Below the pieces are notes generated by a model that saw nothing but the letters and a program-made list of their open reading frames with translations, made no database searches and was not told the origin of the DNA. Below are positions 1-56,585 of a DNA stretch of 56,585 nucleotides, piece after piece. The DNA lies in IMG/VR virus record IMGVR_UViG_3300023237_000005. One strand, 5' to 3'. The position numbers and the translations under genes were made by a program. Numbering within the stretch: position 1 is the first letter of the stretch; every line of letters starts with the position of its first letter. This DNA comes from an uncultured virus (IMG/VR IMGVR_UViG_3300023237_000005). Its lineage: Duplodnaviria > Heunggongvirae > Uroviricota > Caudoviricetes.

Positions 1-1
1 T

Positions 2-559
2 AACATAAAAAAACCGGATAAAGTCGCCGAAACTATTAAGACACTATTAGAAAGCATGTCTGGGACATTTGTTTTATTTTACGATAAGCCAACATTTTCT
101 ACAAGAGTTAATAACTTTGCTGGGTTCGTAACATCTCTTGCTAAAGTCGGTGCAGATGGTAGTTTGATGAAAGCTGCAGATGGCTTTGAAGCAATAGCAG
201 AAGCAATCAACTCTGTAGATATTGATAAAGCTGCAGCATTCAGGGGATTATTTGAAGCATCTGCATCATTGACTGAAAGCGGTAGGAATCTTGCAGCATT
301 AGAGGCGATGGTCGAAGCCATAGAGGATGTAAAAGATACACTTAATAGTCAGGGTGGTGGAGGAGCAATTGATAGCATTAAGACAGCGCTAGGATTTGGT
401 AATGCTAAAGAAGCAGTTGTAGAACCTTCTACAACTGCAGAACCTTCAACTGCAGAATTATTTAAAACATTACAGCTTACATTAAATCAGATTAATGCAA
501 CTTTGTCAAATCTTCCTGGTGATATAGCAGCAATTGAGATTAAACTTCCTAGAGATTAA
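2..559 (+). CDS. 5'-truncated Ala-rich helical protein (possibly C-terminus of a tape-measure-like/structural protein)
   Basis: Frame of ORF 56..559 is open back to the window edge; Ala/Leu-rich; function is a guess. Confidence 0.45.
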   Translation, partial: NIKKPDKVAETIKTLLESMSGTFVLFYDKPTFSTRVNNFAGFVTSLAKVGADGSLMKAADGFEAIAEAINSVDIDKAAAFRGLFEASASLTESGRNLAALEAMVEAIEDVKDTLNSQGGGGAIDSIKTALGFGNAKEAVVEPSTTAEPSTAELFKTLQLTLNQINATLSNLPGDIAAIEIKLPRD

Positions 560-630
560 ACAAACTTCCTCAACTGTGGTATAACATCCATGATTGAACG
601 AGGAAGAAGAGTTTAACTAGAATTTACAAA

Positions 631-1422
631 ATGGAAAAAGACATCATTTGGTTTGACTTAGAGTCAACTGGAATTAACACAGCTACAGATCGGGTCATTG
701 AAATCTGTATGATTAAGAAAACATCTTTAGGCAAGGAAATTGAGAGATTTCAAAGTTATGTTAATCCTGAAGGAATGGAAAGTAGACCTGAGGCTATTGA
801 TAAACATGGTATAACTCCAGAGATGTTAGCAGATAAGCCAACGTTTAAAACAATAGCAAAGAAGGTTAACGACTTTATTGGAGATTGCGATCTAGGAGGT
901 TATAATATCTTATATTTTGACATCCCACTACTTACACAAGAATTATTTAGAAGTGGTATTCCTTTCAATCATAGAAGTAGAAAGATCATTGATCCATTCC
1001 TTATTCAAACTGCATACGAACCAAGAGATTTATCAAGCACTTATAATCGTATGACAGGTAAGGTTCTTGAAAATGCCCACGCAGCTGAGGCAGACATAGA
1101 AGCTACTATTGAAATATTTGAATGCCAGAAAACTAAATATGGCCTGCCAGTAGCTCACGCTGAAATAGAAGAATCTTCCATTAAGAATAGAAAGGATCAA
1201 GTTGACTTAGCAAATAGGTTTAAGATTGCTGAAATCGACGGTAAGAGAGAAATCGTTTTCAACTTCGGTAAGAACAAAGGTAAAGTTTTTAAAGATGTTT
1301 TCTCTGAAGACGCTAGTTATATTGACTGGATGATTAATAAAGGTGACTTCCCACTGGAGACTAAAATCATAGCTAAAAAACTGGTAGATAGAATGCAAAA
1401 AGAATCATTTGTAGATATATAA
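631..1422 (+). CDS. dnaQ: DEDDh 3'-5' exonuclease (DNA Pol III epsilon-like) with C-terminal FGK motif domain
   Basis: FDLESTG (ExoI), GYNILYFD (ExoII), AHAAEAD (ExoIII); C-terminal FNFGKNKG..YIDW. Confidence 0.9.
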   Translation: MEKDIIWFDLESTGINTATDRVIEICMIKKTSLGKEIERFQSYVNPEGMESRPEAIDKHGITPEMLADKPTFKTIAKKVNDFIGDCDLGGYNILYFDIPLLTQELFRSGIPFNHRSRKIIDPFLIQTAYEPRDLSSTYNRMTGKVLENAHAAEADIEATIEIFECQKTKYGLPVAHAEIEESSIKNRKDQVDLANRFKIAEIDGKREIVFNFGKNKGKVFKDVFSEDASYIDWMINKGDFPLETKIIAKKLVDRMQKESFVDI

Positions 1423-1434
1423 ATAGAATTATAT

Positions 1435-1765
1435 GGGGGTGAGTAGTATTTGACAGCAGATGAATACTAAGAGTACAGCATGGGTGATGACCTACATCAA
1501 AACTAAGTGGAAACACTGAACTTGCAATTGCCGCCTAATAGTTAGGTACTAATGCATGCCATACTACAGAGTATACTTGTATGTAGGTTAGGCATTAAAG
1601 GAAGTAAGAACGGCATAAGTATTGGCCCAACTAATACAACATATCATTTGGCAGAATTGATCGAAAGCTGCATATTTTTGGAGTCATAAGAAAATGACTA
1701 TCCTAAGCTGTAAAATATTCTTTTTACTAATCTGTATGGACGAGGAGTCGCTTCCTCCACCTCCA
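1435..1765 (+). ncRNA. ssrA: tmRNA; tag (A)GNTELAIAA* at 1509-1538
   Basis: GGGGGTG pairs with CACCTCC-A including G3.U; 5' TTGAC and 3' GGAC motifs; tag frame gga aac act gaa ctt gca att gcc gcc taa. Confidence 0.93.
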
Positions 1766-1789
1766 CATTGATATATAAACATATATCGC

Positions 1790-2074
1790 ATGGAACATAT
1801 TTTAGAGTTTGAAGAGTTTAAACAAAATTCTCAACCACTTGACGAATCAGTTCATTCTGCTGCATCTGAGTTGCTAATGTCAATGATGAGACAATATCAA
1901 CCCCTAATGGCCTTCTTGAAATGGGAAGATACTATAATTGATAAGTTTGACATTGATCCAAAGACAGCTAAGGAGATTAGCAATAAGTTGTATGATAAGA
2001 AGGGTAGTATCAATAAGAATCACTTAAAACAGTTAGCAAACGCAGCAATTAAAGATGCCATTAAAGCTAAATAA
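1790..2074 (+). CDS. Hypothetical protein with N-terminal capsid-targeting-like motif
   Basis: MEHILEFEEF start; GATATATA at 1770. Confidence 0.7.
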   Translation: MEHILEFEEFKQNSQPLDESVHSAASELLMSMMRQYQPLMAFLKWEDTIIDKFDIDPKTAKEISNKLYDKKGSINKNHLKQLANAAIKDAIKAK

Positions 2075-2157
2075 ACAGAAAAAATAATTTTTTGTAATTT
2101 AGGTTCATTTTTAAAAACTATTGTTATAGTCTATATATAATTCAACAAACAGAAACC

Positions 2158-2256
2158 ATGCGCTTACATTGGACAACATATATTAATCTCTTTAACCCGT
2201 CAGGCAACGATACGGCGCAGGCGAGAATATGTAAAAAAGATCCAGGTAAGAGTTAA
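2158..2256 (+). CDS. Putative 32-aa leader peptide MRLHWTTYINLFNPSGNDTAQARICKKDPGKS
   Basis: Short ORF directly upstream of a strong hairpin; its 3' end (GATCCAGG) is complementary to the hairpin 5' arm. Confidence 0.4.
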   Translation: MRLHWTTYINLFNPSGNDTAQARICKKDPGKS

Positions 2257-2274
2257 CAATACATTATAACATTT

Positions 2275-2322
2275 TATAATGGCCTCCTGGATTTAACGAT
2301 TCAGGAGGCCATTATATTTGTT
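2275..2322 (+). terminator. Strong hairpin, terminator/attenuator-like
   Basis: TATAATGGCCTCCTG ... CAGGAGGCCATTATA followed by TTTGTT. Confidence 0.75.
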
Positions 2323-2411
2323 AATATTAATTTAACAGTACGAATATACAACTAACGAAAATTATTTGTATATTTATGATATTATCTAAAACGATAATAT
2401 GTTCTTTGACA
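2319..2411 (+). promoter_or_regulatory. Promoter with tandem TTAAYA repeats, TATATTT element and downstream boxA-like GTTCTTTGACA
   Basis: Same layout recurs at 5406 and (without boxA) 44248. Confidence 0.55.
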
Positions 2412-2528
2412 TCTTGGAAACCAAAAATGAAAGTAAAGTCCTTAACATTCTGTTCAGGCAGGTATTTTTGGGCGCACCTTCTACGACAGCTAAATTAATA
2501 TGAAGCTCGAGAAAAGCGCCCTATATTT

Positions 2529-2599
2529 TCCCGGATCGTCTAGCGGCAGGACGCCAGTTTTTGGAGCTGGTTACGGAGGTTCGAATCCTTCTCTGGGAA
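2529..2599 (+). tRNA. tRNA-Gln(TTG)
   Basis: TCCCGGA/TCTGGGA acceptor; CCAGT-TTTTGGA-GCTGG; GGAGG-TTCGAAT-CCTTC. Confidence 0.93.
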
Positions 2600-2601
2600 C
2601 A

Positions 2602-2682
2602 TTCAGTGTAGCTTAGATTTTCTCATAAAGGAATTAAAGCGTCTTAGCAATAAGAAGTAAGATGAATTAACATCCACTGAAT
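2602..2682 (+). ncRNA. tRNA-shaped RNA A lacking an anticodon loop
   Basis: TTCAGTG/CACTGAA acceptor; TA; GCTT/AAGC D-stem with 22-nt loop; TCTTA-GCAA-TAAGA; GATG-AATTAA-CATC. Confidence 0.65.
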
Positions 2683-2687
2683 AATAT

Positions 2688-2770
2688 GCAAGTGCGCTAG
2701 AGTTGGAGAGCTAGGATGGTCTGTAACACCGTTGGTTAAGCCTGAGTGGGTTCGATTCCCTCCACTTGCA
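2688..2770 (+). tRNA. tRNA-Tyr(GTA)
   Basis: GCAAGTG/CACTTGC; ATGGT-CTGTAAC-ACCGT; long variable arm; TTCGATT T-loop. Confidence 0.92.
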
Positions 2771-2777
2771 CATTGAA

Positions 2778-2863
2778 TGCGGTTCGATTCCGTAAGCTAT
2801 GAGCTATAACTCGTAGCTGCCAAAAGTAGTATAAAGGTTATTGAGTATTATAGTATTTAGGCA
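2778..2863 (+). ncRNA. Structured RNA starting with an isolated T-arm followed by two hairpins (permuted tRNA-like)
   Basis: TGCGG-TTCGATT-CCGTA; AGCTATGAG-CTATAA-CTCGTAGCT; TGCC...GGCA hairpin. Confidence 0.45.
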
Positions 2864-2909
2864 CTTTATTTACAGAGGCCTCGTGGTGAGGTTCATGATA
2901 TTGATATAA

Positions 2910-2994
2910 GTCCCGTTCGTCTAACCTCCGGAATTAATCCTCCAAACGGACAACAAGCGCTTGTGAATATGAGTATGGAATCTCATGCGGGACC
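2910..2994 (+). ncRNA. tRNA-shaped RNA B lacking an anticodon loop (tRNA-Glu-like 5' end)
   Basis: GTCCCGT/GCGGGAC acceptor; TC; GTC/GAC D-stem with enlarged loop; ACAA-GCGC-TTGT; ATGAG-TATGGAAT-CTCAT. Confidence 0.65.
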
Positions 2995-3002
2995 AAGTAT
3001 AA

Positions 3003-3077
3003 GCGAAAGTAGCTCAGTCTGGCCAGAGCATCAGATTTCCAATCTGAGGGTCGAGAGTTCGAATCTCTTCTTTCGCT
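3003..3077 (+). tRNA. tRNA-Gly(TCC)
   Basis: GCGAAAG/CTTTCGC; TCAGA-TTTCCAA-TCTGA; canonical D and T arms; U73. Confidence 0.95.
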
Positions 3078-3117
3078 CACTATACTATTTTTACCATCTT
3101 CTACTGATATATGCTTC

Positions 3118-3312
3118 ATGGAAGAGGTAAAGAAAGTAAGACATGCTATAAGGCGTAAGTATCATATCATTTATAAAACTACGTGTACTATCACTAATAA
3201 GTTTTATGTTAGTATGCATTCAACAGATAATCTTGAAGATGGTTATCAAGGTTCTGGTAAACGATTAAAATATTCTGTAAATAAGCATGGTATAACACAT
3301 ATTCCTCATTAG
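3118..3312 (+). pseudogene. Truncated Seg-like GIY-YIG homing endonuclease
   Basis: YHIIYKTTC..NKFYVSMHST....GYQGSG; only 64 aa, runs into tRNA-Thr. Confidence 0.75.
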
Positions 3313-3376
3313 CTCAGTTGGCCAGAGCGGTTGTTTTGTAAACAACAGGTCATCGGTTCGAACCCGGTATGAGGAT
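3303..3376 (+). tRNA. tRNA-Thr(TGT)
   Basis: TCCTCAT/ATGAGGA; GTTGT-TTTGTAA-ACAAC; ATCGG-TTCGAAC-CCGGT. Confidence 0.94.
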
Positions 3377-3403
3377 CAATAAATAAAATAAATAAACAAC
3401 GTC

Positions 3404-3895
3404 ATGAAAGTAATTGTACTAAATGCGGATCTACGTCCGATTAATGTTACAACTTTCAAAAAAGGGTTTAAGCTGATTTACAAAGGTAAAGCAGAGGTAC
3501 TTGAAACATATGAGGATGACTACATTGTGACTTACACACGGAAATTTCTTAGGCCAAGGGTTATACGTCTTCTAAACTACGTAAACTTACCATACAGAAA
3601 ATTATCACCAACAAAGAGAAATATCTTCAAGAGAGATAATTTCACTTGTATGTATTGTCCTGGTAAGAAAGACCTAACACTTGACCATGTTCAACCTAAG
3701 TCAAGAGGTGGGAAAGATACTTGGAAGAATCTAGTTACAGCTTGTTCAAAGTGTAACAATAAGAAAGATAATAAGACTCCACAAGAAGCAGGTATGAAAT
3801 TAAGAAAGGCACCAACAGCACCTTCTCTTATGGAATTGCTTGATTTAGATTCTGTGAAGATCTTTGAAAGTCTAGCGAAAGCATACACATATTGA
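3404..3895 (+). CDS. HNH endonuclease (McrA-like)
   Basis: VLNAD..P; RD.FTCMYC; LTLDHVQPKSRGG..TW.NLVTAC..CN..K. Confidence 0.92.
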   Translation: MKVIVLNADLRPINVTTFKKGFKLIYKGKAEVLETYEDDYIVTYTRKFLRPRVIRLLNYVNLPYRKLSPTKRNIFKRDNFTCMYCPGKKDLTLDHVQPKSRGGKDTWKNLVTACSKCNNKKDNKTPQEAGMKLRKAPTAPSLMELLDLDSVKIFESLAKAYTY

Positions 3896-3948
3896 ATTGA
3901 GAATGAAGTAGTATGTAATAAATTTTATGTACTACTTCTATTTTCAAT
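3896..3948 (+). terminator. Long inverted repeat after the HNH gene
   Basis: ATTGAGAATGAAGTAGTATGTAA ... TTATGTACTACTTCTATTTTCAAT. Confidence 0.55.
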
Positions 3949-4015
3949 CTAATTAAGTCAATTGTTATTTCCTTGACTAAAGTCCAATAAATAACATATA
4001 TGAAAATAGTATAAT

Positions 4016-4384
4016 ATGTGGATGGAATTAGTGATGTCGTTATTATTTTTTAGTATTAGTAGTGCTCAGGCACAAACAGTAGAACCACCAGTTGACGCTG
4101 ATGAATTTGGATGGTTACGTTGGGCAGTGATAATATTATCAGGATTAGTACTAACAGGTACTACGGCATTCTTTGCATTTATTAAACTGTCGTTTGAAAC
4201 TCGCATTACTGATAAAGATGAGGAAATAAAAAGATTAACTCATTCAACAGAAGGACAAGCTATAGTTATAGCTAAGCTTCAGAGCGATAAAGATAGCTTA
4301 AATAAGGATATGCAGGATAAAGTTATTCCAGCGTTAACGAGTGCAAGCGATCTTATAAGAACATTTTTAAATAGCGCAAGATAA
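4016..4384 (+). CDS. Membrane protein (signal peptide, TM helix, coiled coil)
   Basis: Hydrophobic N-terminus with AQA site, second hydrophobic helix. Confidence 0.65.
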   Translation: MWMELVMSLLFFSISSAQAQTVEPPVDADEFGWLRWAVIILSGLVLTGTTAFFAFIKLSFETRITDKDEEIKRLTHSTEGQAIVIAKLQSDKDSLNKDMQDKVIPALTSASDLIRTFLNSAR

Positions 4385-4809
4385 TGGAAATAATATCTAC
4401 AGAATTTGTGAGACAGCAGCTTAACGATGCTTGTGCTGATCTTGAAAGTTGCATCCATGAGTTTAGAGTACTATGTGGTACTAACGATTGGAAAGAACAT
4501 ATCATTAATATAACTGATGAGTTCACAGATATATTTCCAGACATTATGGCTAAAGTGATATTTCCAAATAAGAAAACTGGAAATAGGACTATTATGATTA
4601 AGGCTAAAGCAGGATCTAAAATTAATCTACATAAAATGTTACCTCTTAGATTTGTGTATGTAGTACATGGAGACCAACGAGATGAAACCGGTGTGATAGT
4701 TCTAAATGAAGACGAAAGCATGATAATTCAAACATTAGAAGAAAGTTCAATGTATTTTAAAATTGATACTAAGCTTATTATGGAATTTGAAGAAGATGAA
4801 GCAGCATAA
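4384..4809 (+). CDS. Hypothetical protein, possible cupin-like beta-barrel
   Basis: KAGSKINLH...YVVHG pattern; coupled to neighbours. Confidence 0.5.
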   Translation: MEIISTEFVRQQLNDACADLESCIHEFRVLCGTNDWKEHIINITDEFTDIFPDIMAKVIFPNKKTGNRTIMIKAKAGSKINLHKMLPLRFVYVVHGDQRDETGVIVLNEDESMIIQTLEESSMYFKIDTKLIMEFEEDEAA

Positions 4810-5230
4810 TATTGGCACTATACAAGATAATGTAGAAAGTTCTGTAAAGAATCTAACATTTCTTATAGATGAATTTAAACAAGTAAGTACATTATTAGAT
4901 CTGTTAGAACATAAGACGTGTCCTATGTTTGTTACTTATGCTGATGAACACGGTTATTTCAAATATGTTAATCAAAATTTCGCAGATGTATTAGGTTACA
5001 CTAAGAAAGAATTATACAATATTCCTTGGACAGAGTTAATGTCAAAACAAGAAGCTGAAAGAGTATTTAAAGAGTTAAATAAAATACTTAAAGGTGGTGA
5101 AGCATTTACAAACTATAAGACGACCTATAAAACTAAAGACGGTAAAGATATACCGCTTACTTGGTTTACCGGTCCAGTTGGTGAGATGGAAGATCAAACA
5201 GTTGCAATCTGTTTCGCATACTCACACTAA
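4796..5230 (+). CDS. Stand-alone PAS domain protein
   Basis: YVNQNFADVLGYTKKEL and YKTKDGKDIPL PAS/PAC signatures; ATG at 4796 in frame with ORF 4763. Confidence 0.85.
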   Translation: MKQHNIGTIQDNVESSVKNLTFLIDEFKQVSTLLDLLEHKTCPMFVTYADEHGYFKYVNQNFADVLGYTKKELYNIPWTELMSKQEAERVFKELNKILKGGEAFTNYKTTYKTKDGKDIPLTWFTGPVGEMEDQTVAICFAYSH

Positions 5231-5260
5231 TTTCAAATTTCAACAATTTTATTTAATTAT

Positions 5261-5336
5261 CAGGCAGTAGAGGAGTCCGGTTTATCTCGACGCATTTGGG
5301 GTGCGTAGTACGTGAGTTCGAATCTCACCTGCCTGA
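5261..5336 (+). tRNA. tRNA-Pro(TGG)
   Basis: CAGGCAG/CTGCCTG; ACGCA-TTTGGGG-TGCGT; GTGAG-TTCGAAT-CTCAC. Confidence 0.93.
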
Positions 5337-5405
5337 CTATTTTTACCATCTTCTAATGGTATACAATTGGAAGAAAGATGAACTTCTAATCTGTATCACC
5401 TTCAT

Positions 5406-5498
5406 TGTTAACATTAAATTAACATTGGGGGATGTATAAGTAAGCATTTAATAGTGTATATTGATAATGTCAATAAAACTGATGGTGGTTCTTTAAAA
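5406..5498 (+). promoter_or_regulatory. Promoter with TGTTAACATTAAATTAACA repeat, TATATTG element and boxA-like GTTCTTTAAAA
   Basis: Near-identical spacing to the 2319 element. Confidence 0.55.
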
Positions 5499-5503
5499 CA
5501 TAC

Positions 5504-5737
5504 ATGGTGGAACATATAGATAAGAAAGGTAAAGTAACATGGAAGGCTGTTAATTTGAGTGATAGATCATCTGGGCATGGTCCAATTGATATTACTACTG
5601 GGCAGTTGTATTACAACCTCTATTTAATGATGACAGATGCAACTAATCGTTCACTTAAAATAGCATCTGCATTAGACAGTTTACAATCAAAAACTAATGA
5701 AGTTGCACTAAAAGCAATTTTAGCTAAGAAATTCTAA
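5504..5737 (+). CDS. Hypothetical protein
   Basis: ORF track; follows promoter. Confidence 0.5.
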   Translation: MVEHIDKKGKVTWKAVNLSDRSSGHGPIDITTGQLYYNLYLMMTDATNRSLKIASALDSLQSKTNEVALKAILAKKF

Positions 5738-6002
5738 AAGAAGGTTCAGTAAATGATTATTATGTTATATTCTATTAGTAATTCGATTGAGACGGACAGA
5801 AGGAAAGATTAGAAAACATTAAATTACTGATAACGGTTTCAACAATTTAAAAGCGTTGTTATTATTACTACAGATTGAATAAAATATTGAATTAATTTTA
5901 CTTTTAATTTAAGGCAACTTAGCGGTTACTTAATAAGTGCGGGCTCGGAACTCGGATTGATGTTAAAGTAAAGATGGTGTGGATCCAAGCACTAATTCAT
6001 TC

Positions 6003-6013
6003 GTTCTTTGAAA
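6003..6013 (+). promoter_or_regulatory. boxA-like antitermination motif
   Basis: GTTCTTTGAAA just upstream of the large ncRNA. Confidence 0.5.
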
Positions 6014-6014
6014 T

Positions 6015-6985
6015 TATAAGCATTGGGAGGTTTAAGTTCCAATCAGCCTATCGGTTGACGTGAAACAGTTCGGCTGTCAATAAAATCATAGGTTGAAAAA
6101 AGAATAAGAATCTGCAAAGATTCAGAAAGGGGGAAGTGTTACACTAACCCGCCTAATTCGTTAGGTTCGTTTAAGCAAGTGACGTCTTAATTGCCACCTA
6201 GGCAAGACTTCGATACCAATCGGAGGATAAGCAGAAAGTTAGAGTTGTTGTCCCTTAGGAAAGGATACTACCAGAGCCGGTCGGTGAGGTACAATATTAT
6301 AGAGGTATAATAGCAGCAACATACCAATCTAATAAGTGCTAAATTGGATAAGTCATAGGATATGAGTCTAAGTTGATTACTAAAACGAAGGCAAGTAACC
6401 AATTTAAGAGAAGAAAGGATAGTTAAATATCCAAAGTAATCTTGAAGAATTGCACATAAGACTTAGTAAGTCTAAAACGCATAGAGGTGTGTTGTATTTT
6501 GAATCTCAAAAGGATTTAGATCAGCTGTCAGGGCACGTCTCAGTAACTTAAATAACATTAATTGTTAGCTCAGTTGGTAGAGCTCCTGTATTCTAAACAG
6601 GTTGTCGGTGGTTCAAATCCTCCACAATTGTATAAATGAAAACGCAAAGGCCTTGACACTAGTAGGAAAGCAAATTACCTAAGCCCAAAGTTCTTCGGAG
6701 CAATTTGGGATCACAGAAACTCGCAAAGTGAAAGTGATTTAATTTAAGTCTGCATCAAATCATCGTAGCGATGGTGAATGGCTCGCAAGGTCAGGAGAAT
6801 GATAAAAGTTGAGTAGACCTGCTATGGATAAGAGTATAGCCTCTCTTTAAAAAAGGCGGTAATGTTGGCAAACATTTTTGAGCTGCAAAGCTGAGAATGT
6901 GGATAAGATGAGAACCTATTGGAATAAGCCCTGATTGGATAATACATCGAAGGTGTTAACGTACAACGTGTAATCTCAACGTTTT
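6015..6985 (+). ncRNA. Large structured ncRNA, GOLLD-like, with embedded tRNA (boundaries approximate)
   Basis: ~1 kb without ORFs inside a tRNA array; many GNRA/UUCG-capped hairpins; CTCAAAAGG; GTTGAG pairing with 3' CTCAAC; internal tRNA. Confidence 0.7.
6559..6631 (+). tRNA. Atypical tRNA, anticodon TCT (Arg-like), inside the large ncRNA
   Basis: TAATTGT/ACAATTG; GCTC-AGTTGGTA-GAGC; CCTGT-ATTCTAA-ACAGG; GGTGG-TTCAAAT-CCTCC. Confidence 0.75.
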
Positions 6986-7018
6986 AAAACTTTTACAGTC
7001 AAACGAATAACGTAATAT

Positions 7019-7091
7019 CGCGGAGAAGAGCAAATGGGTGTTCGCTAGGCTCATAACCTAGAGGTTGTCGGTTCGAGTCCGACCTCCGCAA
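7019..7091 (+). tRNA. tRNA-Met(CAT), initiator type
   Basis: C1.A72 mismatch (CGCGGAG/CTCCGCA); CTAGG-CTCATAA-CCTAG. Confidence 0.92.
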
Positions 7092-7121
7092 CAGTCACAT
7101 TTCAGAATTAATATATAGCTA

Positions 7122-7973
7122 ATGAAAAGTCTATTTTTATTACTGTTTACACTTTTAGTTTCAGGTTGTTCAACTATGCATAGTGCATACGATGAACATT
7201 ATGTCATTGACCAGCCGCAAGTAGTTGAAGTTCAACATGTTCCGGTTTATGATAGTTATTATAACAATACGAATGCTTTCATCATTCGGTATTATTACCC
7301 TTACTTAATTTATTCTCAGCCGTATTATTGGAACAGTTGTAGGCATTATCATCATTCTCGCTATTATAATTATAGTTGTCCACATTATTACAATTCGTAC
7401 TATAATTGTTATGTATATACCGGGTATAGTAACTTTGGATCTTATGGAGTTCCTGGACCTCATTATAATGGTTGGGATGTAGTATATAGTAGAACTTATT
7501 ATGGGCATCGGCAGATGTGGTATAGCACGGTACCGTTGATGTCGAGAATAGCCAGAAGTACTAAGCCTGAGGTACGACAACAAGCTACACCTATTAGGCG
7601 AGACGTTAAACCTCAACGACAGTTAGAACCAAAGCCAGAAATTAGACACCAGCCTCAACGACAGGTTGAAAGACAACCACAGCCAGAAATTAGACACCAG
7701 CCTCAACGACAGTTACAGCCAAAGCCAGAAATTAGACACCAGCCTCAACGACAGTTACAGCCAAAGCCAGAAATTAGACACCAGCCTCAACGACAGTTGC
7801 AGCCAAAGCCAGAAATTAGACACCAGCCTCAACGACAAGTTGAAAGACAACACCAGCCTCAACGACAAGTTACACCTCAACAACAGCAATATAGAAGGCC
7901 TAGGACTCAGACTCAATATCCTAAGGTAATACCTATTAAAACATCGACGTTAAATCAAAAGCGTCCAAGATAA
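7122..7973 (+). CDS. Lipoprotein with Tyr-rich region and Gln/Pro/Arg-rich repeat tail
   Basis: Lipobox-like VSGC after a hydrophobic signal; PEIRHQPQRQ repeats. Confidence 0.8.
   Translation: MKSLFLLLFTLLVSGCSTMHSAYDEHYVIDQPQVVEVQHVPVYDSYYNNTNAFIIRYYYPYLIYSQPYYWNSCRHYHHSRYYNYSCPHYYNSYYNCYVYTGYSNFGSYGVPGPHYNGWDVVYSRTYYGHRQMWYSTVPLMSRIARSTKPEVRQQATPIRRDVKPQRQLEPKPEIRHQPQRQVERQPQPEIRHQPQRQLQPKPEIRHQPQRQLQPKPEIRHQPQRQLQPKPEIRHQPQRQVERQHQPQRQVTPQQQQYRRPRTQTQYPKVIPIKTSTLNQKRPR
7611..7872 (+). repeat. Coding tandem repeat, ~42-bp unit (QPKPEIRHQPQRQL), 5 copies plus partial
   Basis: Repeated ccaaagccagaaattagacaccagcctcaacgacag. Confidence 0.9.
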
Positions 7974-7977
7974 AGAT

Positions 7978-8244
7978 ATGGAATTAATATGCATATTTGC
8001 TATCATTTGTACACATTGGGTTACAGACTTCGTCTTTCAAGATGAAAAATGGGCACTTGGAAAAAGTAAAAGCAATAGAGAACTTCTAAAGCATACGATA
8101 ACGTATTCACTGTTATTATTTCCTTTAGCAATCTTTCTCGGTTGGAATATCATTCCATTCATACTTATCAATTTTATATTGTATAGTTATATTACAACAG
8201 AATTAAATAAACGAAATGAAAAAACCAGAGGTAATGACAGATGA
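7978..8244 (+). CDS. DUF3307-like membrane protein, probably truncated
   Basis: HWVTDFVFQ...K....LL.H...Y motif. Confidence 0.6.
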   Translation: MELICIFAIICTHWVTDFVFQDEKWALGKSKSNRELLKHTITYSLLLFPLAIFLGWNIIPFILINFILYSYITTELNKRNEKTRGNDR

Positions 8245-8452
8245 GCAGCTGCTCGAATGTAAACAATTCCTGGACTATTTTAGGGTTAAGTACGATGGTA
8301 AAGTCATTGAAATTAACTCGGGTGGAAATGGCATGGTTTTTAGAACTGATGGTAAGTTTTCTGAAAACTTTGTTGGATGTTCAATTAATAGTATTGCAGA
8401 AGCAGTAGCTAGAAAATTAGGAAAGAAAATACAAAGAGAACAAGAATACTAA
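8216..8452 (+). CDS. Hypothetical protein
   Basis: ORF track. Confidence 0.55.
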   Translation: MKKPEVMTDEQLLECKQFLDYFRVKYDGKVIEINSGGNGMVFRTDGKFSENFVGCSINSIAEAVARKLGKKIQREQEY

Positions 8453-8459
8453 AATATAC

Positions 8460-8526
8460 GGTGGATGTAGTGGTAACACGACTGCTTGTGGTGCAGTTAT
8501 CGAGGGTTCAACTCCCTTCGTCTACC
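8460..8526 (+). tRNA. tRNA-His(GTG) with G-1 and shortened D-arm
   Basis: G-1/C73; GTGGATG/CGTCTAC; ACTGC-TTGTGGT-GCAGT; D-arm only GTG-GTAA-CAC. Confidence 0.85.
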
Positions 8527-8528
8527 CA

Positions 8529-8694
8529 AAAGAAGAGAAGTAGTTAAAGCTGTTAGGTTAACAAACTCAGATATACTTGAGTCACTGTAATGCTGCACTG
8601 GGAGAATGACCCACTTACGAACAAAGGTTAATAGTAGTAAGACAGAGTTTATAGCAAACCAGTAACCTCGAAAGACCCGAAGCTTCTCTTCTTT
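8529..8694 (+). ncRNA. 166-nt structured RNA of unknown class between tRNA-His and tRNA-Cys
   Basis: Perfect 12-bp closing stem AAAGAAGAGAAG/CTTCTCTTCTTT; internal AAACTC/GAGTTT and AGGTTA/TAACCT pairings. Confidence 0.6.
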
Positions 8695-8700
8695 ATTATT

Positions 8701-8773
8701 GGTCGCGTGGCCGAGTGGCTTTAGGCATAGGACTGCAAATCCTACTACGTGTGTTCGACTCACACCGCGACCT
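8701..8773 (+). tRNA. tRNA-Cys(GCA)
   Basis: GGTCGCG/CGCGACC; TAGGA-CTGCAAA-TCCTA; U73. Confidence 0.95.
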
Positions 8774-8859
8774 CAATCTCATATTTATCATTATTTTTAC
8801 ATCTAAAATGTACAAGCTATGACAATAATAGTTATATTGATAATATAAATAAAGCTGAT

Positions 8860-9102
8860 ATGGTAGGATTAGAAAAGTATACAGATGGTCTGCAGATGGA
8901 TAAGTTTCCAACCATCAAAGAGATAAGTGTTTACAGCAACATTTATTGTGTAGGTTTTGATGGCGATCTTCTATTTGGAGAAGCTGACGATGACAACACA
9001 ACTGAATGGTTCTTGGTTGAAAATGAGTCTTTTAAGTATCTTGGAGAATCCCATACAACAGAAGGTGATAAATTGATTAGGTATAAGACAAGGCAAACGT
9101 AA
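8860..9102 (+). CDS. Hypothetical protein
   Basis: In-frame ATG at 8860 of ORF 8749..9102, whose upstream part overlaps tRNA-Cys. Confidence 0.55.
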   Translation: MVGLEKYTDGLQMDKFPTIKEISVYSNIYCVGFDGDLLFGEADDDNTTEWFLVENESFKYLGESHTTEGDKLIRYKTRQT

Positions 9103-9233
9103 GAGAAGGTAAACCAAGTTTTGTTAAATAAGAACATTATGATAACAGTATCACAAACATAGATAGCAGGACTGGTCAATATATGAAATTGTTTAACAAA
9201 ACTATAACTTCACGTTATAATAAATAAAGGAAA

Positions 9234-10043
9234 ATGAAAGTTCTAAGCTTAGGTGATATTCATGGAAGAGATGTTTGGAAAACTATTCTCTTTGGCTCTA
9301 ATGTAGCTTATGATCATTGGAAGATTGCAGTTTTTGAAGGTGCACCTTTTGATTATGATGAAAGCTTACCATTTATGGAGTATGATCAGATCATATTTGT
9401 AGGTGATTATGTTGATAGTTTTGACATTTACTCTGCATTGATTATTCATAACTTGAAAGAGATCATTGAATTTAAGAAAGCAGTAGGTGATAAGGTTATA
9501 CTCCTAATAGGAAATCACGACATATCTTATTTTGTGGATGGTCATAGATGTAGTGGTCACAGACCTGAAAGTCAAATTGACATCGATCTTATCTTCAAAG
9601 GTAATCTTGATCTGTTTAAATTTGCACATCAGTTAGAAATTACTGGTAAGACATATCTTTGGACACATGCTGGAGTTACTAATAACTGGCTTAAAGAAAT
9701 GAGAAGCGAATTATATTCTGGGACGATGAGGTTTGCTGATATCGTTAAAGAAAGTCCTACTGATACTTATGAAGACGAATTAAATTTAGCATGGCAATTT
9801 AAACTGCCTAGCATATTTAATTGCGACGCAGATAGTGGGGGTTATAGCTCTTATGCTGGTCCAGTTTGGGTAAGACCAAGAAGACTTAATCATGATGCTG
9901 TACGTGGAATTAATCAAATTGTAGGTCATACTATGAGAGATAGAGTCATAGAAACGAAAGTTAATGATGATACTACACTGTGGTATATTGACTGCTTGGA
10001 GTTTGGAGACGAAAAGGTTTTTAAGCTAATCATAGATACATGA
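9234..10043 (+). CDS. Calcineurin-like metallophosphoesterase
   Basis: GDIHG, GDYVD, GNHD, HAG, VGHT motifs. Confidence 0.92.
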   Translation: MKVLSLGDIHGRDVWKTILFGSNVAYDHWKIAVFEGAPFDYDESLPFMEYDQIIFVGDYVDSFDIYSALIIHNLKEIIEFKKAVGDKVILLIGNHDISYFVDGHRCSGHRPESQIDIDLIFKGNLDLFKFAHQLEITGKTYLWTHAGVTNNWLKEMRSELYSGTMRFADIVKESPTDTYEDELNLAWQFKLPSIFNCDADSGGYSSYAGPVWVRPRRLNHDAVRGINQIVGHTMRDRVIETKVNDDTTLWYIDCLEFGDEKVFKLIIDT

Positions 10044-10228
10044 TGAAGAAAGACTATTTCTGGATAAAGCGTATAATTGAGTGCGGGACTAATGAAAATA
10101 AACATCGTCCCGCACTTCTTATGCTAATAAAGCTCTTTGAAAAGAAATGGAAAGCACATCCATCGGTAAATCCATCATTTTTGAATATGAGTCTTAAGAG
10201 TTTAAATTATTGTTTAAAACAAGTTTAA
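10040..10228 (+). CDS. Hypothetical protein
   Basis: ORF overlapping upstream stop. Confidence 0.55.
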   Translation: MMKKDYFWIKRIIECGTNENKHRPALLMLIKLFEKKWKAHPSVNPSFLNMSLKSLNYCLKQV

Positions 10229-10250
10229 ATAAATGCCATATAAATAATCA

Positions 10251-12149
10251 ATGGCATCAATAGATAAGAAGTACCAAAAGCTTACAGATGTAGAACACGT
10301 TCTACACAGGCCGGGCATGTACGTTGGCTCTATCAAAACACATACAGAAGAGTGTTGGATTTTAGAGAATGGCAAGTTTGTATTAAAGTGGGTTAGCTAT
10401 AATCCTGGCTTTCTAAAGTTATTCGATGAGATTATTTCAAACTCAGTTGACGAACATATTCGTGATCCTAAGCTTACTAAAATTAAGGTTACGATAGACC
10501 AACAGGCACACCGGATAACTGTCCATGACAACGGTGGTATACCAGTAAAAATTCATAGTAAGTACAACGAGTGGATCCCAGAAATGATCTTCTCTAACCT
10601 TAAAGCTGGTAGTAATTTTGATGACACAGAACAAAGGATAGTTGTAGGTACTAACGGTGTTGGTTCTACACTTACGAATATCTTCTCTCACGAATTTTCA
10701 ATATCAACATGTGATGGTAAAAAGAAATTCGTTCAGAAGTTCACTAAGAACATGTCTGTTCGGACCAAACCAAAAATTACAAGCGGTAAAGTAGGCTCTA
10801 CTGAAATTTCATTTATACCTGACCTGAAAAGATTTGGTATGATGAGTATTGACGATGGTGCAATTGCAATGATTAAGAAGCGAATGTTAGATATCGCAGC
10901 TTGCAATACTTCATTGTCATTAGAACTTAATGGTGAGAAGTTAAAGTATTCATCATTTAAACAATATGCTGAGTGTTATACTTCACCTGTACTCTACGAA
11001 GCATCTAAAAACTGGAAGATAGGTGTAGGTCATTCCACAAATGGTTTCCGAGCTATATCATTTGTAAATTCAGTAGAAACGAAAGACGGTGGTACACATG
11101 TAAATGTTATACTTAACCAAATCGTTAAGTCTATGCGGGAATTAATAATTAAGAAGTATAAGTATGATGTAAAACCATCTGACATCAAGCAGCATATATT
11201 TCTATTCATAGATTCTACTATTGTAAATCCAGCATTCTCATCTCAAACTAAAGAGAAGCTTATCACTGAACCGAGAGAATTTGGAAGTGAACATGAAATA
11301 TCTGAGAAGTTGCTTGTGGCAATTTATAAATCTGAAATCCTTCAATCCGTATTAGATTGGATGGAGCAAAAACAAGATGCAGAAGCTAAGCGAGAATTAC
11401 GCAAAGCTAATAGCTCACTTGATCGTAGTAAAGTTACTAAGCTCGTAGATGCAAAAGCCAGAGGTGACAGAAGTAACTGTACTTTGGCAGTGTTTGAGGG
11501 AGATTCTGCGTCTTCTGCCTTTAAAACCTACCGAGATCCAAAGACGCAAGGTGCCTTTCCATTAAGGGGAAAGTTTATAAATGTAACGGGTGCTAAAGCT
11601 ACGAAGGTAATTCAGAATAAAGAAGTCATATCGTTGATGGCATCTTTAGGATTACAGATAGGAAAGCCAGCCAAGAATCTAAGATATGGTAAAGTATTGC
11701 TGTACACGGACGCAGATTTCGATGGCAATGCGATTTCTGGACTTCTTATTAACTTCTTTGCTAAATACTGGCCTGAAATGCTAGAACATGGTATGATATG
11801 TAAAGTAGATACTCCCCTTTTAGTTGCACGCAAAGGAAAGAAAATTTTATCTTTCTATACTGATGATGAGTACACTTCTTGGCTTAGTAAAACAAAGGAT
11901 GTAAAACAGTGGGATATAGAATATAAGAAAGGATTAGCAGCACTTGAGAACGATGAATATAAAGAGATCATCAAAAATCCAAACATATACGTATTTAAGC
12001 CTGACGATATGTATGAAGATACACTCTTATCTTGGTTCGGAGATGATTCTTCTCCACGCAAAGATAGGATTATGGGTGTAGAATTACCAAAGAAAGTAAT
12101 TCGTTCTAAGAAAAAAAGCAGCAGAATACAAAATGCTAAATTATTCTAA
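10251..12149 (+). CDS. Type IIA DNA topoisomerase, ATPase/TOPRIM subunit (T4 gp39+60-like)
   Basis: EHVLHRPGMYVGS, EIISNSVD, GTNGVG, EGDSA, PLRGK, TDADFDG, KGLA. Confidence 0.97.
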   Translation: MASIDKKYQKLTDVEHVLHRPGMYVGSIKTHTEECWILENGKFVLKWVSYNPGFLKLFDEIISNSVDEHIRDPKLTKIKVTIDQQAHRITVHDNGGIPVKIHSKYNEWIPEMIFSNLKAGSNFDDTEQRIVVGTNGVGSTLTNIFSHEFSISTCDGKKKFVQKFTKNMSVRTKPKITSGKVGSTEISFIPDLKRFGMMSIDDGAIAMIKKRMLDIAACNTSLSLELNGEKLKYSSFKQYAECYTSPVLYEASKNWKIGVGHSTNGFRAISFVNSVETKDGGTHVNVILNQIVKSMRELIIKKYKYDVKPSDIKQHIFLFIDSTIVNPAFSSQTKEKLITEPREFGSEHEISEKLLVAIYKSEILQSVLDWMEQKQDAEAKRELRKANSSLDRSKVTKLVDAKARGDRSNCTLAVFEGDSASSAFKTYRDPKTQGAFPLRGKFINVTGAKATKVIQNKEVISLMASLGLQIGKPAKNLRYGKVLLYTDADFDGNAISGLLINFFAKYWPEMLEHGMICKVDTPLLVARKGKKILSFYTDDEYTSWLSKTKDVKQWDIEYKKGLAALENDEYKEIIKNPNIYVFKPDDMYEDTLLSWFGDDSSPRKDRIMGVELPKKVIRSKKKSSRIQNAKLF

Positions 12150-13492
12150 TGAGAGAAAGATTAATAACATCGTTTTTTGATACAGAGTATCTTGAATATG
12201 CACGATATGTAGTTTCTAGTCGAGCAATCCCACATCTTGTAGATGGTCTTAAGCCATCTCAGCGTAAGATCATCCATGTTGCTAATAAAATATGGAAGCC
12301 AGGTCAGTCGAAGCAGATGAAGCTTTTTCAATTGGCTGGACGAGTTGCAGCTGATGCCTACTACCACCATGGTTCAAGTTCTTTAGAAAGCGCAATGGTT
12401 AATATGACTCAAACATTTAAGAATTCATTGCCACTTCTCAGGGGTCATGGTCAGTTTGGAACATTGAGAGAACCAGATGCTGGCGCCCCTCGTTATATCG
12501 GTGCTTCACTTCATCCTAACTTTCATTTAATTTACAAAGACTTCGATTTATTAGAACCTAAGACAGAGGAAGGATATGAAATCGAACCCGAATTCTTTTT
12601 GCCAATTATCCCAACAGTCATTTTAAATGGTACATCAGGTATAGCAGTCGGGTTTGCCACTAAAATCTTGAACAGGAAGCCACTTGATGTTATAAATGCT
12701 TGCATAGATGTATTAAACGGAAAGGAACTTAAGCCTCTTATACCTTGGATTAAAGGCTTTGATGGAGAGTTCAAAAGGAATATATTAAATCCCAATTCCT
12801 GGACACTCCATGGTAAGTACAAAGTAGTAAACACAACAACTGTTCATATAAGTGAAATACCACCAAACATTACATGTGAAAGCTATGAAGAACATCTTAT
12901 CACATTATTAGATAAGAAGATAATTTCTGACTACGAAGATAACTGTTCAGGTAGTATTGATTATACGATAAAGTTTAAAAGAGTAGGACTTAAAGATCTA
13001 ATCACGAAAGGTAAACTTGAAAAGGTGTTGCGATTAGCATCTAAAGATACAGAGAATCTAACAGTATTAGATGAAACTGGAACACTTAAGATATTCTTAT
13101 CAGCAGAAGATATCGTTCATCATTTTGTCAATGTAAGATTAACCTATTATGATAAGAGAAAATTCTTACTGATAGATAATCTAGAACGGTCTATTATTAG
13201 ATTGACGAATATGGCTAGGTTCATAAAAGACATTATTGATGGAAAACTCAAAGTCAATAACGTAGCTAAAACGACAATTATTTCTTATTTAGAAAAACAC
13301 AAATACGATAAGATAGAAGATTCATTTGGATATCTGCTGAACATGCCGATTTATTCATTGACTAAAGAGCGGTTCGAAGACTTACTTAAAAAGAAAGGAG
13401 AAGCAGAAACAGACCTAAGTCATACTAAAACACTACAAGCAAAGGACATGTATCTTGAAGACTTAACTAAACTTAAAAAAGAATTAACGTAA
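12149..13492 (+). CDS. Type IIA DNA topoisomerase, breakage-reunion subunit (T4 gp52-like)
   Basis: RAIP..VDGLKPSQRK, YHHG, APRY catalytic Tyr, NGTSGIAVGFAT. Confidence 0.97.
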   Translation: MRERLITSFFDTEYLEYARYVVSSRAIPHLVDGLKPSQRKIIHVANKIWKPGQSKQMKLFQLAGRVAADAYYHHGSSSLESAMVNMTQTFKNSLPLLRGHGQFGTLREPDAGAPRYIGASLHPNFHLIYKDFDLLEPKTEEGYEIEPEFFLPIIPTVILNGTSGIAVGFATKILNRKPLDVINACIDVLNGKELKPLIPWIKGFDGEFKRNILNPNSWTLHGKYKVVNTTTVHISEIPPNITCESYEEHLITLLDKKIISDYEDNCSGSIDYTIKFKRVGLKDLITKGKLEKVLRLASKDTENLTVLDETGTLKIFLSAEDIVHHFVNVRLTYYDKRKFLLIDNLERSIIRLTNMARFIKDIIDGKLKVNNVAKTTIISYLEKHKYDKIEDSFGYLLNMPIYSLTKERFEDLLKKKGEAETDLSHTKTLQAKDMYLEDLTKLKKELT

Positions 13493-13788
13493 TGGAAAGC
13501 GAAACTACAAGAAATCTAGCACTATATGTTGAAGATCATATTATGGAAGAAGTGTATGACGATATAGAAGCTGGAATAGAAAAAGATCTTTTATCATACC
13601 TTCCAAAAACTGAAGAAGTTAAAAGTGTATTCTTAAGACATCTTAATGTTTTATTTGTTGACTTCGCATTGAACAGAAGTAATGAATTTAAAGATCCTGG
13701 TAAGGCTACACAGAAAGCTTATTTATGTTCACGAATTACGAAAGCTATTGTTAGCGATGAACATAGAGTAGAAAAGAAAACGTGCTAA
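13492..13788 (+). CDS. Hypothetical protein
   Basis: Coupled to the topoisomerase gene. Confidence 0.6.
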   Translation: MESETTRNLALYVEDHIMEEVYDDIEAGIEKDLLSYLPKTEEVKSVFLRHLNVLFVDFALNRSNEFKDPGKATQKAYLCSRITKAIVSDEHRVEKKTC

Positions 13789-13810
13789 GTCTTAAACTTT
13801 TCTATGAACT

Positions 13811-13996
13811 TTGAATAAAATAGTTATGGGAAATACTACATATTGGTTCGCTACTACTTATGGAGGGCAACAGTCTATATCTGTAATGAGAGAAACTGAG
13901 GCTGAGGCCTGGGAGGCAGTAGCTCAAGTGAAAGATCTCCCAGTGGAAGAGGTTAAGAAATTAATGAAAATAATAAAACAAGATGCTATTAAATAG
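13811..13996 (+). CDS. Hypothetical protein
   Basis: ORF track. Confidence 0.5.
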   Translation: MNKIVMGNTTYWFATTYGGQQSISVMRETEAEAWEAVAQVKDLPVEEVKKLMKIIKQDAIK

Positions 13997-14210
13997 TCAA
14001 GTAGAAAGTAATTCAAGTACAATTAAGAAATGCTATTATGACTTTACGTCAGGTACATTAAAAGTAGAGTTTGCCGGTGGTTCACTTTATGAATATGCAA
14101 ATGTTTCATCTGGAGATTACGATGATTTATGTAAAGCAGAATCTCAAGGAAAGTTCTTTTCTGAAAAGATAAAAACTAAATATGAATTTACTAAACTACT
14201 TACGGATTGA
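13983..14210 (+). CDS. KTSC domain protein
   Basis: SS.I...YD....L.VEF..GS.YEY.NV....Y..L..AES.GKFF. Confidence 0.9.
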   Translation: MLLNSQVESNSSTIKKCYYDFTSGTLKVEFAGGSLYEYANVSSGDYDDLCKAESQGKFFSEKIKTKYEFTKLLTD

Positions 14211-14686
14211 GCCGGGTAGTATTAGCAGGGAAAGCTGCAAGTGGTAAAGATCACATGCGTAAGTTGCTTGAATCTCGAGGATTTAAGTACGGTGTGTCGT
14301 ATACTACACGCCCACCAAGAGAAGGTGAAGTTGAGGGTAAAGACTATTTCTTTTTAACGAAGGAACGGTTTTTAGACTTGGCTGAACTTGATTATTGGTA
14401 TGAATATGTAGAGTTTAACGGTTGGTTCTATGGAACAAGCCAAGAGCAATTCCATGATACTTGTAACTTGTTCATAATGACTCCATATGGCATAAGTCTA
14501 ATCCGCAAAGAAGACCGGGCTAACACTACAATATTTTATGTTGATATTTCACATGCAGTTCGTATACAGCGTTTAGGTGAACGAGATATGCCAGGTGATA
14601 CTACATTGCGGAGAATAGAAGCTGATGAAAAAGATTTCAAAACATTCACAGATTTTGACATAAGAATAACAAACCCAGAATTTTAA
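14207..14686 (+). CDS. gmk: Guanylate kinase-like
   Basis: GKAASGKD; VSYTTRPPREGEVEGKDYFF; YGT. Confidence 0.9.
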   Translation: MSRVVLAGKAASGKDHMRKLLESRGFKYGVSYTTRPPREGEVEGKDYFFLTKERFLDLAELDYWYEYVEFNGWFYGTSQEQFHDTCNLFIMTPYGISLIRKEDRANTTIFYVDISHAVRIQRLGERDMPGDTTLRRIEADEKDFKTFTDFDIRITNPEF

Positions 14687-14687
14687 T

Positions 14688-15290
14688 ATGGAAGACAAGA
14701 AATCAATGTTTATAATCGTCGAGGGGATAGACAGATGTGGAAAGAATACTCAACAAGATCTTATTATAGAAAAACTTAAAGACAGAGTATTTCATAAAGT
14801 ACATTATTCTGCGCTTCCATTTAAAGAGAAAGATAAACTTGTTCTTCACTCATCTAAGATGTATACTCAGATGTTTGAAATGATGTATGCTCTAAAAGAC
14901 AGATCAATAAATGTTATCTTTAATAGATCACATTTGGGTGAAACTGTTTACTCTCCACTATATCGTGGCTATAGTGGAGACTTTGTTTTTGATATTGAGA
15001 AAAAACATCTCCCAGCAGTAAAGGATCAGGTCTATCTTATTACTCTTATCAATGATCCAGTTATTCTTTTAGGTAGAGATGATGGGAAATCATTAAGTAC
15101 AACTGAGGATGACATAAGAGCAGAATGCGAAGGGTTCATGTTAGCACATCGTACAAGTAAGATTAAGAATAAGTTGTTAATCAACGTAGGTACAATGGGA
15201 CCTGAGGAAGTGTCAAACATTATTGTGGATTTCTTATTGGAAGAACCTTTAGCTTATAATAATCAACAGAAAACGTTAGATTTAGTATGA
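14688..15290 (+). CDS. Thymidylate/dNMP kinase
   Basis: IIVEGIDRCGKNT P-loop; FNRSHLGE.VY..LYR. Confidence 0.85.
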   Translation: MEDKKSMFIIVEGIDRCGKNTQQDLIIEKLKDRVFHKVHYSALPFKEKDKLVLHSSKMYTQMFEMMYALKDRSINVIFNRSHLGETVYSPLYRGYSGDFVFDIEKKHLPAVKDQVYLITLINDPVILLGRDDGKSLSTTEDDIRAECEGFMLAHRTSKIKNKLLINVGTMGPEEVSNIIVDFLLEEPLAYNNQQKTLDLV

Positions 15291-16156
15291 GACATTTTAA
15301 AGGAAAAACTTTCGCAGAGTCTTATGAGAAAGCATTAGATGCGGTTCTTAACAGTCCTGAGCATGAAAGTGCGCCCCGCAATATGAAAATTAGAGAGATA
15401 ACTAACGCCTATCTTGAATTTGATCCAAAGTGGCCAATGTATTCGAACGATAGGAGAAGCAGTCAATGTAAATATATCGCTGCTGAACTTCTTTGGTATT
15501 TCGCAGGACGAAACGATACAACGTTCATTACGAAGTTTGCTAAATTTTGGGATCATATTAAAAATGACGACAATACAGTAAATAGTGCTTATGGTAATCT
15601 TCTGTTTAAAGAATATAATCTTCATGGTACAACCGAATGGGAGTGGGCATTCGATAAATTAACAGAAGATAAAGACACACGACAAGCAGTAATTCATTTC
15701 AACAAGCCTGATCATAAGTGGAAAGGTAATAAAGATTTTGTATGTACGCTTTCTGGTACGTTTCAGATAAGAGATAATAAGCTTAACTTCAAAGTGCATA
15801 TGAGATCAAACGATATGATCTTAGGAACTGCAACTGATGTTGCTTTCTTCTGCTTACTACAACAACAAATGGTTAGCTTATTAAGACCTACATACCCTAA
15901 TCTTGAACTTGGAAGTTATATTCATGAGGTAGATTCATTGCACATTTACGAAAGACACTTCTCACTTGTAGACGAAATGCTCAAAACAGTATTTGTTGGA
16001 TGTAAATTTCCAGACTTAGGAAAGGATCTAATAAGCTATAATGGAACCTCACACGTTAAACTAAATCAGATGGTAGAAGAGATTATGACTAATACTAAAA
16101 TGAAAGTACAGAAAGACGAACTATTAGAATGGATACGAACGCAGATAAATAACTAA
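15287..16156 (+). CDS. Thymidylate synthase-fold enzyme, probably dCMP hydroxymethylase/methylase (T4 gp42-like)
   Basis: DFVCT catalytic Cys; MRSNDMILGTATD with Asp at the TS Asn position; SLHIYERHF. Confidence 0.8.
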   Translation: MRHFKGKTFAESYEKALDAVLNSPEHESAPRNMKIREITNAYLEFDPKWPMYSNDRRSSQCKYIAAELLWYFAGRNDTTFITKFAKFWDHIKNDDNTVNSAYGNLLFKEYNLHGTTEWEWAFDKLTEDKDTRQAVIHFNKPDHKWKGNKDFVCTLSGTFQIRDNKLNFKVHMRSNDMILGTATDVAFFCLLQQQMVSLLRPTYPNLELGSYIHEVDSLHIYERHFSLVDEMLKTVFVGCKFPDLGKDLISYNGTSHVKLNQMVEEIMTNTKMKVQKDELLEWIRTQINN

Positions 16157-16160
16157 AGGG

Positions 16161-16364
16161 ATGGTTAAAGACGCATATAATTATCTATTTCATTGTAGTG
16201 AATATAGAACTGCTAATCGGAAGTGGGCTTGTTTTCATATTGATGATCAAAGTCTTTATTGGACTGGGGTAGGTCCCGATAAATACGGTAAGGTAGTAGA
16301 TGCTCGCATTGCCTACGGAAAAAGTCCAACTGAAGCTTGGGCGGAAATAGAATCTAAAATATGA
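16161..16364 (+). CDS. Hypothetical protein
   Basis: ORF track. Confidence 0.55.
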   Translation: MVKDAYNYLFHCSEYRTANRKWACFHIDDQSLYWTGVGPDKYGKVVDARIAYGKSPTEAWAEIESKI

Positions 16365-17305
16365 ACAACCTGTTGTCGTTTGATGAATTTATCAATGAAG
16401 GCTTATCTGACAAATATCCATCGTTAAAGAAAGTATACTTAGCAACGAAAAGAAGCAGTGGCCAGAAATGGCTGTCGTATAAGGGTTTCGCTGGAGATAA
16501 GTTCTTTATTCAAGTCACAGAGCACAACATCGATAAATTAGACATCGATAAAAGCTTCCCAGTTCTAAACTATCATGGTGATATTACAAAGGAACTCTTA
16601 AAGAGCGGAAAGATATTAGCTGAGAATATTTATAATCACCCAGACGAAATAAGTAAGTCAGGCTCTAAAGTAGAATTTCATAAGCTTGTAGGTGAGGATG
16701 AAAATATTCCTAAAACAGTATTCAATGTAGAAGAAGCCAAAAAGATGAAATTTCCAATCATCGGCAAGCCTAAAGGTGGCCACAGTGGCATTGGCATTCA
16801 AGTATTCGAAGACATTACGGAATTAGAAGATATTGACGGGAGTAAGTTTGACACCTTCTCTGTATTTGTAGATAAAGTAGAAGAACATAGGTTTATAGCT
16901 TTTAAAGGAAAGGCAATATTTTGGATGGAGCGTACACCTTATAATGACAAAGCTAAGAGTGGTTCTGGGGAAGCAGATGAAGAAATGGAATTTGAATATA
17001 AGCGGATGGATGTTGCAAAACTACCTGAAGATTATAAGAAGGTTTTAGAAAAATTCTGTAAGATTTATAAAGACTTACCTTACATCTGTTTCGATATAAT
17101 GAAAAGTAAAGACGGTAAAGTGTATGTGATAGAATCTAATGCAATGCCAGGTGTTCCGTTTGACAGCACGGTCAAAATATACGAGAATATTTACGAAGAT
17201 TTTTACAAAGAGAAAGTAGATGAAAAGTCTCAAGTGATGCTAGATAAGTACGCAGCAGATTTAATTGAAAGAACGACTAAAAAAGACAAGAAGAGGTTTA
17301 GTTAA
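16361..17305 (+). CDS. ATP-grasp (RimK-like) ligase with N-terminal capsid-targeting-like motif
   Basis: FPIIGKPKGGHSGIGI; EHR; FDIM...YVIESNAMPG; MNNLLSFDEFINE. Confidence 0.85.
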   Translation: MNNLLSFDEFINEGLSDKYPSLKKVYLATKRSSGQKWLSYKGFAGDKFFIQVTEHNIDKLDIDKSFPVLNYHGDITKELLKSGKILAENIYNHPDEISKSGSKVEFHKLVGEDENIPKTVFNVEEAKKMKFPIIGKPKGGHSGIGIQVFEDITELEDIDGSKFDTFSVFVDKVEEHRFIAFKGKAIFWMERTPYNDKAKSGSGEADEEMEFEYKRMDVAKLPEDYKKVLEKFCKIYKDLPYICFDIMKSKDGKVYVIESNAMPGVPFDSTVKIYENIYEDFYKEKVDEKSQVMLDKYAADLIERTTKKDKKRFS

Positions 17306-17351
17306 GCTGTTTCTTTGTTATAATATAAGTATCACTTTTAAACTATGTTTA

Positions 17352-17888
17352 ATGAATATTTCTTCACTTGAAGATTTTTACATAACTTCTGACACCTTTT
17401 TTGGTAGACGGCAGATCTTAGAAATTGCTAATCGCTCTAAGTTTTCCACATTAATAGACATGGAAAATGCATTAGTAAAGAATTGGAACGAGTCAGTACA
17501 AAAGGATGATGTAGTATTTCATCTTGGTAACTTTGCATGGGACCCTTTAACTGCACGTAAAATTCTCCGCAGGCTGAACGGTAATATTATTTTTATGCTT
17601 GGTCACTGTGATGACGCTATCGTTGAAGTTATAAACGAGTTTAAACATATAGATTTAATTGAAGATCAAATCGTAAAAATAGATAGACATGACCTAATAT
17701 TATGCCATTACCCACTTGAAGTTTGGCCTGGAAAAGAGTCGGGTACTATTCACATTCACGGTCATACTGTTTATTCTCATAAGACAGATTTAAGAGTTCA
17801 AAAGAGAATAAACATTTGTACAGATTTCTGGGGCTATTCTCCAGTGAAAATTTCAACATTAAAAGATATAATATATGACGCAACGTAA
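17352..17888 (+). CDS. Calcineurin-like phosphoesterase (degenerate metal motifs)
   Basis: TSDTFFG, WNE.V...D.VFHLGNF, GHCD, CHYP, HIHGH; in-frame ATG at 17352. Confidence 0.85.
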   Translation: MNISSLEDFYITSDTFFGRRQILEIANRSKFSTLIDMENALVKNWNESVQKDDVVFHLGNFAWDPLTARKILRRLNGNIIFMLGHCDDAIVEVINEFKHIDLIEDQIVKIDRHDLILCHYPLEVWPGKESGTIHIHGHTVYSHKTDLRVQKRINICTDFWGYSPVKISTLKDIIYDAT

Positions 17889-18507
17889 ACGAACCTACAG
17901 AGAAATAGCAGCCGAATTTAAAAGAACCAACTCAGAAAAATCTTTTACAGAACTATATTATAAGATGTACCCTGGGATGCTTAGGTATGTGACTAAAATT
18001 GTAAAGGATGGAGATTTAGCTCAAGATTTAGTTTCTGAAATATTTGCCAAGGTACATTGTAAAATTCATACTTACGATCCAGCATGGGAAATTACAACGT
18101 GGGCATATCGTATTGCATATAATCAATGTATGGGTCATTTTAGAGCCAAGAAAAAACAACCGGTTACTCTTAGTTTCTTAGGTGCTAATAATGAAGATGA
18201 AGATTCTTCACTCATGGAAATTCTGCTACTCAAAGAAGATGATACTATGGCATTGAATGATCATATAGCAGAAGACGAATTAATTAAACAACAATTCAAT
18301 TTTACAAAAGATGCAATTAACGCACTTCCACCAATGTATAAACCTTACATGGTAGAGTGTTTCTTTAATGGAAAATCATATCTTGAAATTGCGGAGATGA
18401 TGAAGAAATATGAAAAAGGTGTAAGCGTCCAGACAGTTAAAAATCGAATCTTTCGAGGCAGGAAGATATTGAAAGGTCAAATGAAAAGCTTTGAAACAGC
18501 AGTCTAA
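17875..18507 (+). CDS. ECF-like sigma-70 family factor
   Basis: AQDLVSEIF.K; TWAYRIAYN; LP....SY.EIAE....TVKNRIFRGR. Confidence 0.92.
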   Translation: MTQRKRTYREIAAEFKRTNSEKSFTELYYKMYPGMLRYVTKIVKDGDLAQDLVSEIFAKVHCKIHTYDPAWEITTWAYRIAYNQCMGHFRAKKKQPVTLSFLGANNEDEDSSLMEILLLKEDDTMALNDHIAEDELIKQQFNFTKDAINALPPMYKPYMVECFFNGKSYLEIAEMMKKYEKGVSVQTVKNRIFRGRKILKGQMKSFETAV

Positions 18508-18968
18508 TGTATATACTTAATGCATATCAAGAATACCGAACTTGGAAGAAAGTTCGTACTATAGCTAACGAACAGGTTGCTCACCTTAAAGCAAATGGTT
18601 TCCGGGTTGATTGGGTAGGCAGAATTTATACTGTTATTAATTTACCTGAAGAAGTAATTACGGCAGCACCTCAAGTCCAGGAAGGATATGTATTAATGAA
18701 ACTAAGAGATTACGATAAGTTATTTTTGCACCTTGGATTAGCAGCAGATCTTGTTCCAGAAATGGAACGTATTGATGGTAGAGGAGCAGCAGCATTCTTA
18801 TTAGTGCTTTCACCTGACAGAGATTACTTAACCATCTGGGCATTTATTAAATTTCTACTTAGAATTACTACCTTGGCTTTTATAGTCAGAGTATTATACT
18901 TAATCGCTACAGCTAATATTGAATTTATTTCAAGCATATGGTACAAAGCAGTAGATCTTATGATGTAG
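18507..18968 (+). CDS. Hypothetical membrane protein
   Basis: RVDWVGRIYTVINLP; C-terminal hydrophobic helix. Confidence 0.7.
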   Translation: MYILNAYQEYRTWKKVRTIANEQVAHLKANGFRVDWVGRIYTVINLPEEVITAAPQVQEGYVLMKLRDYDKLFLHLGLAADLVPEMERIDGRGAAAFLLVLSPDRDYLTIWAFIKFLLRITTLAFIVRVLYLIATANIEFISSIWYKAVDLMM

Positions 18969-19159
18969 AAGAAGTTAAAAGGATATTGGGCCAGATTGGA
19001 TATCTTGAAAAGCAATTGCAAGAAATCCAATCTGGCTGTCCTCATGTTCCAGATGTAGGCTTCAGTAATTCTCATGACGTCAAGTTATGCTGTTCTATCT
19101 GTACCCAAGATTTGGGCTATCTTAGTTTAGAAGACGTTCACATATTTTTAAAGAAGTAA
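18938..19159 (+). CDS. Small putative Zn-binding protein
   Basis: CPH...CSIC. Confidence 0.5.
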   Translation: MVQSSRSYDVEEVKRILGQIGYLEKQLQEIQSGCPHVPDVGFSNSHDVKLCCSICTQDLGYLSLEDVHIFLKK

Positions 19160-19894
19160 ATGGCAACAGCAGCATCATTAGCTATAACAGTAAGCATAAA
19201 AGGTAAAAGGCATTATAAGATAGGAGATTTAAAACCTCTTCCATCAGTCACGACGGTCTTGGGTGCAATGACAGATAGCTCCGGTCTTGATGCCTGGAGA
19301 GAACGTGTAGGTAATGTAGAGGCAGACCGTATAGGTAAATTCTCAGCTAACCGTGGGAGTATAATGCATCAGATGATTGAATATTTCCTAATATCTATGA
19401 AGCCCACCAGAGAAGGACGTTTAAAAGATGCACAAAAAAAAATCATCAAGTTCGTCGAACATGAAGGAATGACCGATGAGGAATTTAAAGTAGGTAGAAA
19501 GCTATTTTTCAACTTTTATAACGCAAAAACATTTGATCTAATTAAGGATATTGTTTCAATTGAAGAAACTTTATTCTGTCTAAGAGCTGGTGGTTATGCT
19601 GGAAGAGTAGACACTATTTACCGTAATCATAGTGGTGGAATAATCATATCAGATTACAAATCTACTAACAAGCCTAAGAAATTAGAATGGATCGATAAGT
19701 ACTTTCTACAAGCTGCTGCCTACTATATTGCGTACTGGGAAATGACAGGCGTTAAGCCAGCAGATTGCGAAATTTGGTTCAGTGTTGAAAACTCAGATGA
19801 ACCACAAATCTATAAGATGGGACATGAGCGAATCAAGAAGTTTGGGCATCAATTCCTAGGCATGGTAAAAAAATTCCACGAGCTTAATCCTTAG
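19160..19894 (+). CDS. PD-(D/E)XK Cas4-like phage exonuclease
   Basis: PSVTTVL, RGS.MH, YAGRVD, DYKS, YFLQAAAY. Confidence 0.9.
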   Translation: MATAASLAITVSIKGKRHYKIGDLKPLPSVTTVLGAMTDSSGLDAWRERVGNVEADRIGKFSANRGSIMHQMIEYFLISMKPTREGRLKDAQKKIIKFVEHEGMTDEEFKVGRKLFFNFYNAKTFDLIKDIVSIEETLFCLRAGGYAGRVDTIYRNHSGGIIISDYKSTNKPKKLEWIDKYFLQAAAYYIAYWEMTGVKPADCEIWFSVENSDEPQIYKMGHERIKKFGHQFLGMVKKFHELNP

Positions 19895-19924
19895 GGATAT
19901 ATAAACAAATTAGGGACCACTAAA

Positions 19925-20206
19925 ATGTTTATAACCAAGCACATCCAATCTTTTGAACAGTACATCCTATCTGAAGAAGCTAAGCACATCGAAGATATAG
20001 AAATTGACGATGAATCTGACAATGAACACGACAAGGAACTTAAAGATGGTGAAGACAAAGATATTGACCACTGTGCTCGTTGTGGTGAAGAAAATGTAGA
20101 CTGTAGTTGTGAAGATGATGACGCTTGGTCAACACAAACATTTCACAGAGTTCCTAAGGGCGAAGAAGGTTCTATGGAACCCAAGCAAAAATTCAAAAAA
20201 GAATAA
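19925..20206 (+). CDS. Acidic protein with capsid-targeting-like motif and Cys cluster
   Basis: KHIQSFEQYILSE; CARCGE...CSC; GATATATA at 19896. Confidence 0.7.
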   Translation: MFITKHIQSFEQYILSEEAKHIEDIEIDDESDNEHDKELKDGEDKDIDHCARCGEENVDCSCEDDDAWSTQTFHRVPKGEEGSMEPKQKFKKE

Positions 20207-20208
20207 TC

Positions 20209-20511
20209 ATGGACAATAAATATACTGACTACGCAATTTACACTATTGCTGTTTTAGTATTGATAATTTTTTTACAAACTTGTGGTGTTAAATCTACTAT
20301 GAGAGATACTGAAGATTATCTAATAAGACGAATAGACTCAATTGCAGAAATTCAAAACGAAAGATTAATAATACTTGTTGATATAGTAATTGCTAAAGAG
20401 GAGATGGAAGAAATTATTAAATCTACTCCAGCATGGAAAACATTAAGAATAGAAGAAATAAGTGACAAGGAACATATTTCAATTAACGCACTCGAAGAAA
20501 AACAAAATTAA
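20209..20511 (+). CDS. Membrane-anchored hypothetical protein
   Basis: N-terminal TM followed by QTC. Confidence 0.65.
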   Translation: MDNKYTDYAIYTIAVLVLIIFLQTCGVKSTMRDTEDYLIRRIDSIAEIQNERLIILVDIVIAKEEMEEIIKSTPAWKTLRIEEISDKEHISINALEEKQN

Positions 20512-20513
20512 AA

Positions 20514-21224
20514 ATGAACGAAAGAAGAAAGATTGTTGAACAAATTCGTCAACAAAGCTACAATGCAAGAGGTAACGCATTAAAAGAAAAAGCAAAAAAT
20601 AGTTTTGCTAATGCACCAATTGTGGCACATGGTGCCAGTGGTGGAGGTGGAGGTTCTTTATGCAATACTAAAACTAACGGGTTAAGTGTATTTGCTTTTA
20701 TACCAGGAGAAGTTGGGTCAAATATTATTATGCCTTATGAATACACTCCAGATGATGGAATGGATATATATACATTTACAGTAATTGACGGAATAGTAGA
20801 GTCATTTGTATGGTATGATGACGAAGAAAAAGTTTGGATGTGGATATTTGATGTAGGGTTCCCATCCGAGTCATATGCATATTCAGAGACATTAGTAAGT
20901 GCAGTTTGGATCCCAGTGGGTGAACTCTTTATTGTCCCAACTGAAAGTATATGTGGAACAGAATTAAGAGATAAATATCCATATTATTGCACCCTATTAT
21001 CAGACGATGTACCTGGACAGTTATTACCAGTATGGAGTGGTATAGTTGGAGTTGGTGATCCAGGAATATGGACCGGACCAAATGCAACTTTAATATGGAA
21101 CGGTGAATACTGGCAAATAGAAGACGGAGACTTACTTCCAGGTGGAACAGCAAGTACTTTACCAATAGGCACCTTTAACATTGGTGAAGGCCAAACCTTT
21201 ACTATAAGCGAAGGATTATGCTAA
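20514..21224 (+). CDS. Hypothetical (possibly virion) protein
   Basis: Gly linker followed by beta-rich repeated domains. Confidence 0.65.
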   Translation: MNERRKIVEQIRQQSYNARGNALKEKAKNSFANAPIVAHGASGGGGGSLCNTKTNGLSVFAFIPGEVGSNIIMPYEYTPDDGMDIYTFTVIDGIVESFVWYDDEEKVWMWIFDVGFPSESYAYSETLVSAVWIPVGELFIVPTESICGTELRDKYPYYCTLLSDDVPGQLLPVWSGIVGVGDPGIWTGPNATLIWNGEYWQIEDGDLLPGGTASTLPIGTFNIGEGQTFTISEGLC

Positions 21225-21245
21225 ATGTAGAATAAATAAAACAAT

Positions 21246-21776
21246 ATGGCAGACATAATTCCAGGTGTACCAACACCAAATTCAGGAGATCCTAAATGTG
21301 TTATCTCTGTATGTGCTAGAATTATAGCACAGGTCGATTGTATTATTTACATTCTCCAAGGAACTACAGCTTGTATTGACATTCAGCTTTTCAATTCTTT
21401 AGGTGAACCTTTAGATTTGAATAGTATCACTGAAATGCAAGTTCTTCTTTACAATGATCTCGACTGCCCAATTGCTAATTTTTGGTGGCCCTCAATTCCA
21501 ACGGGCTGTAAAGGATTTGAAATAGAAATTCTACAGCACACTATAACTGATGGCATTATTGTAGATGAAGGTTTAATAAGAGTTTGTTTAGATTCTTCAT
21601 GCACAGGAACCAGTCCTGGCAATATTTTTGCAGAGCTTAGAATTGTTGAAGACATTGGAACTACCGGAGAGCCACAAGAAGAAATTTATGGCATAGGATG
21701 TCTACAAGTTGCAGTAATCAAAGAATCTAAAATCTTTAACGGTGACTGCAACGATGGCTGTGGTCTATTAACCTAA
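21246..21776 (+). CDS. Cys-rich hypothetical (possibly virion) protein
   Basis: ORF track; AATAAATA upstream. Confidence 0.65.
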   Translation: MADIIPGVPTPNSGDPKCVISVCARIIAQVDCIIYILQGTTACIDIQLFNSLGEPLDLNSITEMQVLLYNDLDCPIANFWWPSIPTGCKGFEIEILQHTITDGIIVDEGLIRVCLDSSCTGTSPGNIFAELRIVEDIGTTGEPQEEIYGIGCLQVAVIKESKIFNGDCNDGCGLLT

Positions 21777-21779
21777 TAC

Positions 21780-22508
21780 ATGAAGAACGAAATAGTACAT
21801 AAGGGGATAATTGGAATCTTTGTCGCATTGTATGCATTAGTTGCAACGATCTCAATGGTTAATTCAGTTGCATTTTTTGACTTAGCTTATAATGACGTTA
21901 TGTCATGGGTATTAGCGTTTGGGTTTGAATTAGGTGCTGCTGCTTCATTAGCAGCAATTATTATCCTCGATAGAACGAACAAGAAGTTAGTTTGGGCCAT
22001 GTTCCTGCTTCTAACGGGATTTCAAATGATGGCTAATGGTTATCATGCTTATGTAAATCTAGAGGATTTTAAAGGCTGGATTGAGTTATTTGGTCTAACG
22101 GGAGAAGATGTAATTGTTCAGAAGAGAATATTATCTGGGGTAAGTGGAGCAATACTTCCACTAGTATCACTTGGGTTTATAAAATCATTAGTTGATTATA
22201 TTAGGCCTGATGTCGAACAAGCTGCAAATAGTACATTAGCACCAAATCTTAAAATGGTACCTGAAGATGATGCTGATGAAGAATTAGAAGAAAAAATATT
22301 AGAAGAAGTACAAGACTACACCAGCACGAAGCAGAACGTGCCTAAACAAACTGCACAGAAGCCGACTACGCAAATGCACAGTCAACAACCTTCACAGACA
22401 GAAAAAAAGAGAATAACTCCTTTACAAGGTCAAGGCCAACTAACACTCGAAAAGAATGTTAAAGTCGCACCTGCTCAAAATGTAAGCGTACCAGCGTACA
22501 AACCATAA
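21780..22508 (+). CDS. Multi-pass membrane protein with disordered tail
   Basis: Four hydrophobic helices followed by an acidic/Gln-rich tail. Confidence 0.75.
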   Translation: MKNEIVHKGIIGIFVALYALVATISMVNSVAFFDLAYNDVMSWVLAFGFELGAAASLAAIIILDRTNKKLVWAMFLLLTGFQMMANGYHAYVNLEDFKGWIELFGLTGEDVIVQKRILSGVSGAILPLVSLGFIKSLVDYIRPDVEQAANSTLAPNLKMVPEDDADEELEEKILEEVQDYTSTKQNVPKQTAQKPTTQMHSQQPSQTEKKRITPLQGQGQLTLEKNVKVAPAQNVSVPAYKP

Positions 22509-22581
22509 GGATGTAATTCTAAAGATCTCTACCTAGTGATGGAAATAAGTTAAACCGAATGTTTAAAAAAATTATTTTCAT

Positions 22582-23304
22582 ATGTCAAGTAAATTTCACA
22601 CAGATTCAATCTACAAAGAGAAGAGAAGACCAAAAACTCCAATAAAGTTTAAAATACAACTTAATGATGAGCAGAAAGCAGCAAAGGAAATCGCGCTTAA
22701 TCATACACTAACAGTATTGGCTGGCAAAGCAGGAAGTGGTAAAACACTATTAGCTTGCCAGATTGCATTAGACGGATTGTTCAACAAAAGATTTGAAAAG
22801 ATTATCATTACCAGACCTACGGTTTCTAAAGAAGAGATTGGATTCTTACCTGGGGACCTTAAAGATAAAATGGATCCTTGGGTTCAACCGATCTATCAAA
22901 ATATGTACATTCTTTATGGGAAAGAGAAAATTGATAAGTACATTGAAAACGACCTAATTGAAATTGTACCCCTTAGTTTTATGAGGGGGCGAACTTTTCT
23001 AGATGCATGTTTAGTTTGGGGTGAAAGTATTTTAACTGCTACTGGGTATATTAAAGTTGAAGATATTTTATCTGATGCATTAGCTGGAACATTCCATGAG
23101 GTTCTATCTTATAATATTAAAACCGATTCCACAGAATATAAGTTATTAGACACAATATCTCCGACTAACATCGAATCATATATTGAAGTAGAATTAGAAG
23201 ATGGTACAATAGCAAAAACATCAGAACATCATGTATTCTATACTAGCCGTGGTTTGATAGAGGCAAAAGACCTATGCATAGATGATATGATACTTTCATT
23301 ATAG
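22582..23304 (+). CDS. phoH: PhoH N-terminal half fused to split intein N-part (intein 23008-23301, 98 aa)
   Basis: GKAGSGKT, TRP, GFLPG, FMRGRTF, then C-LVWGESI (block A) and TSEHH (block B), then stop. Confidence 0.92.
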   Translation: MSSKFHTDSIYKEKRRPKTPIKFKIQLNDEQKAAKEIALNHTLTVLAGKAGSGKTLLACQIALDGLFNKRFEKIIITRPTVSKEEIGFLPGDLKDKMDPWVQPIYQNMYILYGKEKIDKYIENDLIEIVPLSFMRGRTFLDACLVWGESILTATGYIKVEDILSDALAGTFHEVLSYNIKTDSTEYKLLDTISPTNIESYIEVELEDGTIAKTSEHHVFYTSRGLIEAKDLCIDDMILSL

Positions 23305-23335
23305 GTGACGATAGACTTATAATGATATATACTAT

Positions 23336-24691
23336 ATGAAAGAATTTTATGTATATGTCTATCTTAATCCACGAGTTAAAAAATCATATACAATAAGTAA
23401 ATTCACATCAGAGTACGAACCATTTTATGTAGGTAAGGGTAAAAACAATAGACTTTATGATCACTTAAGGCCAAATATGCTAAAGATTTCTAATCATAGA
23501 TACAATTTGCTTAGTTCAATTATTGATGATATAGGCATAGATGCATATAAAAAGAATTTCATCGTTAAGATAGATGATAAGTTGTCTAATAATACAGCAC
23601 TAAGCTTAGAGGGTTTGATAATGAAAGAAATTGGTACGTATTATGATATTCATCCAGATATTAAGCCAGGCCCACTTCTAAATTTCACATTAGCTGGAGT
23701 AGAAAATCCAATATTATATGGTGCAAACAATGCAATGTACAACAAATCAATAGTTGATATATGGAAAAGTAAGCACAATATAGAGACAGTGAAAAAATTA
23801 GAAGAAGATTATTCATTAAAACAATCAAATTCTGGTACTATTAGATGGCAAGATATTAAAGCAGATGATTTAAAATATGAAGAAATTTGCAAAAATATAA
23901 ATGCCGGAGTACATAGGTATTGGGATTCGTTATCTGTTGAAGATAGAATTTTGGTCTCTAATACAAGGTCAGCTAACTTTAAGACATTTTATAAAAAGTA
24001 TGGGACTATTGAAAATTATTACATTGAAACTTATGGGTTAGTGGAAGGTGTAAGACTAGAAGAAGAAAGGAGAAAAAACATAAGCAAAGGACTTATTAGT
24101 TTTTGGGATACTGTAGACGATGAATTCAAAAGAGTACATTCTTTAAAAACATCATTAGGGCTTCGCAAGTTTTTAAAGAAGCATGGTTCAGTTAATGAGT
24201 ACCTGCTTGATAAGTTAGGACCGGAGAAATTCAAAGAAAGGCAAGATAGCATGAAGCATAACCAATCTGTTTCGGGTAAACGAAGGTGGGCACATATGTC
24301 AATTGCTGAAAGAGAAAGCTTAAAGCAAAAGAAACGTGATACATATAAGAAATTTATAGAGTCTATGTCAACAATAGAATATCAACAATACAAAGCTAAA
24401 CACTCAGGAGAAAATAACCCAATGTATAATATGGGCAAATTAGTGAGTGGAAGTAAAAATGGAAGAGCTACACAGTGGATTGCACATCTTCCCAATGGTG
24501 ATAGATATTATTGTGATGGGACGTTTAAAGCGTTCTGTAGAACTGTATTAAGAAAATACAAGCCACACCCTCATAGAAAGTATATGGATGAAATATTAAA
24601 ATACGACACTCCAGTTTTTGGTTGGTATTTTAAAAGAGTAGATAGAGATTTTGATTATCTCGCAGAAAAATACATAAAATATGAAAAGTAA
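23336..24691 (+). mobile_element. Free-standing GIY-YIG-type homing endonuclease between the phoH halves
   Basis: FYVYVY...PFYVGKG..NR...H; NUMOD3-like SGENNPMY and SGSKNG motifs. Confidence 0.85.
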
Positions 24692-25070
24692 AAAGATTAA
24701 AAGTATTAGAATAATTCACGCCCCAACTATAAAATATTCTGTCAATGTACAGGATAATCATAACTATTTTTCGACCGGGGATATATTATCTAAAAACTGT
24801 ATCATTGTAGATGAAGCTCAGAACGTAACAGCAGAACAGATGGAAATGATCGTAACTCGTATTGGACTTAGAAGTAAAATGATTGTATGTGGTGACGATG
24901 GTCAAGTAGATCTAAGAAGAAGCGGAGATTCTGGATTTAGATTTCTCTACAATGCTGCTAATAAGATTAAAAGCCTTGCAGCTGTATCTTTACTTCAAAA
25001 CCACAGAGATCCGATTGTAGATGATCTTATTGATTTATATGAGGCAGAAGAGCAAAACAAAAAGAAGTAA
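24681..25070 (+). CDS. phoH: Split intein C-part (24681-24797, 39 aa) fused to PhoH C-terminal half
   Basis: KIKSI...YSVNVQDNHNYF...SKN|C followed by IIVDEAQN, TRIG, CGD..Q.D, NHR.PIV. Confidence 0.92.
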   Translation: MKSKKIKSIRIIHAPTIKYSVNVQDNHNYFSTGDILSKNCIIVDEAQNVTAEQMEMIVTRIGLRSKMIVCGDDGQVDLRRSGDSGFRFLYNAANKIKSLAAVSLLQNHRDPIVDDLIDLYEAEEQNKKK

Positions 25071-25669
25071 TGCAATTTACAAAGGAACAAATAGAAGCAG
25101 CTGTAAAAGCTAAAGGTTATGAGTGGTTTAGAAACGGAGACTATAATCTTAATATTGTTGGTGTTAGGAATAGTTGTACAGATGATAAAGTAACCAACAA
25201 ATTTGATGATTGGGTTACAGTTTCATATAAAGAGAACGGAAACTGGAAATACAACGAGTTCGTAGCTACGACAGATCCTGGAAAACATTGGGCTGAGAAT
25301 CTGTTGAACTCTGATGGAGTTGCAGTTTTAGTACCAGGTCAATACAGAAGCTCATATAGAATAGGCTTACACCAAGGTAAGTACGAAGCTCTCAAGCAAG
25401 TAAAAGCTGTAAAAGTTTATCGTGATGATAATTTAGATCTTACGTACGATGAATATGTAAGTAGCATCCAAGAAGGTATTTTTGGAATAAACATTCACCG
25501 TGCTAGTCAATGGGGAACATCAATACAAATTGATAAATGGAGTGCAGGATGTAATGTCATAGCATCTAATACAGATTTTGCTAACTTTATGAAACTATGT
25601 AATGCTTCAAGATTCATTTGGGGTAACAGTTTTACTTACACATTAATCGAAAGCTCAGATATTATTTAA
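25070..25669 (+). CDS. Putative YkuD/L,D-transpeptidase-like cell-wall enzyme
   Basis: GINIHRA...WSAGC His/Cys motif; TTDPG. Confidence 0.6.
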   Translation: MQFTKEQIEAAVKAKGYEWFRNGDYNLNIVGVRNSCTDDKVTNKFDDWVTVSYKENGNWKYNEFVATTDPGKHWAENLLNSDGVAVLVPGQYRSSYRIGLHQGKYEALKQVKAVKVYRDDNLDLTYDEYVSSIQEGIFGINIHRASQWGTSIQIDKWSAGCNVIASNTDFANFMKLCNASRFIWGNSFTYTLIESSDII

Positions 25670-26289
25670 TGAAACACGTTCAGTCATATACAGAGTTTAT
25701 TAACGAAGGGTTTTATAAGAGACCAGGTAAATCATACCATGGTCGCAAAATTGCAGTCTTTGATCTTGACGATACTATTGTTGTGTCAAAGGCAAAGATT
25801 AAAGTTTGCGACCATGATACTGGCGATTGTTTTGAACTAACTCCAGAGGAATATAATGAATACGAAAAGGCACCTAGCCATAAGTTAGACTTCAGTCAGT
25901 TTAAAGATTTAGAAATCATGAAAGCTGGAAAGCTTATTGATTACTATTTGAAAATACTAAAGACAGCTTACAAATCTAAAGTAGCAGTAGGCATAGTAAC
26001 AGCACGCGATGATAAGGAGATGATATTTCGTTGGCTAAGTGAACATCTTGGGATATACATTGACAAATCACTAATTTTTGCAGTCAATGACCCAGTTCAT
26101 GGTTATCGTGGTAGTATTGCAGATCGTAAGAAACTTGCATTTGAAGAAATAATTGACATGGGTTATACTGATATTCAATTTTACGATGATGACCGTGCTA
26201 ATCTAAAGCTGGTTAAGAGTTTAGAGAAAGAACATCCTGGTGTAGAAATTATGGCAGTAAGAGCAAATAAGAGAATATCTATAGCATAA
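25669..26289 (+). CDS. HAD-superfamily hydrolase with N-terminal capsid-targeting-like motif
   Basis: VFDLDDT, VTAR, K, FYDD; MKHVQSYTEFINE. Confidence 0.85.
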   Translation: MKHVQSYTEFINEGFYKRPGKSYHGRKIAVFDLDDTIVVSKAKIKVCDHDTGDCFELTPEEYNEYEKAPSHKLDFSQFKDLEIMKAGKLIDYYLKILKTAYKSKVAVGIVTARDDKEMIFRWLSEHLGIYIDKSLIFAVNDPVHGYRGSIADRKKLAFEEIIDMGYTDIQFYDDDRANLKLVKSLEKEHPGVEIMAVRANKRISIA

Positions 26290-26521
26290 AAATCTCATAT
26301 CTCTTGTAAAGTTCAACAGTTTGTCATTTTATAGTTGTATTAGTATATGTGTCACAAACTATGACATCAATATGACACCATGACAATGTGCCATGACATT
26401 TAGTGGTAAAATCATATAATTTTATGAATTACTACGTATTTGACAGTTTGGTACGGTTTTGATAAGTATTGTATATAATTGGAAATAGTTCCAGTTATAG
26501 CACAATAAAAAATTCAAAGTT

Positions 26522-26944
26522 ATGTACAGCAAATTCAATACATTTTTCCCGAACATTGCATCGGTAGATCAAATCTTCGAAAGCTTTAATGAGATGTTCG
26601 ATGAAGCAAAGACAACATTAGAAGGTAAAAATTGGTATGAAGTTAAATCTTCATTCACAAAGGCACCATTCGACTATGACATCGTTACAGATGAACTTTT
26701 TCATCTTCTTACAGTTTCAGTTCCTGGCTTAACTAAAGAAGCAGTTGTGGTTACAGTCGCCGATGGTAAGCTTAATGTTAAAATTGAAGCTGGAGAATCT
26801 CTTTGGACAAGATCATCAGATCGTAAATTTAGTCTACCTGAAGATGCTTCACTTGAAGGTATCGTGGCAGATGTAAAAGACGGACTTCTAACTGTTAAGA
26901 TTTTAAGAGTTGCAAAAGAAGTTAAAGAAATTAAAGTTCTGTGA
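26522..26944 (+). CDS. Small heat-shock protein (Hsp20)
   Basis: VPGL.KE...R.FSLP....I.A..KDGLLTV. Confidence 0.9.
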   Translation: MYSKFNTFFPNIASVDQIFESFNEMFDEAKTTLEGKNWYEVKSSFTKAPFDYDIVTDELFHLLTVSVPGLTKEAVVVTVADGKLNVKIEAGESLWTRSSDRKFSLPEDASLEGIVADVKDGLLTVKILRVAKEVKEIKVL

Positions 26945-26992
26945 AACTGTCTTAACATAATACCATATAACTCATAAATAAACAAAAGTATC

Positions 26993-27256
26993 ATGGAAGA
27001 AGTAGGACAACTAAACCAATCACAAGCGGTTAATGTATTAATTCAAGCAGTACGAATTGCACAGGCTAAAGGCGCATTTACATTAGATGACGCAGAAATG
27101 GTAAACAAAGCTATTAAAGTATTTGTTCCAGCTGGAGATCCAGCATTAAATGAAGAAGCCAATGCTGAAGTACCTCAGGCAACTACCTCAGTTAGTAAAA
27201 CTGAAACAGTTGAGCCAGTTCTTGAAAAAGTAACTGCCGATATTGCAGGAAACTAA
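26993..27256 (+). CDS. Hypothetical protein
   Basis: AV.IAQ.KGAFTLDDA motif; promoter upstream. Confidence 0.7.
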   Translation: MEEVGQLNQSQAVNVLIQAVRIAQAKGAFTLDDAEMVNKAIKVFVPAGDPALNEEANAEVPQATTSVSKTETVEPVLEKVTADIAGN

Positions 27257-27279
27257 GAATTGTTAGTTTTGATTATGTT

Positions 27280-27312
27280 AAACGAGGAGCTTATTATGAG
27301 TTCCTCGTTTTT
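27280..27312 (+). terminator. Intrinsic terminator
   Basis: AAACGAGGAGCTT-ATTAT-GAGTTCCTCGTTT-TT. Confidence 0.85.
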
Positions 27313-27315
27313 CAG

Positions 27316-28134
27316 TTGATAGATAAACAAATGGAAAACTTTGCAGTAATAATACCAACAAGAGGTGATAGACCGAAATTCTTAGCACAATCCAAAAAGC
27401 TTATCGGTAGACAAACACTCCAACCAAAAGAAGTAATTTGGATGGATTATGTACCTGAAAGTCAACATAAAGATATTTCTCAGCGTTATAAAAGAGGCGT
27501 AGAAAAAGCAACTGCTAAAAGATATGAGTTTGTTGTTTTTATGGAGGATGACGATTGGTACCATCCACAATATTTAGAATGGCTTATTGAGTCGTGGAAA
27601 GCTAAGAAAAAACCAGATTTTTTTGGTGTCGGTGAAACTTATTACTATCATCATAAGATTGATGGGCTACAGCATATGAAGCACCAAGGTAGAACCAGTA
27701 TGTTCTGTACACTTGCTAAATTACCTTGGAAGATATCATGGCCCAAAGACTTTAACCCATTCTTAGATATGCACATATCTAAGAATGCAAATGTAGTAAC
27801 GATAATGTTTCCTATAGCACAAGCTTATGCTATAGGCATTAAGCATGGCATTGGTAAAACTGGTGGTAGTGGACATAACGCCTCGAATAACTATAAGCTT
27901 GGTGGTAATAGAGCATGGTTCTATAATCAAGTTACAGCAGATAGAAATTTTTATGATTCTATGCTAGATGATATGAAAGAACCAGCATCTAATACATTTA
28001 GCCCTGGAGTTAAGATTAAAAACAACAATATCCCTAAGATAAATTCAAGATCAAGGAGGAAGATAATAACTACAAACTCACCACATCCACAATTATCTAA
28101 GAGATTATTTAAAGCTAAGCCAATTCGTAGATAA
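27316..28134 (+). CDS. Glycosyltransferase (GT2-like)
   Basis: VIIPT..R; VFMEDDDWY. Confidence 0.85.
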   Translation: MIDKQMENFAVIIPTRGDRPKFLAQSKKLIGRQTLQPKEVIWMDYVPESQHKDISQRYKRGVEKATAKRYEFVVFMEDDDWYHPQYLEWLIESWKAKKKPDFFGVGETYYYHHKIDGLQHMKHQGRTSMFCTLAKLPWKISWPKDFNPFLDMHISKNANVVTIMFPIAQAYAIGIKHGIGKTGGSGHNASNNYKLGGNRAWFYNQVTADRNFYDSMLDDMKEPASNTFSPGVKIKNNNIPKINSRSRRKIITTNSPHPQLSKRLFKAKPIRR

Positions 28135-28136
28135 TA

Positions 28137-29132
28137 ATGAAGCGTAGAAGTATAAAGGCAGTATCTGTATCGAATGCCCAAAGAGTTAGAGTCAACTCAA
28201 CTCATCGTATTATTCCTATAAACACGCGTAACATTAATCTTCAATCTGTTCGTATTCCAAAGCCATATATTCCTATTGTAGTTGAAACGATATCTGCACT
28301 TATAGATTTTAAAAGTATACCTGGAACATCAAAGATAGCCTTTATGTTTTTAACACTTGAAAGTTTACATCAGGGCGCTAGATGGCATAAATTTCTATCT
28401 GATGGTAAAGACAAATGTACTGTGTATTCTCATCCAAAATATCCTGAATATGTAAAACAGCAGTTCTTAACAGATAGTATTATACCCAATTTAGCCCAAA
28501 CTAAATGGGCTGGACTTGGTTTAGTAAAAGCCACTAATAACCTATTGCTTGAAGCATTGAAAGACCCTGCTAATAAATATTTCATGCTTCTTTCTGAGAA
28601 ATGTATGCCGCTGTATGATTTTGATTATATTTACGACAAAATTACACAGAAGAAGAAATCTTGGGTATTTCATTATAAGTGGAATAACATACAGCAAAAT
28701 GTTAATCGTTATAACTCCTTAATGCAAGTAAAGACTAAATTCAAAGATCCTTTGAATTTTACCATTGGTGAGTTCTATAAACAATCTCAATGGATGCTTC
28801 TTAATCGTTCCCACGCTGAACTTATAGCTAGGAATATGACATTGACAAATCAATTCTATAAAACGTCTGCACCAGATGAACATTTTTACATTAACATACT
28901 TAAGAATAAAGTACCGATGTTCCATACAGAAAATATTAACCACCCAATAACATTTGTCAATTGGACAGATAGCAATGTAGGTAATCATCCGGTAGAATAT
29001 CAATCAGTTCACTTAAAAGATATAAAGAATGCGAACGCGGCTGATTACTTTAAACAGCCAGTCTCGAATCAGCATAAAGAATCTCATCTTTTTATGAGAA
29101 AAGTACCACACACAGCAACAATACGAGACTAA
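28137..29132 (+). CDS. Core-2/I-branching (GT14/DUF266-like) glycosyltransferase
   Basis: KIAFMFLT; LL..AL.DP.N..F.LLSE.C.PL; SQW..L.R.HA; PDEH; T.V.W. Confidence 0.85.
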   Translation: MKRRSIKAVSVSNAQRVRVNSTHRIIPINTRNINLQSVRIPKPYIPIVVETISALIDFKSIPGTSKIAFMFLTLESLHQGARWHKFLSDGKDKCTVYSHPKYPEYVKQQFLTDSIIPNLAQTKWAGLGLVKATNNLLLEALKDPANKYFMLLSEKCMPLYDFDYIYDKITQKKKSWVFHYKWNNIQQNVNRYNSLMQVKTKFKDPLNFTIGEFYKQSQWMLLNRSHAELIARNMTLTNQFYKTSAPDEHFYINILKNKVPMFHTENINHPITFVNWTDSNVGNHPVEYQSVHLKDIKNANAADYFKQPVSNQHKESHLFMRKVPHTATIRD

Positions 29133-29701
29133 TGAGAAAGTTAGGATTTATACATATTACTAAAACTGCTGGTACAAGCATAGAAGATATTGCAAACGCT
29201 GCTGGTATAAAATGGGGAAGATTTGATCCTACATATGGACCTTGGCATCAATTGCCAAGTCGTAAAGATCAAAATATCTTTAAGAATAAAGACTGGTTTA
29301 TGGTTGTAAGAAATCCGTATAGTAGAATCATATCAGAATTTCATTGTAAGTGGGGCGGAGTTGGGAAAGACGTAAATCAATACAATATAACTTCATTCAA
29401 TCAGTATATAGAGAATGCTATTAAGACCAGGGCAAATCACCCAAGAGGAGATCATTACACACGCCAGCATTTATATGTAAACGCAGTACCTGGACTAAAT
29501 GTATTAAAATTTGAAAACCTAGCTGTAGAGTTCAAAGACCTAATGCTTAAATACGACATTAAGCTATCTTTAAATAAGAAGAATAATTCATCAGCTTCTC
29601 ATAAGAGATTCACAGTGACAGACTTAGGCAGAGAGTCAATAGCCTTAATCAACAGAATATATGCAGTTGACTTTAAAGAATTTAATTATAGGATGTTATG
29701 A
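29132..29701 (+). CDS. Sulfotransferase (Sulfotransfer_2-like)
   Basis: FIHITKTAGTS 5'-PSB loop; VVRNPY.R..S; KFENL. Confidence 0.85.
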   Translation: MRKLGFIHITKTAGTSIEDIANAAGIKWGRFDPTYGPWHQLPSRKDQNIFKNKDWFMVVRNPYSRIISEFHCKWGGVGKDVNQYNITSFNQYIENAIKTRANHPRGDHYTRQHLYVNAVPGLNVLKFENLAVEFKDLMLKYDIKLSLNKKNNSSASHKRFTVTDLGRESIALINRIYAVDFKEFNYRML

Positions 29702-30330
29702 TAATTAGCGAGAAATATAAATTTATAATCTTGTCAGTTCCAAAAACTGGGAGTACAGCTATGCAGCACATGTTTAAAGTGGCATTAGATGATGAAGTAC
29801 GGTGCGTCTACAGGAATAATACTAGTGGAGTTAAGCTAAGGAAGCATATTACCGCAACAGAATTAAAAGCTAAAGTTGATAATTATGATTCTTATAAGAA
29901 AATTGCAGTGGTAAGAAATCCATGGGACTATGTAGTATCTTGGTATGCATATACTAGGAGATTACCAAAAGAACATCCTAGATCAAGTGTGGATAAAGAT
30001 TTCAATGAGTTTGTTAAAACTATGAAGCATGTTTGGTTTAACTATCCAGAGCCTTCTAGGAGGAAAACTTGGAATATAACTCAAATGTCATTTATAAGTA
30101 ATAATGCTAATAAGATTTTAGTAGATGCAGTTATTAGATTCGAAGATTTGCGCAAAGACGGCATATCAAAGACAATGAATAAACTTCTTAATATTGATTT
30201 AGGAGAAGACGTAATTAAGAATGATTCTCAGCGCTCAGAAGATTACAGAGATTACTATAATCAGGAAGCCATAGAAATAGTAAGAAAAGCAATGTCAATA
30301 GATATTACAACATTTGATTATGAATACTAA
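29698..30330 (+). CDS. Sulfotransferase (Sulfotransfer_2-like)
   Basis: VPKTGST; VRNPW...VSWY; RFEDL; YRDYY. Confidence 0.87.
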   Translation: MIISEKYKFIILSVPKTGSTAMQHMFKVALDDEVRCVYRNNTSGVKLRKHITATELKAKVDNYDSYKKIAVVRNPWDYVVSWYAYTRRLPKEHPRSSVDKDFNEFVKTMKHVWFNYPEPSRRKTWNITQMSFISNNANKILVDAVIRFEDLRKDGISKTMNKLLNIDLGEDVIKNDSQRSEDYRDYYNQEAIEIVRKAMSIDITTFDYEY

Positions 30331-31093
30331 TAAGAATTTGAAAATATGGGCATACGCTATATGTTGGAATGAGGCTAAGATGCTTCCATATTACTTAAAG
30401 CATTATTCGCAATTTTGTGAAAAGATTATCATTTATGACAATGGTTCTAACGACGGTTCTCAGCAAATTATAAGAAATCATCCTAAAGCTGAATTAAGAA
30501 CTTATGACACCGGTGGAAAAATCAAAGATGAAGTTTATCTGCAGATTAAGAATAACTGTTGGAAAGAATCGAGGGGAACGGCAGACTGGGTAATTGTAGG
30601 CGATATTGATGAAATAGTTTATCATCCAGATCTACCAAAGTTTTTAGATACTGCTGGGAATGTTAATTCTATTTTCACTCCAGGTGGCATAAACATGGTC
30701 GCAGATAAATTTCCAACTACTACAGGTCAAATTTATGAAGAGGTTAAGATTGGTACTCTTCATCCCGGAAGCTGTAAGCCAATGATATTTGATCCGAATC
30801 GTATTATTGAAATTGCATTTGATCCTGGATGTCACAGTGCATCTAAAAAACAAATCACTGGCAAGATGTGGCATTGGAAGCATAATTATACAACCGTACA
30901 TCAGTCTCCCATTAAGGTGCTTCACTTTAAGTTTATGGGACCTGAATATATAGTTAGTAGATACCGACAGTTAGGTGAAAGATTGAGCGAATCGAATAAG
31001 AAGAGGGGTTGGGGATTTCATTATTTAAAGGGCAAACAGCAAATCATAGCAGAATATAATGCGATTAAGAATAATGCACAAAAAATAACATAG
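30314..31093 (+). CDS. Glycosyltransferase (GT2-like)
   Basis: NE..MLP..L.HY; YDNGSNDGS; WV..GDIDE. Confidence 0.85.
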   Translation: MIMNTNKNLKIWAYAICWNEAKMLPYYLKHYSQFCEKIIIYDNGSNDGSQQIIRNHPKAELRTYDTGGKIKDEVYLQIKNNCWKESRGTADWVIVGDIDEIVYHPDLPKFLDTAGNVNSIFTPGGINMVADKFPTTTGQIYEEVKIGTLHPGSCKPMIFDPNRIIEIAFDPGCHSASKKQITGKMWHWKHNYTTVHQSPIKVLHFKFMGPEYIVSRYRQLGERLSESNKKRGWGFHYLKGKQQIIAEYNAIKNNAQKIT

Positions 31094-31993
31094 ATGAAAG
31101 ATATTATCCCATATGTAATATTAAATCCAAATATGAAAAGACCATTTAGAGTGGCTTTACCTCCTGTAGATTTTTGGAGTACTAAAATAAGAAGAAGAGA
31201 ACATTTTCAGTTTTTAAAAATCAACCATGGTTTTTTTGGACATGTTGCAGAAATTTCGACTGATAGTAATTTTCCACAGACACCTGAGGATCTCGCATCT
31301 AAAATGTATGATGGTAGAGGACACTACCATACTAAGGTTGATAAGTCTACATATACGCACGCGGTATGTTCATTGTGGCACACTATTAGAACTAAAAAAC
31401 CAAATATACACTTAGGAGTTAGCGATTCTAATGGCTTTGCTTGGTTACAGCATGGAGACACAAAGCATGGGAAGTCCCCTGATCATAGTGCACTTGTAAA
31501 CCTTACTACTGGTACTACAATTAACTACATACACGGTGGTATTTTTAGGCACTATGCAGTAACAGATGAAATGGAAATTCTTTTTAAAGAATTAAACACA
31601 GAAGATGTAAATTTAATAGTCGTAGGTCCTGCATATTGTAAAGATTATATAAGTAAGCTAGTTAATTTCACACACGTGCCTATACCAACTACAAATGCGT
31701 TAAATGAATTAGATTTTATACTAAAACTAATAGAATCTAAATTTGATAAGAATAAACACAATGTAATTATTGGATCTTGTGCGTTAGTTGCTTATCCATT
31801 ATGCGAAAGATTAATAAAAAACAATAAGCTAAATTCAACTTTCATTGATGTTGGAAGAGCATTAGATTATTACATACGAAAACAACTAAAGCAGCCATGG
31901 CTGAAGGGTCATACGGTTCATAAGTGGGCACCAGTTGTTCGTAAGATAAGAAATTCTAAAAATCAAAAGACGGTAAACCGCAATAGCATCTAG
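31094..31993 (+). CDS. Hypothetical protein, possibly glycosyltransferase-related
   Basis: C-terminal IDVG..LD motif; cluster context. Confidence 0.5.
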   Translation: MKDIIPYVILNPNMKRPFRVALPPVDFWSTKIRRREHFQFLKINHGFFGHVAEISTDSNFPQTPEDLASKMYDGRGHYHTKVDKSTYTHAVCSLWHTIRTKKPNIHLGVSDSNGFAWLQHGDTKHGKSPDHSALVNLTTGTTINYIHGGIFRHYAVTDEMEILFKELNTEDVNLIVVGPAYCKDYISKLVNFTHVPIPTTNALNELDFILKLIESKFDKNKHNVIIGSCALVAYPLCERLIKNNKLNSTFIDVGRALDYYIRKQLKQPWLKGHTVHKWAPVVRKIRNSKNQKTVNRNSI

Positions 31994-31994
31994 C

Positions 31995-32530
31995 ATGAAA
32001 GTATTTCAGATCGGCTTTAATGAGTGTGCAACTAAATCATTATATCATTTCTTTTTACAGGATGGACATAAATCTGTACATCATGGTGAATGGAACATTA
32101 TATTTCAGAAGAATCATCTAAATTATTATGTGATGATCATGATGATATTGTGTTTGGTCAGACTTAACATATCTACAGCGGCATTTTGAAACTTTTCCAT
32201 ACAATACCGAATGCTAAGTTTATCTATAATAAGAGACCGCTAGACGATTGGCTTTGGAGTAGACATTCACATTACGCTAACCTAAAGCAAAGGAGAGACA
32301 GATGAATAGATTTAAGCTAAATGAAAGAAATATATACTTAGAATGATAGTAGCGAAACTACAATATACGAACACAGACTGCTTGAATATTTTTCAAGTAT
32401 TCATTCCAAACGATTGCTCACATTTGATATTGAGATAATGAAAAATAAAGAGATTGTGGATTTCTTGCCTGAGCTTAAGTTTACTAATTTTAAATTTCCA
32501 CATAAACATAATACAGATTATAAGAAATGA
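31995..32530 (+). pseudogene. Frameshifted sulfotransferase (Sulfotransfer_4-like)
   Basis: KVFQIGFN.CAT.SL start; PNAKFIYNKR...W..SR and RLL.FDI...FPHKH segments lie beyond frameshifts/stops. Confidence 0.7.
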
Positions 32531-33006
32531 TTTCAAGCAAAGCAAAAATTGGAAAGAATGTAGAGATTGGCGAATACGCTATAATTGAAGAAGGTGTAGA
32601 GATTGGGGACAACACAGTAATAAAAAATTACGTAGAACTTAGAAAAGATACAATAATAGGTAAAGATTGCTATATTGATTCTAGAGTTTCTACTTCAGGT
32701 TCATGTATTATTGGAGATGGTGTGACTTTAAGATACGCTGTAATTATAGCACGTGGTTGTAAAATTGGAGATGGGAGTTATGTATGTCCAAGAGTTATGA
32801 CTAATAATTTAGATGCTGGAAAAACTCAAATTGGCGGGGCAACAATAGGTAAGAATTGTTTTATAGGTACGAACACAGTTCTACAGCACGGAATTACACT
32901 AGGAGATAACGTAGTAACTGGAGCTATGTCATTGATAATGCGGGATATTCCATCTAATGAAGTTTGGCTAGGTTCTCCAGCAAAATTTTACAAAGCTACT
33001 AGGTGA
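32527..33006 (+). CDS. Hexapeptide-repeat acetyltransferase
   Basis: Left-handed beta-helix IG repeats; GSPAK. Confidence 0.9.
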   Translation: MISSKAKIGKNVEIGEYAIIEEGVEIGDNTVIKNYVELRKDTIIGKDCYIDSRVSTSGSCIIGDGVTLRYAVIIARGCKIGDGSYVCPRVMTNNLDAGKTQIGGATIGKNCFIGTNTVLQHGITLGDNVVTGAMSLIMRDIPSNEVWLGSPAKFYKATR

Positions 33007-33875
33007 TGTTATCAATTTTAAAGAATGCTACACCTGGATCAACTACATATTATACTGGCAATAATCCTGAGCACTGCGCTCACCTAAAAGATTGCACTCT
33101 TATATGCAATATTGATTTCTGTTTAGATCTTCCTGGAGTGAAGACATTAAACGTTCAAGATCCACAGTTAGAGTTTTATAAACTCTCTTCTAACTATAAA
33201 GAAGAGTATTTAGATTTTAACTGTATGAAATTTATAGATGGTTCTTGGATCCACATAGACGCAAAGATATCATCAACTACTACAATTATGCCAGGATGTA
33301 CAATTGGGAACGTGGAGATAGGTCCGTCATGTGTTATTCATCCAGGATGTGTAATATATTCAAAGACAAGTATAGGAAGTGGTACTTGTATAGAAGCAAA
33401 TTCTGTAATTGGTGCTGCTGGTATGATGTGGGTATGGGACGGGGCAGAACGAGTATTTCTTGAGCAGCTTGGTACAACATCAATTGGCAATGACTGTAGG
33501 ATTGGTTCTAATGTTACGATAGTGAGGGGTTCTGCTAACGAAGAAAGTAAACTTGGTAATAATGTATGTATGGCTCATGGTACTAAGACTGGGCATGGAT
33601 GTAATATAGCTGACTATAATCATTTTGCAAACAACGTAAGCTTGGGTGGAAGCGTATGGACTTCCACTGGCTCATTTTTCGGTTGTGGTTCAACAATTTC
33701 TCCAAGATGTATCATTAGCGCAGAGATAATCTTAGGTGCTGGTGCTTGTTTAATTAATGATGTACATGAAAGTGGAGTTTACGTAGGGACACCAGCCAAA
33801 AAGATAAAAGAAATAGGAACTAGCCATTCTGGAGTTCCATATATAACTAAATTGCATGGCACACGGAGTATATAA
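33003..33875 (+). CDS. LpxD-like hexapeptide-repeat N-acyltransferase
   Basis: DPQL.F; IG..G; IG.N.TI.RG; GH; YVGTPAK. Confidence 0.85.
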   Translation: MMLSILKNATPGSTTYYTGNNPEHCAHLKDCTLICNIDFCLDLPGVKTLNVQDPQLEFYKLSSNYKEEYLDFNCMKFIDGSWIHIDAKISSTTTIMPGCTIGNVEIGPSCVIHPGCVIYSKTSIGSGTCIEANSVIGAAGMMWVWDGAERVFLEQLGTTSIGNDCRIGSNVTIVRGSANEESKLGNNVCMAHGTKTGHGCNIADYNHFANNVSLGGSVWTSTGSFFGCGSTISPRCIISAEIILGAGACLINDVHESGVYVGTPAKKIKEIGTSHSGVPYITKLHGTRSI

Positions 33876-34491
33876 AGTAACTGAGGAGTTTGAAGAAGAA
33901 TTAGCAAAATATGCTGGTTCTAAATACGCTGTTACTATTGATAATCTGAGTAATGGTCTATTCTTAGCACTAATGTATGAAAAAGTTAAAGGGATGGAAA
34001 TTACAATACCCAGTAGAACTTATCCATCGGTACCCTGTGAAATTATCCATGCCGGAGCTAAAGTTAAATTTGAACCAGTGGAAGGAACTACACTCACCGG
34101 TGCTTATCAATTAAAGCCTACTAATGTATGGGATTCTGCATTAGCATTTACAAGTAATATGTATTTATCTGGTACTCATATGTGTGTATCTTTTACTGGT
34201 CCGTATAAACACTTTAAACTCTCTAAAGGAGGTGCAATTCTTACTGATAATGAAGATGCATACAATTGGTTTAAAAGAGCAAGATATTCTGGTCGTAGAG
34301 AATGTTCATACCTTGAAGAAGACTTAGATATGTTAGGCTGGAACTTTTATATGATGCCTGAACTTGCAGCTAGGGGACTTCTACTAATGAGTCAATTTTA
34401 CAAAGGGGGTAAACCAGTACACAATAAAGACTTAGAATTGCCATATCCAGATTTAAGTAAATTTGAAGTTTATACTAAAGCAAACAGATGA
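33856..34491 (+). CDS. Short DegT/DnrJ/EryC1/StrS-family sugar aminotransferase
   Basis: FEEELA.Y.G.KYAV; DSA; SF...K....GGAILT; G.N..M.E..AA.G; only 211 aa. Confidence 0.85.
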   Translation: MAHGVYKVTEEFEEELAKYAGSKYAVTIDNLSNGLFLALMYEKVKGMEITIPSRTYPSVPCEIIHAGAKVKFEPVEGTTLTGAYQLKPTNVWDSALAFTSNMYLSGTHMCVSFTGPYKHFKLSKGGAILTDNEDAYNWFKRARYSGRRECSYLEEDLDMLGWNFYMMPELAARGLLLMSQFYKGGKPVHNKDLELPYPDLSKFEVYTKANR

Positions 34492-34898
34492 TAATCGGCA
34501 TTGGACTTCCTAGAACAGGGACACGTTCATTGTCACGGGCATTAGATATTTTGGGTTTTACTGGAAGTCATCATTGTGAACTTATAGGTACTACTAAAGA
34601 GGGAGGTATTGAAGATTCGTACAGAATTGATAATAGCTTCTATCATGACATAGCAACTCATCGGCCAATCAATTCTTATATTTTAACCCACCGACCAGCA
34701 GAAGAATGGCGTAGTAGCATATTCAAGTTTAATACTTATGAAGGAATAGATATTGAGCATTATACAAAGTTATGCAAAGAGGAATTTTTTAATTCTACTA
34801 CTGAGCTTCTTATTTTCAATATTATTGAAGGCTGGGAACCTCTCTGTAAATTTTTAAATGTACCAATCCCAAATGTTGACTTTCCAAGTGTTAAATAA
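34488..34898 (+). CDS. Sulfotransferase-family protein (Sulfotransfer_4-like)
   Basis: IGIGLPRTGT.SL..AL..LG; EGWEPLCKFL..P.P...FP. Confidence 0.85.
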   Translation: MIIGIGLPRTGTRSLSRALDILGFTGSHHCELIGTTKEGGIEDSYRIDNSFYHDIATHRPINSYILTHRPAEEWRSSIFKFNTYEGIDIEHYTKLCKEEFFNSTTELLIFNIIEGWEPLCKFLNVPIPNVDFPSVK

Positions 34899-34929
34899 AA
34901 CTAATTAGCATCATACAAGTATAACTGTT

Positions 34930-35289
34930 ATGAATATTCAAGGTAAAGTCTGGGGACTAACTCAGCATCTATTTGCACATAACGATGTAAGCATTCATCG
35001 TGTAGAAATTAAAGCTGGTGGCTTTTGTTCTAAGCATAAGCATGAACATAAGTGGAACGCATTCTTTATAGAATCAGGAGAACTTGAAGTTGCTGTATGG
35101 AAAAATGATTATGATCTTACCGATAAGACCTTACTTAAAGCTGGTGAAATTACAAAGGTACCACCTGGAGAATTTCATAAGTTCCACAACACATCTACTA
35201 ATACTTGTATTGCATACGAAATCTATTGGAGCCAATTAGATGAAGGTGACATAGTAAGGGTAGACGTTGGTGGAACATCAGAACAATAA
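34930..35289 (+). CDS. Cupin (mannose-6-P isomerase-like) protein
   Basis: KVWG; CS.H.H..K.N.F...SG; PG.FH.F. Confidence 0.85.
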   Translation: MNIQGKVWGLTQHLFAHNDVSIHRVEIKAGGFCSKHKHEHKWNAFFIESGELEVAVWKNDYDLTDKTLLKAGEITKVPPGEFHKFHNTSTNTCIAYEIYWSQLDEGDIVRVDVGGTSEQ

Positions 35290-35525
35290 TGACATCTGTT
35301 AGTCACAGACGTCACATTCTAAAGACTCTAACTTGGAGGTTGGTTGGTACCATAGATACAGTTCTTTTAGCCTGGCTAATAAGCGGTGATCCTATGATAG
35401 GATTAAGCATCGGTGGCGTAGAGATAATAACTAAAATTATATTGTACTACTTACATGAAAGAGTTTGGTATGGTTCTAAGTACGGAGTAATCAAAGAATC
35501 TTCTAAAGACAGTAAACTATCTTAA
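35289..35525 (+). CDS. DUF2061 small membrane protein
   Basis: RH..KT..WR..GT.DT; K..LYY.HERVW. Confidence 0.85.
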   Translation: MTSVSHRRHILKTLTWRLVGTIDTVLLAWLISGDPMIGLSIGGVEIITKIILYYLHERVWYGSKYGVIKESSKDSKLS

Positions 35526-35544
35526 CATTTCAAGTATAACTAGT

Positions 35545-35808
35545 ATGAATGAGCAACACTTAGATTATAACAAGACAACAGGAGTATCCTGTGAGAGCTG
35601 TAAAAACGAAACCTTTAGAGGTGTTGTATTTTTAAGAAAGCTTAGCAGATTCGTTTCACCAGATGGCCAAGATCATGTGGTTCCTATGGAGTCAATGGAA
35701 TGTGCCAAATGTGGACATATAAACGCTGACTTTAATCCTAACCCAATAGTTTCTTCTCCAAAGGAGGATGTAAGCATTGAAGATAAGCAAGAATCGGCAG
35801 ACTCTTAA
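35545..35808 (+). CDS. Zn-ribbon protein
   Basis: CESC...CAKCGH. Confidence 0.75.
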   Translation: MNEQHLDYNKTTGVSCESCKNETFRGVVFLRKLSRFVSPDGQDHVVPMESMECAKCGHINADFNPNPIVSSPKEDVSIEDKQESADS

Positions 35809-35861
35809 ACACGCGGACTATTTTTAACATAATAAATAAACAATAACTAATCAGAATACAA

Positions 35862-36470
35862 ATGAGTGAAGAAACAGAAGCAACATTAGAAGTTGTAACA
35901 GATGAAGCTAAGGTAGTAAAAGAAAATTTACCACTTAAGAGTTCAACATTAGCATTGCACAAAGCACTGCTTGATAGAAATGAGGAACTTGTGCACGATA
36001 TGCAAGCTCGCGAATACCCAGTTGAATTTAAGACCAAGAAGATTTTCGATAAACTTTTTAAATCTTTGGAAAAGAAAGCACCTTGGGGACACCGTACAGC
36101 AGCTGGTTTAATTATGCTATACCACAACTTAAGAGAAGAAAAACCAAAAACTTTCAAGAAAGATTGGGATGGAATTATCGCTTTAAGATCTGCTAACGTT
36201 AGTATTTTATGGCAAATGATGATTGCAATGACAGGTGAAGGGTTTCACGAAGCTCGTGATTTTGTTGAATTAATGGCAACTATCGGAGAACCTATTAGTT
36301 CTGCAGTTGGTAGAGTTCATACTGATAATCAAGAGCTTAAAGATAATCACACTGAATTATCTGAACTTGATGGACTTATTGATGCAAGAGCATGGGAAGA
36401 TGATATAGAAATTGAAAGAGAAGATCATACTAATGCAAGCCCTGACGAAATCGACCCAATTATAGAATGA
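35862..36470 (+). CDS. Hypothetical protein
   Basis: ORF track; promoter motif upstream. Confidence 0.7.
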   Translation: MSEETEATLEVVTDEAKVVKENLPLKSSTLALHKALLDRNEELVHDMQAREYPVEFKTKKIFDKLFKSLEKKAPWGHRTAAGLIMLYHNLREEKPKTFKKDWDGIIALRSANVSILWQMMIAMTGEGFHEARDFVELMATIGEPISSAVGRVHTDNQELKDNHTELSELDGLIDARAWEDDIEIEREDHTNASPDEIDPIIE

Positions 36471-36670
36471 GTTTCAATAAGCGATCAATCTCAGACGAAA
36501 AAGTTTTAGAAGTATATCGTGAATCTGGCGTCGACGGAGTTTGGAAATTATATTCAAGCAAAGTCGACGCTTTTCTTCTGTCTGGCAAGTTGGCTAAGAA
36601 ATGTTATCAAGATATCGAAGCAGGATCATATGCAACTTTAGAAGAAACACTTAATAGCTGGGATATATAA
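36467..36670 (+). CDS. Hypothetical protein
   Basis: ORF overlapping upstream stop. Confidence 0.6.
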   Translation: MSFNKRSISDEKVLEVYRESGVDGVWKLYSSKVDAFLLSGKLAKKCYQDIEAGSYATLEETLNSWDI

Positions 36671-36687
36671 TCAAATCAATATAGAAT

Positions 36688-38163
36688 ATGAACGAACTAA
36701 AGGGGGTTGATGATTTCATTAACGAAAGACATGTAGTACTACTAGAAAAAATGGATGTTTCTCCAGATCTTGCAAAGGTCAGGACTAAAGAAGAATTCAT
36801 TAAAGCATGTAAGGGTACTATAAAAAATTACGATGAATTCGTTTTTGAAAATGCAAAGGCATATTTAGTAGAAGAAGGATTGATGGCTCAGATCGATACA
36901 CTAGTTAAAGATACCAAAGATATCGAAGAGTTTGTTAAGAAATTCTTCAAAGAATACGGAGATAAGATTAAGAAGAACACTAAGTCGGAAGAATGGGTTC
37001 GCGGACTATACGATAGTACAATTAAACTCAGAGAATCTTTAAACGAAGCCAAGTGGTCAAATATTATGAATGGTGTACGAAAAGCACCTCAACCACCCTT
37101 CAGTGTCGTTGCAATACATAATGGCAAAGTAGTAGGTCAGACTAATGGCATTAAGATTGCAGATGCAATCCCTGCACATTACGAAGACTTAAAGAAAAAA
37201 TACCCCGGTGCTAAGATTAGCATAGAGAATGGTGAAGGTCTTTCTGTGTTCAATGAATCTGCAGACATGCTTCCTTCTTGGGAAGTTTTAATCGGATTAG
37301 CAACTGCTATGGGAGCTATTGATTTAGCACAAGCAATAAAGGACGGAGAGGGTAGTATCATTAAAGACCTAGTTAAACTTGTATCAGCTGATGTAGTTAA
37401 GAAAATGAAGCGAGCTGGTAATGATGTAAAAGATATCATTAATATTCTAAAGGGTGATCCTAAGATTAAGAAAGCAATTAAAGATGCAGATGCACAAATT
37501 TCAGAATCTTTAAGTGAAGCTAAGGCATTCGGTGCTAAGGATATACTTAAAGCGTTTAAGAACACTAAAGATTGGGGAGATGCTGCAGAGCAATCTTATA
37601 TGAAAGGTGGTAATTTAGTTTATGTTGACACTTGGTTCTACGGACAAGATAAAGCTATGAAAGACTTAAAGACTTCATGGGAACCTGGAGGAGACAACTA
37701 TAAGTATTGGAACGAAAAGCATGGAGTAACATTTAAAATAGTTGATACGTTTTCTGAAATTAAAGCATCAGGAAGACATAAGAAATTAACATCTGATGGA
37801 ATCGTTGGAGTTGTTTTAGAAGTTACACCTGGTAAAGTTTCTGAATCCATTAATGAAGCTAAGAAAGACATGGTTAACCAGAAATTCTGGATTGCCAAAG
37901 GTAAAGTACAAGCTGGACTTGGTCAGATTAAGAAAGGTGAAATATTCAAATCTACTGGAGAAGCAATAAGACGTAAATTTGACGGTGTAACTGAAGACGT
38001 TTTATCTTACGAAAATTACTTCAGCCTTAATGAAGGTAAAGATATACTTTTGGATTTTGCGAATACAGAAATACAAAAACATAAGAATGGTAAAGCTTTT
38101 GTTGATGCTACAGTAGAAGCAGGCTTTACGATCGAAGACACTGAACCTATCTTGGGAGATTAA
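36688..38163 (+). CDS. Putative internal head (poly)protein with repeated ES(L/I)(N/S)EA motifs
   Basis: DDFINE start; RESLNEAK, SESLSEAK, SESINEAK; GATATATA at 36662. Confidence 0.7.
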   Translation: MNELKGVDDFINERHVVLLEKMDVSPDLAKVRTKEEFIKACKGTIKNYDEFVFENAKAYLVEEGLMAQIDTLVKDTKDIEEFVKKFFKEYGDKIKKNTKSEEWVRGLYDSTIKLRESLNEAKWSNIMNGVRKAPQPPFSVVAIHNGKVVGQTNGIKIADAIPAHYEDLKKKYPGAKISIENGEGLSVFNESADMLPSWEVLIGLATAMGAIDLAQAIKDGEGSIIKDLVKLVSADVVKKMKRAGNDVKDIINILKGDPKIKKAIKDADAQISESLSEAKAFGAKDILKAFKNTKDWGDAAEQSYMKGGNLVYVDTWFYGQDKAMKDLKTSWEPGGDNYKYWNEKHGVTFKIVDTFSEIKASGRHKKLTSDGIVGVVLEVTPGKVSESINEAKKDMVNQKFWIAKGKVQAGLGQIKKGEIFKSTGEAIRRKFDGVTEDVLSYENYFSLNEGKDILLDFANTEIQKHKNGKAFVDATVEAGFTIEDTEPILGD

Positions 38164-38248
38164 CATTAGGAGATGAAGTAGGGCCGAATGCAAAATGAGC
38201 TAAGAAAATTAAAGCAAATTAATAATTTAATCTATAACACAGAATCGT

Positions 38249-38536
38249 ATGATCGAAGGTATACAAGAAAAAGCAGATGCAATAAATGCATTTGGAAGAG
38301 CAGCTAAACTAAGAAATTTAGATGAACTAGTAAGTATGTTTATTAATAACAGAGAATTTCAGGATAGTATATACCTTGAAGCATTTAGAAAGGTACTAAC
38401 GAAGTATAAGCTAACCGATAAGTTCGACATTTTGCTTGAAGAATTTGATAGGATAGACACAATTGAAGAGATTGAAACTCTTCATACAAATAAAAATAAC
38501 GGATGGACATTAAATCATACGAAGAGTTTAACATAA
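38249..38536 (+). CDS. Hypothetical protein
   Basis: ORF track. Confidence 0.55.
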   Translation: MIEGIQEKADAINAFGRAAKLRNLDELVSMFINNREFQDSIYLEAFRKVLTKYKLTDKFDILLEEFDRIDTIEEIETLHTNKNNGWTLNHTKSLT

Positions 38537-39252
38537 CAGAAAAAATACTAGCTGAAGCTAAATCTATTAACAAGATTCAGAAAGAGTGGACGAAGGTAAC
38601 TACGACCATGAAAGATACTGTCGAGCAATATAAGACAGCTGAAGGTAAAGATAAAGAAGTTTTATTAACCCAGCTTAAAAAATTATCTGCTTCTAAGAGG
38701 AAGTTAGAGTATGAATTAGATTCTGCAGTAGGTCTTAAAGATGCAGACATTGAATTGAAAGAATCAATTCTGAACGAAGCCAAGTCGCAAAACCTAAAAC
38801 GACTTGAACAACTTTATAGTGAAATTGTTCCAGGAAAAGGAAACGCTAAAACTGTTGGTGGAGAAGTTGTAAGAGCAGTTGGTCGTATCAACTATCGTTA
38901 TTTTAATGACGGTGATGTATTCTTCACTAATTACGGTGCTGAAACAGCTGGACCTGCGATGGCTTACTTAATGACAGATTCATCTATTCCAAGAGAATAT
39001 CGTTCTGCATTTATGAAAGCAGCTAGATCAGTTGAAATGTTACAACTTACAGGTTACGAATTATCTGCTTCTCAAAGTAAGGCATACGAAAAATTCTTAG
39101 ACAGAATTATTACTCTTGCGGTTGATCTTGTTGATGGGAGTCCAACAGACAGCCAAAAACCAAATAATTCTAATTGGACTAAAGTTAAGTCAAAGTGGGA
39201 AGAGGGTGATTATGGTGAAGGTGATGATGATGACGATGATTACGATTACTAA
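38503..39252 (+). CDS. Putative internal head protein
   Basis: MDIKSYEEF; KESILNEAK; acidic tail. Confidence 0.7.
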   Translation: MDIKSYEEFNITEKILAEAKSINKIQKEWTKVTTTMKDTVEQYKTAEGKDKEVLLTQLKKLSASKRKLEYELDSAVGLKDADIELKESILNEAKSQNLKRLEQLYSEIVPGKGNAKTVGGEVVRAVGRINYRYFNDGDVFFTNYGAETAGPAMAYLMTDSSIPREYRSAFMKAARSVEMLQLTGYELSASQSKAYEKFLDRIITLAVDLVDGSPTDSQKPNNSNWTKVKSKWEEGDYGEGDDDDDDYDY

Positions 39253-39270
39253 AATAAGAAAGTAAAAATA

Positions 39271-39864
39271 ATGAAAGATCTATTTACTTTTGACGAGTTC
39301 TTAAATGAACGAACTTCTGGTGAAATTTTCAATCCAAAACGAGGTAAGATTGTAAAATTTAATCATAAGAAATATCCCGAGTTAAGTGGTGAATTGTTTG
39401 ACTTAATTGCAACTGCTTATGCAGAAATTGGTGGCCATGTAAAGATAAAAACTCCAGATGATGTATTTTCTGATCCAGATTGGAATTATTGGGAAGGTTT
39501 AGATATTCATGGTAATAAAGATTTCGATGTTGTTATGTTTGGTAAAAAAACTAAATTTGGAGTTAAATTTTCAGGTGTAGGACACGATGGTGAGAAAGAT
39601 TCTAAACGAGCTTATCTAAATGCAAGAGGTGAAGAACTTATTAAGCCTGGGTATTATATCGAAGTTTCTGGAAAGATTGCAGAAATTCTAATTATAAAAT
39701 ACAATGTACCTGTCGTCTCAGATGAGGTGGAAGTAAACCTGGTATTAGGTAAAAAGGTAGAATGGATTGGAGATAAAGGGGGAGCATCTGGTAACGGATG
39801 GTATAGTAGACAGCTCGGTGGAAAGAAGCATGATAAGATTTTACTAGGAAGACCAAAGGTTTAA
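39271..39864 (+). CDS. Putative internal head protein
   Basis: MKDLFTFDEFLNE. Confidence 0.7.
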   Translation: MKDLFTFDEFLNERTSGEIFNPKRGKIVKFNHKKYPELSGELFDLIATAYAEIGGHVKIKTPDDVFSDPDWNYWEGLDIHGNKDFDVVMFGKKTKFGVKFSGVGHDGEKDSKRAYLNARGEELIKPGYYIEVSGKIAEILIIKYNVPVVSDEVEVNLVLGKKVEWIGDKGGASGNGWYSRQLGGKKHDKILLGRPKV

Positions 39865-39868
39865 AGGT

Positions 39869-40402
39869 ATGAAAGTAGCATACCTACACGGATTAGAATC
39901 GATTATTAAGGATAATGACCCAAAGATCGTTTGGTTACGGGCTAAATTTACTGAAGTCTATACACCTGACATTGATTATAGAAACGACAATACGTACAAC
40001 ACTATCTTCAATCATATCAAGAAATTAAACCCAGACATAATCGTAGGTTCATCTATGGGTGGATATTTTGCATATCAGATTGGAGCACAACTAAAAATCA
40101 AAACCGTTTTATTTAACCCAGCTGTAGTTGGAAGGTCATTTGAACCTAAGATCAATGACTCTAATATGAAGGGTACACAGAATAACGTTTACTTAGGTAA
40201 GAACGATACTGTTATACCTGGTAAAGAAGTTAGGAAATATTTTGCTACAGAAGTAGGAACATTTACATATAAACAGTATAACGGTGAGCACCGAGTACCA
40301 GCAGGTATATTCATAGATGCTATCGCAGATGCTGCAAACATCAAAGAAGCCAAACGATTAATGTCTTTTGATGAATTCTTAGACGAAAATCTAGGTTCTT
40401 AG
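39869..40402 (+). CDS. YqiA/UPF0227-like alpha/beta esterase
   Basis: YLHGLES; GSSMGG nucleophile elbow; LFNPA; D...H; C-terminal LMSFDEFLDE. Confidence 0.88.
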   Translation: MKVAYLHGLESIIKDNDPKIVWLRAKFTEVYTPDIDYRNDNTYNTIFNHIKKLNPDIIVGSSMGGYFAYQIGAQLKIKTVLFNPAVVGRSFEPKINDSNMKGTQNNVYLGKNDTVIPGKEVRKYFATEVGTFTYKQYNGEHRVPAGIFIDAIADAANIKEAKRLMSFDEFLDENLGS

Positions 40403-40503
40403 ACTATATTTCTGACAACTATGTTATATTGTAGATAAATGAGGGATGGTGTTTAAAACATTATCCCTTTGATTTCATATAAAGATTAAATACACATAGT
40501 AGC

Positions 40504-40839
40504 ATGGGAGACATATATCCAGAGGGCGAAGAACATTCTCAAAATCAAGGTAGTAAAAAGAAACCAAAATTCGTTTCTCCTCCAACTGTCTTAGAAAACT
40601 ACGGAACTAATATCAGTAAGCTTGCAGAAGCAGATGAATTAGATCCTGTAGTTGGAAGAGTTGAAGAGATAACTCAAATTGTACAGATTTTAGGAAGGCG
40701 GAGAAAGAATAATCCAATTCTCGTCGGGAATGCAGGAGTAGGTAAATGCGTTAGTCCTAATACGAAGATTAAGATTAGGAACAGTAGCACTGGAGAAATT
40801 TCAGAAGTTACGATAGCGGAATTCAATAAGATGATTTAA
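40504..40839 (+). CDS. clpC: ClpC/ClpB N-fragment fused to 30-aa split intein N-part (40747-40836)
   Basis: LDPVVGR..EI...RRRKNNPILVG.AGVGK|CVSPNTKI... Confidence 0.92.
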   Translation: MGDIYPEGEEHSQNQGSKKKPKFVSPPTVLENYGTNISKLAEADELDPVVGRVEEITQIVQILGRRRKNNPILVGNAGVGKCVSPNTKIKIRNSSTGEISEVTIAEFNKMI

Positions 40840-40911
40840 TCATTGCTTACTAATTAACAATATACTAATAGAGAACGATGCCCATAGTGAAAGAACTTAA
40901 AAGAATATTAT

Positions 40912-43035
40912 ATGAAAAAAATTGTTAAGAGTGTAAGTGTAGAAGGATTTGAGGTACTCTCTGATAATGGATGGGTACCAATTAAAAATGTACATACCAC
41001 TGTACCCTACGAACTCTATAACCTCCGTACAGCCAACGGTTTGCGGTTAGAATGTGCAGACAATCATATCGTGTTTACTTCTAAGCTAAAAGAGGTATAT
41101 GTTAAAGACTTAAATGTTGACGATAAGATTATGACTGAGGATGGAGTATCTTTAGTATCATCAATTGAAAAGACTAAAGCTAAAGTAACGATGTATGATC
41201 TTGAAGTAGATAGTGAAGATCATCGTTACTATACTGACGGTATTCTTTCACATAACACTTCTCTAATAGAAGGCCTAGCCATACTAATTCATACAGGTCA
41301 AGTACCTAGATCTTTAAAGAATAAGATTATCTATACGCTTGAACTTACAAGTATAGTTTCTGGTACTAAATACCGTGGTGAGTTTGAAGCAAGGATGAAA
41401 GCAATCATTGAAGAACTCAAAGAACGCACAGACATAATTGTATTTATAGATGAAATCCATACACTTGTTGGGGCAGGTGGTGCTTCTGGTACTATGGACG
41501 CAAGTAATATCATTAAGCCAGCTTTAGCACGTGGTGAGTTAAGATGTATTGGAGCAACTACATTTGATGAATACCGAGAGACTATTGAGGCAGATGGTGC
41601 CCTCAATAGAAGATTTCAGAAAGTTGTGGTAAATCCTTCAACAGAAACAGAGACTATTAAAATACTTCAAAACATTAGACATAAGTACGAGGAATACCAT
41701 AGAGTAAAATACACAGATAGAATAATAGAGCTGGTCGTAAAGTTAACTGAACGTTATATTGGCGATCGTTACTTTCCAGATAAAGCAATTGACGTGATAG
41801 ATGAAGTAGGTTCATATAAGAATCTTATTAGTTCTACTGTTCCAAAAGAGATAAAAGCCCTTGAAGCTAAGCTGGCTGCTAAGGCCAAAGAAAAGAAAGT
41901 AGCAGTAGATTGTCAAGATTACGAAGCTGCTGTAACCTTCAGAGATCAGGGTGAGAAAATCGAAGGTAAGATAAAAGCTGCAAACGAAGCATGGGAACAT
42001 TCACTTATAAGAAACGCCCCAGAGATTACAGAAGATGATGTATTACAAATCCTAAGTAAAATGACAGGTGTTCCATTAGAGAAGATAGGAATAGAGGAGA
42101 ACAAAGCATTGCTTGAACTTGGTACTAGACTCAAAGCTAAAGTCAAAGGCCAAGACGAAGCAATAGATAAGATCGCAAGTACAGTTCAAAGGAACCGTAT
42201 TGGAATAAGAAAACGAAATAGAACGAATGGCAATTTCATATTTCTAGGAAGTAGTGGAGTAGGCAAAACCTTTTTAGCAAAAAAATTAGCTGAGGACATG
42301 TTTGGAAGTGAGGAGCATATGATTCGCTTTGATATGAGTGAATATATGGAGTCATTCTCTACTTCTAAGCTTATTGGTTCTCCTCCAGGATACGTAGGTC
42401 ATGAAGATGGTGGTCAACTTACTGAACAAGTTAGACGTAAGCCACACAGTCTTATTCTGTTCGATGAAATTGAAAAAGCTCATCCTAAAGTATTCAATGT
42501 ATTACTTCAAATGCTAGACGATGGTAGGTTAACTGATAGTCTTGGGAGAGTTGTTGATTTTAGGAACTGTCTGATTATAATGACAAGTAATACTGGAAGT
42601 AGAAAACTTGAAGATTTTGGAACTGGTGTTGGGTTTAAAACCAGAACCATCGCAGACACTGTTGAACTTGAAAAAGACGCGCTTATGGCCGCTATGACCC
42701 AAAGCTTCGCTCCAGAATTCTTAAACCGAATAGATGAAATTGTTATTTTTAATAAGCTTAAAGAAGATGACATAGAACGTATTTTGGATTTAGAACTTGA
42801 TCTTATAAGAGAAAATCTACTCGAAGTGGGTAAATACAAACTTAGAATAAGCTCGTCAGCTAAGAAAATTATCATAGGAGAAGGCTATAGTGCTAAATAT
42901 GGTGCCCGTCAAATATCACGAACGTTAGAACGTTTGATTGAAAACAGAGTAAGTGAAATGATATTGAGAGGAGTCATTAAAGATGGTGATACAATAAGTG
43001 TCAAAGCAAAAGACGGTAAGATAATGATTGGGTAG
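40912..43035 (+). CDS. clpC: Split intein C-part (115 aa, 40912-41256) fused to remainder of ClpC AAA+ ATPase
   Basis: CADNH block B, YDLEV..HRYY..GILSHN|T; then FIDEIH, GATT..EY, UVR-like M domain, GSSGVGKT, PPGYVG, FDEIEK, GVGF. Confidence 0.95.
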   Translation: MKKIVKSVSVEGFEVLSDNGWVPIKNVHTTVPYELYNLRTANGLRLECADNHIVFTSKLKEVYVKDLNVDDKIMTEDGVSLVSSIEKTKAKVTMYDLEVDSEDHRYYTDGILSHNTSLIEGLAILIHTGQVPRSLKNKIIYTLELTSIVSGTKYRGEFEARMKAIIEELKERTDIIVFIDEIHTLVGAGGASGTMDASNIIKPALARGELRCIGATTFDEYRETIEADGALNRRFQKVVVNPSTETETIKILQNIRHKYEEYHRVKYTDRIIELVVKLTERYIGDRYFPDKAIDVIDEVGSYKNLISSTVPKEIKALEAKLAAKAKEKKVAVDCQDYEAAVTFRDQGEKIEGKIKAANEAWEHSLIRNAPEITEDDVLQILSKMTGVPLEKIGIEENKALLELGTRLKAKVKGQDEAIDKIASTVQRNRIGIRKRNRTNGNFIFLGSSGVGKTFLAKKLAEDMFGSEEHMIRFDMSEYMESFSTSKLIGSPPGYVGHEDGGQLTEQVRRKPHSLILFDEIEKAHPKVFNVLLQMLDDGRLTDSLGRVVDFRNCLIIMTSNTGSRKLEDFGTGVGFKTRTIADTVELEKDALMAAMTQSFAPEFLNRIDEIVIFNKLKEDDIERILDLELDLIRENLLEVGKYKLRISSSAKKIIIGEGYSAKYGARQISRTLERLIENRVSEMILRGVIKDGDTISVKAKDGKIMIG

Positions 43036-43065
43036 TATTGATAAATATAAAAACACGATGTATGA

Positions 43066-43266
43066 ATGAAAGTATTACAATTTCTTTTTGCACTTCTAAA
43101 ATTTATCATCTATGGAGAAGAGGTGACAGAAGAAGAGGCCAATGCTAGAATGAGCATCTGTAAAAAATGCCCACATAAGGAGAATCTTAACTGTGGCTTA
43201 TGTAAGTGTAATTTAGAAAAGAAAACCAAATGGTCATCTGAAAGCTGCCCAGAAAATAAATGGTAG
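43066..43266 (+). CDS. Small Cys-rich protein
   Basis: R..IC..CP....C..C.C.L..K......CP..KW. Confidence 0.75.
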   Translation: MKVLQFLFALLKFIIYGEEVTEEEANARMSICKKCPHKENLNCGLCKCNLEKKTKWSSESCPENKW

Positions 43267-43269
43267 GCT

Positions 43270-43401
43270 ATGTGCGGATGTAATACAGGAATCGTCAAAA
43301 GAGTTGTCAATAATGTTAAACGAGCAGTAAAACGAAAAAGTTACGGTCATAGTAGTACACCAGAAGTAAACCTAAAGACCAAGATCATTAGAAGACACTA
43401 G
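43270..43401 (+). CDS. Small basic protein MCGCN... (43 aa, not in ORF track)
   Basis: Read manually; starts 3 nt after the previous stop. Confidence 0.45.
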   Translation: MCGCNTGIVKRVVNNVKRAVKRKSYGHSSTPEVNLKTKIIRRH

Positions 43402-43619
43402 AACGTTTCAATTACAAAAGACAATGTAATATATTGGTACGAGTATAATGATACTAGAACAGTTATGGTATAAGAATGCAGAGTACGTTACGTATAGCTA
43501 ACAATTATGACTTATTTTGAGTCTTAATATAGTGCAGAATAATCATCAAATTGAATATAAGTTTCTTTTTGACGAATTGTATGTTATCTTTAAATTGAAT
43601 ACTTGATAAATAAAACAAA

Positions 43620-43952
43620 ATGGAAATATGGGACGTGCCTGAAGGATTTGATCCTGAGGATCATGGAGTAGGGGAGGATGAAATTGCAAAATTGCATGCT
43701 AAGAAGGATATGGAAGACGAGAGATTACATAACGTGCGAGCAAAGGCTTATGAGTTCTACTCGGATTTTGAAACATTAAATATAGATGCAGCTATTGAAG
43801 CTGTATATCAATTAATAAAGAGTAAAGAACTTACACTTATCAATGTCAATGAAATGATTGACAATATGATCAAAGTATTTGAAGACGATCAGGCATATGA
43901 AAAATGTGGAGTATGTATAAAAATAAAAGTAGGTGTAAATGCTAAAGTTTAA
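43620..43952 (+). CDS. Hypothetical protein with C-terminal UVR-like motif
   Basis: FEDDQAYEKC; GATAAATA upstream. Confidence 0.65.
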   Translation: MEIWDVPEGFDPEDHGVGEDEIAKLHAKKDMEDERLHNVRAKAYEFYSDFETLNIDAAIEAVYQLIKSKELTLINVNEMIDNMIKVFEDDQAYEKCGVCIKIKVGVNAKV

Positions 43953-44220
43953 TGCATCAAACTTGGAAGACCTCCAAGCAGAAGTCAAAGAACGGGAACA
44001 TGAAACTGCAATTGCAATTGTCAAGGCAATCTGCTTAGCATTAGACCACAGCGTAGATGTTGTAGAAATTGGCTTAATTGCTGGTGGTAATTTAAGCATA
44101 ACCGCGAAGCGTGCAGATTTTCTTATGGCATTACAATTTAATCTTGAACGTTGTCAGGATGCAGAAGAATTTGAACTTTGTGCCAAAGCAGTAAGCTGGA
44201 TGGCAAAACTATCTGCCTAA
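43939..44220 (+). CDS. Hypothetical protein with C-terminal UVR-like motif
   Basis: DAEEFELCAKA. Confidence 0.65.
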   Translation: MLKFNASNLEDLQAEVKEREHETAIAIVKAICLALDHSVDVVEIGLIAGGNLSITAKRADFLMALQFNLERCQDAEEFELCAKAVSWMAKLSA

Positions 44221-44247
44221 ACCATCATATAATACTTAAATCGTGCT

Positions 44248-44305
44248 TGTTAACAATTATTTAACATTGGATCCAGGCTTTAGTCATTTTTTTGTTGTAT
44301 ATTTG
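44248..44305 (+). promoter_or_regulatory. Promoter with TTAACA tandem repeat and Bacteroidota-type TATATTTG -7 element
   Basis: TGTTAACAATTATTTAACA; TATATTTG at 44298. Confidence 0.6.
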
Positions 44306-44342
44306 TAATGTAACAGATATTCACAACAAAAAATCAAACAAT

Positions 44343-44906
44343 ATGAACGGTATCGCATTTAAGGAAATCGGAATGAAGAAAGACAGTAAAGATCAAGTAG
44401 AAGCTAACATGAGGTTAGTTGTATTCTTAGCCAAAAAATACCAAGGCATGGGCTTACCGCTTGAAGATTTAGTCCAAGAAGGCTATATCGGTTTAATTAA
44501 AGCAGTGGAAAAATTCAGCCCAGATAAAGGAAAATTCAGCAGTTACGCCGGAATATGGATAAAAGCTACTATCACGAGGGCGCTTTCAAACAAAGGCAGA
44601 ACCGTTCGGGTTCCATGCAATCAAACTAAAAATGAAGCTGCTCATGTTAGAGTAAGTCAACTTGACTCAAGCTATCAAGGTGTAGAGGATCCATCAGTTT
44701 ATGGAAAATTCGAACAAGATGATGTAAGCAACAAGATTGCGGTTCTTCTTAATAAGCTGAAGCCAAATCAGAAAGATATCATGATGAAGAAATTTGGTAT
44801 TGGCTGCATTGAAATGAAAACGAAAGAGATTGCCGAAGAACTTGGTGTAAGTGTTCAAGCAGTTAACAAAACTGTTCGGAAGTCAATGATTATCATGAAG
44901 GGATGA
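44343..44906 (+). CDS. Compact RpoD/RpoS-like sigma-70 factor (regions 2 and 4)
   Basis: ANMRLVV..AKKY...GL..EDLVQEG.IGLIKAVEKF; FSSYA..WI; RTVRVP; EIAEELGVS. Confidence 0.93.
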   Translation: MNGIAFKEIGMKKDSKDQVEANMRLVVFLAKKYQGMGLPLEDLVQEGYIGLIKAVEKFSPDKGKFSSYAGIWIKATITRALSNKGRTVRVPCNQTKNEAAHVRVSQLDSSYQGVEDPSVYGKFEQDDVSNKIAVLLNKLKPNQKDIMMKKFGIGCIEMKTKEIAEELGVSVQAVNKTVRKSMIIMKG

Positions 44907-45094
44907 TTTTGGTTACTTTAATATATAAAATTCATACAGCCGTTCGTGTATCATTAACAGATAAGCTGAACGGCTTAACGAATCGTATTATTATATATGA
45001 AGCCAGAACATCTCAAGTTTACGTTCGTATTGGAGGTAACGTAATCGTACACATAATTACAGATGCTATAAGTAGAAATGTCAGAATCAGTTAA
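44903..45094 (+). CDS. Small hypothetical protein
   Basis: ORF chain with overlapping starts/stops. Confidence 0.5.
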   Translation: MILVTLIYKIHTAVRVSLTDKLNGLTNRIIIYEARTSQVYVRIGGNVIVHIITDAISRNVRIS

Positions 45095-45284
45095 ACCAAC
45101 CGTTAAAGATGAGATTACGATCGAAGTGGGCGAACTCTGTACTCCATTATTCAATAAAGTACAGAAAGGTGTAGATCCTAAAGTATTTGATTATATTAGA
45201 ATTGGGTTGTTTGACTCAGTAAATCAACCAATAACCACAATTGTAATGATTATATTAGACGAACGGTTAACATGGATGACATAG
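45078..45284 (+). CDS. Small hypothetical protein
   Basis: ORF chain. Confidence 0.5.
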   Translation: MSESVKPTVKDEITIEVGELCTPLFNKVQKGVDPKVFDYIRIGLFDSVNQPITTIVMIILDERLTWMT

Positions 45285-45466
45285 CACAACAGATAACATT
45301 AAATGTAAACACAAATCTAATATTACCTATAGTTGATCTTGTGTGGGATTCGTCTAAAGAGACTGAGAATGGTGAACGAGCCTTCACATTAGTGAAAGGC
45401 CACCTTATTGAGTTAGGTGTTCTTATAAAGAGATTTGTATACTGTGAAGTAATAAAACCCATTTAA
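45272..45466 (+). CDS. Small hypothetical protein
   Basis: ORF chain. Confidence 0.5.
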   Translation: MDDIAQQITLNVNTNLILPIVDLVWDSSKETENGERAFTLVKGHLIELGVLIKRFVYCEVIKPI

Positions 45467-45573
45467 TTGTAGCCTTTGCACCATACATGTTTTCAAAGCA
45501 CTATAAGACTTTGACGAAGAATACTGCAGCAGCGGAATAAGCGCTAGAGGAATAAAATATTTAGAAGAACGAA

Positions 45574-46062
45574 ATGGGAACTAATTTTTACAGAGTACCA
45601 TCAGTAAAGGAGGCTGAGGCTAGGAAGGCTGAATTAATTGAAAGTGTAAATGATCTTGAGCTTACACCTTCTCAAATCATAAGTAAGTTTAAAATTACTG
45701 GAACTTCTGCCTTTGAAGAAAATAATCCATGGACAGAGTTCAACAAAGAAATGACAGTACACTTGGGTAAATGTTCAGTTGGGTGGAAATTCTTATGGAA
45801 CTTCCATGACAACGAACATTATTCATCTAAGAAAGAACTGATGAAGTTTATTAGGAGTGGGAGAATTGTTGATGAATATGGTACTGAAATGAAACCCAAT
45901 GATTTCATTAAGATGGTAGCAGAATGGTACCCAGATGGCCATGTCTTCGATAATAAATATATCCAAGCACATTACGTAAGGAGTGGGCTATCGTGGAAGT
46001 CAACAGATTATGATAGTGAACTAGATGGCTTACGAATTTCAGCAGCAACAGAATTTTCATGA
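45574..46062 (+). CDS. Phage hypothetical protein
   Basis: MGTNFY...HLGK.S.GW.F...I.DEYG...EFS pattern. Confidence 0.75.
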   Translation: MGTNFYRVPSVKEAEARKAELIESVNDLELTPSQIISKFKITGTSAFEENNPWTEFNKEMTVHLGKCSVGWKFLWNFHDNEHYSSKKELMKFIRSGRIVDEYGTEMKPNDFIKMVAEWYPDGHVFDNKYIQAHYVRSGLSWKSTDYDSELDGLRISAATEFS

Positions 46063-46268
46063 CAAATGTAAGCAATGCTATTTGTACAAAATTATGGGGT
46101 ACGGTTATTGATAAATTTATTATTAGAGTAGAAATTCAAACCTATGCATTTGTTCTTAGAGATATGACTGATTATCTTGCAGATGTTATAGATGATAGGA
46201 TACAGGCTACAATGAGTCAAATTACTAATACGGTCAAATTAGTTCAGCCTCATCTAACATTAAATTAG
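46059..46268 (+). CDS. Small hypothetical protein
   Basis: ORF overlapping upstream stop. Confidence 0.5.
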   Translation: MTNVSNAICTKLWGTVIDKFIIRVEIQTYAFVLRDMTDYLADVIDDRIQATMSQITNTVKLVQPHLTLN

Positions 46269-46339
46269 CACATTCATCATAAAGTTCAAAGGTTTGTCAT
46301 TATTTATAGTTATATTGTAATGTAATCAAACTCTAACAA

Positions 46340-46680
46340 ATGAAAGACCAGACCATCAAAAAGATTTCTGAACACATCACTACTAATGGTGGTAAAATTA
46401 CAGAGGCTGGAGAAGGTAAAATATTCACATCATTCCCATCTGGTTCTAGGATTTCTACCACTATACGAGCACGGTTCTTGGTAAAAAATGGTGGGAAGAT
46501 TGTTACTAATCATACTTTTCATGGTGCTATATTTCATCTTCATAAATTAGGTCTTATAGATCTTTATCCATTCGCATTTGAAACTTGCCCAAAGTGTAGT
46601 GGCACTGGCAATGTTGGCTATAATGTTGATGGTGGGGGTGTTGGAAGTGCAACTCGCATGGTCTAATTGAAACCAAATGA
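46340..46680 (+). CDS. Protein with C-terminal CxxCxGxG Zn finger, apparently frameshifted in a G run
   Basis: CPKCSGTG in frame; CWKCNSHG in another frame from 46639. Confidence 0.6.
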
Positions 46681-46713
46681 ATCTACAACTAAAAGAACTG
46701 AAAGAAAAGTCAA

Positions 46714-46947
46714 ATGCTGAATAAGAAACTGAAGATATTACTCAAAACAGATTATAAGAAGATAGCCAAGACTATTAAATCTATCCATGACAAAAAAGAA
46801 TGTGGGATGGGTTCTAAGATAATGCTATATCGTGCAACTACACGAATGATTACTAACTTTCAAAATAATTTGGAATTTCGATTACCATTTGGACATGATA
46901 TTTCTAAACGTGTCGATGAATTGATAGAATATAATAACGAACGATGA
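46714..46947 (+). CDS. Hypothetical protein
   Basis: ORF track. Confidence 0.55.
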   Translation: MLNKKLKILLKTDYKKIAKTIKSIHDKKECGMGSKIMLYRATTRMITNFQNNLEFRLPFGHDISKRVDELIEYNNER

Positions 46948-47522
46948 AAAAGATTATATTTTTAGATCACGATGGTGTTGTTTGTTTATATGACGAGCAG
47001 GGTGGACGAATTAAAAAATGGAAAGCTGCTGGTTTTACTAGAGGCTTGAATAATGATATTCTAAGAACTATACCAATAGAAAGTAGATTTGATGCTTTTA
47101 ATAAGAAGGCTGTAAATGTTCTTAATAGCATTATTGAAAAAACTGATGCTGAAATTGTCGTTACTTCTGATTGGAGAAAATGGGCAACACTTGAAGAAAT
47201 GCAAGAGCTATATAAGCATTATGGTGTTATTAAATCACCAATTGGATATACACCATTTGCAAAAGATCTTGATGATGGATTTGATTATGCATTCATGCCA
47301 GATCGTTACAGATTGGAAATTGCCAGATGTGCAGAAATTACTGAATGGCTTAGAATAAATAAATCAGATAAGTGGGTTGCTGTAGATGATCTTGATCTCT
47401 CTTCTGATACCTGGTCAGGATTTAAGTTCGGCCTTGATAATTTTGTAGAAACACCACGACTTCTTGAAGGCATTAAGCAATCTGGAAAAGCAGAGAGAGT
47501 AATAAAATTTCTTACAGATTAA
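46944..47522 (+). CDS. HAD domain protein (Swiss Army Knife RNA-repair type)
   Basis: IIFLDHDGV; IVVTSDWR; R..EI..W; WVAVDD. Confidence 0.85.
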   Translation: MKKIIFLDHDGVVCLYDEQGGRIKKWKAAGFTRGLNNDILRTIPIESRFDAFNKKAVNVLNSIIEKTDAEIVVTSDWRKWATLEEMQELYKHYGVIKSPIGYTPFAKDLDDGFDYAFMPDRYRLEIARCAEITEWLRINKSDKWVAVDDLDLSSDTWSGFKFGLDNFVETPRLLEGIKQSGKAERVIKFLTD

Positions 47523-47565
47523 GTAACAATACTAAAACCCATGTTATAATTAAACAAATCACAAT

Positions 47566-47946
47566 ATGAAGTATTCATCAGTAATAGCATTTCATTTAGA
47601 TAATTTTAAGACAGTCACTGAGTTGAGTGAAACTATCAAAGATGCCGGGCTTCCAGGAGACATTAACGTTCAGGAAATGTTTGACTTAAGAGAAGACGGA
47701 TTTGATATAATTTATCTGGACGTAAACACATGTAATGCGATTGCATATCATGTTAAAGGCATGCACGTAAGTAAAGTGACTATAATGCAACCGTTTAATG
47801 AACATATGACGAATATGCCATGTGTTAGTACACTTGTTAATCAGCGACCGCTTAATGTTGATGAAATCTTAGAGCAGGTATTTAGCAAAGGTAAGAAATC
47901 ACTTACTGGTAGACAGCTCACATTTCTAGATTCTCAAAGCAAGTAA
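47566..47946 (+). CDS. Hypothetical protein
   Basis: C-terminal L.VDEILE....G..SLT..Q..FL motif. Confidence 0.7.
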   Translation: MKYSSVIAFHLDNFKTVTELSETIKDAGLPGDINVQEMFDLREDGFDIIYLDVNTCNAIAYHVKGMHVSKVTIMQPFNEHMTNMPCVSTLVNQRPLNVDEILEQVFSKGKKSLTGRQLTFLDSQSK

Positions 47947-48726
47947 ATGCCTGAGTTAGCAGAACTTCGTCATACAGCTGACTATATAAATAGTGCAAGT
48001 CGGCACATCAAAAGATTTAAAAGCATTCGCAAAAATCCAAATCATAAAGGTTTGGATATTATGCCTATGACAAACGACTTTGGTATTTATGCTGAAAGTC
48101 GAGGTAAAGAATTAATGTTAACGCTTACGCATTACGATGGTAGAGTTCAAAAACTTTCAATGTCTATGGGAATGAGTGGTAATTTTGAAGCTCGTCTAAC
48201 TCCACACAAGCACGGACATTTAACCTTCGTTGGGAAAGATGAAGACCCAAGAGTGAACAAAGAACCACTATTAAGTTATGTTGATGTAAGGAGATTCGGT
48301 AAATGGAAATGGGCCGAAACTTGGGCAACTAACCGAGGTCCAGATCCTACTCAAGAATACGATAAGTTTGTTGAGAATGTAAAGAAGGCAGCTGAAGGTT
48401 ATAAGGGACTGAAGCCTATTCATTTAATGCTGTTAGATCAGAGCATCTTCTCAGGTACGGGTAATTATATGCGCTCAGAACTTATTGGCAGAATACCAAA
48501 CTTAAATCCGTTTGATGATCTAAGAAGTGCAATTAAACATCAACATTTTTTTACTTTATGCAAAACGATTCCTATCCAGGCATACTATGATAAATCTAAC
48601 CTTATAAGATTCTATTACAGCACAGCCCAATGTTATGCTATAGTAGATAAAAAGAAAAGAAGATTTTGGTATCCTAAAAAATGGAAGACTGCTGCTATAG
48701 CACAGTATGGTAAATATCAAGGTTAA
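47947..48726 (+). CDS. Fpg/Nei family DNA glycosylase (no C4 Zn finger seen)
   Basis: MPE N-terminus; RGKEL; MGMSG; D.RRFG; LLDQ..FSG.GNY H2TH. Confidence 0.92.
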   Translation: MPELAELRHTADYINSASRHIKRFKSIRKNPNHKGLDIMPMTNDFGIYAESRGKELMLTLTHYDGRVQKLSMSMGMSGNFEARLTPHKHGHLTFVGKDEDPRVNKEPLLSYVDVRRFGKWKWAETWATNRGPDPTQEYDKFVENVKKAAEGYKGLKPIHLMLLDQSIFSGTGNYMRSELIGRIPNLNPFDDLRSAIKHQHFFTLCKTIPIQAYYDKSNLIRFYYSTAQCYAIVDKKKRRFWYPKKWKTAAIAQYGKYQG

Positions 48727-48832
48727 GGTTCCAAAACTTTAACTTTTTGCTATTAATAATTATAAGAGACAGAATATTAATGAAGTACATCACTCAACAC
48801 TTACTACACCAAATGTAGATTATTTTATCATT

Positions 48833-49021
48833 ATGAAACCAAATAAGAATAAGATAACATACGATTACTATCATGATCAAGCAGAGTTCTACAAAGAGCT
48901 GGGTAGACAAAAACCACCGTATTCTTCAAATGAAATTGATGCTAGTACTATTAGTGGCGAATTAAAAATAAACCAAGAAGTAAAGGCTAGAGATAAGCGC
49001 ATTCTTCTAAGCATTGTATAA
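48833..49021 (+). CDS. Hypothetical protein
   Basis: ORF track. Confidence 0.5.
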   Translation: MKPNKNKITYDYYHDQAEFYKELGRQKPPYSSNEIDASTISGELKINQEVKARDKRILLSIV

Positions 49022-49211
49022 GATGAAGCCAAGATATAGAGATTACGAGGATTGGAAAGAGTTCGGAGATGATTATGATGATAATTGGAGTGGTCAAAAA
49101 GACAAATTTAAGAAGAGAAGCTCCGACGATGATTGGGATGAAGAAGATCCAATTAAAGATGATGGTAAGTCTGAATCTGATTGTAGACTTCTATTAGCTA
49201 ACGGCTCATGA
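49014..49211 (+). CDS. Acidic hypothetical protein
   Basis: ORF track. Confidence 0.5.
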   Translation: MYKMKPRYRDYEDWKEFGDDYDDNWSGQKDKFKKRSSDDDWDEEDPIKDDGKSESDCRLLLANGS

Positions 49212-49311
49212 CAAACGTTCACATTAGTCAAATATTTAATGAGCTCTTTGTTCCTCTAGCAAAAACAATGAAGAAGGCTAAGAATAACGACAATCGAATA
49301 CTCTTAACGTA

Positions 49312-49632
49312 ATGGCTGTAGATATAAAGATAGCAGAAGAATTAAGTAAGGAGATAGTTACTTCATTACGAAGTGAAGATCGACTTGAACTTAACATTTT
49401 AAATTGGGCACTACTTGAGACAATACTTATTCTCAAAGTTCAGGAGATGGGGTTGTTAGATGCTTTAGATCGTGATAAGTTAGGTGAAGTAATTTGGAAT
49501 ACACTTAATCATATCTTAGGCATTGAGAATGGAGATTATTTAGACAAACAGCTTATAGGCTTATTAGATAAGAGCCTCATACAATTAGTAATAACACAAA
49601 AAGGAAAATTAGCGTACGTATGGAAATTTTAA
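49312..49632 (+). CDS. Hypothetical protein
   Basis: ORF track. Confidence 0.6.
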   Translation: MAVDIKIAEELSKEIVTSLRSEDRLELNILNWALLETILILKVQEMGLLDALDRDKLGEVIWNTLNHILGIENGDYLDKQLIGLLDKSLIQLVITQKGKLAYVWKF

Positions 49633-49808
49633 TGATCATATTATACATCGTCGGATATCTTGTAGCTGGTTTGCTATGGCTTTTACTCGATGCACAAGTC
49701 TTACATAGTATGTACGGAGATATTGTCAAAACTGTTGCATCAATAATGCTTTGGCCGTTGGTGATAACTATTCGTATATATTTTTATGTTGAGCAACGCT
49801 GGCTTTAA
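49620..49808 (+). CDS. Small membrane protein
   Basis: Two hydrophobic helices, LWP motif. Confidence 0.6.
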   Translation: MEILMIILYIVGYLVAGLLWLLLDAQVLHSMYGDIVKTVASIMLWPLVITIRIYFYVEQRWL

Positions 49809-49855
49809 CATTCTTAAACTTTAGTTTCTTTAGGTCATATAAAAAATAAACTAAT

Positions 49856-50512
49856 ATGGCTAAGAAGAAAACTAAAAAGCAAGAAGAAACGGAGATCATC
49901 ATTGTACTCGACAGAAGTGGGTCAATGTCATCTATTGGACAAGCAACAGTGGACGGATTTAATGAATTTTTACTTGAGCAGAAGGGTGCAAAAGGAAAAG
50001 CATTCGTAACACTCGTACAATTTGATGATCGATACCAAGTTGATTATAAAAACGTACCAGTAAAAAATGTAGAAGATCTTATCTATCGTGAAACGTTTTT
50101 ACCAAGAGGTATGACAGCACTACATGATGCAATTGGGAAGACTATCTTAGATGTTGATACCAAACGCGATGTAGTATTTGTAATTATTACAGATGGTCAT
50201 GAGAATGCAAGTAAGGAATTCAATAACGAGAAAGTTCTTGAATTAATTAACGGTAAGACAACTGAAGGCTGGAACTTCATATACCTTGGGGCTAATCAAG
50301 ACGCAATTAAAGCTGGACAAAACATTGGCATTAAAGCTGGTAATTCATTGACTTACGGTGCAACTCTTAAAGGTACAACTCAAGCATTCCAATCTATGTC
50401 GTATAATACAAGTCACTACAGGGATGCTAAATTGACAATGTCAATGGAAGATGCAAAAGTATCTCTAGACTTCGCTCCAGACCAACGTGAAAAAGCAGAT
50501 GAAAAGAAATAG
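49856..50512 (+). CDS. von Willebrand factor A domain protein
   Basis: LDRSGSM MIDAS; G.TALHDAIG; IITDG.EN.S; F.YLGAN. Confidence 0.92.
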   Translation: MAKKKTKKQEETEIIIVLDRSGSMSSIGQATVDGFNEFLLEQKGAKGKAFVTLVQFDDRYQVDYKNVPVKNVEDLIYRETFLPRGMTALHDAIGKTILDVDTKRDVVFVIITDGHENASKEFNNEKVLELINGKTTEGWNFIYLGANQDAIKAGQNIGIKAGNSLTYGATLKGTTQAFQSMSYNTSHYRDAKLTMSMEDAKVSLDFAPDQREKADEKK

Positions 50513-50816
50513 TACATATATCTTTAACAGAGAATCTCGGATCATTTCCCAAAGGGAGGTTGTTCGTATTAACTCTGCATTAGGTGGTCCTGAAATAGAA
50601 CTTGTCGTTTTTGAAGTAATCTTTAGATATATTGGCTATCAGCATCGTATGAAAGTAAAATTTGAGTATGATGCTCGTTGGAGGGTTGTTGGAAATGATA
50701 AATGGAATTATAGATCTATTCATTATTCACAAAGAGCAGCTCTTAAAGAAATATTGCTACTTAAAGAAAATGCAGAAGGCTTAACTTTTAAAGTTAAAGA
50801 AAATGTCACAGCCTAA
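50487..50816 (+). CDS. Hypothetical protein
   Basis: ORF track. Confidence 0.55.
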   Translation: MKKQMKRNSTYIFNRESRIISQREVVRINSALGGPEIELVVFEVIFRYIGYQHRMKVKFEYDARWRVVGNDKWNYRSIHYSQRAALKEILLLKENAEGLTFKVKENVTA

Positions 50817-51078
50817 ATATACTGTTGAGCAATTAGAAACAGCATACAAGAATTACGGAGATTCTCACTGGATTGCCCCAGAAAATCCTGATAGTTTATT
50901 ATTAGGACCTACGATGTGGGGTTTTATAGTGAAAACAATAGTCAAGACCCGCATTACTATATCTCAGTTAATAGAGATAGACCTGAAACTGATGAGGAGT
51001 TCGAGAAAAGAAAGGTTAGTCGTGAAGAGGCGAAAGTTAGAAATCAAACAAAACGGAAAGAGCTTTACTTGGAGTTGA
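50803..51078 (+). CDS. Hypothetical protein
   Basis: ORF track. Confidence 0.5.
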   Translation: MSQPKYTVEQLETAYKNYGDSHWIAPENPDSLLLGPTMWGFIVKTIVKTRITISQLIEIDLKLMRSSRKERLVVKRRKLEIKQNGKSFTWS

Positions 51079-51110
51079 AAGAAGAATTTGGGTAATATAA
51101 AACAAAGAAA

Positions 51111-51335
51111 ATGAAAGCAATATTAGAGTTTGATTTAGACAACGAGGATGATAGAGTGGAGCATTTGAGATGCGTGAGTGCAACAAACATGGCCTCATTC
51201 ATTTGGGAATTGAAGCATAACTTCTGGAGACAATGGAAGCACGATGATGCTGACTTTAACTTAGACACATACAAAGAAGCATTGTATGAGCTGATGCAAG
51301 ACCACTCTATCAACATAGATGATTTAATAGAATGA
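51111..51335 (+). CDS. Phage hypothetical protein
   Basis: MKAILEFDL..EDD pattern. Confidence 0.7.
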   Translation: MKAILEFDLDNEDDRVEHLRCVSATNMASFIWELKHNFWRQWKHDDADFNLDTYKEALYELMQDHSINIDDLIE

Positions 51336-51613
51336 GTCGTCTTCATGACCACATTTAGTTTGCAGGAGAAGGACATATGATCGAACGTGGATTTGCTATA
51401 ACTCGACAAGAAGGCCAAACCAAAGTTATTACAAAGCTTAACGATATAATCAACGAAGCATTTAAGCAAGTAAATTAAGAAATAGAAATCTCATAGCTCT
51501 AACATTATATTAGTTCAAACAATGAAAAACCTTGTTATTAATATAACCAGAAGCATTAGCAAATACATCATAATATAATGAAAGCATTAGACTTATTAAT
51601 ATATTAAAACAGA

Positions 51614-52546
51614 ATGAGCGAAGTTAGATTTGGGTACTGCTGTATAAACTTGGAATTATCTGAAAAAAGAATAATGACTAATCGAACAATGATCAAAAAG
51701 ACTTTTACTAGTAAAGGAAAGGTTTATGCGTCAGAATTAGCCTTGAAAAATGTAAAGGATCTTGTTACTATTTGCGAGTGGAATGTTAAAAATAATATGA
51801 CGCTGTATCGGATGAGCTCTTCTATATTTCCATGGATGAGCGAATATGAATTAACTGATTTAGTAGATATAAAGGAAATTGGCGAAATCCTACTAGAATT
51901 AGGAGTCTATATTAAAAAGAACGGTCTGCGTGTTAGTTTTCACCCAGGGCCTTATAATGTGTTAGGATCTCCAAGAGCAGAAGTTGTTGAGAAAACTCTC
52001 AAAGAGCTTAATCAGCATGCTGAGATTATGGATATGATGGGACTAGACGAAAGTCGACAATACCCAATTAACATACACTGTAACGGGGCATACGGAGATA
52101 AGACCTCTACTTTAATTAGATGGTGTAACGAGTTTAGTAAGCTCTCTTCGGCGGCTAAAAATAGATTAGTAATTGAAAACGACGATAGGGCCAGCTTGTA
52201 TTCTGTTTTGGATTTGTCAGAAGGAATTTCTAAAAAAGTAGGAGTTCCCGTCACTTTCGATTATCATCATCATGGATTTAATACAGGAGGTCAAACTGAA
52301 GAAGAGTCATTTAAGCTTGCTTATTCTACTTGGCCATATGGAATAACACCGCTTTTCCATTATTCCTCGTCGAAGAAATTACATGAAGATAGCAGCGTAA
52401 AAGAACAAGCACATTCAGATTATATTTATGAGAACATAATGACTTATGGAATGGATATTGACATTGATATCGAAGCAAAGAAAAAAGAAAAAGCAGTTCA
52501 ACAATATTTAAAAATGTTTGTAAATGAAAGTGTCGCGCAAGTTTGA
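51614..52546 (+). CDS. uvsE: UV damage endonuclease
   Basis: GYCCIN; YRMSS..FPW; R.SFHPG; NIH; L.IENDD; FDYHHH; HYS; AHSD; EAK.KE. Confidence 0.95.
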   Translation: MSEVRFGYCCINLELSEKRIMTNRTMIKKTFTSKGKVYASELALKNVKDLVTICEWNVKNNMTLYRMSSSIFPWMSEYELTDLVDIKEIGEILLELGVYIKKNGLRVSFHPGPYNVLGSPRAEVVEKTLKELNQHAEIMDMMGLDESRQYPINIHCNGAYGDKTSTLIRWCNEFSKLSSAAKNRLVIENDDRASLYSVLDLSEGISKKVGVPVTFDYHHHGFNTGGQTEEESFKLAYSTWPYGITPLFHYSSSKKLHEDSSVKEQAHSDYIYENIMTYGMDIDIDIEAKKKEKAVQQYLKMFVNESVAQV

Positions 52547-52757
52547 TAAAGCTGAAGTAATTATTAATGTTACTGATATAGCTGGAATAGCTGGAACAAC
52601 TCAAAAAATTCTAAACCGTGCATTTAAAACTTCAAAATTTAAAGGCGGTTCAGACATTGAATATTCTTCTAATAAGAAGAAAAAATCAATAGTTGAGGGA
52701 ATGCAAAGTGTTAGTAGAGTACTTCGTGAAGATCTCAGAGTATTGCTAATGCTATGA
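52524..52757 (+). CDS. Hypothetical protein
   Basis: ORF track. Confidence 0.5.
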   Translation: MKVSRKFDKAEVIINVTDIAGIAGTTQKILNRAFKTSKFKGGSDIEYSSNKKKKSIVEGMQSVSRVLREDLRVLLML

Positions 52758-52954
52758 TGACTAGGGACAAAATTGTTATAGATGTTTATACATTGATGCA
52801 ACTTATCGATAAACATTTACTTTTACATTTCACTAAGTACTGTGCAAATAGAGTTAATGCTTTAGGATGTGACGACATTGACGATATGTCTGTACAAATG
52901 ATAGCAATTATTGGACAAGAAACAAAATTTGACTTTTTAGGAATGAAACGATAA
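52754..52954 (+). CDS. Hypothetical protein
   Basis: ORF track. Confidence 0.5.
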   Translation: MMTRDKIVIDVYTLMQLIDKHLLLHFTKYCANRVNALGCDDIDDMSVQMIAIIGQETKFDFLGMKR

Positions 52955-53118
52955 GTATGGCTTTGTTTTGGATCTTCTACGATAGGCAATACCACCAATA
53001 CACCACATTAAACTCGGTGATACTAAAGCTATCATGAACACGGTCACTCACGATATTGAATCTATAACTTACATTGATACAGATAATGCCAAGTATAGTT
53101 CATTTGGCTTAGTTCGTC

Positions 53119-53304
53119 ATGACTGATACTACTCAAGCCAAGATTTTTCATAATCTTAACGATGCTCTTACTAGAATAGAAAATATCTTACAGGTTGGTG
53201 TAGCTCAGGCAACTGATGGGAAACTTCTATTTAGAATACTCGTCCCAATTCAAATAGCAGAAATTGCTAAATATTCTTACTGTATAAAAGTTAACAGACG
53301 TTAA
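53119..53304 (+). CDS. Hypothetical protein
   Basis: ORF track. Confidence 0.45.
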   Translation: MTDTTQAKIFHNLNDALTRIENILQVGVAQATDGKLLFRILVPIQIAEIAKYSYCIKVNRR

Positions 53305-53374
53305 AACTATACTTAATTTTTACATATTATAATAAAGGTGCAGATTCATAAGGCTGCACTTTTATTATGTTAAC

Positions 53375-55135
53375 ATGACCGAATTTAGACCCTCACAACA
53401 GAAAGCAATCATTCAAGTCCTTAAGGCTATTAAAGCTGGTAAGACTGACATATTGCTCCAAGCACCTACAGGAACAGGAAAATCTCTAATAGCAATGGAA
53501 CTTGCTAAAATTCTATACGATAGAAAGGGATGGAAAAGTTTTATACTTACTTCAGAAAAACTACTCCAACAGCAATACGAAAGAGATAGTCAAGAGAAGT
53601 ATGACAAAAGATATAAAAATTTAGTTTCTATAAGTGGCATTGATAATTATGAATGTCATATTAACGAAGAGAAATTTTCATTGGGTCATTGTAGATCAAT
53701 GGGAATGTCTAATCGTAAAGCATTAGATTTACCATGTGCAGCTACTTGTGAATATTTGCAAAAATGGTCTGGTGCACAAGAATCTTCTACATCAGTATTC
53801 AACTATTCGTATTACTTACTCCAGATGAACTATGTTCTTAAGAAGATGGGTGAATATGCACCTTTCAAACAGAGAGAGGTTGTATTCTGCGATGAAGCAC
53901 ATTCATTGCCTGATGTCATTGAAAATCACTTTGCTTGTTTTGCTGACCGTGCTATTTCTTATAAGATAAGAGAAGCTCAAGCATTCCTTCAAACTGAGGG
54001 TATAGCAACCCAATTCAACAGCATACCTACTTCTCCGTATAATCTACAGATCAACAAAATCTTTGGGCTTAGTATAGGAGATAACGAAAGCCACTTAAGA
54101 GAACTTGTCACTCTTCATAAATCAGTAAGATCTATGATGAACATGGCTAACGATGCTAAAAAGGATTTAGCGGAAAGATTCAAAGTAAAACTTCCAGATG
54201 GGAATGACGATAATTCGTACATCAAAGCAAGTAAAGAAGCTATGGGCGGTGTACCTAAATCTGTACTACAACTTTTCAGCGTGGCAGATGAACTTAAAGA
54301 CTATGACTGTAAGCTTGAAGATTATATTTTAATCATTCAAAAACAAGGTACATATAACATGGTCGTTGAGTCAACTGAAACTCGTCGGGTATATCATAAT
54401 CTATCTGATCATAAATTATTTGAACATCACTTTCAGCCTTTCTCTCAGATTAGAATCTATATGTCTGCAACTTTACAAGCAGAGAATCTTATAGAACGAT
54501 GGAATCTTGATCCTGATGATCTTGAAGTGATTACCCTAAGCAGTGGATGGGATCCAGGAAATAGTCCAGTTGTTTTACGCAATGCTGCGAATTTTAGTTA
54601 TTGGAATAAAGATGAAGCACTTGAAGCAGCAGTAAGTGACGTAGATGCAATTCTTGATAAGCATCCAGGGGAACGTGGTATAATTCATACTACTACTTAC
54701 GCTATAACTGAAGCACTTATTGAAAGATGTAAGAACAGAGGTAGGCTGATAGATTACCAAGGAACTAAAGAGAAGATGCAGATTTTAGAAGATCTTGTTT
54801 CGTTTCCTAATGATGGTGTTCTTATAGGACCTTCACTTACACAGGGTGTCGATTTACCTGATGATCTGGCTCGGTTTAATATAATTGTCAAGTTAAGCTA
54901 TCCTGACGTATCATCTAAACTTTGGTCTGCTAGGTTGAAAGTAAAAAAGAACATATATCTCGCAGAAACTGCAAACAGACTTGAGCAATCATCTGGTAGG
55001 TCAACCCGACATAGTGAAGATAAATCAACTACTTATGTATTAGATAGTCGAGCACAGCGCTTTATATTTTTACCAGGAACCAAGAAATTTTTCTCTGATG
55101 AGTTCCTCCACCGCGTCATCGCAGGAGAACAATAA
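53375..55135 (+). CDS. DinG/XPD-like SF2 helicase with putative Fe-S cluster
   Basis: Q motif, APTGTGKS, four Cys, DEAH, MSATL, GVDLP, Q..GR..R. Confidence 0.92.
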   Translation: MTEFRPSQQKAIIQVLKAIKAGKTDILLQAPTGTGKSLIAMELAKILYDRKGWKSFILTSEKLLQQQYERDSQEKYDKRYKNLVSISGIDNYECHINEEKFSLGHCRSMGMSNRKALDLPCAATCEYLQKWSGAQESSTSVFNYSYYLLQMNYVLKKMGEYAPFKQREVVFCDEAHSLPDVIENHFACFADRAISYKIREAQAFLQTEGIATQFNSIPTSPYNLQINKIFGLSIGDNESHLRELVTLHKSVRSMMNMANDAKKDLAERFKVKLPDGNDDNSYIKASKEAMGGVPKSVLQLFSVADELKDYDCKLEDYILIIQKQGTYNMVVESTETRRVYHNLSDHKLFEHHFQPFSQIRIYMSATLQAENLIERWNLDPDDLEVITLSSGWDPGNSPVVLRNAANFSYWNKDEALEAAVSDVDAILDKHPGERGIIHTTTYAITEALIERCKNRGRLIDYQGTKEKMQILEDLVSFPNDGVLIGPSLTQGVDLPDDLARFNIIVKLSYPDVSSKLWSARLKVKKNIYLAETANRLEQSSGRSTRHSEDKSTTYVLDSRAQRFIFLPGTKKFFSDEFLHRVIAGEQ

Positions 55136-55197
55136 CAGTTTCAAGATTAGTATAACTTTGTTAATATGAAATTGAACAACAAAATTAAACATATAAC

Positions 55198-55386
55198 ATG
55201 AAACTAGTATATACAGCAATCATTATCGGAATCAGTCTTTCAGTTTTGTACGTAATTTTTAAAGACTTCGCATTCAGTTCACTTTCTTGGAGAAAGAAGG
55301 AACAAGACATGAAGATAGAAGACGAAGAATACAAAAAGGAACAAGACATGAAGATAGAAGACGAAGAATACAAAACTAACAAATAA
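55198..55386 (+). CDS. Small membrane-anchored protein with internal duplication
   Basis: N-terminal TM; KEQDMKIEDEEYK x2. Confidence 0.55.
   Translation: MKLVYTAIIIGISLSVLYVIFKDFAFSSLSWRKKEQDMKIEDEEYKKEQDMKIEDEEYKTNK
55297..55374 (+). repeat. Perfect 39-bp tandem duplication
   Basis: aaggaacaagacatgaagatagaagacgaagaatacaaa x2. Confidence 0.95.
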
Positions 55387-55879
55387 TATTTAGAAAGAAA
55401 TGATTTAACCATATTGCTTGTGTTTGGATTGGAACGGCAATTATCCTATTCATCCCTCGCTTTAGAATGCCAGTCTATAAATTCTTTAAAAATACTGCCG
55501 ATGTTGATATATTCAGCCCATATTCGGAACTACTCAATATGCTAATTGTAAATGAGTTAAAAGCACACAATGATACGATGAAGTTTAGTGCAGTTTTCAT
55601 AAGTGCAATGCTGATGAACTTAATGTTCTTACTTCTAACGACTTGGCTATGGCACTAATTTTAATATGGCTAATTGGAACTGGACTTTTATACAAATTTT
55701 AAACTCAAAAGAAGAAACGAATGGGTGATTTTTACGGATTTATTTGCATAGTATTTTATGACCATGGGAGAAGAAAGATAAGAAACTATCGTGAAAAGTA
55801 TTCTTAGATTCTTTATAAGTATTGCCGTAACTATCTGGTACATATTTTATTCAGATAGACAGAGAGAAGAAGAAGATAT

Positions 55880-56197
55880 ATGAGAAAGATATTATGTGCA
55901 GCTAATCATTACGATGATGGTAAAGAACATACACACATGCCAAGAAATATTTCAAGTGGGTTTGTAGTATGTGGGAGAAGACATCATAATTGCATATATT
56001 CATTTGCATTTATGGTTGGTTTTCCTTACAGTGAAGAATCGTTAGAATTGAAGCGCACTGAAGAACAGGGATTTCTTACTACTGATGATCATTTCGTTAC
56101 TCGTGAAGAGGCAATGATTATAGCACGAGAAGCTAATCAGTTCGTAGAAGAAGTATCAGATAAGGCTAAGCAACTGTATTCAGAGAATGTTTGGTAA
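55880..56197 (+). CDS. Phage hypothetical protein
   Basis: ILCAA.HY.DG; G.V.CG.RH; EQGFLT....FV.REEA..IA; LYSE. Confidence 0.75.
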   Translation: MRKILCAANHYDDGKEHTHMPRNISSGFVVCGRRHHNCIYSFAFMVGFPYSEESLELKRTEEQGFLTTDDHFVTREEAMIIAREANQFVEEVSDKAKQLYSENVW

Positions 56198-56280
56198 TTA
56201 ATTGCATATTTCTCATATTTGTCCAATGAACTAGACAAATAATAGTTATATTCTAGTGTACTAATAAAACACTATAGATA

Positions 56281-56585
56281 ATGACTACAGATGAAAAACG
56301 AAAAGCACTACTGATTGATGGTACCATGTTTACAGTTTCTCAAAACGCTTACCTTCGTACTGTACACGAATATAAAATTGATAGATTTTCAGCTAAGAAC
56401 GATGAAGAAGAAGATTGCCTTGGGCTTGCTGTTCGTCGAGTTTCTGGGATTACATTTGACTCTATGAATATCGAAAAGATTGGATCTAAGACAATTTCGT
56501 TTTATACATTCAACCTGTTTGGTAAGAAGTTTACTCAAGTAATTTACTTCACAGATGTCACTATTACTACTGTTGGGGGGGGGAG
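56281..56585 (+). CDS. 3'-truncated hypothetical protein (MTTDEKRK...)
   Basis: Frame open from ATG 56281 to window end; TATATT promoter-like element upstream. Confidence 0.55.
   Translation, partial: MTTDEKRKALLIDGTMFTVSQNAYLRTVHEYKIDRFSAKNDEEEDCLGLAVRRVSGITFDSMNIEKIGSKTISFYTFNLFGKKFTQVIYFTDVTITTVGGG

What the first reader, a model, noticed from the sequence alone, without database searches (positions are those of the whole stretch)
2602..2994. Candidate new class: anticodon-less, elbow-remodelled tRNA-shaped RNAs alternating with real tRNAs
Seen: two elements of different primary sequence (2602-2682 and 2910-2994) occupy their own slots in the tRNA array and share the same departures from tRNA. 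Each has a fully paired 7-bp acceptor stem, 2-nt linker, D-stem, anticodon stem, variable region and T-stem. In both, the anticodon loop is a 4-nt loop (GCAA; GCGC), the D-loop is enlarged to >20 nt and contains GGAATTAA, and the TTCG T-loop is lost. Inference: parallel loop remodelling with preserved helices argues against random decay. They could be non-decoding tRNA mimics, such as decoys or inhibitors of host tRNA-targeting defence nucleases or synthetases, or cargo of the nearby GOLLD-like RNA. Standard tRNA finders would likely miss them. The function is speculative.
Basis: partly seen in the sequence, partly recalled or inferred. Interest (0 to 1): 0.88.

Follow-up and report, generated by a model that had tools for sequence, protein, structure and literature searches.

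The report
Anticodon-less tRNA-shaped RNAs in a phage
Two tRNA-sized genes in a salt-lake phage's tRNA cluster keep every tRNA stem but have no anticodon loop, and relatives show that at least one is held in shape by selection, so they look like working tRNA look-alikes of unknown job rather than dead genes.

Summary
Window 2602-2682 (A) and 2910-2994 (B) fold as cloverleaves with 7-bp acceptor stems, 4-nt caps (GCAA, GCGC) where the anticodon loop should be, 22-25 nt inside the D stem, and no TTCG T loop. ARAGORN and Rfam's tRNA model miss both.

B is a real, constrained RNA. A diverged homologue (L019/L015) keeps the same loops, while 9 of 24 base pairs changed on both sides, at least one in each of the five helices. 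The extra D-region letters form a covarying hairpin, not a loop.

A is known only from the window's phage and one 94% relative. There it shows one compensatory pair, one wobble change and GCAA to GUAA, so support is weaker.

A and B are not detectably related beyond tRNA shape. The shared GGAATTAA is not conserved in B's homologue.

The ends of B look most like Glu/Gln-type tRNAs. A looks most like tRNA-Thr(UGU).

No further members turned up in any collection searched, and no RNA data exist. Best reading: tRNA-derived, non-decoding tRNA-like RNAs, excised with the tRNAs. The decoy role is inferred only. This is a new variant of the phage tRNA-cluster "stable RNA" kind.

The parts
2602..2682 (+). 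Element A, 81 nt. Acceptor stem 2602-2608/2675-2681. Outer D stem 2611-2614/2637-2640. Inner D hairpin about 2619-2623/2629-2633. Arm 2642-2646/2651-2655 capped by GCAA (2647-2650). T stem 2661-2664/2671-2674 with 6-nt loop AATTAA.
   Evidence: The MFE fold is a cloverleaf with z -2.8 to -3.4. ARAGORN and Rfam tRNA give no hit. Compared with L014: pair 3-78 changes C-G to G-C, pair 43-52 changes U-A to U-G, and the cap changes GCAA to GUAA. Model R2 finds it only in the window, L013 and L014.
2910..2994 (+). Element B, 85 nt. Acceptor stem 2910-2916/2987-2993. Outer D stem 2919-2922/2948-2951. Inner D hairpin 2930-2933/2940-2943. Arm 2953-2956/2961-2964 capped by GCGC (2957-2960). T stem 2969-2973/2982-2986 with 8-nt loop TATGGAAT (2974-2981).
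   Evidence: The MFE fold is a cloverleaf. Homologues are L014 3121-3205 and L019 1249-1333 (= L015 36-120). 97.2% of cells are paired, 9 of 24 pairs changed on both sides, and 0 of 500 shuffles reach this. Model R1 scores are 102-107 bits.
2927..2929 (+). Candidate tertiary partner in B's D-arm internal loop (UCC), pairing with 2977-2979 (GGA) of the T loop.
   Evidence: This is one of only three contacts of 3 bp or more between unpaired regions that hold in all three sequences. It carries one change on both sides (C-G to U-A). A single event, so a hypothesis only.
2529..2600 (+). tRNA-Gln(UUG). It ends 1 nt before A.
   Evidence: ARAGORN and Rfam.
2688..2771 (+). tRNA-Tyr(GUA). It starts 5 nt after A.
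   Evidence: ARAGORN. Rfam 34.9 bits in the local scan.
2772..2909 (+). Spacer before B with hairpins and an orphan canonical T arm (GCGGTTCGATTCCGT, about 2778-2792). Probably debris of a lost tRNA.
   Evidence: Read from the sequence. Fold z -2.16. 10 differences in 138 nt against L014.
3003..3078 (+). tRNA-Gly(UCC). It starts 8 nt after B.
   Evidence: ARAGORN and Rfam.
2275..2316 (+). Terminator-like hairpin closing the upstream unit. No convincing terminator-like site lies between it and the HNH gene: the two other consensus matches fall inside tRNA-Gln and inside the HNH gene. A and B therefore probably share a transcript with the tRNAs.
   Evidence: Consensus scan. The hairpin is conserved in L014, L019, L006 and L017.
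2398..2430 (+). Conserved block GTTCTTTGACATCTTGGAA(A/G)CCAAA upstream of the array. Possibly a promoter or processing signal.
   Evidence: Invariant in 5 of 5 aligned relatives. The exact 19-mer occurs in 50 IMG/VR stretches.

Best explanation
A and B are tRNA-derived genes that no longer decode.

Expression and processing (inferred):
- They lie on the + strand in full tRNA slots, 1-8 nt from their neighbours.
- They are probably transcribed with the flanking tRNAs.
- They keep a paired acceptor stem stacked on a T stem, which is the helix that RNase P and the 3'-end enzymes read. They should therefore be cut out as stable RNAs of about 81 and 85 nt.

Structure:
- A 4-nt cap replaces the 7-nt anticodon loop, so no codon can be read (shown).
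- An extra hairpin lengthens the D arm (shown for B).
- The canonical T loop is gone. In B, a 3-bp contact between the D-arm internal loop and the T loop may rebuild the elbow (inferred, one covariation).
- Selection keeps the fold. This is shown for B and suggested for A.

Most likely role (inferred): a non-decoding tRNA look-alike that occupies a protein recognising the tRNA body. That protein could be a processing or modification enzyme, a synthetase, or a host tRNA-directed defence nuclease.

My odds:
- Constrained structured RNA: about 0.8 for B and 0.55 for A.
- Excised like a tRNA: about 0.6.
- Decoy or competitor role specifically: about 0.3.
For: Structure and selection in B:
- Three distinct sequences (window, L014, L019) give 24 pairs with 97.2% of cells paired.
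- 9 pairs changed on both sides, at least one in each of the 5 helices. 0 of 500 shuffles reach this, and slid controls give 0-2 such pairs and 27-50% pairing.
- The loops (GCGC cap, TATGRAAT) are conserved while the stems change.
- Against the 94% relative, B has 2 differences in 85 nt (2.4%). The spacer has 7.2% and the upstream region 6.6%. Both B changes keep a pair.
- G-U pairs fit only the + strand.

Element A:
- All changes within helices keep or gain pairing (C-G to G-C, U-A to U-G, U.U to A-U).
- The cap stays GNRA (GCAA to GUAA).

Contrast with real decay:
- L019 1435-1499 is a partial tRNA covering Rfam model positions 5-66 (43.2 bits).
- It has canonical loops and no acceptor stem.

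tRNA ancestry:
- After the family itself, model R1 hits tRNA-Glu (5 loci) and tRNA-Gln (1 locus) at 22.6-23.6 bits, and tRNA-Glu at 20.4 bits.
- 13 of B's first 16 nt match tRNA-Glu of L006 and L112.
- Model R2's best tRNA is L006 tRNA-Thr(UGU) at 24.8 bits. Its loop CUUGUAA aligns with A's cap after a 3-nt gap.

Slot geometry:
- Gaps to neighbouring tRNAs are 1, 5 and 8 nt in the window, and 3 and 8 nt in L019.
- Only consensus false positives inside tRNA-Gln and the HNH gene score as terminators in the array.

Stability: four DNA runs of other samples show no variant inside A or B.
Against: - No RNA evidence of any kind.
- Only 3 distinct B-type and 2 distinct A-type sequences exist, so no formal covariation statistics such as R-scape are possible.
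- A diverges from L014 at the background rate (7 of 81, 8.6%) and loses acceptor pair 1-80 there.
- For A, the shuffle control is uninformative (248 of 500).
- B's own fold energy is not unusual (z -1.26).
- The tRNA parentage is soft. With filters off, R1 scores tRNA-Arg(CCU) 21.2, Glu 20.4, Lys 20.0 and Asp 19.7 bits in L006.
- A decoy without an anticodon loop could not bind nucleases or synthetases that read the anticodon.
- Pfam found no partner protein in the 56-kb window: no synthetase, CCA-adding enzyme or Ro.
- The related lineage L006/L017 does without these elements. There tRNA-Gln is followed directly by tRNA-Trp.
Confidence: 0.5

Rival explanations
1. Cis-acting processing or stability modules. 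The cloverleaves exist only to give RNase P and the 3' nucleases well-spaced cleavage sites, or to protect the polycistronic tRNA precursor. The released RNAs have no job of their own.
For: They fill tRNA slots with tRNA-like spacing. They keep the acceptor/T-stem helix. Their composition drifts towards the genome's: A is 0.31 GC and C is 0.38, against a genome of 0.34-0.36 and tRNAs near 0.5.
Against: The neighbouring tRNAs already supply processing sites. The related arrays L006/L017 pack tRNAs 3-6 nt apart without such modules. Covariation also covers the inner D hairpin and the capped arm, which RNase P does not need, and the loop sequences are conserved.
Confidence: 0.2
2. Dying tRNA genes. 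They are pseudogenes caught in decay, with helices surviving by chance or by too little elapsed time.
For: The array holds debris: an orphan T arm near 2778-2792, a truncated GIY-YIG gene at 3118-3312, and a tmRNA with a damaged T loop. A evolves at the background rate. The lineage is narrow.
Against: For B, 9 of 24 pairs were replaced on both sides while the loops stayed fixed. Neutral decay does not do that. The real decayed tRNA in L019 shows the reverse pattern. In A, a C-G to G-C swap occurred within a 94% relative.
Confidence: 0.15
3. Aberrant but decoding tRNAs. The inner D hairpin is the true anticodon arm (A has CTCATAA, a CAU-type loop) and the capped arm is a long variable arm.
For: A's inner loop can be drawn as C-U-CAU-A-A closed by TTTT/AGGA. 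ARAGORN at an 80% threshold calls L019 1249-1333 a 'tRNA-?(ta)' in this way.
Against: That drawing ignores the outer D stem, which covaries (pair 12-40, C-G to U-A). The B/C inner loop is 6 nt (8 nt if the A.C pair is open) and reads TTAATC versus TTTATC, so no anticodon is conserved. In A and L014 the more stable pairing leaves a 5-nt loop. ARAGORN default, mitochondrial and intron modes do not call A or B.
Confidence: 0.04
4. Partner or cargo of the GOLLD RNA (6482-6982) in the same array.
For: They are co-located in one array. The GOLLD cryo-EM preprint speculates that the cages might hold phage tRNAs (passages of 10.1101/2024.12.08.627333 seen).
Against: Nothing links them beyond being 3.5 kb apart. 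No GOLLD was among the Rfam matches on the 2.3-kb contig L019 (E<=1), but that contig ends inside the HNH gene, so this is uninformative. L006 has no Rfam GOLLD hit and also lacks the elements.
Confidence: 0.04
5. Chance folds in AT-rich spacer DNA.
For: The shape descriptor matches roughly once per 25-50 kb by chance. B's z-score is only -1.26.
Against: Homologues covary. Only family members abut tRNAs among 35 descriptor hits.
Confidence: 0.02

Closest known systems
Phage T4 rnaC and rnaD ('species 1' and 'species 2' small stable RNAs) in the T4 tRNA cluster
   Same: Non-tRNA RNA genes sitting in a phage tRNA cluster next to a GIY-YIG homing endonuclease gene, annotated as small stable RNAs. 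Their function is still unknown (recalled).
   Different: They are 139 and 119 nt, not tRNA-sized. rnaC keeps a canonical T arm (CCGGGUUCGAAUCCCGG) and folds differently. There is no similarity: R1 scores 8.5 bits (E 0.64) on rnaC and R2 at most 5.2 bits, both below T4's real tRNAs.
Canonical tRNA (Rfam RF00005)
   Same: 7-bp acceptor stem, 2-nt linker, 4-bp D stem, 4-5-bp arm, 4-5-nt variable region, 4-5-bp T stem. The elements occupy tRNA slots. Their end sequences resemble Glu/Gln-type (B) and Thr-type (A) tRNAs.
   Different: No 7-nt anticodon loop and no TTCRA T loop. The D arm carries an extra hairpin. No Rfam hit at E<=10 and no ARAGORN call.
Bacterial and viral non-decoding tRNA look-alikes: Bacillus cereus tRNA-Other, murine gammaherpesvirus 68 tRNA-like RNAs, mammalian mascRNA
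   Same: tRNA-shaped RNAs processed like tRNAs but not used for decoding. This is recalled. tRNA-Other is mentioned in passages of PMC5389517, and the herpesvirus RNAs only in the reference list of PMC6409571.
   Different: Different organisms and no sequence relation was tested. As I recall, those keep a more tRNA-like T loop, and none has the extended D arm plus tetraloop cap seen here.
Irregular tRNAs (8/4 and 9/3 'allo-tRNAs') of bacteria and phages
   Same: Non-standard cloverleaves in phage tRNA clusters that standard finders miss (abstract and passages of PMC5389517). In the window, A can be drawn with an 8-bp acceptor and a 4-bp T stem.
   Different: Those RNAs have anticodons and were shown to be charged and used in translation (passages). 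A and B have no anticodon loop. In L014, A's acceptor stem is 6 bp.
Bacterial Y RNA YrlA (tRNA-mimicking partner of Ro60)
   Same: A non-coding RNA that mimics a tRNA and binds a protein (title and abstract of PMC4201824, listing).
   Different: No Rfam match of any Y-RNA family at E<=10, and no TROVE/Ro protein among 91 window proteins. As I recall, YrlA keeps canonical D and T loops.

Membership tests
tRNA (RF00005 / ARAGORN definition) | Score at or above the Rfam gathering threshold (29 bits), or an ARAGORN call | tested here: not met
   No tRNA-clan match on A or B even at E<=10. ARAGORN default, -ps90, -mt and -i modes call neither. Only B's homologue in L019 is called, at -ps80, as 'tRNA-?(ta)'.
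tRNA (RF00005 / ARAGORN definition) | 7-nt anticodon loop with U33 and a purine at 37 | tested here: not met
   The loops are 4 nt: GCAA/GUAA in A and GCGC in B and C.
tRNA (RF00005 / ARAGORN definition) | 7-nt T loop of the T-Psi-C type (TTCRANN) | tested here: not met
   A has AATTAA (6 nt). B has TATGGAAT and C has TATGAAAT (8 nt).
tRNA (RF00005 / ARAGORN definition) | Cloverleaf helices: 7-bp acceptor stem plus D, anticodon and T stems | tested here: met
   MFE folds. Covariation in all five helices of B. A's acceptor stem is only 6 bp in L014.
T4-type tRNA-cluster stable RNAs (rnaC/rnaD) | Encoded inside a phage tRNA cluster and not itself a tRNA | tested here: met
T4-type tRNA-cluster stable RNAs (rnaC/rnaD) | Sequence or structure homology to rnaC or rnaD | tested here: not met
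   R1 and R2 on the T4 locus: at most 8.5 and 5.2 bits on rnaC, and nothing on rnaD. The folds differ.
T4-type tRNA-cluster stable RNAs (rnaC/rnaD) | Accumulates as a discrete stable RNA processed from the tRNA precursor | not testable with these tools
   No RNA run holds the stretch. Needs Northern blots or small-RNA sequencing.
tRNA pseudogene | Neutral decay: substitutions break helices as often as they hit loops | tested here: not met
   For B/C, 97.2% of cells are paired with 9 of 24 compensated pairs. For A, the result is inconclusive with only two sequences.
Y RNA / YrlA | Rfam match and a neighbouring Ro60 (TROVE) gene | tested here: not met
   No such Rfam match. No TROVE domain among 91 proteins.

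The most novel reading that the evidence does not exclude
One phage lineage has converted two different tRNAs into the same new design. One parent was of the Glu/Gln type and the other of the Thr type. In both, the anticodon loop was cut down to a stable tetraloop, the D arm was lengthened by a hairpin, and the elbow was re-wired by Watson-Crick pairs to a new T loop. The products would be dedicated non-decoding tRNA mimics. They would act in trans on host or phage tRNA-binding proteins, for instance as uncleavable decoys of tRNA-directed defence nucleases. This would be a class of phage counter-defence RNA not yet described.
Probability: 0.2. Interest if true: 0.8.

Novelty: new variant of a known kind. 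Interest (0 to 1): 0.6.

Why it matters
Phage tRNA clusters are now seen as weapons against host defences that cut tRNAs, yet only their decoding tRNAs have been studied. This window holds tRNA-derived genes that cannot decode, and at least one of them is kept in shape by selection. If these RNAs are made and bind a protein, they would show that phages also evolve tRNA bodies for non-translational jobs. They would also offer a natural example of a tRNA elbow rebuilt from different parts. They show too that tRNA finders and Rfam leave real, constrained RNAs unannotated inside tRNA arrays. The present case is small: one lineage in salt-lake metagenomes, three plus two distinct sequences, and no expression data.

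Tried and rejected
Searches and look-ups that gave nothing:
- Own genome: none is held for this window.
- Expression: no RNA holder is listed among 21 runs.
- Population variants: contigs of 4 DNA runs laid on 2300-3400 showed no variant inside A or B, so they added no covariation data.
- INPHARED phages, blastn: 166 records matched. The 20 rows listed all lay on the GIY-YIG fragment (query 866-995), and none covered A or B.
- Exact and degenerate patterns: a 21-mer from A in IMG/VR gave 0. The B/C loop motif gave 0 in IMG/VR and 0 in genome contigs.
- A looser motif gave 14 stretches in IMG/VR. Model R1 then found 1 match in them, at 14.5 bits with several non-standard pairs, so I judged them chance matches.
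- 50 IMG/VR stretches carry the array's upstream 19-mer. In the 48 searched, R1 found only ordinary tRNA-Glu and tRNA-Gln at 23.6 bits or less, plus four matches of 13 bits or less.
- Model R2 on 67 sources (469,360 bases) found only the window, L013 and L014, plus three matches of 14.2 bits or less.
- The exonuclease-based loci L001-L005 either end before the array or carry no tRNA genes (only a tmRNA in L003).

Readings rejected:
- GGAATTAA as a shared functional motif. It is not conserved in C and sits in different structural places in A and B.
- The inner D hairpin as an anticodon arm.
- A and B as homologues of each other. R1 scores A at 10.2 bits, no better than ordinary tRNAs. R2 does not list B at E<=1.
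- tRNA-Glu as the certain parent of B. With filters off, four tRNAs of different identities score 19.7-21.2 bits.

Literature: six full-text searches found no description of anticodon-less, tetraloop-capped tRNA-like genes in phage arrays. The library lacks most subscription journals, and I did not look at supplements. The supplementary tables of PMC10690425, which list about 10,000 candidate viral RNAs, could hold this motif.
Full report
**What is there**

The window is part of a large phage. Pfam finds topoisomerase II subunits, thymidylate synthase, two sigma factors, a ClpB-like ATPase and PhoH. GC content is 0.34-0.36. Coded DNA runs labelled salt-lake metagenome hold the stretch.

A + strand tRNA array runs from 2529 to 8774:
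- ARAGORN finds 9 tRNAs.
- Rfam finds a GOLLD RNA at 6482-6982.

Element A (2602-2682) lies between tRNA-Gln and tRNA-Tyr. Element B (2910-2994) lies 8 nt before tRNA-Gly(UCC).

- The minimum-free-energy fold of each is a cloverleaf.
- The arm in the anticodon position ends in 4 nt (GCAA in A, GCGC in B).
- The D stem encloses 22 nt in A and 25 nt in B.
- The T loops are AATTAA and TATGGAAT.
- ARAGORN does not call them.
- Rfam's tRNA model gives no match even at E<=10 in a local scan.

**Is the shape more than chance?**

Shape alone is not enough:
- A folds better than its shuffles: z -2.81, or -3.44 with one more pair.
- B does not: z -1.26, with 21 of 200 shuffles folding as well.
- A descriptor written after the fact hits 6 places on the window's two strands. 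It requires a 7-bp acceptor stem, 2-nt linker, 4-bp D stem, 7-32 nt inside, a 4-5-bp arm with a 4-nt loop, and a 4-5-bp T stem with a 6-8-nt loop, with G-U pairs allowed. Four of the six hits lie elsewhere in the window, in stretches that one search lists as long ORFs.
- The same descriptor hits 35 places in 1,377,208 bases of related loci.
- Among those 35, the only hits that abut a tRNA gene are copies or homologues of A and B.

**Relatives**

No whole genome is held for the window. The neighbouring HNH gene (3404-3895) brought in these loci:

| Locus | Relation to the window |
|---|---|
| L013 | 99.9% identical over 1102 nt, so the same phage |
| L014 | 94.2% identical over 1003 nt, covering both elements |
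| L019 and L015 | HNH 84% and 80% identical, flanks about 78% |
| L006, L016, L017, L018 | HNH 70% identical |

In L019 the order is Gln, a 96-nt gap, Tyr, an 83-nt gap, Gly(UCC), Thr(GGU), an 85-nt gap, Pro, Thr(UGU), then HNH.

The first gap holds an 85-nt element, C (L019 1249-1333 = L015 36-120). It aligns with B without a single gap.
- The GCGC cap and its flanks (AAGCGCTT), the T loop (TATGRAAT) and much of the D-arm interior are kept.
- The stems differ.

In the L006/L017 lineage tRNA-Gln is followed directly by tRNA-Trp, and no such element is found.

**Covariation in B/C**

I wrote a five-helix structure on the three distinct sequences (window, L014, L019). The results:
- 97.2% of 72 cells form standard pairs.
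- 9 of 24 pairs changed on both sides: acceptor 1, outer D stem 1, inner D hairpin 2, capped arm 2, T stem 3.
- 0 of 500 column shuffles reach either figure.
- Sliding the 3' partners by 1-3 columns gives 27-50% pairing and 0-2 such pairs.

Further points:
- The two differences between the window and L014 inside B both keep a pair (A-U to G-U, and U-G to U-A).
- B differs from L014 at 2.4% of positions. The spacer before it differs at 7.2% and the upstream region at 6.6%.
- The G-U pairs would be A.C mismatches on the other strand, so the RNA is read from the + strand.
- The '>20-nt D loop' is therefore an extra hairpin (window 2930-2933/2940-2943) set on a 7-nt/4-nt internal loop.

I also listed every contact of 3 bp or more between unpaired regions that holds in all three sequences. 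There are three. One joins the D-arm internal loop (positions 18-20) to the T loop (68-70) and carries a C-G to U-A change. It recalls the D-loop/T-loop pairing that forms the tRNA elbow, but it rests on a single event.

**Element A**

Only the window/L013 and L014 carry it. Model R2 finds it nowhere else in 67 sources.

The two versions differ at 7 of 81 positions, which is the background rate. The changes are:
- Pair 3-78: C-G to G-C.
- Pair 43-52: U-A to U-G.
- A swap at positions 16-17 (A to T, then T to A), whose second change turns a U.U into A-U in the inner hairpin.
- The cap changes from GCAA to GUAA, both GNRA tetraloops.
- Position 1 changes so that the first acceptor pair is lost in L014.

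With two sequences the shuffle control says nothing (248 of 500). A compensated transversion within a 94% relative is suggestive, no more.

**A and B are not the same family**

- R1 (built from B/C) scores A at 10.2 bits. In the same stretch it scores tRNA-Gln 19.6, tRNA-Gly 12.0 and tRNA-Thr 9.7.
- R2 (built from A) does not list B at E<=1, although it lists four ordinary tRNAs.
- The shared GGAATTAA is the 3' strand of the inner hairpin in A. In B it is the 5' strand plus part of the loop, and in C it reads GAGGTTTA.

What A and B share is a design, not sequence.

**Ancestry**

For B:
- With default filters, R1's best non-family hits are tRNA-Glu(UUC) genes: 20.4 bits in L006 and L017, and 23.5-23.6 bits in five IMG/VR loci. 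One tRNA-Gln scores 22.6 bits (with coordinates checked).
- B's first 16 nt match tRNA-Glu of L006 and L112 at 13 positions.
- With filters off on L006, tRNA-Arg(CCU) 21.2, Glu 20.4, Lys 20.0 and Asp 19.7 bits are nearly level. 'Glu/Gln-type' is therefore a best guess.

For A:
- R2's best tRNA is L006 tRNA-Thr(UGU) at 24.8 bits. The next best is Phe at 20.2 bits.
- In that alignment the tRNA's anticodon loop CUUGUAA matches A's GUAA/GCAA cap after a 3-nt gap.
- On phage T4 the best hits are tRNA-Pro (20.8 bits) and tRNA-Thr (19.5 bits).

If the two parents really differ, the same remodelling happened twice. That would be the most interesting aspect, but it is not established.

**Contrast with real decay**

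The array and its relatives do contain wrecks:
- An orphan canonical T arm near 2778-2792.
- A truncated GIY-YIG gene at 3118-3312.
- In L019, a partial tRNA at 1435-1499. Rfam scores it 43.2 bits over model positions 5-66, and ARAGORN's mitochondrial mode calls it Ala(UGC). It keeps canonical loops but has no acceptor stem.

Decay there removes stems and leaves loops. A and B show the reverse.

**How they probably work**

- Shown: cloverleaf helices under selection (B), no anticodon loop, no canonical T loop, + strand, tRNA-slot spacing.
- Inferred: co-transcription with the tRNAs. The consensus scan finds a terminator-like hairpin at 2275-2316, and otherwise only matches inside tRNA-Gln and inside the HNH gene.
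- Inferred: excision by RNase P and 3' nucleases through the retained acceptor/T-stem helix.
- Inferred: a trans-acting role as a tRNA-body mimic.

I favour a competitor or decoy for a tRNA-binding protein. The whole fold is conserved, including parts that processing does not need, and so are the loop sequences. Even so, I put this role at only about 0.3.

Three points count against it:
- An anticodon-reading enzyme could not be fooled.
- No partner gene is evident among 91 proteins.
- A sister lineage lacks the elements.

**Comparison with known systems**

- The nearest precedent is phage T4's rnaC and rnaD. These are small stable RNAs annotated inside its tRNA cluster beside segB.
- They are longer (139 and 119 nt), and rnaC keeps a canonical T arm.
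- My models do not match them.
- Other non-decoding tRNA look-alikes (tRNA-Other, gammaherpesvirus tRNA-like RNAs, mascRNA, YrlA) are analogies recalled or seen only in passages or listings.
- A survey of candidate structured RNAs in IMG/VR reports 'tRNA or tRNA-like' motifs in general terms (abstract and passages of PMC10690425). I did not look at its supplementary tables.
- Six literature searches found no description of this design.

**Verdict**

- B and its homologue form a small RNA family that is not in Rfam and is supported by covariation.
- A is a probable second example with thin support.
- The function is unknown. The decoy idea is neither supported nor excluded.
- I rate this a new variant of a known kind, with interest 0.6.

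Noticed in passing
window 1435-1768 (+): A tmRNA gene with tag reading GNTELAIAA*. ARAGORN and the whole-window Rfam gathering scan both missed it, but a local scan found it at 51.6 bits against a threshold of 47. Its T loop is 2 nt shorter than in L014, L006 and L003 (GAGGAGTC--GCTTCCTC against GAGGGGTTCGATTCCCTC).
   Followed up: partly
window 3118-3312 (+): A 64-aa ORF that resembles the N-terminal part of T4-type segD GIY-YIG homing endonucleases (blastn about 72% over about 130 nt). It appears truncated and lies between tRNA-Gly and tRNA-Thr.
   Followed up: partly
window 2401-2419 (+); loci L093-L142: The 19-mer GTTCTTTGACATCTTGGAA is invariant upstream of the array in 5 of 5 relatives and occurs in 50 IMG/VR stretches. 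In many of them a tRNA gene starts only 7 nt after it, which is too close for it to be that tRNA's promoter. Its start also matched the 5' end of Rfam's DUF2693 RNA weakly (16.4 bits).
   Followed up: partly
L019 1435-1499 (= L015 about 222-286): A partial tRNA (Rfam 43.2 bits, model positions 5-66; ARAGORN mitochondrial mode calls it Ala-UGC). It has normal loops but no acceptor stem, and lies in the slot before tRNA-Gly.
   Followed up: partly
window 8528-8700 (+): A 173-nt spacer between tRNA-His and tRNA-Cys that folds at -39.7 kcal/mol, closed by a 13-bp stem (AAAGAAGAGAAG...CTTCTCTTCTTT). L013 keeps it with a few changes. No Rfam match.
   Followed up: no
L006 8354-8518 (= L017 3878-4042): A 165-nt element between tRNA-Glu and tRNA-Lys, closed by TTGAC/GTCAA. 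It holds two T-arm-like hairpins (GAGAGGTTCGAAACTCTC and AGGGTTCGAGTCCCT). No tRNA finder calls it.
   Followed up: no
window 22582-25067 (+): The PhoH gene is split. The N-terminal part is at 22582-23301 and the C-terminal part at 24681-25067. A 451-aa ORF with a LEM-3-like GIY-YIG domain lies between them, which suggests a homing-endonuclease insertion.
   Followed up: no
window 7092-8454 compared with L013 7902-10772: L013 is otherwise 99.9% identical over 2300-3400, but it carries two extra tRNA-Ser genes between tRNA-Met and tRNA-His, and further tRNA-Trp and tRNA-Met genes after tRNA-Cys. The array therefore varies in content within one phage population.
   Followed up: no
window 46944-47519 (+): A 192-aa protein with the HAD domain of 'Swiss Army Knife' RNA-repair proteins (Pfam E 6e-21). 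This is a possible link to tRNA damage and repair in this phage.
   Followed up: no
L019 1664-1748 (= L015 451-535): An 85-nt gap between tRNA-Thr(GGU) and tRNA-Pro holds two hairpins, one with a TGGGAAT loop resembling B's T loop. There is no acceptor stem, and models R1 and R2 do not match it.
   Followed up: partly

What the first reader, a model, noticed from the sequence alone, without database searches (positions are those of the whole stretch)
2602..2682. tRNA-shaped RNA A: GNRA tetraloop replaces the anticodon loop
Parse: TTCAGTG | TA | GCTT | AGATTTTCTCATAAAGGAATTA | AAGC | G | TCTTA | GCAA | TAAGA | AGTAA | GATG | AATTAA | CATC | CACTGAA | T. All four helices are Watson-Crick perfect. 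It starts 2 nt after tRNA-Gln and ends 5 nt before tRNA-Tyr, so processing of its neighbours would release it.
Basis: seen in the sequence. Interest (0 to 1): 0.75.

Follow-up and report, generated by a model that had tools for sequence, protein, structure and literature searches.

The report
Anticodon-less tRNA look-alike in phage
A salt-lake phage carries, in one slot of its row of tRNA genes, a small tRNA-shaped RNA gene whose codon-reading loop is sealed shut, so it cannot work as a tRNA; what it does is unknown and no relative was found to test whether it is kept by selection.

Summary
Window 2602-2682 folds into a four-arm cloverleaf with 20 of 20 Watson-Crick pairs. It fills the 87-nt gap between tRNA-Gln and tRNA-Tyr in the tRNA operon of a large T4-like phage. 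A GCAA (GNRA) tetraloop sits where the anticodon loop should be. A generous all-Watson-Crick cloverleaf descriptor hit 5 times in 200 shuffles of the window, so chance is unlikely.

I add three points:
- The "22-nt D-loop" probably closes into a further 6-bp hairpin.
- A2601:U2682 gives an eighth acceptor pair, so acceptor plus T stem is 8+4 = 12 bp, the canonical length.
- The tRNA core bases are kept (U8, A9, G10, A14, A21, G26, A44, G45), but G18G19, the T-loop motif and the anticodon loop are gone.

Rfam and ARAGORN call nothing. No homologue was found in any collection searched. All metagenome copies are identical and no RNA data exist, so selection and expression are untested.

Best reading (0.5): a non-decoding, tRNA-derived stable RNA cut out by tRNA-processing enzymes. 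This resembles the T4 species 1 and 2 RNAs, and the function is unknown. Main rival (0.25): a tRNA relic. I rate it a new variant of a known kind, of moderate interest.

The parts
2601..2683 (+). Whole tRNA-shaped RNA, including the optional 8th acceptor pair A2601:U2682 and A2683 as discriminator in the 8-bp reading
   Evidence: MFE cloverleaf of -19.0 kcal/mol, z -3.27, 0 of 200 shuffles as good. Identical copy at L023:3411-3491.
2602..2608 (+). Acceptor stem, 5' strand UUCAGUG. It pairs with 2675-2681.
   Evidence: Sequence. Pair probabilities 0.94-1.0.
2609..2615 (+). U8 A9 linker, D-stem 5' strand GCUU (pairs with 2637-2640) and A14
   Evidence: Sequence. D-stem probabilities 0.83-0.99. 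U8, A9, G10 and A14 stand where the tRNA consensus has them, by my reading against the Rfam tRNA consensus line printed.
2616..2635 (+). Hairpin that replaces the D-loop: GAUUUU / GGAAUU with the loop CUCAUAAA (2622-2629)
   Evidence: Present in the MFE and centroid folds. Probabilities 0.38-0.84. Three G-U pairs make it specific to the + strand; the reverse complement folds worse, at -15.7 kcal/mol.
2636..2641 (+). A21-equivalent, D-stem 3' strand AAGC, and G26-equivalent
   Evidence: Sequence
2642..2655 (+). Arm at the anticodon position: 5-bp stem UCUUA/UAAGA capped by the GNRA tetraloop GCAA (2647-2650)
   Evidence: Sequence. Probabilities 0.83-0.95.
2656..2660 (+). Variable region AGUAA (A44 and G45 equivalents)
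   Evidence: Sequence
2661..2674 (+). T-arm equivalent: 4-bp stem GAUG/CAUC with the 6-nt loop AAUUAA. There is no TTC motif.
   Evidence: Sequence. Probability 0.95.
2675..2682 (+). Acceptor stem 3' strand CACUGAA, then U2682. U2682 is the discriminator in the 7-bp reading, or the partner of A2601 in the 8-bp reading.
   Evidence: Sequence. The A2601:U2682 pair has probability 0.82.
2529..2601 (+). Upstream neighbour tRNA-Gln(UUG) with its trailing CA
   Evidence: ARAGORN. Rfam tRNA 57.2 bits.
2688..2772 (+). Downstream neighbour tRNA-Tyr(GUA) with its trailing CA
   Evidence: ARAGORN. Rfam tRNA 34.9 bits.
2275..2374 (+). Terminator-like hairpin (2275-2316), then a promoter-like site (2345-2374), upstream of the tRNA array. 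This is the possible start of the transcription unit.
   Evidence: Consensus scan only; not evidence of function.

Best explanation
The element is a non-decoding, tRNA-derived RNA gene that occupies one slot of the phage's tRNA operon.

Shown:
- It folds as a four-way junction.
- It keeps a perfect acceptor stem stacked directly on a T-like hairpin. That is 7+4 bp, or 8+4 = 12 bp if A2601:U2682 is counted.
- It keeps a canonical D stem and the tRNA core bases U8, A9, G10, A14, A21, G26, A44 and G45.
- All three working loops are replaced. The anticodon loop is a closed GCAA tetraloop. The D-loop (G18G19) is a closed hairpin. The T-loop is a 6-nt AAUUAA.

Inferred:
- It is co-transcribed with tRNA-Gln and tRNA-Tyr.
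- RNase P cuts its 5' end. If the 12-bp helix is what is measured, the cut most likely falls between C2600 and A2601.
- RNase P acting on tRNA-Tyr, plus 3' trimming, frees its 3' end.
- The roughly 82-nt product persists as a stable RNA that cannot read codons and probably lacks the normal tRNA elbow.

It would then be a counterpart of the small stable RNAs that sit in phase in other phage tRNA clusters, such as T4 species 1 and 2 RNA. It would act by tRNA mimicry, engaging some factor that reads the acceptor/T helix and core rather than the anticodon. The partner is unknown.
For: Structure and statistics:
- The cloverleaf is the MFE fold. z is -2.8 to -3.3, with 4 of 200 and 0 of 200 shuffles as good.
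- All 20 pairs are Watson-Crick.
- The all-Watson-Crick descriptor hit 5 times in 200 shuffled windows, against 3 real hits of which 2 are tRNAs.

Position:
- The element fills the 87-nt gap between two tRNAs, with 2-nt and 5-nt spacers.
- No ORF of 50 aa or more overlaps it on either strand.
- The slot after tRNA-Gln holds a real tRNA in other phage arrays: Arg(ACG) in L029 and L032, His in L046, Leu in T4.

TRNA ancestry (read against the consensus printed; the tertiary roles of these bases are recalled textbook knowledge):
- U8, A9, G10, C11, A14, A21, G26, A44 and G45 are in place.
- The loop-closing pair of the T stem is G-C.

Hint of selection on pairing (inference only):
- The element is 30% G+C, against 41-58% for the nine real tRNAs.
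- Its overall similarity to 66 distinct tRNAs is below typical tRNA-to-tRNA similarity (median score 35 against 46).
- Yet no stem pair is broken. This fits pairs kept while the sequence drifted to the genome's composition.

Precedent:
- T4 rnaD and rnaC are annotated small stable RNAs. They lie 1 nt and 6 nt behind their neighbours in the T4 tRNA cluster.
- In rnaC a canonical T hairpin sits near the 3' end and the two ends pair.

Acceptor branch:
- 8/4 acceptor branches are reported in phage tRNA clusters (PMC5389517, passages seen).
- One such unannotated tRNA-Ser(GCU)-like gene is in L046.
Against: - No divergent homologue was found, so there is no covariation or conservation test at all.
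- Every copy seen is identical. This is the same phage re-sampled, not independent support.
- There are no expression or end-mapping data.
- The element lacks the 'CA' that follows the discriminator in 7 of 9 real tRNAs here. It has U|AA or A|AU instead.
- Its -1 base is A or C, where 7 of 9 real tRNAs have U.
- The T-loop and D-loop motifs are absent. By recalled knowledge, RNase P and the CCA-adding enzyme use these motifs at the tRNA elbow, so processing may be poor.
- Four short A/U-rich helices are cheap to make in a 35% G+C genome.
- The D-arm extension rests on three G-U pairs and has modest probabilities.
- No candidate protein partner is encoded nearby.
Confidence: 0.5

Rival explanations
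1. Decaying tRNA gene (pseudogene). A former tRNA in this slot lost its anticodon loop and elbow motifs. It is now carried along, still transcribed and perhaps still cut out, but with no function of its own.
For: - It sits in a slot that holds real tRNAs in other arrays.
- The region is an accessory island full of homing-endonuclease genes and remnants, where rearrangement is expected. A SegB-like remnant lies at 3165-3294 and an HNH ORF at 3404-3895. The island is absent in kin.
- The element lacks the 3' CA signature of the working tRNAs.
- There is no conservation evidence.
Against: - Neutral decay should break stems as readily as loops. Here 20 of 20 pairs are perfect, plus an eighth acceptor pair, while every loop motif is gone and G+C has fallen to 30%.
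- The loops are not merely mutated. They are closed into orderly structures, a GNRA tetraloop and a hairpin.
Confidence: 0.25
2. Processing or folding helper (t-element-like). The cloverleaf exists only to give RNase P and 3'-end enzymes a cutting site, or to space and order the maturation of tRNA-Gln and tRNA-Tyr. The excised piece is then discarded.
For: - Its tRNA-like acceptor/T helix and junction resemble known tRNA-like processing signals: plant-mitochondrial t-elements and mascRNA (both recalled).
- Earlier notes of this scan read several sealed-anticodon mimics this way (unchecked leads).
Against: - Both neighbours are tRNAs that bring their own processing sites, so a punctuation mark is redundant here.
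- Other tRNA pairs in related arrays abut with 1-5 nt and no spacer element.
Confidence: 0.08
3. Unorthodox decoding tRNA. The long first arm (4 bp + A.A + 6 bp) would be the anticodon arm. Its loop CUCAUAA(A) reads like a tRNA-Met/Ile2 anticodon loop (anticodon CAU). The GCAA hairpin would be a long variable arm, making a D-arm-less 8/4 tRNA.
For: - The loop 2622-2629 contains CUCAUAA, the textbook C32-U33-CAU-A37-A38 pattern.
- An 8/4 acceptor branch is possible, and 8/4 tRNAs occur in phages.
- A 5-bp stem with a 4-nt loop is a typical variable-arm size (recalled).
Against: - The loop has 8 nt in the best register. The 7-nt register leaves only 4 pairs and then an A.A mismatch.
- The stem has three G-U pairs.
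- In the tRNA junction the first arm points to the elbow, not to the decoding site (recalled geometry).
- U8, A14, A21 and G26 fit a D stem, not an anticodon stem.
- ARAGORN in mitochondrial mode, which allows armless tRNAs, makes no call at its default threshold (the -ps80 output was cut before this region).
- A loose YU-NNN-R pattern in an 8-nt loop is expected by chance in roughly one case in six (my estimate).
- The complement TTTATGAG is not enriched in the window: 5 sites against 4.25 expected.
Confidence: 0.03
4. Chance fold of an A/T-rich spacer
For: Short A/U helices arise easily. Loose descriptors that allow G-U pairs hit many places in the window.
Against: - The all-Watson-Crick descriptor hit 5 times in 200 shuffled windows, searched on both strands.
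- The fold uses 81-83 of the 87 nt of the gap, and in the tRNA register.
- The tRNA core bases are in place.
Confidence: 0.03

Closest known systems
Phage T4 species 1 RNA (rnaC) and species 2 RNA (rnaD), the small stable RNAs of the T4 tRNA cluster
   Same: - They are non-tRNA RNA genes lying in phase in a T4-like phage's tRNA array, 1 nt and 6 nt from their neighbours.
- The T4 cluster also begins with tRNA-Gln and holds a SegB homing endonuclease, of which this window has a remnant.
- rnaC has a T hairpin near its 3' end and paired ends.
- No function is named in the T4 annotation; that none is known is recalled.
   Different: - They are 139 and 119 nt long and are not four-arm cloverleaves in the predicted fold.
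- rnaC keeps a canonical GGUUCGAAUCC T arm, which this element lacks.
- There is no sequence similarity.
- The T4 RNAs are annotated as stable RNAs, whereas this one has no RNA evidence.
Canonical bacterial and phage tRNA (Rfam RF00005)
   Same: - 7-bp acceptor stem, 2-nt linker, 4-bp D stem, 5-bp third stem and 5-nt variable region.
- T hairpin abutting the acceptor 3' strand.
- Core bases U8, A9, G10, A14, A21 and G26.
- Position in a tRNA array.
   Different: - 4-nt GCAA loop instead of a 7-nt anticodon loop.
- No G18G19.
- 4-bp T stem with a 6-nt loop that lacks TTC.
- 30% G+C.
- No hit by Rfam at E <= 10. No hit by ARAGORN at its default or relaxed (-ps80) bacterial threshold or in default mitochondrial mode.
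(8/4) tRNAs and allo-tRNAs (Mukai et al. 2017, PMC5389517; passages seen)
   Same: - A possible 8-bp acceptor and 4-bp T stem make a 12-bp branch.
- The D stem is lengthened.
- 8/4 tRNA-Ser and tRNA-His are reported in phage tRNA clusters.
   Different: - Those tRNAs keep a 7-nt anticodon loop, a D-arm tetraloop and a long variable arm, and they decode.
- This element has none of the three.
mascRNA / menRNA and plant-mitochondrial t-elements
   Same: Cloverleaf-like RNAs without a working anticodon loop that are, or could be, cut by RNase P and RNase Z.
   Different: - They are eukaryotic or organellar.
- They mark the ends of long RNAs or mRNAs, whereas this one lies between two tRNAs.
- There is no Rfam match to RF01684 or any other family.
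tRNA-like domains of tmRNA and of bacterial Y RNAs (YrlA; PMC4201824, seen in a search listing only)
   Same: Acceptor/T-helix mimicry without an anticodon. The phage also encodes a tmRNA 0.8 kb upstream.
   Different: - Those domains are parts of larger RNAs with known partners (SmpB and AlaRS; Ro60).
- The element has C3-G70, not G3.U70.
- No Ro60/TROVE gene was found in the window.
- There is no Rfam match.

Membership tests
Canonical tRNA (RF00005) | Acceptor stem of 7 bp with the T arm stacked directly on its 3' strand | tested here: met
   UUCAGUG/CACUGAA, with no nucleotide between CAUC and CACUGAA. Probabilities 0.94-1.0.
Canonical tRNA (RF00005) | 7-nt anticodon loop with U33 and a purine at 37 | tested here: not met
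   The loop is the 4-nt GCAA, closed by A-U.
Canonical tRNA (RF00005) | T arm of 5 bp with a 7-nt T-Psi-C loop, and a D-loop with G18G19 | tested here: not met
   The T stem has 4 bp and the loop is AAUUAA. The D-loop region has no GG available and is predicted to pair.
Canonical tRNA (RF00005) | Core bases U8, A14, A21 and purine 26 | tested here: met
   U2609, A2615, A2636 and G2641, compared with the consensus printed.
Canonical tRNA (RF00005) | Recognition by the covariance model or a tRNA finder | tested here: not met
   No RF00005 hit at E <= 10 in 1.2-kb and 95-nt searches. ARAGORN makes no call at its default threshold, at -ps80, or in default -mt and -mtx modes; the -mt -ps80 output was cut before this region.
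(8/4) tRNA / allo-tRNA | 12-bp acceptor branch made of 8 + 4 bp | tested here: inconclusive
   The A2601:U2682 pair is available (probability 0.82) and the T stem has 4 bp. Which 5' end is made in vivo is unknown.
(8/4) tRNA / allo-tRNA | Long variable arm, D-arm tetraloop and 7-nt anticodon loop | tested here: not met
   The variable region is 5 nt, the D-arm loop is 8 nt and the anticodon-position loop is 4 nt. Features as described in PMC5389517.
Small stable RNAs of phage tRNA clusters (T4 rnaC/rnaD type) | Non-tRNA gene in phase within a phage tRNA array, a few nt from its neighbours | tested here: met
   Spacers of 2 and 5 nt here, and 1 and 6 nt in T4.
Small stable RNAs of phage tRNA clusters (T4 rnaC/rnaD type) | Accumulates as a discrete stable RNA | not testable with these tools
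   No RNA run holds the stretch.
Small stable RNAs of phage tRNA clusters (T4 rnaC/rnaD type) | Sequence or structural homology to rnaC or rnaD | tested here: not met
   The blastn of window 1-12000 against all held loci gave only a SegB-region match to the T4 locus L047. The predicted folds differ.
GNRA tetraloop | G-N-R-A sequence closing a Watson-Crick helix | tested here: met
   G2647 C A A2650 on the 5-bp stem. The 3-D fold of the loop was not tested.
mascRNA-menRNA (RF01684), tmRNA, Y RNA tRNA-like domains | Match to the family's covariance model | tested here: not met
   No hit to any of the 4227 Rfam families apart from four snoRNA/lncRNA noise hits at E 4.8-9.5.

The most novel reading that the evidence does not exclude
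The element is one member of a widespread and, as far as my searches show, undescribed class of phage-encoded 'sealed-anticodon' tRNA mimics. These would be stable RNAs made by the tRNA-processing machinery that keep the acceptor/T helix and tRNA core but close the anticodon loop with a GNRA tetraloop.

They would act in the phage-host conflict over tRNAs. For example, they might occupy or mislead a host factor that recognises the tRNA body, such as a tRNA-directed defence nuclease, a processing or modification enzyme, or a sensor.

A bolder sub-reading is that the exposed GNRA loop docks on a receptor in another RNA, such as the GOLLD RNA encoded 3.8 kb downstream. GOLLD forms nanocages and often lies beside or around phage tRNAs (bioRxiv 10.1101/2024.12.08.627333, passages seen).

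Earlier notes of this scan list similar mimics in crAss-like, phiKZ-like, AR9-like and archaeal viruses. Those are unchecked leads, not support.
Probability: 0.2. Interest if true: 0.8.

Novelty: new variant of a known kind. Interest (0 to 1): 0.45.

Why it matters
Phage tRNA arrays are usually read as codon-supply or anti-defence kits made only of working tRNAs. Small non-tRNA RNAs inside them have been known since T4, and their function was never explained (recalled).

This element is a clean, minimal example. It keeps the tRNA junction and acceptor helix and has every working loop deliberately closed. If such RNAs are made and kept by selection, they point to a use of the tRNA shape other than decoding, such as decoy, sponge, scaffold or docking partner. 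They would also be missed by every standard annotation tool.

This single case cannot show that. It has no relatives and no RNA data. It adds one well-defined candidate and a testable design.

Tried and rejected
Known families and tRNA finders:
- Rfam gathering on the whole window, at E <= 10 on 2300-3500 and on 2596-2690. Nothing credible.
- ARAGORN at its default threshold and at -ps80, -mt and -mtx: no call at the element. The -mt -ps80 listing was cut, so it says nothing about this region.

Homologue hunts:
- blastn of 2300-3500 against 50,697 phage records gave only homing-endonuclease and tRNA hits.
- blastn of 2596-2690 at E <= 10 gave 3 records, all noise inside protein genes.
- Four IMG/VR pattern scans for the element. 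Searches gave 0 hits. One search gave 1 hit (L049), a chance 19-mer with the stems broken.
- Two IMG/VR anchor scans on tRNA-Gln and tRNA-Tyr found L046 and L048. These are other phages without the element.
- Genome contigs pattern scan: 0 hits.
- Relatives by the exonuclease gene gave 5 viral and 23 metagenome loci. Relatives by topoisomerase gave 17 loci.
- Covariance model R1, built from the single sequence, was run over the window and loci L001-L046 and L049 (L047 and L048 were not searched) and 2 whole viral records. It found only the identical copy in L023. 3 of the 5 handles were not held.
- A structural descriptor run over all 577 kb of held DNA found only chance-level sites. One of them, L015:1386-1473, has z -0.69 and was rejected.

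Population and expression data:
- 20 DNA runs from 19 studies hold the stretch, and no RNA holder is listed.
- Contigs of 4 runs laid on 2400-3100 show 0 differences inside the element. They also show a second phage whose tRNA-Gln is followed by other sequence.

Origin:
- Global alignment to the distinct tRNAs among the 77 ARAGORN called in the held loci gave no assignable parent type.
- No likeness to T4 tRNA-Leu or to class II tRNAs, nor to tRNA-Arg(ACG) of kin.

Targets and partners:
- The complement of the D-arm loop is not enriched in the window.
- No tRNA-related partner gene was found nearby.

Earlier scan notes:
- Nothing on this genome or sequence.

Literature:
- Six full-text searches were answered. 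None turned up a description of anticodon-less tRNA mimics in phage tRNA arrays.
- A seventh search, for rnaC/rnaD, failed on term length and was not repeated.
- No supplements were opened.

Full report
WHAT THE WINDOW IS

All long ORFs lie on the + strand and G+C is about 35%. PHROGs and Pfam hits include:
- both topoisomerase II subunits
- a DNA-polymerase-type exonuclease
- thymidylate synthase
- PhoH
- two sigma factors
- a ClpB-like ATPase
- UvdE
- a helicase

This is a fragment of a large T4-like phage. No whole genome is held for the window. Public runs that hold the stretch are labelled salt-lake metagenomes.

Positions 2529-8774 carry nine tRNA genes. A GOLLD RNA (163.9 bits) has tRNA-Arg embedded in it. 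A tmRNA lies just upstream at 1435-1768.

In kin, the exonuclease gene, the tmRNA and the topoisomerase gene lie close together. Examples are L031 and L003/L026. In this window, roughly 1.8-10.2 kb, including the whole tRNA array, is extra.

THE OBSERVATION

2602-2682 forms four helices of 7, 4, 5 and 4 bp, all Watson-Crick. GCAA sits at the anticodon position. The element starts 2 nt after tRNA-Gln and ends 5 nt before tRNA-Tyr.

RNAfold returns this cloverleaf as the minimum-energy structure:
- 2602-2682: -17.8 kcal/mol, z -2.81, 4 of 200 shuffles as good.
- 2601-2683: -19.0 kcal/mol, z -3.27, 0 of 200.

The fold survives in a 401-nt context and at 4-37 C. Helix probabilities are 0.82-1.0.

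As a chance control I wrote a deliberately wide all-Watson-Crick cloverleaf descriptor. It finds three sites in the real window on both strands: this element and two true tRNAs. It finds five sites in 200 dinucleotide shuffles of the whole window. With G-U pairs allowed, the same shape is common, so the perfection of the pairs carries the signal. No ORF of 50 aa or more overlaps the element.

WHAT I ADD TO THE ANATOMY

1. The 22-nt 'D-loop' is predicted to pair (GAUUUU/GGAAUU, three G-U pairs). This leaves A14 and A21 as a 1x1 internal loop and an 8-nt end loop, CUCAUAAA. The probabilities are only 0.38-0.84.
2. A2601 can pair with U2682. The acceptor stem is then 8 bp and, with the 4-bp T stem, the acceptor branch is 12 bp, as in a normal 7+5 tRNA. 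An 8/4 arrangement is known from phage tRNA-Ser and tRNA-His (PMC5389517, passages seen). An unannotated 8/4-looking tRNA-Ser(GCU) sits in a gap of the L046 array.
3. Read against the tRNA consensus, the element keeps U8, A9, G10, C11, A14, A21, G26, A44, G45 and a G-C pair closing the T stem. By recalled textbook knowledge these bases build the tRNA core. It has lost G18G19, the T-Psi-C loop and the anticodon loop.
4. It is 30% G+C, against 41-58% for the nine real tRNAs.
5. Seven of the nine real tRNAs have U at -1 and 'CA' straight after the discriminator (read). The element's -1 base is the A of tRNA-Gln's own CA. Its 3' side reads U|AA or A|AU, so it lacks that 3' signature.

KNOWN FAMILIES

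Rfam gives nothing at E <= 10, even on a 95-nt search. ARAGORN makes no call at its default threshold or at a relaxed threshold or in default mitochondrial mode. It does call weak spurious tRNAs elsewhere.

THE SEARCH FOR RELATIVES

This was the main effort and it failed.
- The only other copy is identical (L023, the same phage).
- The closest kin by the exonuclease gene are L002, L024 and L025, at 81-91% protein identity. They either end before the region or lack the island.
- blastn against deposited phages found nothing credible.
- Four element patterns and two tRNA anchors in IMG/VR found nothing.
- A genome contigs pattern scan and a one-sequence covariance model run over the window and most held loci plus two whole viral records also found nothing.
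- L049 and L015:1386-1473 were chance hits.
- Twenty DNA runs from 19 studies hold the stretch, and no RNA run is listed.
- Contigs of four runs show no difference inside the element.

There is therefore no covariation, no conservation test and no expression evidence.

CONTEXT THAT DOES BEAR ON IT

The slot behind tRNA-Gln holds a real tRNA in other arrays:
- Arg(ACG) in L029 and L032
- His in L046
- Leu in T4

The T4 cluster also carries two annotated small stable RNAs, rnaD and rnaC. They lie in phase, 1 and 6 nt from their neighbours, beside a SegB homing endonuclease. This window has a SegB-like remnant and an HNH endonuclease inside its array. rnaC shows a canonical T hairpin near its 3' end and paired termini, but it is not a cloverleaf. 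A terminator-like hairpin and a promoter-like site precede the array (consensus matches only).

INTERPRETATION

Chance is unlikely on the numbers.

A working tRNA is excluded at the anticodon position. The alternative is that the CUCAUAA(A) loop of the first arm acts as a CAU anticodon loop. I rate this at about 3%. The loop is 8 nt, the stem is weak, the first arm of a tRNA junction points to the elbow (recalled), and the D-stem and core bases fit a D arm.

Two readings remain: an RNA kept for its shape, and a relic.

For selection:
- Every stem is intact.
- Every loop motif is gone.
- The base composition has drifted to that of the genome.
- The loops are closed in an orderly way.

For a relic:
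- The region is rearranged and endonuclease-ridden.
- The 3' signature is missing.
- There is no conservation evidence of any kind.

A pure punctuation role is redundant between two tRNAs.

I therefore commit, at 0.5, to a non-decoding tRNA-derived stable RNA released by RNase P and 3' trimming and acting by tRNA mimicry. The partner is unknown. The relic reading stands at 0.25.

Earlier notes of this scan describe similar sealed-anticodon mimics in unrelated phages. They are unchecked AI notes and I use them only as a lead for the novel case.

LITERATURE

Six answered full-text searches found no description of anticodon-less tRNA mimics in phage tRNA arrays. I also read passages of the following:
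- PMC5389517
- PMC7824862
- PMC13191261
- PMC13434031
- PMC10690425
- bioRxiv 10.1101/2024.12.08.627333
- PMC7609411

PMC10690425 reports many tRNA-like candidate structures in viruses without this feature being named in the passages I saw. PMC7609411, a review of non-canonical tRNAs, contains neither 'phage' nor 'tetraloop'. No supplements were opened, so catalogues in them could hold similar elements.

VERDICT

The feature is real and well formed. It is a new variant of the known kind 'tRNA-like stable RNA in a phage tRNA cluster'. Its function is unknown and it has no comparative or RNA support. Interest 0.45.

Noticed in passing
window 1435-1768 (+): A phage-encoded tmRNA. Rfam RF00023 scores 51.6 bits (gathering threshold 47) in a local search. 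Both ARAGORN and the whole-window gathering run missed it. It aligns at about 80-84% with regions where ARAGORN calls tmRNAs in kin such as L024 (tag GNTELAMAA).
   Followed up: partly
window 6482-6982 (+), with 5740-6480 upstream: A GOLLD RNA (163.9 bits) with tRNA-Arg(UCU) embedded at 6559-6631. The ORF-free, structured-looking 0.7 kb before it may be the variable 5' domain.
   Followed up: no
window about 1.8-10.2 kb: The whole block is absent from kin, where topoisomerase follows the tmRNA within about 0.5 kb (L031, L003/L026). The block comprises the tRNA array, GOLLD, the endonuclease genes and several small ORFs, so it is an accessory island.
   Followed up: partly
window 2529-8775, tRNA flanks: Seven of the nine tRNAs have U at -1, and seven of nine have 'CA' directly after the discriminator. 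None encodes CCA (read). This is a shared processing signature of unknown meaning.
   Followed up: partly
window 2779-2793 (+): A lone T-arm-like hairpin, GCGGTTCGATTCCGT, lies 8 nt after tRNA-Tyr. It is possibly the remnant of a tRNA 3' half.
   Followed up: no
window 3084-3111 and 5336-5363 (+): A 28-nt direct repeat (93% identical) lies just downstream of tRNA-Gly and tRNA-Pro. The first copy starts a strong hairpin. A second repeat pair lies at 5457-5483 and 8833-8859, ahead of small ORFs.
   Followed up: no
window 3165-3294 and 3404-3895 (+): A SegB/SegD-like GIY-YIG remnant (72-74% nucleotide identity to T-even seg genes) and an intact HNH endonuclease ORF lie inside the tRNA array. This echoes segB in the T4 tRNA cluster.
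   Followed up: partly
window 22582-25070 (+): PhoH is split in two. The N-terminal part is at 22582-23304 and the C-terminal part at 24681-25070, with a 451-aa ORF bearing a GIY-YIG domain between them. This looks like a homing-endonuclease or intron-type insertion.
   Followed up: no
window 40912-43035 (+): A ClpB-like AAA+ ATPase with a weak intein-splicing-domain hit at its N-terminus (residues 8-75, below the Pfam cut-off).
   Followed up: no
window 46944-47522 (+): An ORF with the HAD domain of 'Swiss Army Knife' RNA-repair proteins (PF18143, 75.7 bits). It is the only RNA-repair-type gene seen in the window.
   Followed up: no
window 7583-7879 (+): Six copies of a 42-nt period repeat inside ORF 7122-7973.
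   Followed up: no
L046 205-299, 611-827, 1650-1833 (- strand): Gaps in another phage's 21-tRNA array hold tRNA genes that ARAGORN misses. One is an 8/4-looking tRNA-Ser(GCU) with a D-arm tetraloop and a 4-bp T stem. The others are likely tRNA-Phe(GAA) and tRNA-Ala(UGC) (anticodons read by eye).
   Followed up: partly

What the first reader, a model, noticed from the sequence alone, without database searches (positions are those of the whole stretch)
6015..6985. ~1 kb GOLLD-like giant ncRNA carrying an internal tRNA
Seen: an ORF-free kilobase dense with tetraloop hairpins (e.g. GAATCT-GCAA-AGATTC, GTTC-TTCG-GAGC, AGCT-GCAA-AGCT), a long-range GTTGAG/CTCAAC pairing closing the 3' domain, boxA immediately upstream and a tRNA at 6559. 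Known: GOLLD RNAs are ~800-nt phage/tRNA-array RNAs of unknown function that sometimes embed tRNAs. The family assignment here rests on recalled motifs and context, not a search.
Basis: partly seen in the sequence, partly recalled or inferred. Interest (0 to 1): 0.7.

Follow-up and report, generated by a model that had tools for sequence, protein, structure and literature searches.

The report
Phage GOLLD RNA carrying a tRNA
This stretch is a gene for GOLLD, a giant cage-forming phage RNA of unknown function, here with a working-looking arginine tRNA built into its middle and an rRNA-style anti-termination signal in front, which makes it a useful but not unprecedented example.

Summary
Window 6482-6982 (+) matches Rfam GOLLD (RF02032) over the whole model, 163.9 bits against a gathering score of 150. 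No ROOL match appeared. tRNA-Arg(UCU), 6559-6631, sits in the model's unstructured linker.

The 5' half (about 6023-6481) is not the common GOLLD 5' domain: one sequence profile and two covariance models found nothing. It belongs to a second 5' architecture shared with 24 viral-contig GOLLDs. That architecture is backed by covariation: 92% of cells paired against 70% in shuffles.

In that group 19 of 24 carry a tRNA or tRNA-like element in the same linker slot, with at least seven different anticodons. None of 54 common-type GOLLDs does.

The same motif extended by ACT, as a 14-mer, lies upstream of 16S or 23S rRNA genes in 43 of 124 sampled genome loci.

The gene lies in a 7.8-kb tmRNA/tRNA/HNH island of a relative of huge phages.

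This is a new member of a known family. Expression and function remain untested.

The parts
6003..6013 (+). boxA-like leader motif GTTCTTTGAAA, about 10 nt before the first hairpin of the RNA
   Evidence: Exact match. The same 11-mer, with at most 1 mismatch, lies at the equivalent place on the GOLLD strand in 50 of 79 other viral GOLLD loci, with none on the other strand. The closest relative L310 has GTTCTTTAACA aligned to it. The 14-mer GTTCTTTGAAAACT lies within 550 nt upstream of a 16S or 23S 5' site in 43 of 124 genome loci, with none on the opposite strand.
6023..6481 (+). GOLLD 5' domain of a non-standard architecture
   Evidence: No match to the common 5' domain by profile or by models R1 and R2. 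nhmmer aligns it with 24 of 41 loci found through a shared 17-mer, full length in L310, L329, L326 and L309. The consensus structure has 69 pairs, 54 of them with compensatory changes. 92.0% of cells are paired, against 70.0% in shuffles and 35-41% when slid. The window keeps 62 of the 69 pairs.
6228..6358 (+). Conserved core module of that 5' domain, including the invariant 17-mer CAGAGCCGGTCGGTGAG at 6272-6288
   Evidence: The 17-mer is shared with L037 and was used for the scan. Model R3, built from alignment A5, also hits phage DSS3_MAL1 (44.2 bits), L052 and L073 (40.6), and Sinorhizobium phage Phosso (25.2, E 0.007). It hits none of the common-type loci.
6482..6541 (+). First hairpin of the Rfam model (P14 in the published numbering), with the A-rich loop TCAAAAG at 6506-6512
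   Evidence: Rfam alignment, model positions 1-62. Loop position. The naming of P14/L14 follows PMC12990946 (passages).
6542..6650 (+). Variable linker holding the embedded tRNA
   Evidence: Aligned to the unstructured model positions about 63-130, with the tRNA as an insertion.
6559..6631 (+). tRNA-Arg, anticodon UCU, no encoded CCA
   Evidence: ARAGORN. Rfam tRNA 55.6 bits, full model. The sequence after 6631 reads ATAAAT. AGA makes up 222 of 439 Arg codons in 37 window ORFs.
6651..6982 (+). Remainder of the conserved GOLLD 3' domain, ending in the terminal loop GTAATCTCA
   Evidence: Rfam alignment to model positions about 131-416, including the long-range [[ ]] helix.
7019..7092 (+). tRNA-Met, 36 nt downstream, probably on the same transcript
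   Evidence: ARAGORN and Rfam. No terminator-like site lies between 6982 and 7019. Co-transcription is inferred.
2386..2411 (+). Hairpin plus a second boxA-like motif (GTTCTTTGACA, 2401-2411) at the head of the tRNA array
   Evidence: Motif. The sequence shows TATTATC-TAAAAC-GATAATA directly before it, and the first tRNA at 2529. Its function is inferred.

Best explanation
This is a complete GOLLD RNA gene of a large phage, about 960-980 nt from roughly 6003/6023 to 6982 on the + strand. It is built as: boxA-like leader, a non-standard 5' domain, hairpin P14, a linker carrying tRNA-Arg(UCU), then the conserved 3' domain.

The most likely working is as follows.

1. It is transcribed with the neighbouring tRNA genes as a long untranslated operon. 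The boxA leader recruits the host NusB/S10 antitermination complex, as in rRNA operons, so that polymerase completes the kilobase of structured RNA. This step is inferred; I put it at about 0.5.
2. The two domains fold separately and the RNA assembles with copies of itself into a closed cage, as cryo-EM has shown for two other GOLLD RNAs. The linker, and so the tRNA, would then face the interior. This is inferred from 3'-domain homology; about 0.6.
3. The tRNA is a real decoder of AGA, the phage's commonest arginine codon. Either it is cut out by RNase P and a 3' processing enzyme, leaving two GOLLD pieces that may stay associated, or it is held inside the cage as a protected or timed store. 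I rate these two outcomes about equal.

Shown here: family membership, the position of the tRNA, homology and covariation of the 5' domain, conservation of the tRNA slot and of the leader motif, and the genomic context.
For: Family membership: Rfam GOLLD 163.9 bits against a gathering score of 150, over the full model. Identical sequence is present in a second metagenome contig, L266, which is 99.3% identical over window 477-8185 with no difference in 5700-7100. It is also held in 20 DNA runs from 19 studies.

5' domain: 24 of 41 loci found with the 17-mer are relatives. Of 20 of these scanned, 18 reach the GOLLD gathering score. Covariation is strong: 92.0% of cells paired against 70.0% shuffled (0 of 500 shuffles as high), and covariation score 0.627 against 0.223 shuffled and at most 0.131 slid.

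tRNA slot: 19 of 24 relatives have a tRNA in the same slot. These are 15 of 20 by covariance model, 3 more by ARAGORN, and L037 by covariance model. Anticodons seen are CUU, UUU, UCU, UUC, UGA, UUG and CCA. The three tRNA-less members whose slot I read (L300, L305, L297) keep a T-arm-like hairpin or GGTTCAAAG remnant there.

Contrast: all 54 common-type GOLLDs have loop-to-3'-motif spacings of 296-326 nt, which leaves no room for a tRNA, and none has an ARAGORN tRNA there.

Decoding role: the tRNA scores 55.6 bits, within the 43.8-69.6 range of the array's other tRNAs, and AGA is 222 of 439 Arg codons.

boxA: found in 50 of 79 common-type leaders and 11 of 22 leaders of this group, with none on the opposite strand. 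It is linked to rRNA genes in 43 of 124 genome loci. A second copy heads the tRNA array.

Cage and interior-facing linker: Kretsch et al., bioRxiv 10.1101/2024.12.08.627333 (section 5 and passages read) and PMC12990946 (passages).
Against: No transcript evidence could be obtained, so expression, RNA ends and processing are unknown.

The 3'-domain score is only 14 bits above the gathering score, and the alignment has several large insertions.

Cage formation has been shown only for GOLLDs with the common or a reduced common 5' domain. This 5' domain is different, so the copy number per cage, or assembly itself, could differ.

In relatives some slot tRNAs look non-standard. Four have irregular anticodon loops according to ARAGORN. 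Three carry a Ser anticodon on a 73-74-nt body without the long variable arm that bacterial tRNA-Ser has (the arm rule is textbook knowledge). Five of 24 have no tRNA. A decoding role is therefore not general.

boxA is absent, at one mismatch or fewer, from 29 of 79 and 11 of 22 leaders. Window-wide there are 8 one-mismatch sites against 2.9 expected, and 1 of 100 shuffles reached 8.

A variant contig in one run carries 5 listed substitutions and one 1-nt deletion in 6018-6345. Two keep pairs as G-U, one breaks a pair, and the deletion removes a paired base. This is not decisive.
Confidence: 0.75

Rival explanations
1. The tRNA is an ordinary, independent tRNA gene that landed in a tolerant, unstructured linker. 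It has no functional tie to GOLLD. It is processed out like any tRNA in the array, and its position is neutral.
For: The linker is variable and unresolved in the published structure. The window's tRNA looks canonical. The island is full of tRNAs. tRNA identity in the slot changes freely between relatives, as expected for cassette turnover.
Against: The slot is occupied in 19 of 24 relatives of this 5'-domain type but in 0 of 54 common-type GOLLDs. The insertion point is the same each time, about 250-280 nt after the 17-mer. The three tRNA-less members whose slot I read (L300, L305, L297) retain a T-arm-like hairpin or GGTTCAAAG remnant there rather than plain linker. This pattern suggests selection on the element.
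Confidence: 0.25
2. The embedded element works as a tRNA-shaped module rather than a decoder. It could be a handle or decoy for tRNA-binding proteins such as RNase P, modification enzymes or host anticodon nucleases, or a structural elbow inside the cage.
For: In relatives, four slot elements have irregular anticodon loops and three pair a Ser anticodon with a short class-I body. Several score low, 41.8-48.5 bits. The three tRNA-less members whose slot I read keep only a T-arm-like hairpin or remnant. A published proposal of 'inhibited storage' exists for a Mycolicibacterium GOLLD tRNA (PMC12990946, passage). A pseudo-tRNA inside a mycobacterial GOLLD was not detectably expressed (PMC6582537, passages).
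Against: The window's own tRNA and those of its closest relatives are canonical by covariance model: 55.6 bits here, 69.8 in L310 and L329, 59.8 in L326. It is the only tRNA-Arg found in the window. It reads the phage's main Arg codon.
Confidence: 0.25
3. The 5' half (about 6015-6481) is not part of the GOLLD RNA. It is a spacer, or a separate small RNA that merely folds well.
For: The Rfam model covers only 6482-6982. There is no similarity to the common GOLLD 5' domain.
Against: The same 5' architecture sits at a fixed distance upstream of a GOLLD 3' domain, on the same strand, in 24 other loci. It has strong covariation. Sequence similarity to the common type resumes about 50 nt before the Rfam start.
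Confidence: 0.05
4. The GTTCTTTGAAA motif is not an antitermination signal. It is conserved as part of the RNA fold, or as a promoter or processing element, or it matches by chance.
For: The single-sequence MFE pairs 6003-6011 with 6442-6450. The motif is short. One-mismatch copies occur elsewhere in the window. It is missing from many GOLLD leaders.
Against: Comparative structure pairs 6440-6450 locally with 6402-6411 instead, leaving the motif unpaired. In common-type GOLLDs it lies 60-80 nt upstream of the conserved body. One locus, L052, carries the enterobacterial-style variant GCTCTTTAAGAA instead. The 14-mer GTTCTTTGAAAACT, which contains the motif, is tied to rRNA leaders and 16S-23S spacers across several phyla.
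Confidence: 0.3

Closest known systems
GOLLD RNA (Rfam RF02032; env-38 14-mer and Streptococcus agalactiae 12-mer cages solved by cryo-EM)
   Same: The conserved 3' domain matches over the whole model above the gathering score. Shared features are the A-rich P14 loop, the terminal GUAAUCUCA loop, a variable linker, and a phage and tRNA-island context.
   Different: The 5' domain is not the common P1-P13 type. It is a second, covariation-supported architecture. The score is much lower than in the huge-phage relatives, which reach 275-287 bits. Multimerisation is untested.
GOLLD RNAs with an embedded tRNA: Mycolicibacterium/Mycobacterium tRNA-array GOLLD (tRNA-Phe or pseudo-tRNA in J13/15)
   Same: A tRNA in the single-stranded linker, a location inside a large tRNA cluster, and an HNH endonuclease gene in the same cluster (window 3404-3895; PMC6582537 and PMC12990946 passages).
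   Different: Here the tRNA is Arg(UCU) with a canonical score, and the host element is a large phage, not a bacterial chromosome or plasmid array. Whether the mycobacterial 5' domain is of the same type could not be checked, because Morgado et al. 2020 is not held.
GOLLDs of cultured phages found here: Caulobacter phage phiCbK group, roseophage DSS3_MAL1 and Phaeobacter phage MD18, Sinorhizobium phage Phosso
   Same: All three records searched reach the Rfam cut-off (165.3, 160.5 and 186.6 bits). phiCbK has an annotated tRNA-Gly inside the GOLLD span, and DSS3_MAL1 an annotated tRNA-Arg. DSS3_MAL1 also has a tmRNA next to it and matches the 5' core model (44.2 bits).
   Different: Only the 3' half is similar in sequence to the window. 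phiCbK does not match the 5' core model at E<=0.01. None of the records annotates the GOLLD itself.
rRNA-operon boxA / Nus-factor antitermination
   Same: The 14-mer GTTCTTTGAAAACT, which contains the window's 11-mer, occurs upstream of 16S and 23S genes in many phyla. As in rRNA operons, it precedes a long, highly structured, untranslated RNA. Many GOLLD leaders have a variable hairpin directly 5' of it, which recalls the rrn boxB-boxA order; that order is from my recall.
   Different: No binding or read-through data exist. No boxC was sought. The hairpin before the window's own motif is weak.
ROOL RNA
   Same: Large, cage-forming phage RNA found near tRNA islands.
   Different: No ROOL match in the window at the gathering score or at E<=1.

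Membership tests
GOLLD RNA (RF02032) | Covariance-model score at or above Rfam's gathering score, over the full model | tested here: met
   163.9 bits against 150, model positions 1-416 of 416, E 3.2e-44; reproduced on a 2-kb stretch.
GOLLD RNA (RF02032) | Conserved sequence landmarks of the 3' domain: A-rich loop of the first hairpin, GUGGAUAAGA, terminal GUAAUCUCA loop, long-range helix | tested here: met
   All are present in the alignment (TCAAAAG at 6506-6512; GTGGATAAGA at 6899; GTAATCTCA at 6971-6979). The cmscan alignment marks some pairs across the match as non-standard.
GOLLD RNA (RF02032) | Common 5' domain (P1-P13 of the published consensus) | tested here: not met
   The profile of 33 representatives gives no hit at E<=10 in the window, against 221 and 196 bits in L004 and L005. 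Models R1 and R2 give nothing in 5700-6500, against 108/94 and 84/80 bits in the controls. The literature describes the 5' region as less conserved, so this does not exclude membership.
GOLLD RNA (RF02032) | A structured 5' domain joined to the 3' domain on one strand | tested here: met
   An alternative architecture is shared with 24 loci: 69 pairs, 54 compensatory, 92% of cells paired against 70% shuffled. The window keeps 62 of 69 pairs.
GOLLD RNA (RF02032) | Phage or prophage location near tRNA genes | tested here: met
   9 tRNAs within 2529-8774. Phage replication genes. Nearest topoisomerase relatives are 635-642-kb uncultured phages, two of which carry GOLLD.
GOLLD RNA (RF02032) | Self-assembly into a homo-oligomeric cage | not testable with these tools
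   Known from cryo-EM of other members. No RNA multimer prediction or experiment was available here.
GOLLD RNA (RF02032) | Expressed as a long RNA during phage growth | not testable with these tools
   No RNA data for this phage could be reached, so this feature could not be examined.
ROOL RNA | Match to the Rfam ROOL model | tested here: not met
   No hit at the gathering score in the whole window, nor at E<=1 in 5500-7500.
tRNA (embedded tRNA-Arg) | Cloverleaf recognised by two independent detectors, with a 7-nt anticodon loop | tested here: met
   ARAGORN tRNA-Arg(tct) at 6559-6631. Rfam tRNA 55.6 bits against 29, model positions 1-71.
tRNA (embedded tRNA-Arg) | Matured, CCA-tailed and aminoacylated | not testable with these tools
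   CCA is not encoded. There are no expression data.
boxA / Nus antitermination site | Match to the boxA sequence used in rRNA operons | tested here: met
   GTTCTTTGAAA at 6003-6013. The 14-mer containing it lies upstream of 16S (27 loci) or 23S (16 loci) 5' sites in 43 of 124 genome loci, with 0 on the opposite strand.
boxA / Nus antitermination site | Conserved at the same place in related leaders | tested here: met
   50 of 79 common-type GOLLD leaders, 11 of 22 leaders of the window's group, and L004 of a huge phage. It is not universal.
boxA / Nus antitermination site | Binding of NusB/S10 and increased read-through | not testable with these tools
   This needs biochemistry or genetics.

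The most novel reading that the evidence does not exclude
GOLLDs with this second 5' architecture form a dedicated tRNA-carrying class. The cage exists to hold a tRNA or tRNA-shaped module on its inner face, either as a pool shielded from host anticodon nucleases or as a decoy for them. The cargo is exchangeable, since at least seven anticodons occupy one fixed slot. Synthesis of the whole untranslated kilobase depends on hijacking the host's rRNA antitermination machinery through boxA. The link to anticodon nucleases is my own inference from recalled target lists, not from any call.
Probability: 0.15. Interest if true: 0.85.

Novelty: new member of a known kind. Interest (0 to 1): 0.5.

Why it matters
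GOLLD has had no known function since 2009, although its cage structure is now solved. This locus and its relatives sharpen the question in three ways.

1. A conserved tRNA slot is strongly associated with one 5'-domain type: 19 of 24 relatives of that type carry a tRNA there, against 0 of 54 of the common type. The tRNA is therefore unlikely to be a chance passenger.
2. A leader motif of the kind found in rRNA operons gives a concrete, testable idea of how such a long untranslated RNA is completed.
3. Cultured phages carry GOLLDs with an annotated tRNA inside: the phiCbK group on Caulobacter, and DSS3_MAL1 on Ruegeria. No record annotates the GOLLD itself. Knock-outs, RNA-end mapping and cryo-EM of a tRNA-bearing GOLLD are therefore feasible in model hosts.

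The papers I could read mention embedded tRNAs only in passing. I could not see Weinberg et al. 2009, Morgado et al. 2020 or Chen's thesis, which may already describe the 5' variants or the leader.

Tried and rejected
- blastn of 5740-7120 against 50,697 phage records found only tRNA-length matches.
- A window-specific 3'-domain pattern in viral contigs gave 0 hits.
- A search for relatives of ORF 7122-7973 in viral contigs found none.
- I looked for GOLLD next to the topoisomerase gene in 15 related contigs and found none. The island is not syntenic.
- nhmmer of the 5' half against 119 GOLLD loci found by a 3' motif gave no hit. Relatives appeared only after the shared 17-mer was noticed in L037.
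- Sequencing runs: no RNA holder is listed. There are 20 DNA holders in runs mostly labelled salt lake metagenome.
- Laying contigs of four runs gave one low-depth variant contig, too few changes to test the structure.
- The single-sequence MFE helix between the boxA motif and 6442-6450 was rejected, because comparative pairs use 6440-6450 locally.
- A sigma-70 promoter and terminator scan of 5200-7400 found no more promoter-like sites than shuffles (7 against 8.3), and no terminator between GOLLD and tRNA-Met.
- Folding of 5900-6020 shows no convincing hairpin before the motif (z 0.69).
- No whole genome is held for the window. PMC7549688 is not held.
- Literature: no paper in the library holds GOLLD together with boxA in the RNA sense (the 4 hits are plant papers). 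GOLLD with antitermination gave 4 papers; I checked one and it does not link them. GOLLD with phiCbK gave none.
- The formal pair count for the hairpin 5' of boxA in common-type leaders was not done, because the stems fall in different alignment registers.
Full report
OBSERVATION. Between 6015 and 6985 only two short minus-strand ORFs occur, of 44 and 41 aa. The three quoted tetraloop hairpins are present. Window 6000-6990 holds 7 GNRA/UNCG-capped hairpins with stems of at least 4 bp, against 1.1 +/- 1.0 in 1000 mononucleotide shuffles, and none of the shuffles reached 7. ARAGORN finds tRNA-Arg(tct) at 6559-6631. GTTCTTTGAAA stands at 6003-6013.

IDENTITY. Rfam's GOLLD model (RF02032) matches 6482-6982 on the + strand over all 416 model positions, at 163.9 bits against a gathering score of 150 (E 3e-44). 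The match is reproduced on a 2-kb stretch with permissive filters, where no ROOL or other large-RNA family appears at E<=1. In the printed alignment the first hairpin, with its TCAAAAG loop, comes first. A long unstructured part of the model follows, and the tRNA sits in it as an insertion. The conserved AAACGCAAAG, the long-range helix, GUGGAUAAGA and the terminal GUAAUCUCA loop come after that. The Rfam tRNA model scores the insert at 55.6 bits, inside the 43.8-69.6 range of the other tRNAs of the array. [quoted passage not shown] These are Kretsch et al., bioRxiv 10.1101/2024.12.08.627333 and PMC12286853 (section 5 and passages), and PMC12990946 (passages).

CONTEXT. Nearly all long ORFs are on the + strand. 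They include a polymerase-exonuclease subunit, a two-subunit T4-type topoisomerase II, a Lon-like protease, a helicase and an HNH endonuclease. The topoisomerase is closest (53-55% identity) to uncultured phages of 635-642 kb. Two of three such genomes carry a GOLLD of their own, at 287 and 275 bits.

The GOLLD lies in an RNA-gene island. The nearest viral-contig relative, L125 (topoisomerase 71% identical), goes from the exonuclease gene to the phosphoesterase gene in about 900 bp. The window has 7.8 kb there, at 1423-9233. A metagenome contig of the same phage, L266, is 99.3% identical over 477-8185 and has an identical GOLLD. Beyond 8185 it differs by a 1.46-kb insertion with further tRNAs. 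More distant relatives have a tmRNA in the same place. The window itself has one at 1435-1768, at 51.6 bits against a gathering score of 47. The whole-window scan and ARAGORN had both missed it.

THE 5' HALF. Rfam models only the 3' domain. I built a profile of the common 5' domain from 33 non-redundant viral GOLLDs. The profile scores 221 and 196 bits in the two huge-phage GOLLDs and finds nothing in the window. Two covariance models cover about 215 of its roughly 410 positions. They score 108/94 and 84/80 bits in those controls and nothing in 5700-6500. Sequence similarity to the common type resumes only about 50 nt before the Rfam start.

The way forward came from L037, an outlier locus whose linker also holds a tRNA (52.2 bits). 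L037 shares the 17-mer CAGAGCCGNTCGGTGAG with window 6272-6288. A scan of viral contigs with that 17-mer returned 41 loci. By nhmmer with the window as query, 24 of them are relatives on the same strand. Four align over essentially the full length: L310 (6002-6985), L329, L326 and L309. Of 20 that I scanned with Rfam, 18 reach the GOLLD gathering score; one of the two that did not is cut by a contig end.

I aligned the 5' domains of the window and 22 relatives. One duplicate and one short row were left out. The alignment gives a consensus of 69 pairs, of which 54 show compensatory changes. 92.0% of cells are paired, against 70.0% in 500 shuffles (none as high) and 34.8-40.7% with partners slid by 1-3 columns. 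The covariation score is 0.627, against 0.223 shuffled and at most 0.131 slid. The window forms standard pairs at 62 of the 69 positions. A covariance model of the core module (R3) also hits cultured phage DSS3_MAL1 (44.2 bits), two further outlier loci (40.6) and, weakly, Sinorhizobium phage Phosso (25.2 bits, E 0.007). It hits none of the common-type loci. The 5' half is therefore a real, conserved GOLLD 5' domain of a second architecture.

THE tRNA SLOT. Among the 24 relatives, a tRNA lies inside the GOLLD at the same place in 19. That is 15 of 20 by the Rfam tRNA model, three more by ARAGORN, and L037. ARAGORN's anticodons are:
- CUU in five loci, two pairs of which are near-duplicates;
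- UGA in three;
- UUU, UCU, UUC, UUG and CCA in one each;
- four elements have irregular anticodon loops.

The three UGA elements are 73-74 nt long. They therefore lack the long variable arm of bacterial tRNA-Ser (textbook knowledge). Of the five without a tRNA, the three whose slot I read keep a T-arm-like feature there: GGGTTCAAAGCCC in L300 and L305, and a GGTTCAAAG remnant in L297.

By contrast, 54 of the 79 loci of the first sample with enough upstream sequence have the common 5' domain. All 54 have a loop-to-3'-motif spacing of 296-326 nt, against 393 in the window. ARAGORN finds no tRNA in that interval in any of the 119 loci; its 25 calls all lie just upstream of the GOLLD.

Both samples were drawn with exact motifs, so these are not population frequencies. 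Embedded tRNAs also occur outside the 17-mer group. Caulobacter phage phiCbK has GOLLD at 165.3 bits with an annotated tRNA-Gly inside, and it does not match R3.

In the window the tRNA is the only tRNA-Arg found. AGA is 222 of 439 arginine codons in 37 ORFs.

THE LEADER. GTTCTTTGAAA, with at most one mismatch, lies 725-875 nt upstream of the 3' motif on the GOLLD strand in 50 of the 79 loci. It occurs nowhere else in those sequences and never on the other strand. It sits 60-80 nt before the conserved body and is usually preceded by a hairpin whose stem differs between loci: CGG/CCG, CAGG/CCTG, GTTCTC/GAGAAC, GTTACTC/GAGTAAC. One locus has GCTCTTTAAGAA instead. In the window's own group 11 of 22 leaders have such a motif, and L310 has GTTCTTTAACA aligned to the window's.

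To test whether this is the rRNA-operon boxA, I scanned one genome per species for GTTCTTTGAAAACT. The last three letters were recalled. 21 of the loci have under 150 nt of downstream sequence. The hits include Bacillota, Mesorhizobium, Nitrospira and others.

A second copy, GTTCTTTGACA at 2401, follows a 7-bp hairpin and precedes the first tRNA by 118 nt. Window-wide, 8 one-mismatch sites occur against 2.9 expected. The single-sequence fold had paired the motif with 6442-6450. The comparative structure instead pairs 6440-6450 with 6402-6411, so the motif is probably single-stranded. I found no paper in the library that links GOLLD with boxA.

HOW IT MOST LIKELY WORKS. These things are shown here: family membership, two-domain anatomy, a conserved tRNA slot, a conserved leader motif, and the location in a mobile island. 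These are inferred: co-transcription with the tRNA array under Nus-type antitermination (about 0.5), and self-assembly into a cage with the tRNA on the inner face, by homology with solved GOLLDs (about 0.6). The fate of the tRNA is open. Its canonical shape and the codon usage favour release by RNase P and a 3' processing enzyme. Release would cut the RNA between P14 and the rest. The published contacts of P14 with the 3' domain make it plausible that the pieces stay together. The odd tRNA-like elements and T-arm remnants in relatives favour a tethered structural or decoy role.

COMPARISON AND NOVELTY. This is a new member of a known family, with a known kind of variation: a variable 5' region and a tRNA in the linker. 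I did not find three things in the papers I could read: the association of the slot with one 5' architecture, the exchange of tRNA identity in a fixed slot, and the boxA leader.

LIMITS. There are no expression data. Samples were defined by motifs and capped. E-values from my own models are rough. The hairpin before boxA was not formally tested.

Noticed in passing
window 1435-1768 (+): A phage-encoded tmRNA gene (Rfam 51.6 bits against a gathering score of 47). Its tag frame at 1509-1541 reads GNTELAIAA**. It was missed by the whole-window Rfam scan and by ARAGORN. Relatives L267, L268, L269 and L274 have a tmRNA at the same place after the exonuclease gene. DSS3_MAL1 and L037 also have a tmRNA beside their GOLLD.
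   Followed up: partly
window 1423-9233: The whole tmRNA/tRNA/HNH/GOLLD island is absent from the nearest relative L125, which has about 900 bp there. It also varies between strains: L266 has a 1.46-kb insertion with extra tRNAs after 8185.
   Followed up: partly
window 2273-2411: A terminator-like hairpin (GGCCTCCTGGA...TTCAGGAGGCC plus a T-rich tail) is followed by a 7-bp hairpin and the boxA-like GTTCTTTGACA, 118 nt before the first tRNA. This looks like the start of the tRNA operon.
   Followed up: no
window 7122-7973, at 7757: A 283-aa ORF just after tRNA-Met has Q/P-rich repeats; the peptide words used include HQPQRQ. It differs from strain L266 by a 42-nt in-frame indel. There was no family match in PHROGs.
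   Followed up: no
L037 655-715 and L302 (rows L299 and L302 of alignment A4): A hammerhead-like motif (CUGAUGA, stem, GAAAC, stem, GUC) sits at the 5' edge of the GOLLD 5' domain in two relatives. The stems differ between the two. Rfam Hammerhead_1 scores 26 bits, below its gathering score of 34. It could set the RNA's 5' end by self-cleavage.
   Followed up: no
NC_019405.1 102288-102774 (-); MN602268.1 7420-7883 (+); PV764938.1 33533-34001 (+): Cultured phages phiCbK (Caulobacter), DSS3_MAL1 and Phosso (Sinorhizobium, 469 kb) carry unannotated GOLLD RNAs above the Rfam cut-off. In phiCbK the annotated tRNA-Gly lies inside the GOLLD, and in DSS3_MAL1 the annotated tRNA-Arg does.
   Followed up: partly
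L007 and about 20 similar loci (one metagenome): A further GOLLD group has only weak similarity to the common 5' domain (about 40 bits). In the six I inspected, the linker is long, AT-rich and without a tRNA, with spacing of 382-394 nt. This is possibly a third 5' type.
   Followed up: no
L318 680-886: A manA RNA motif (55.5 bits against a gathering score of 55.2) lies directly upstream of a GOLLD in a viral contig.
   Followed up: no
window 40912-43035 and 10251-13492: A Lon-like ATP-dependent protease (PHROG 4871, E 5e-202) and a two-gene T4-type topoisomerase II. Both are typical of very large phages.
   Followed up: no
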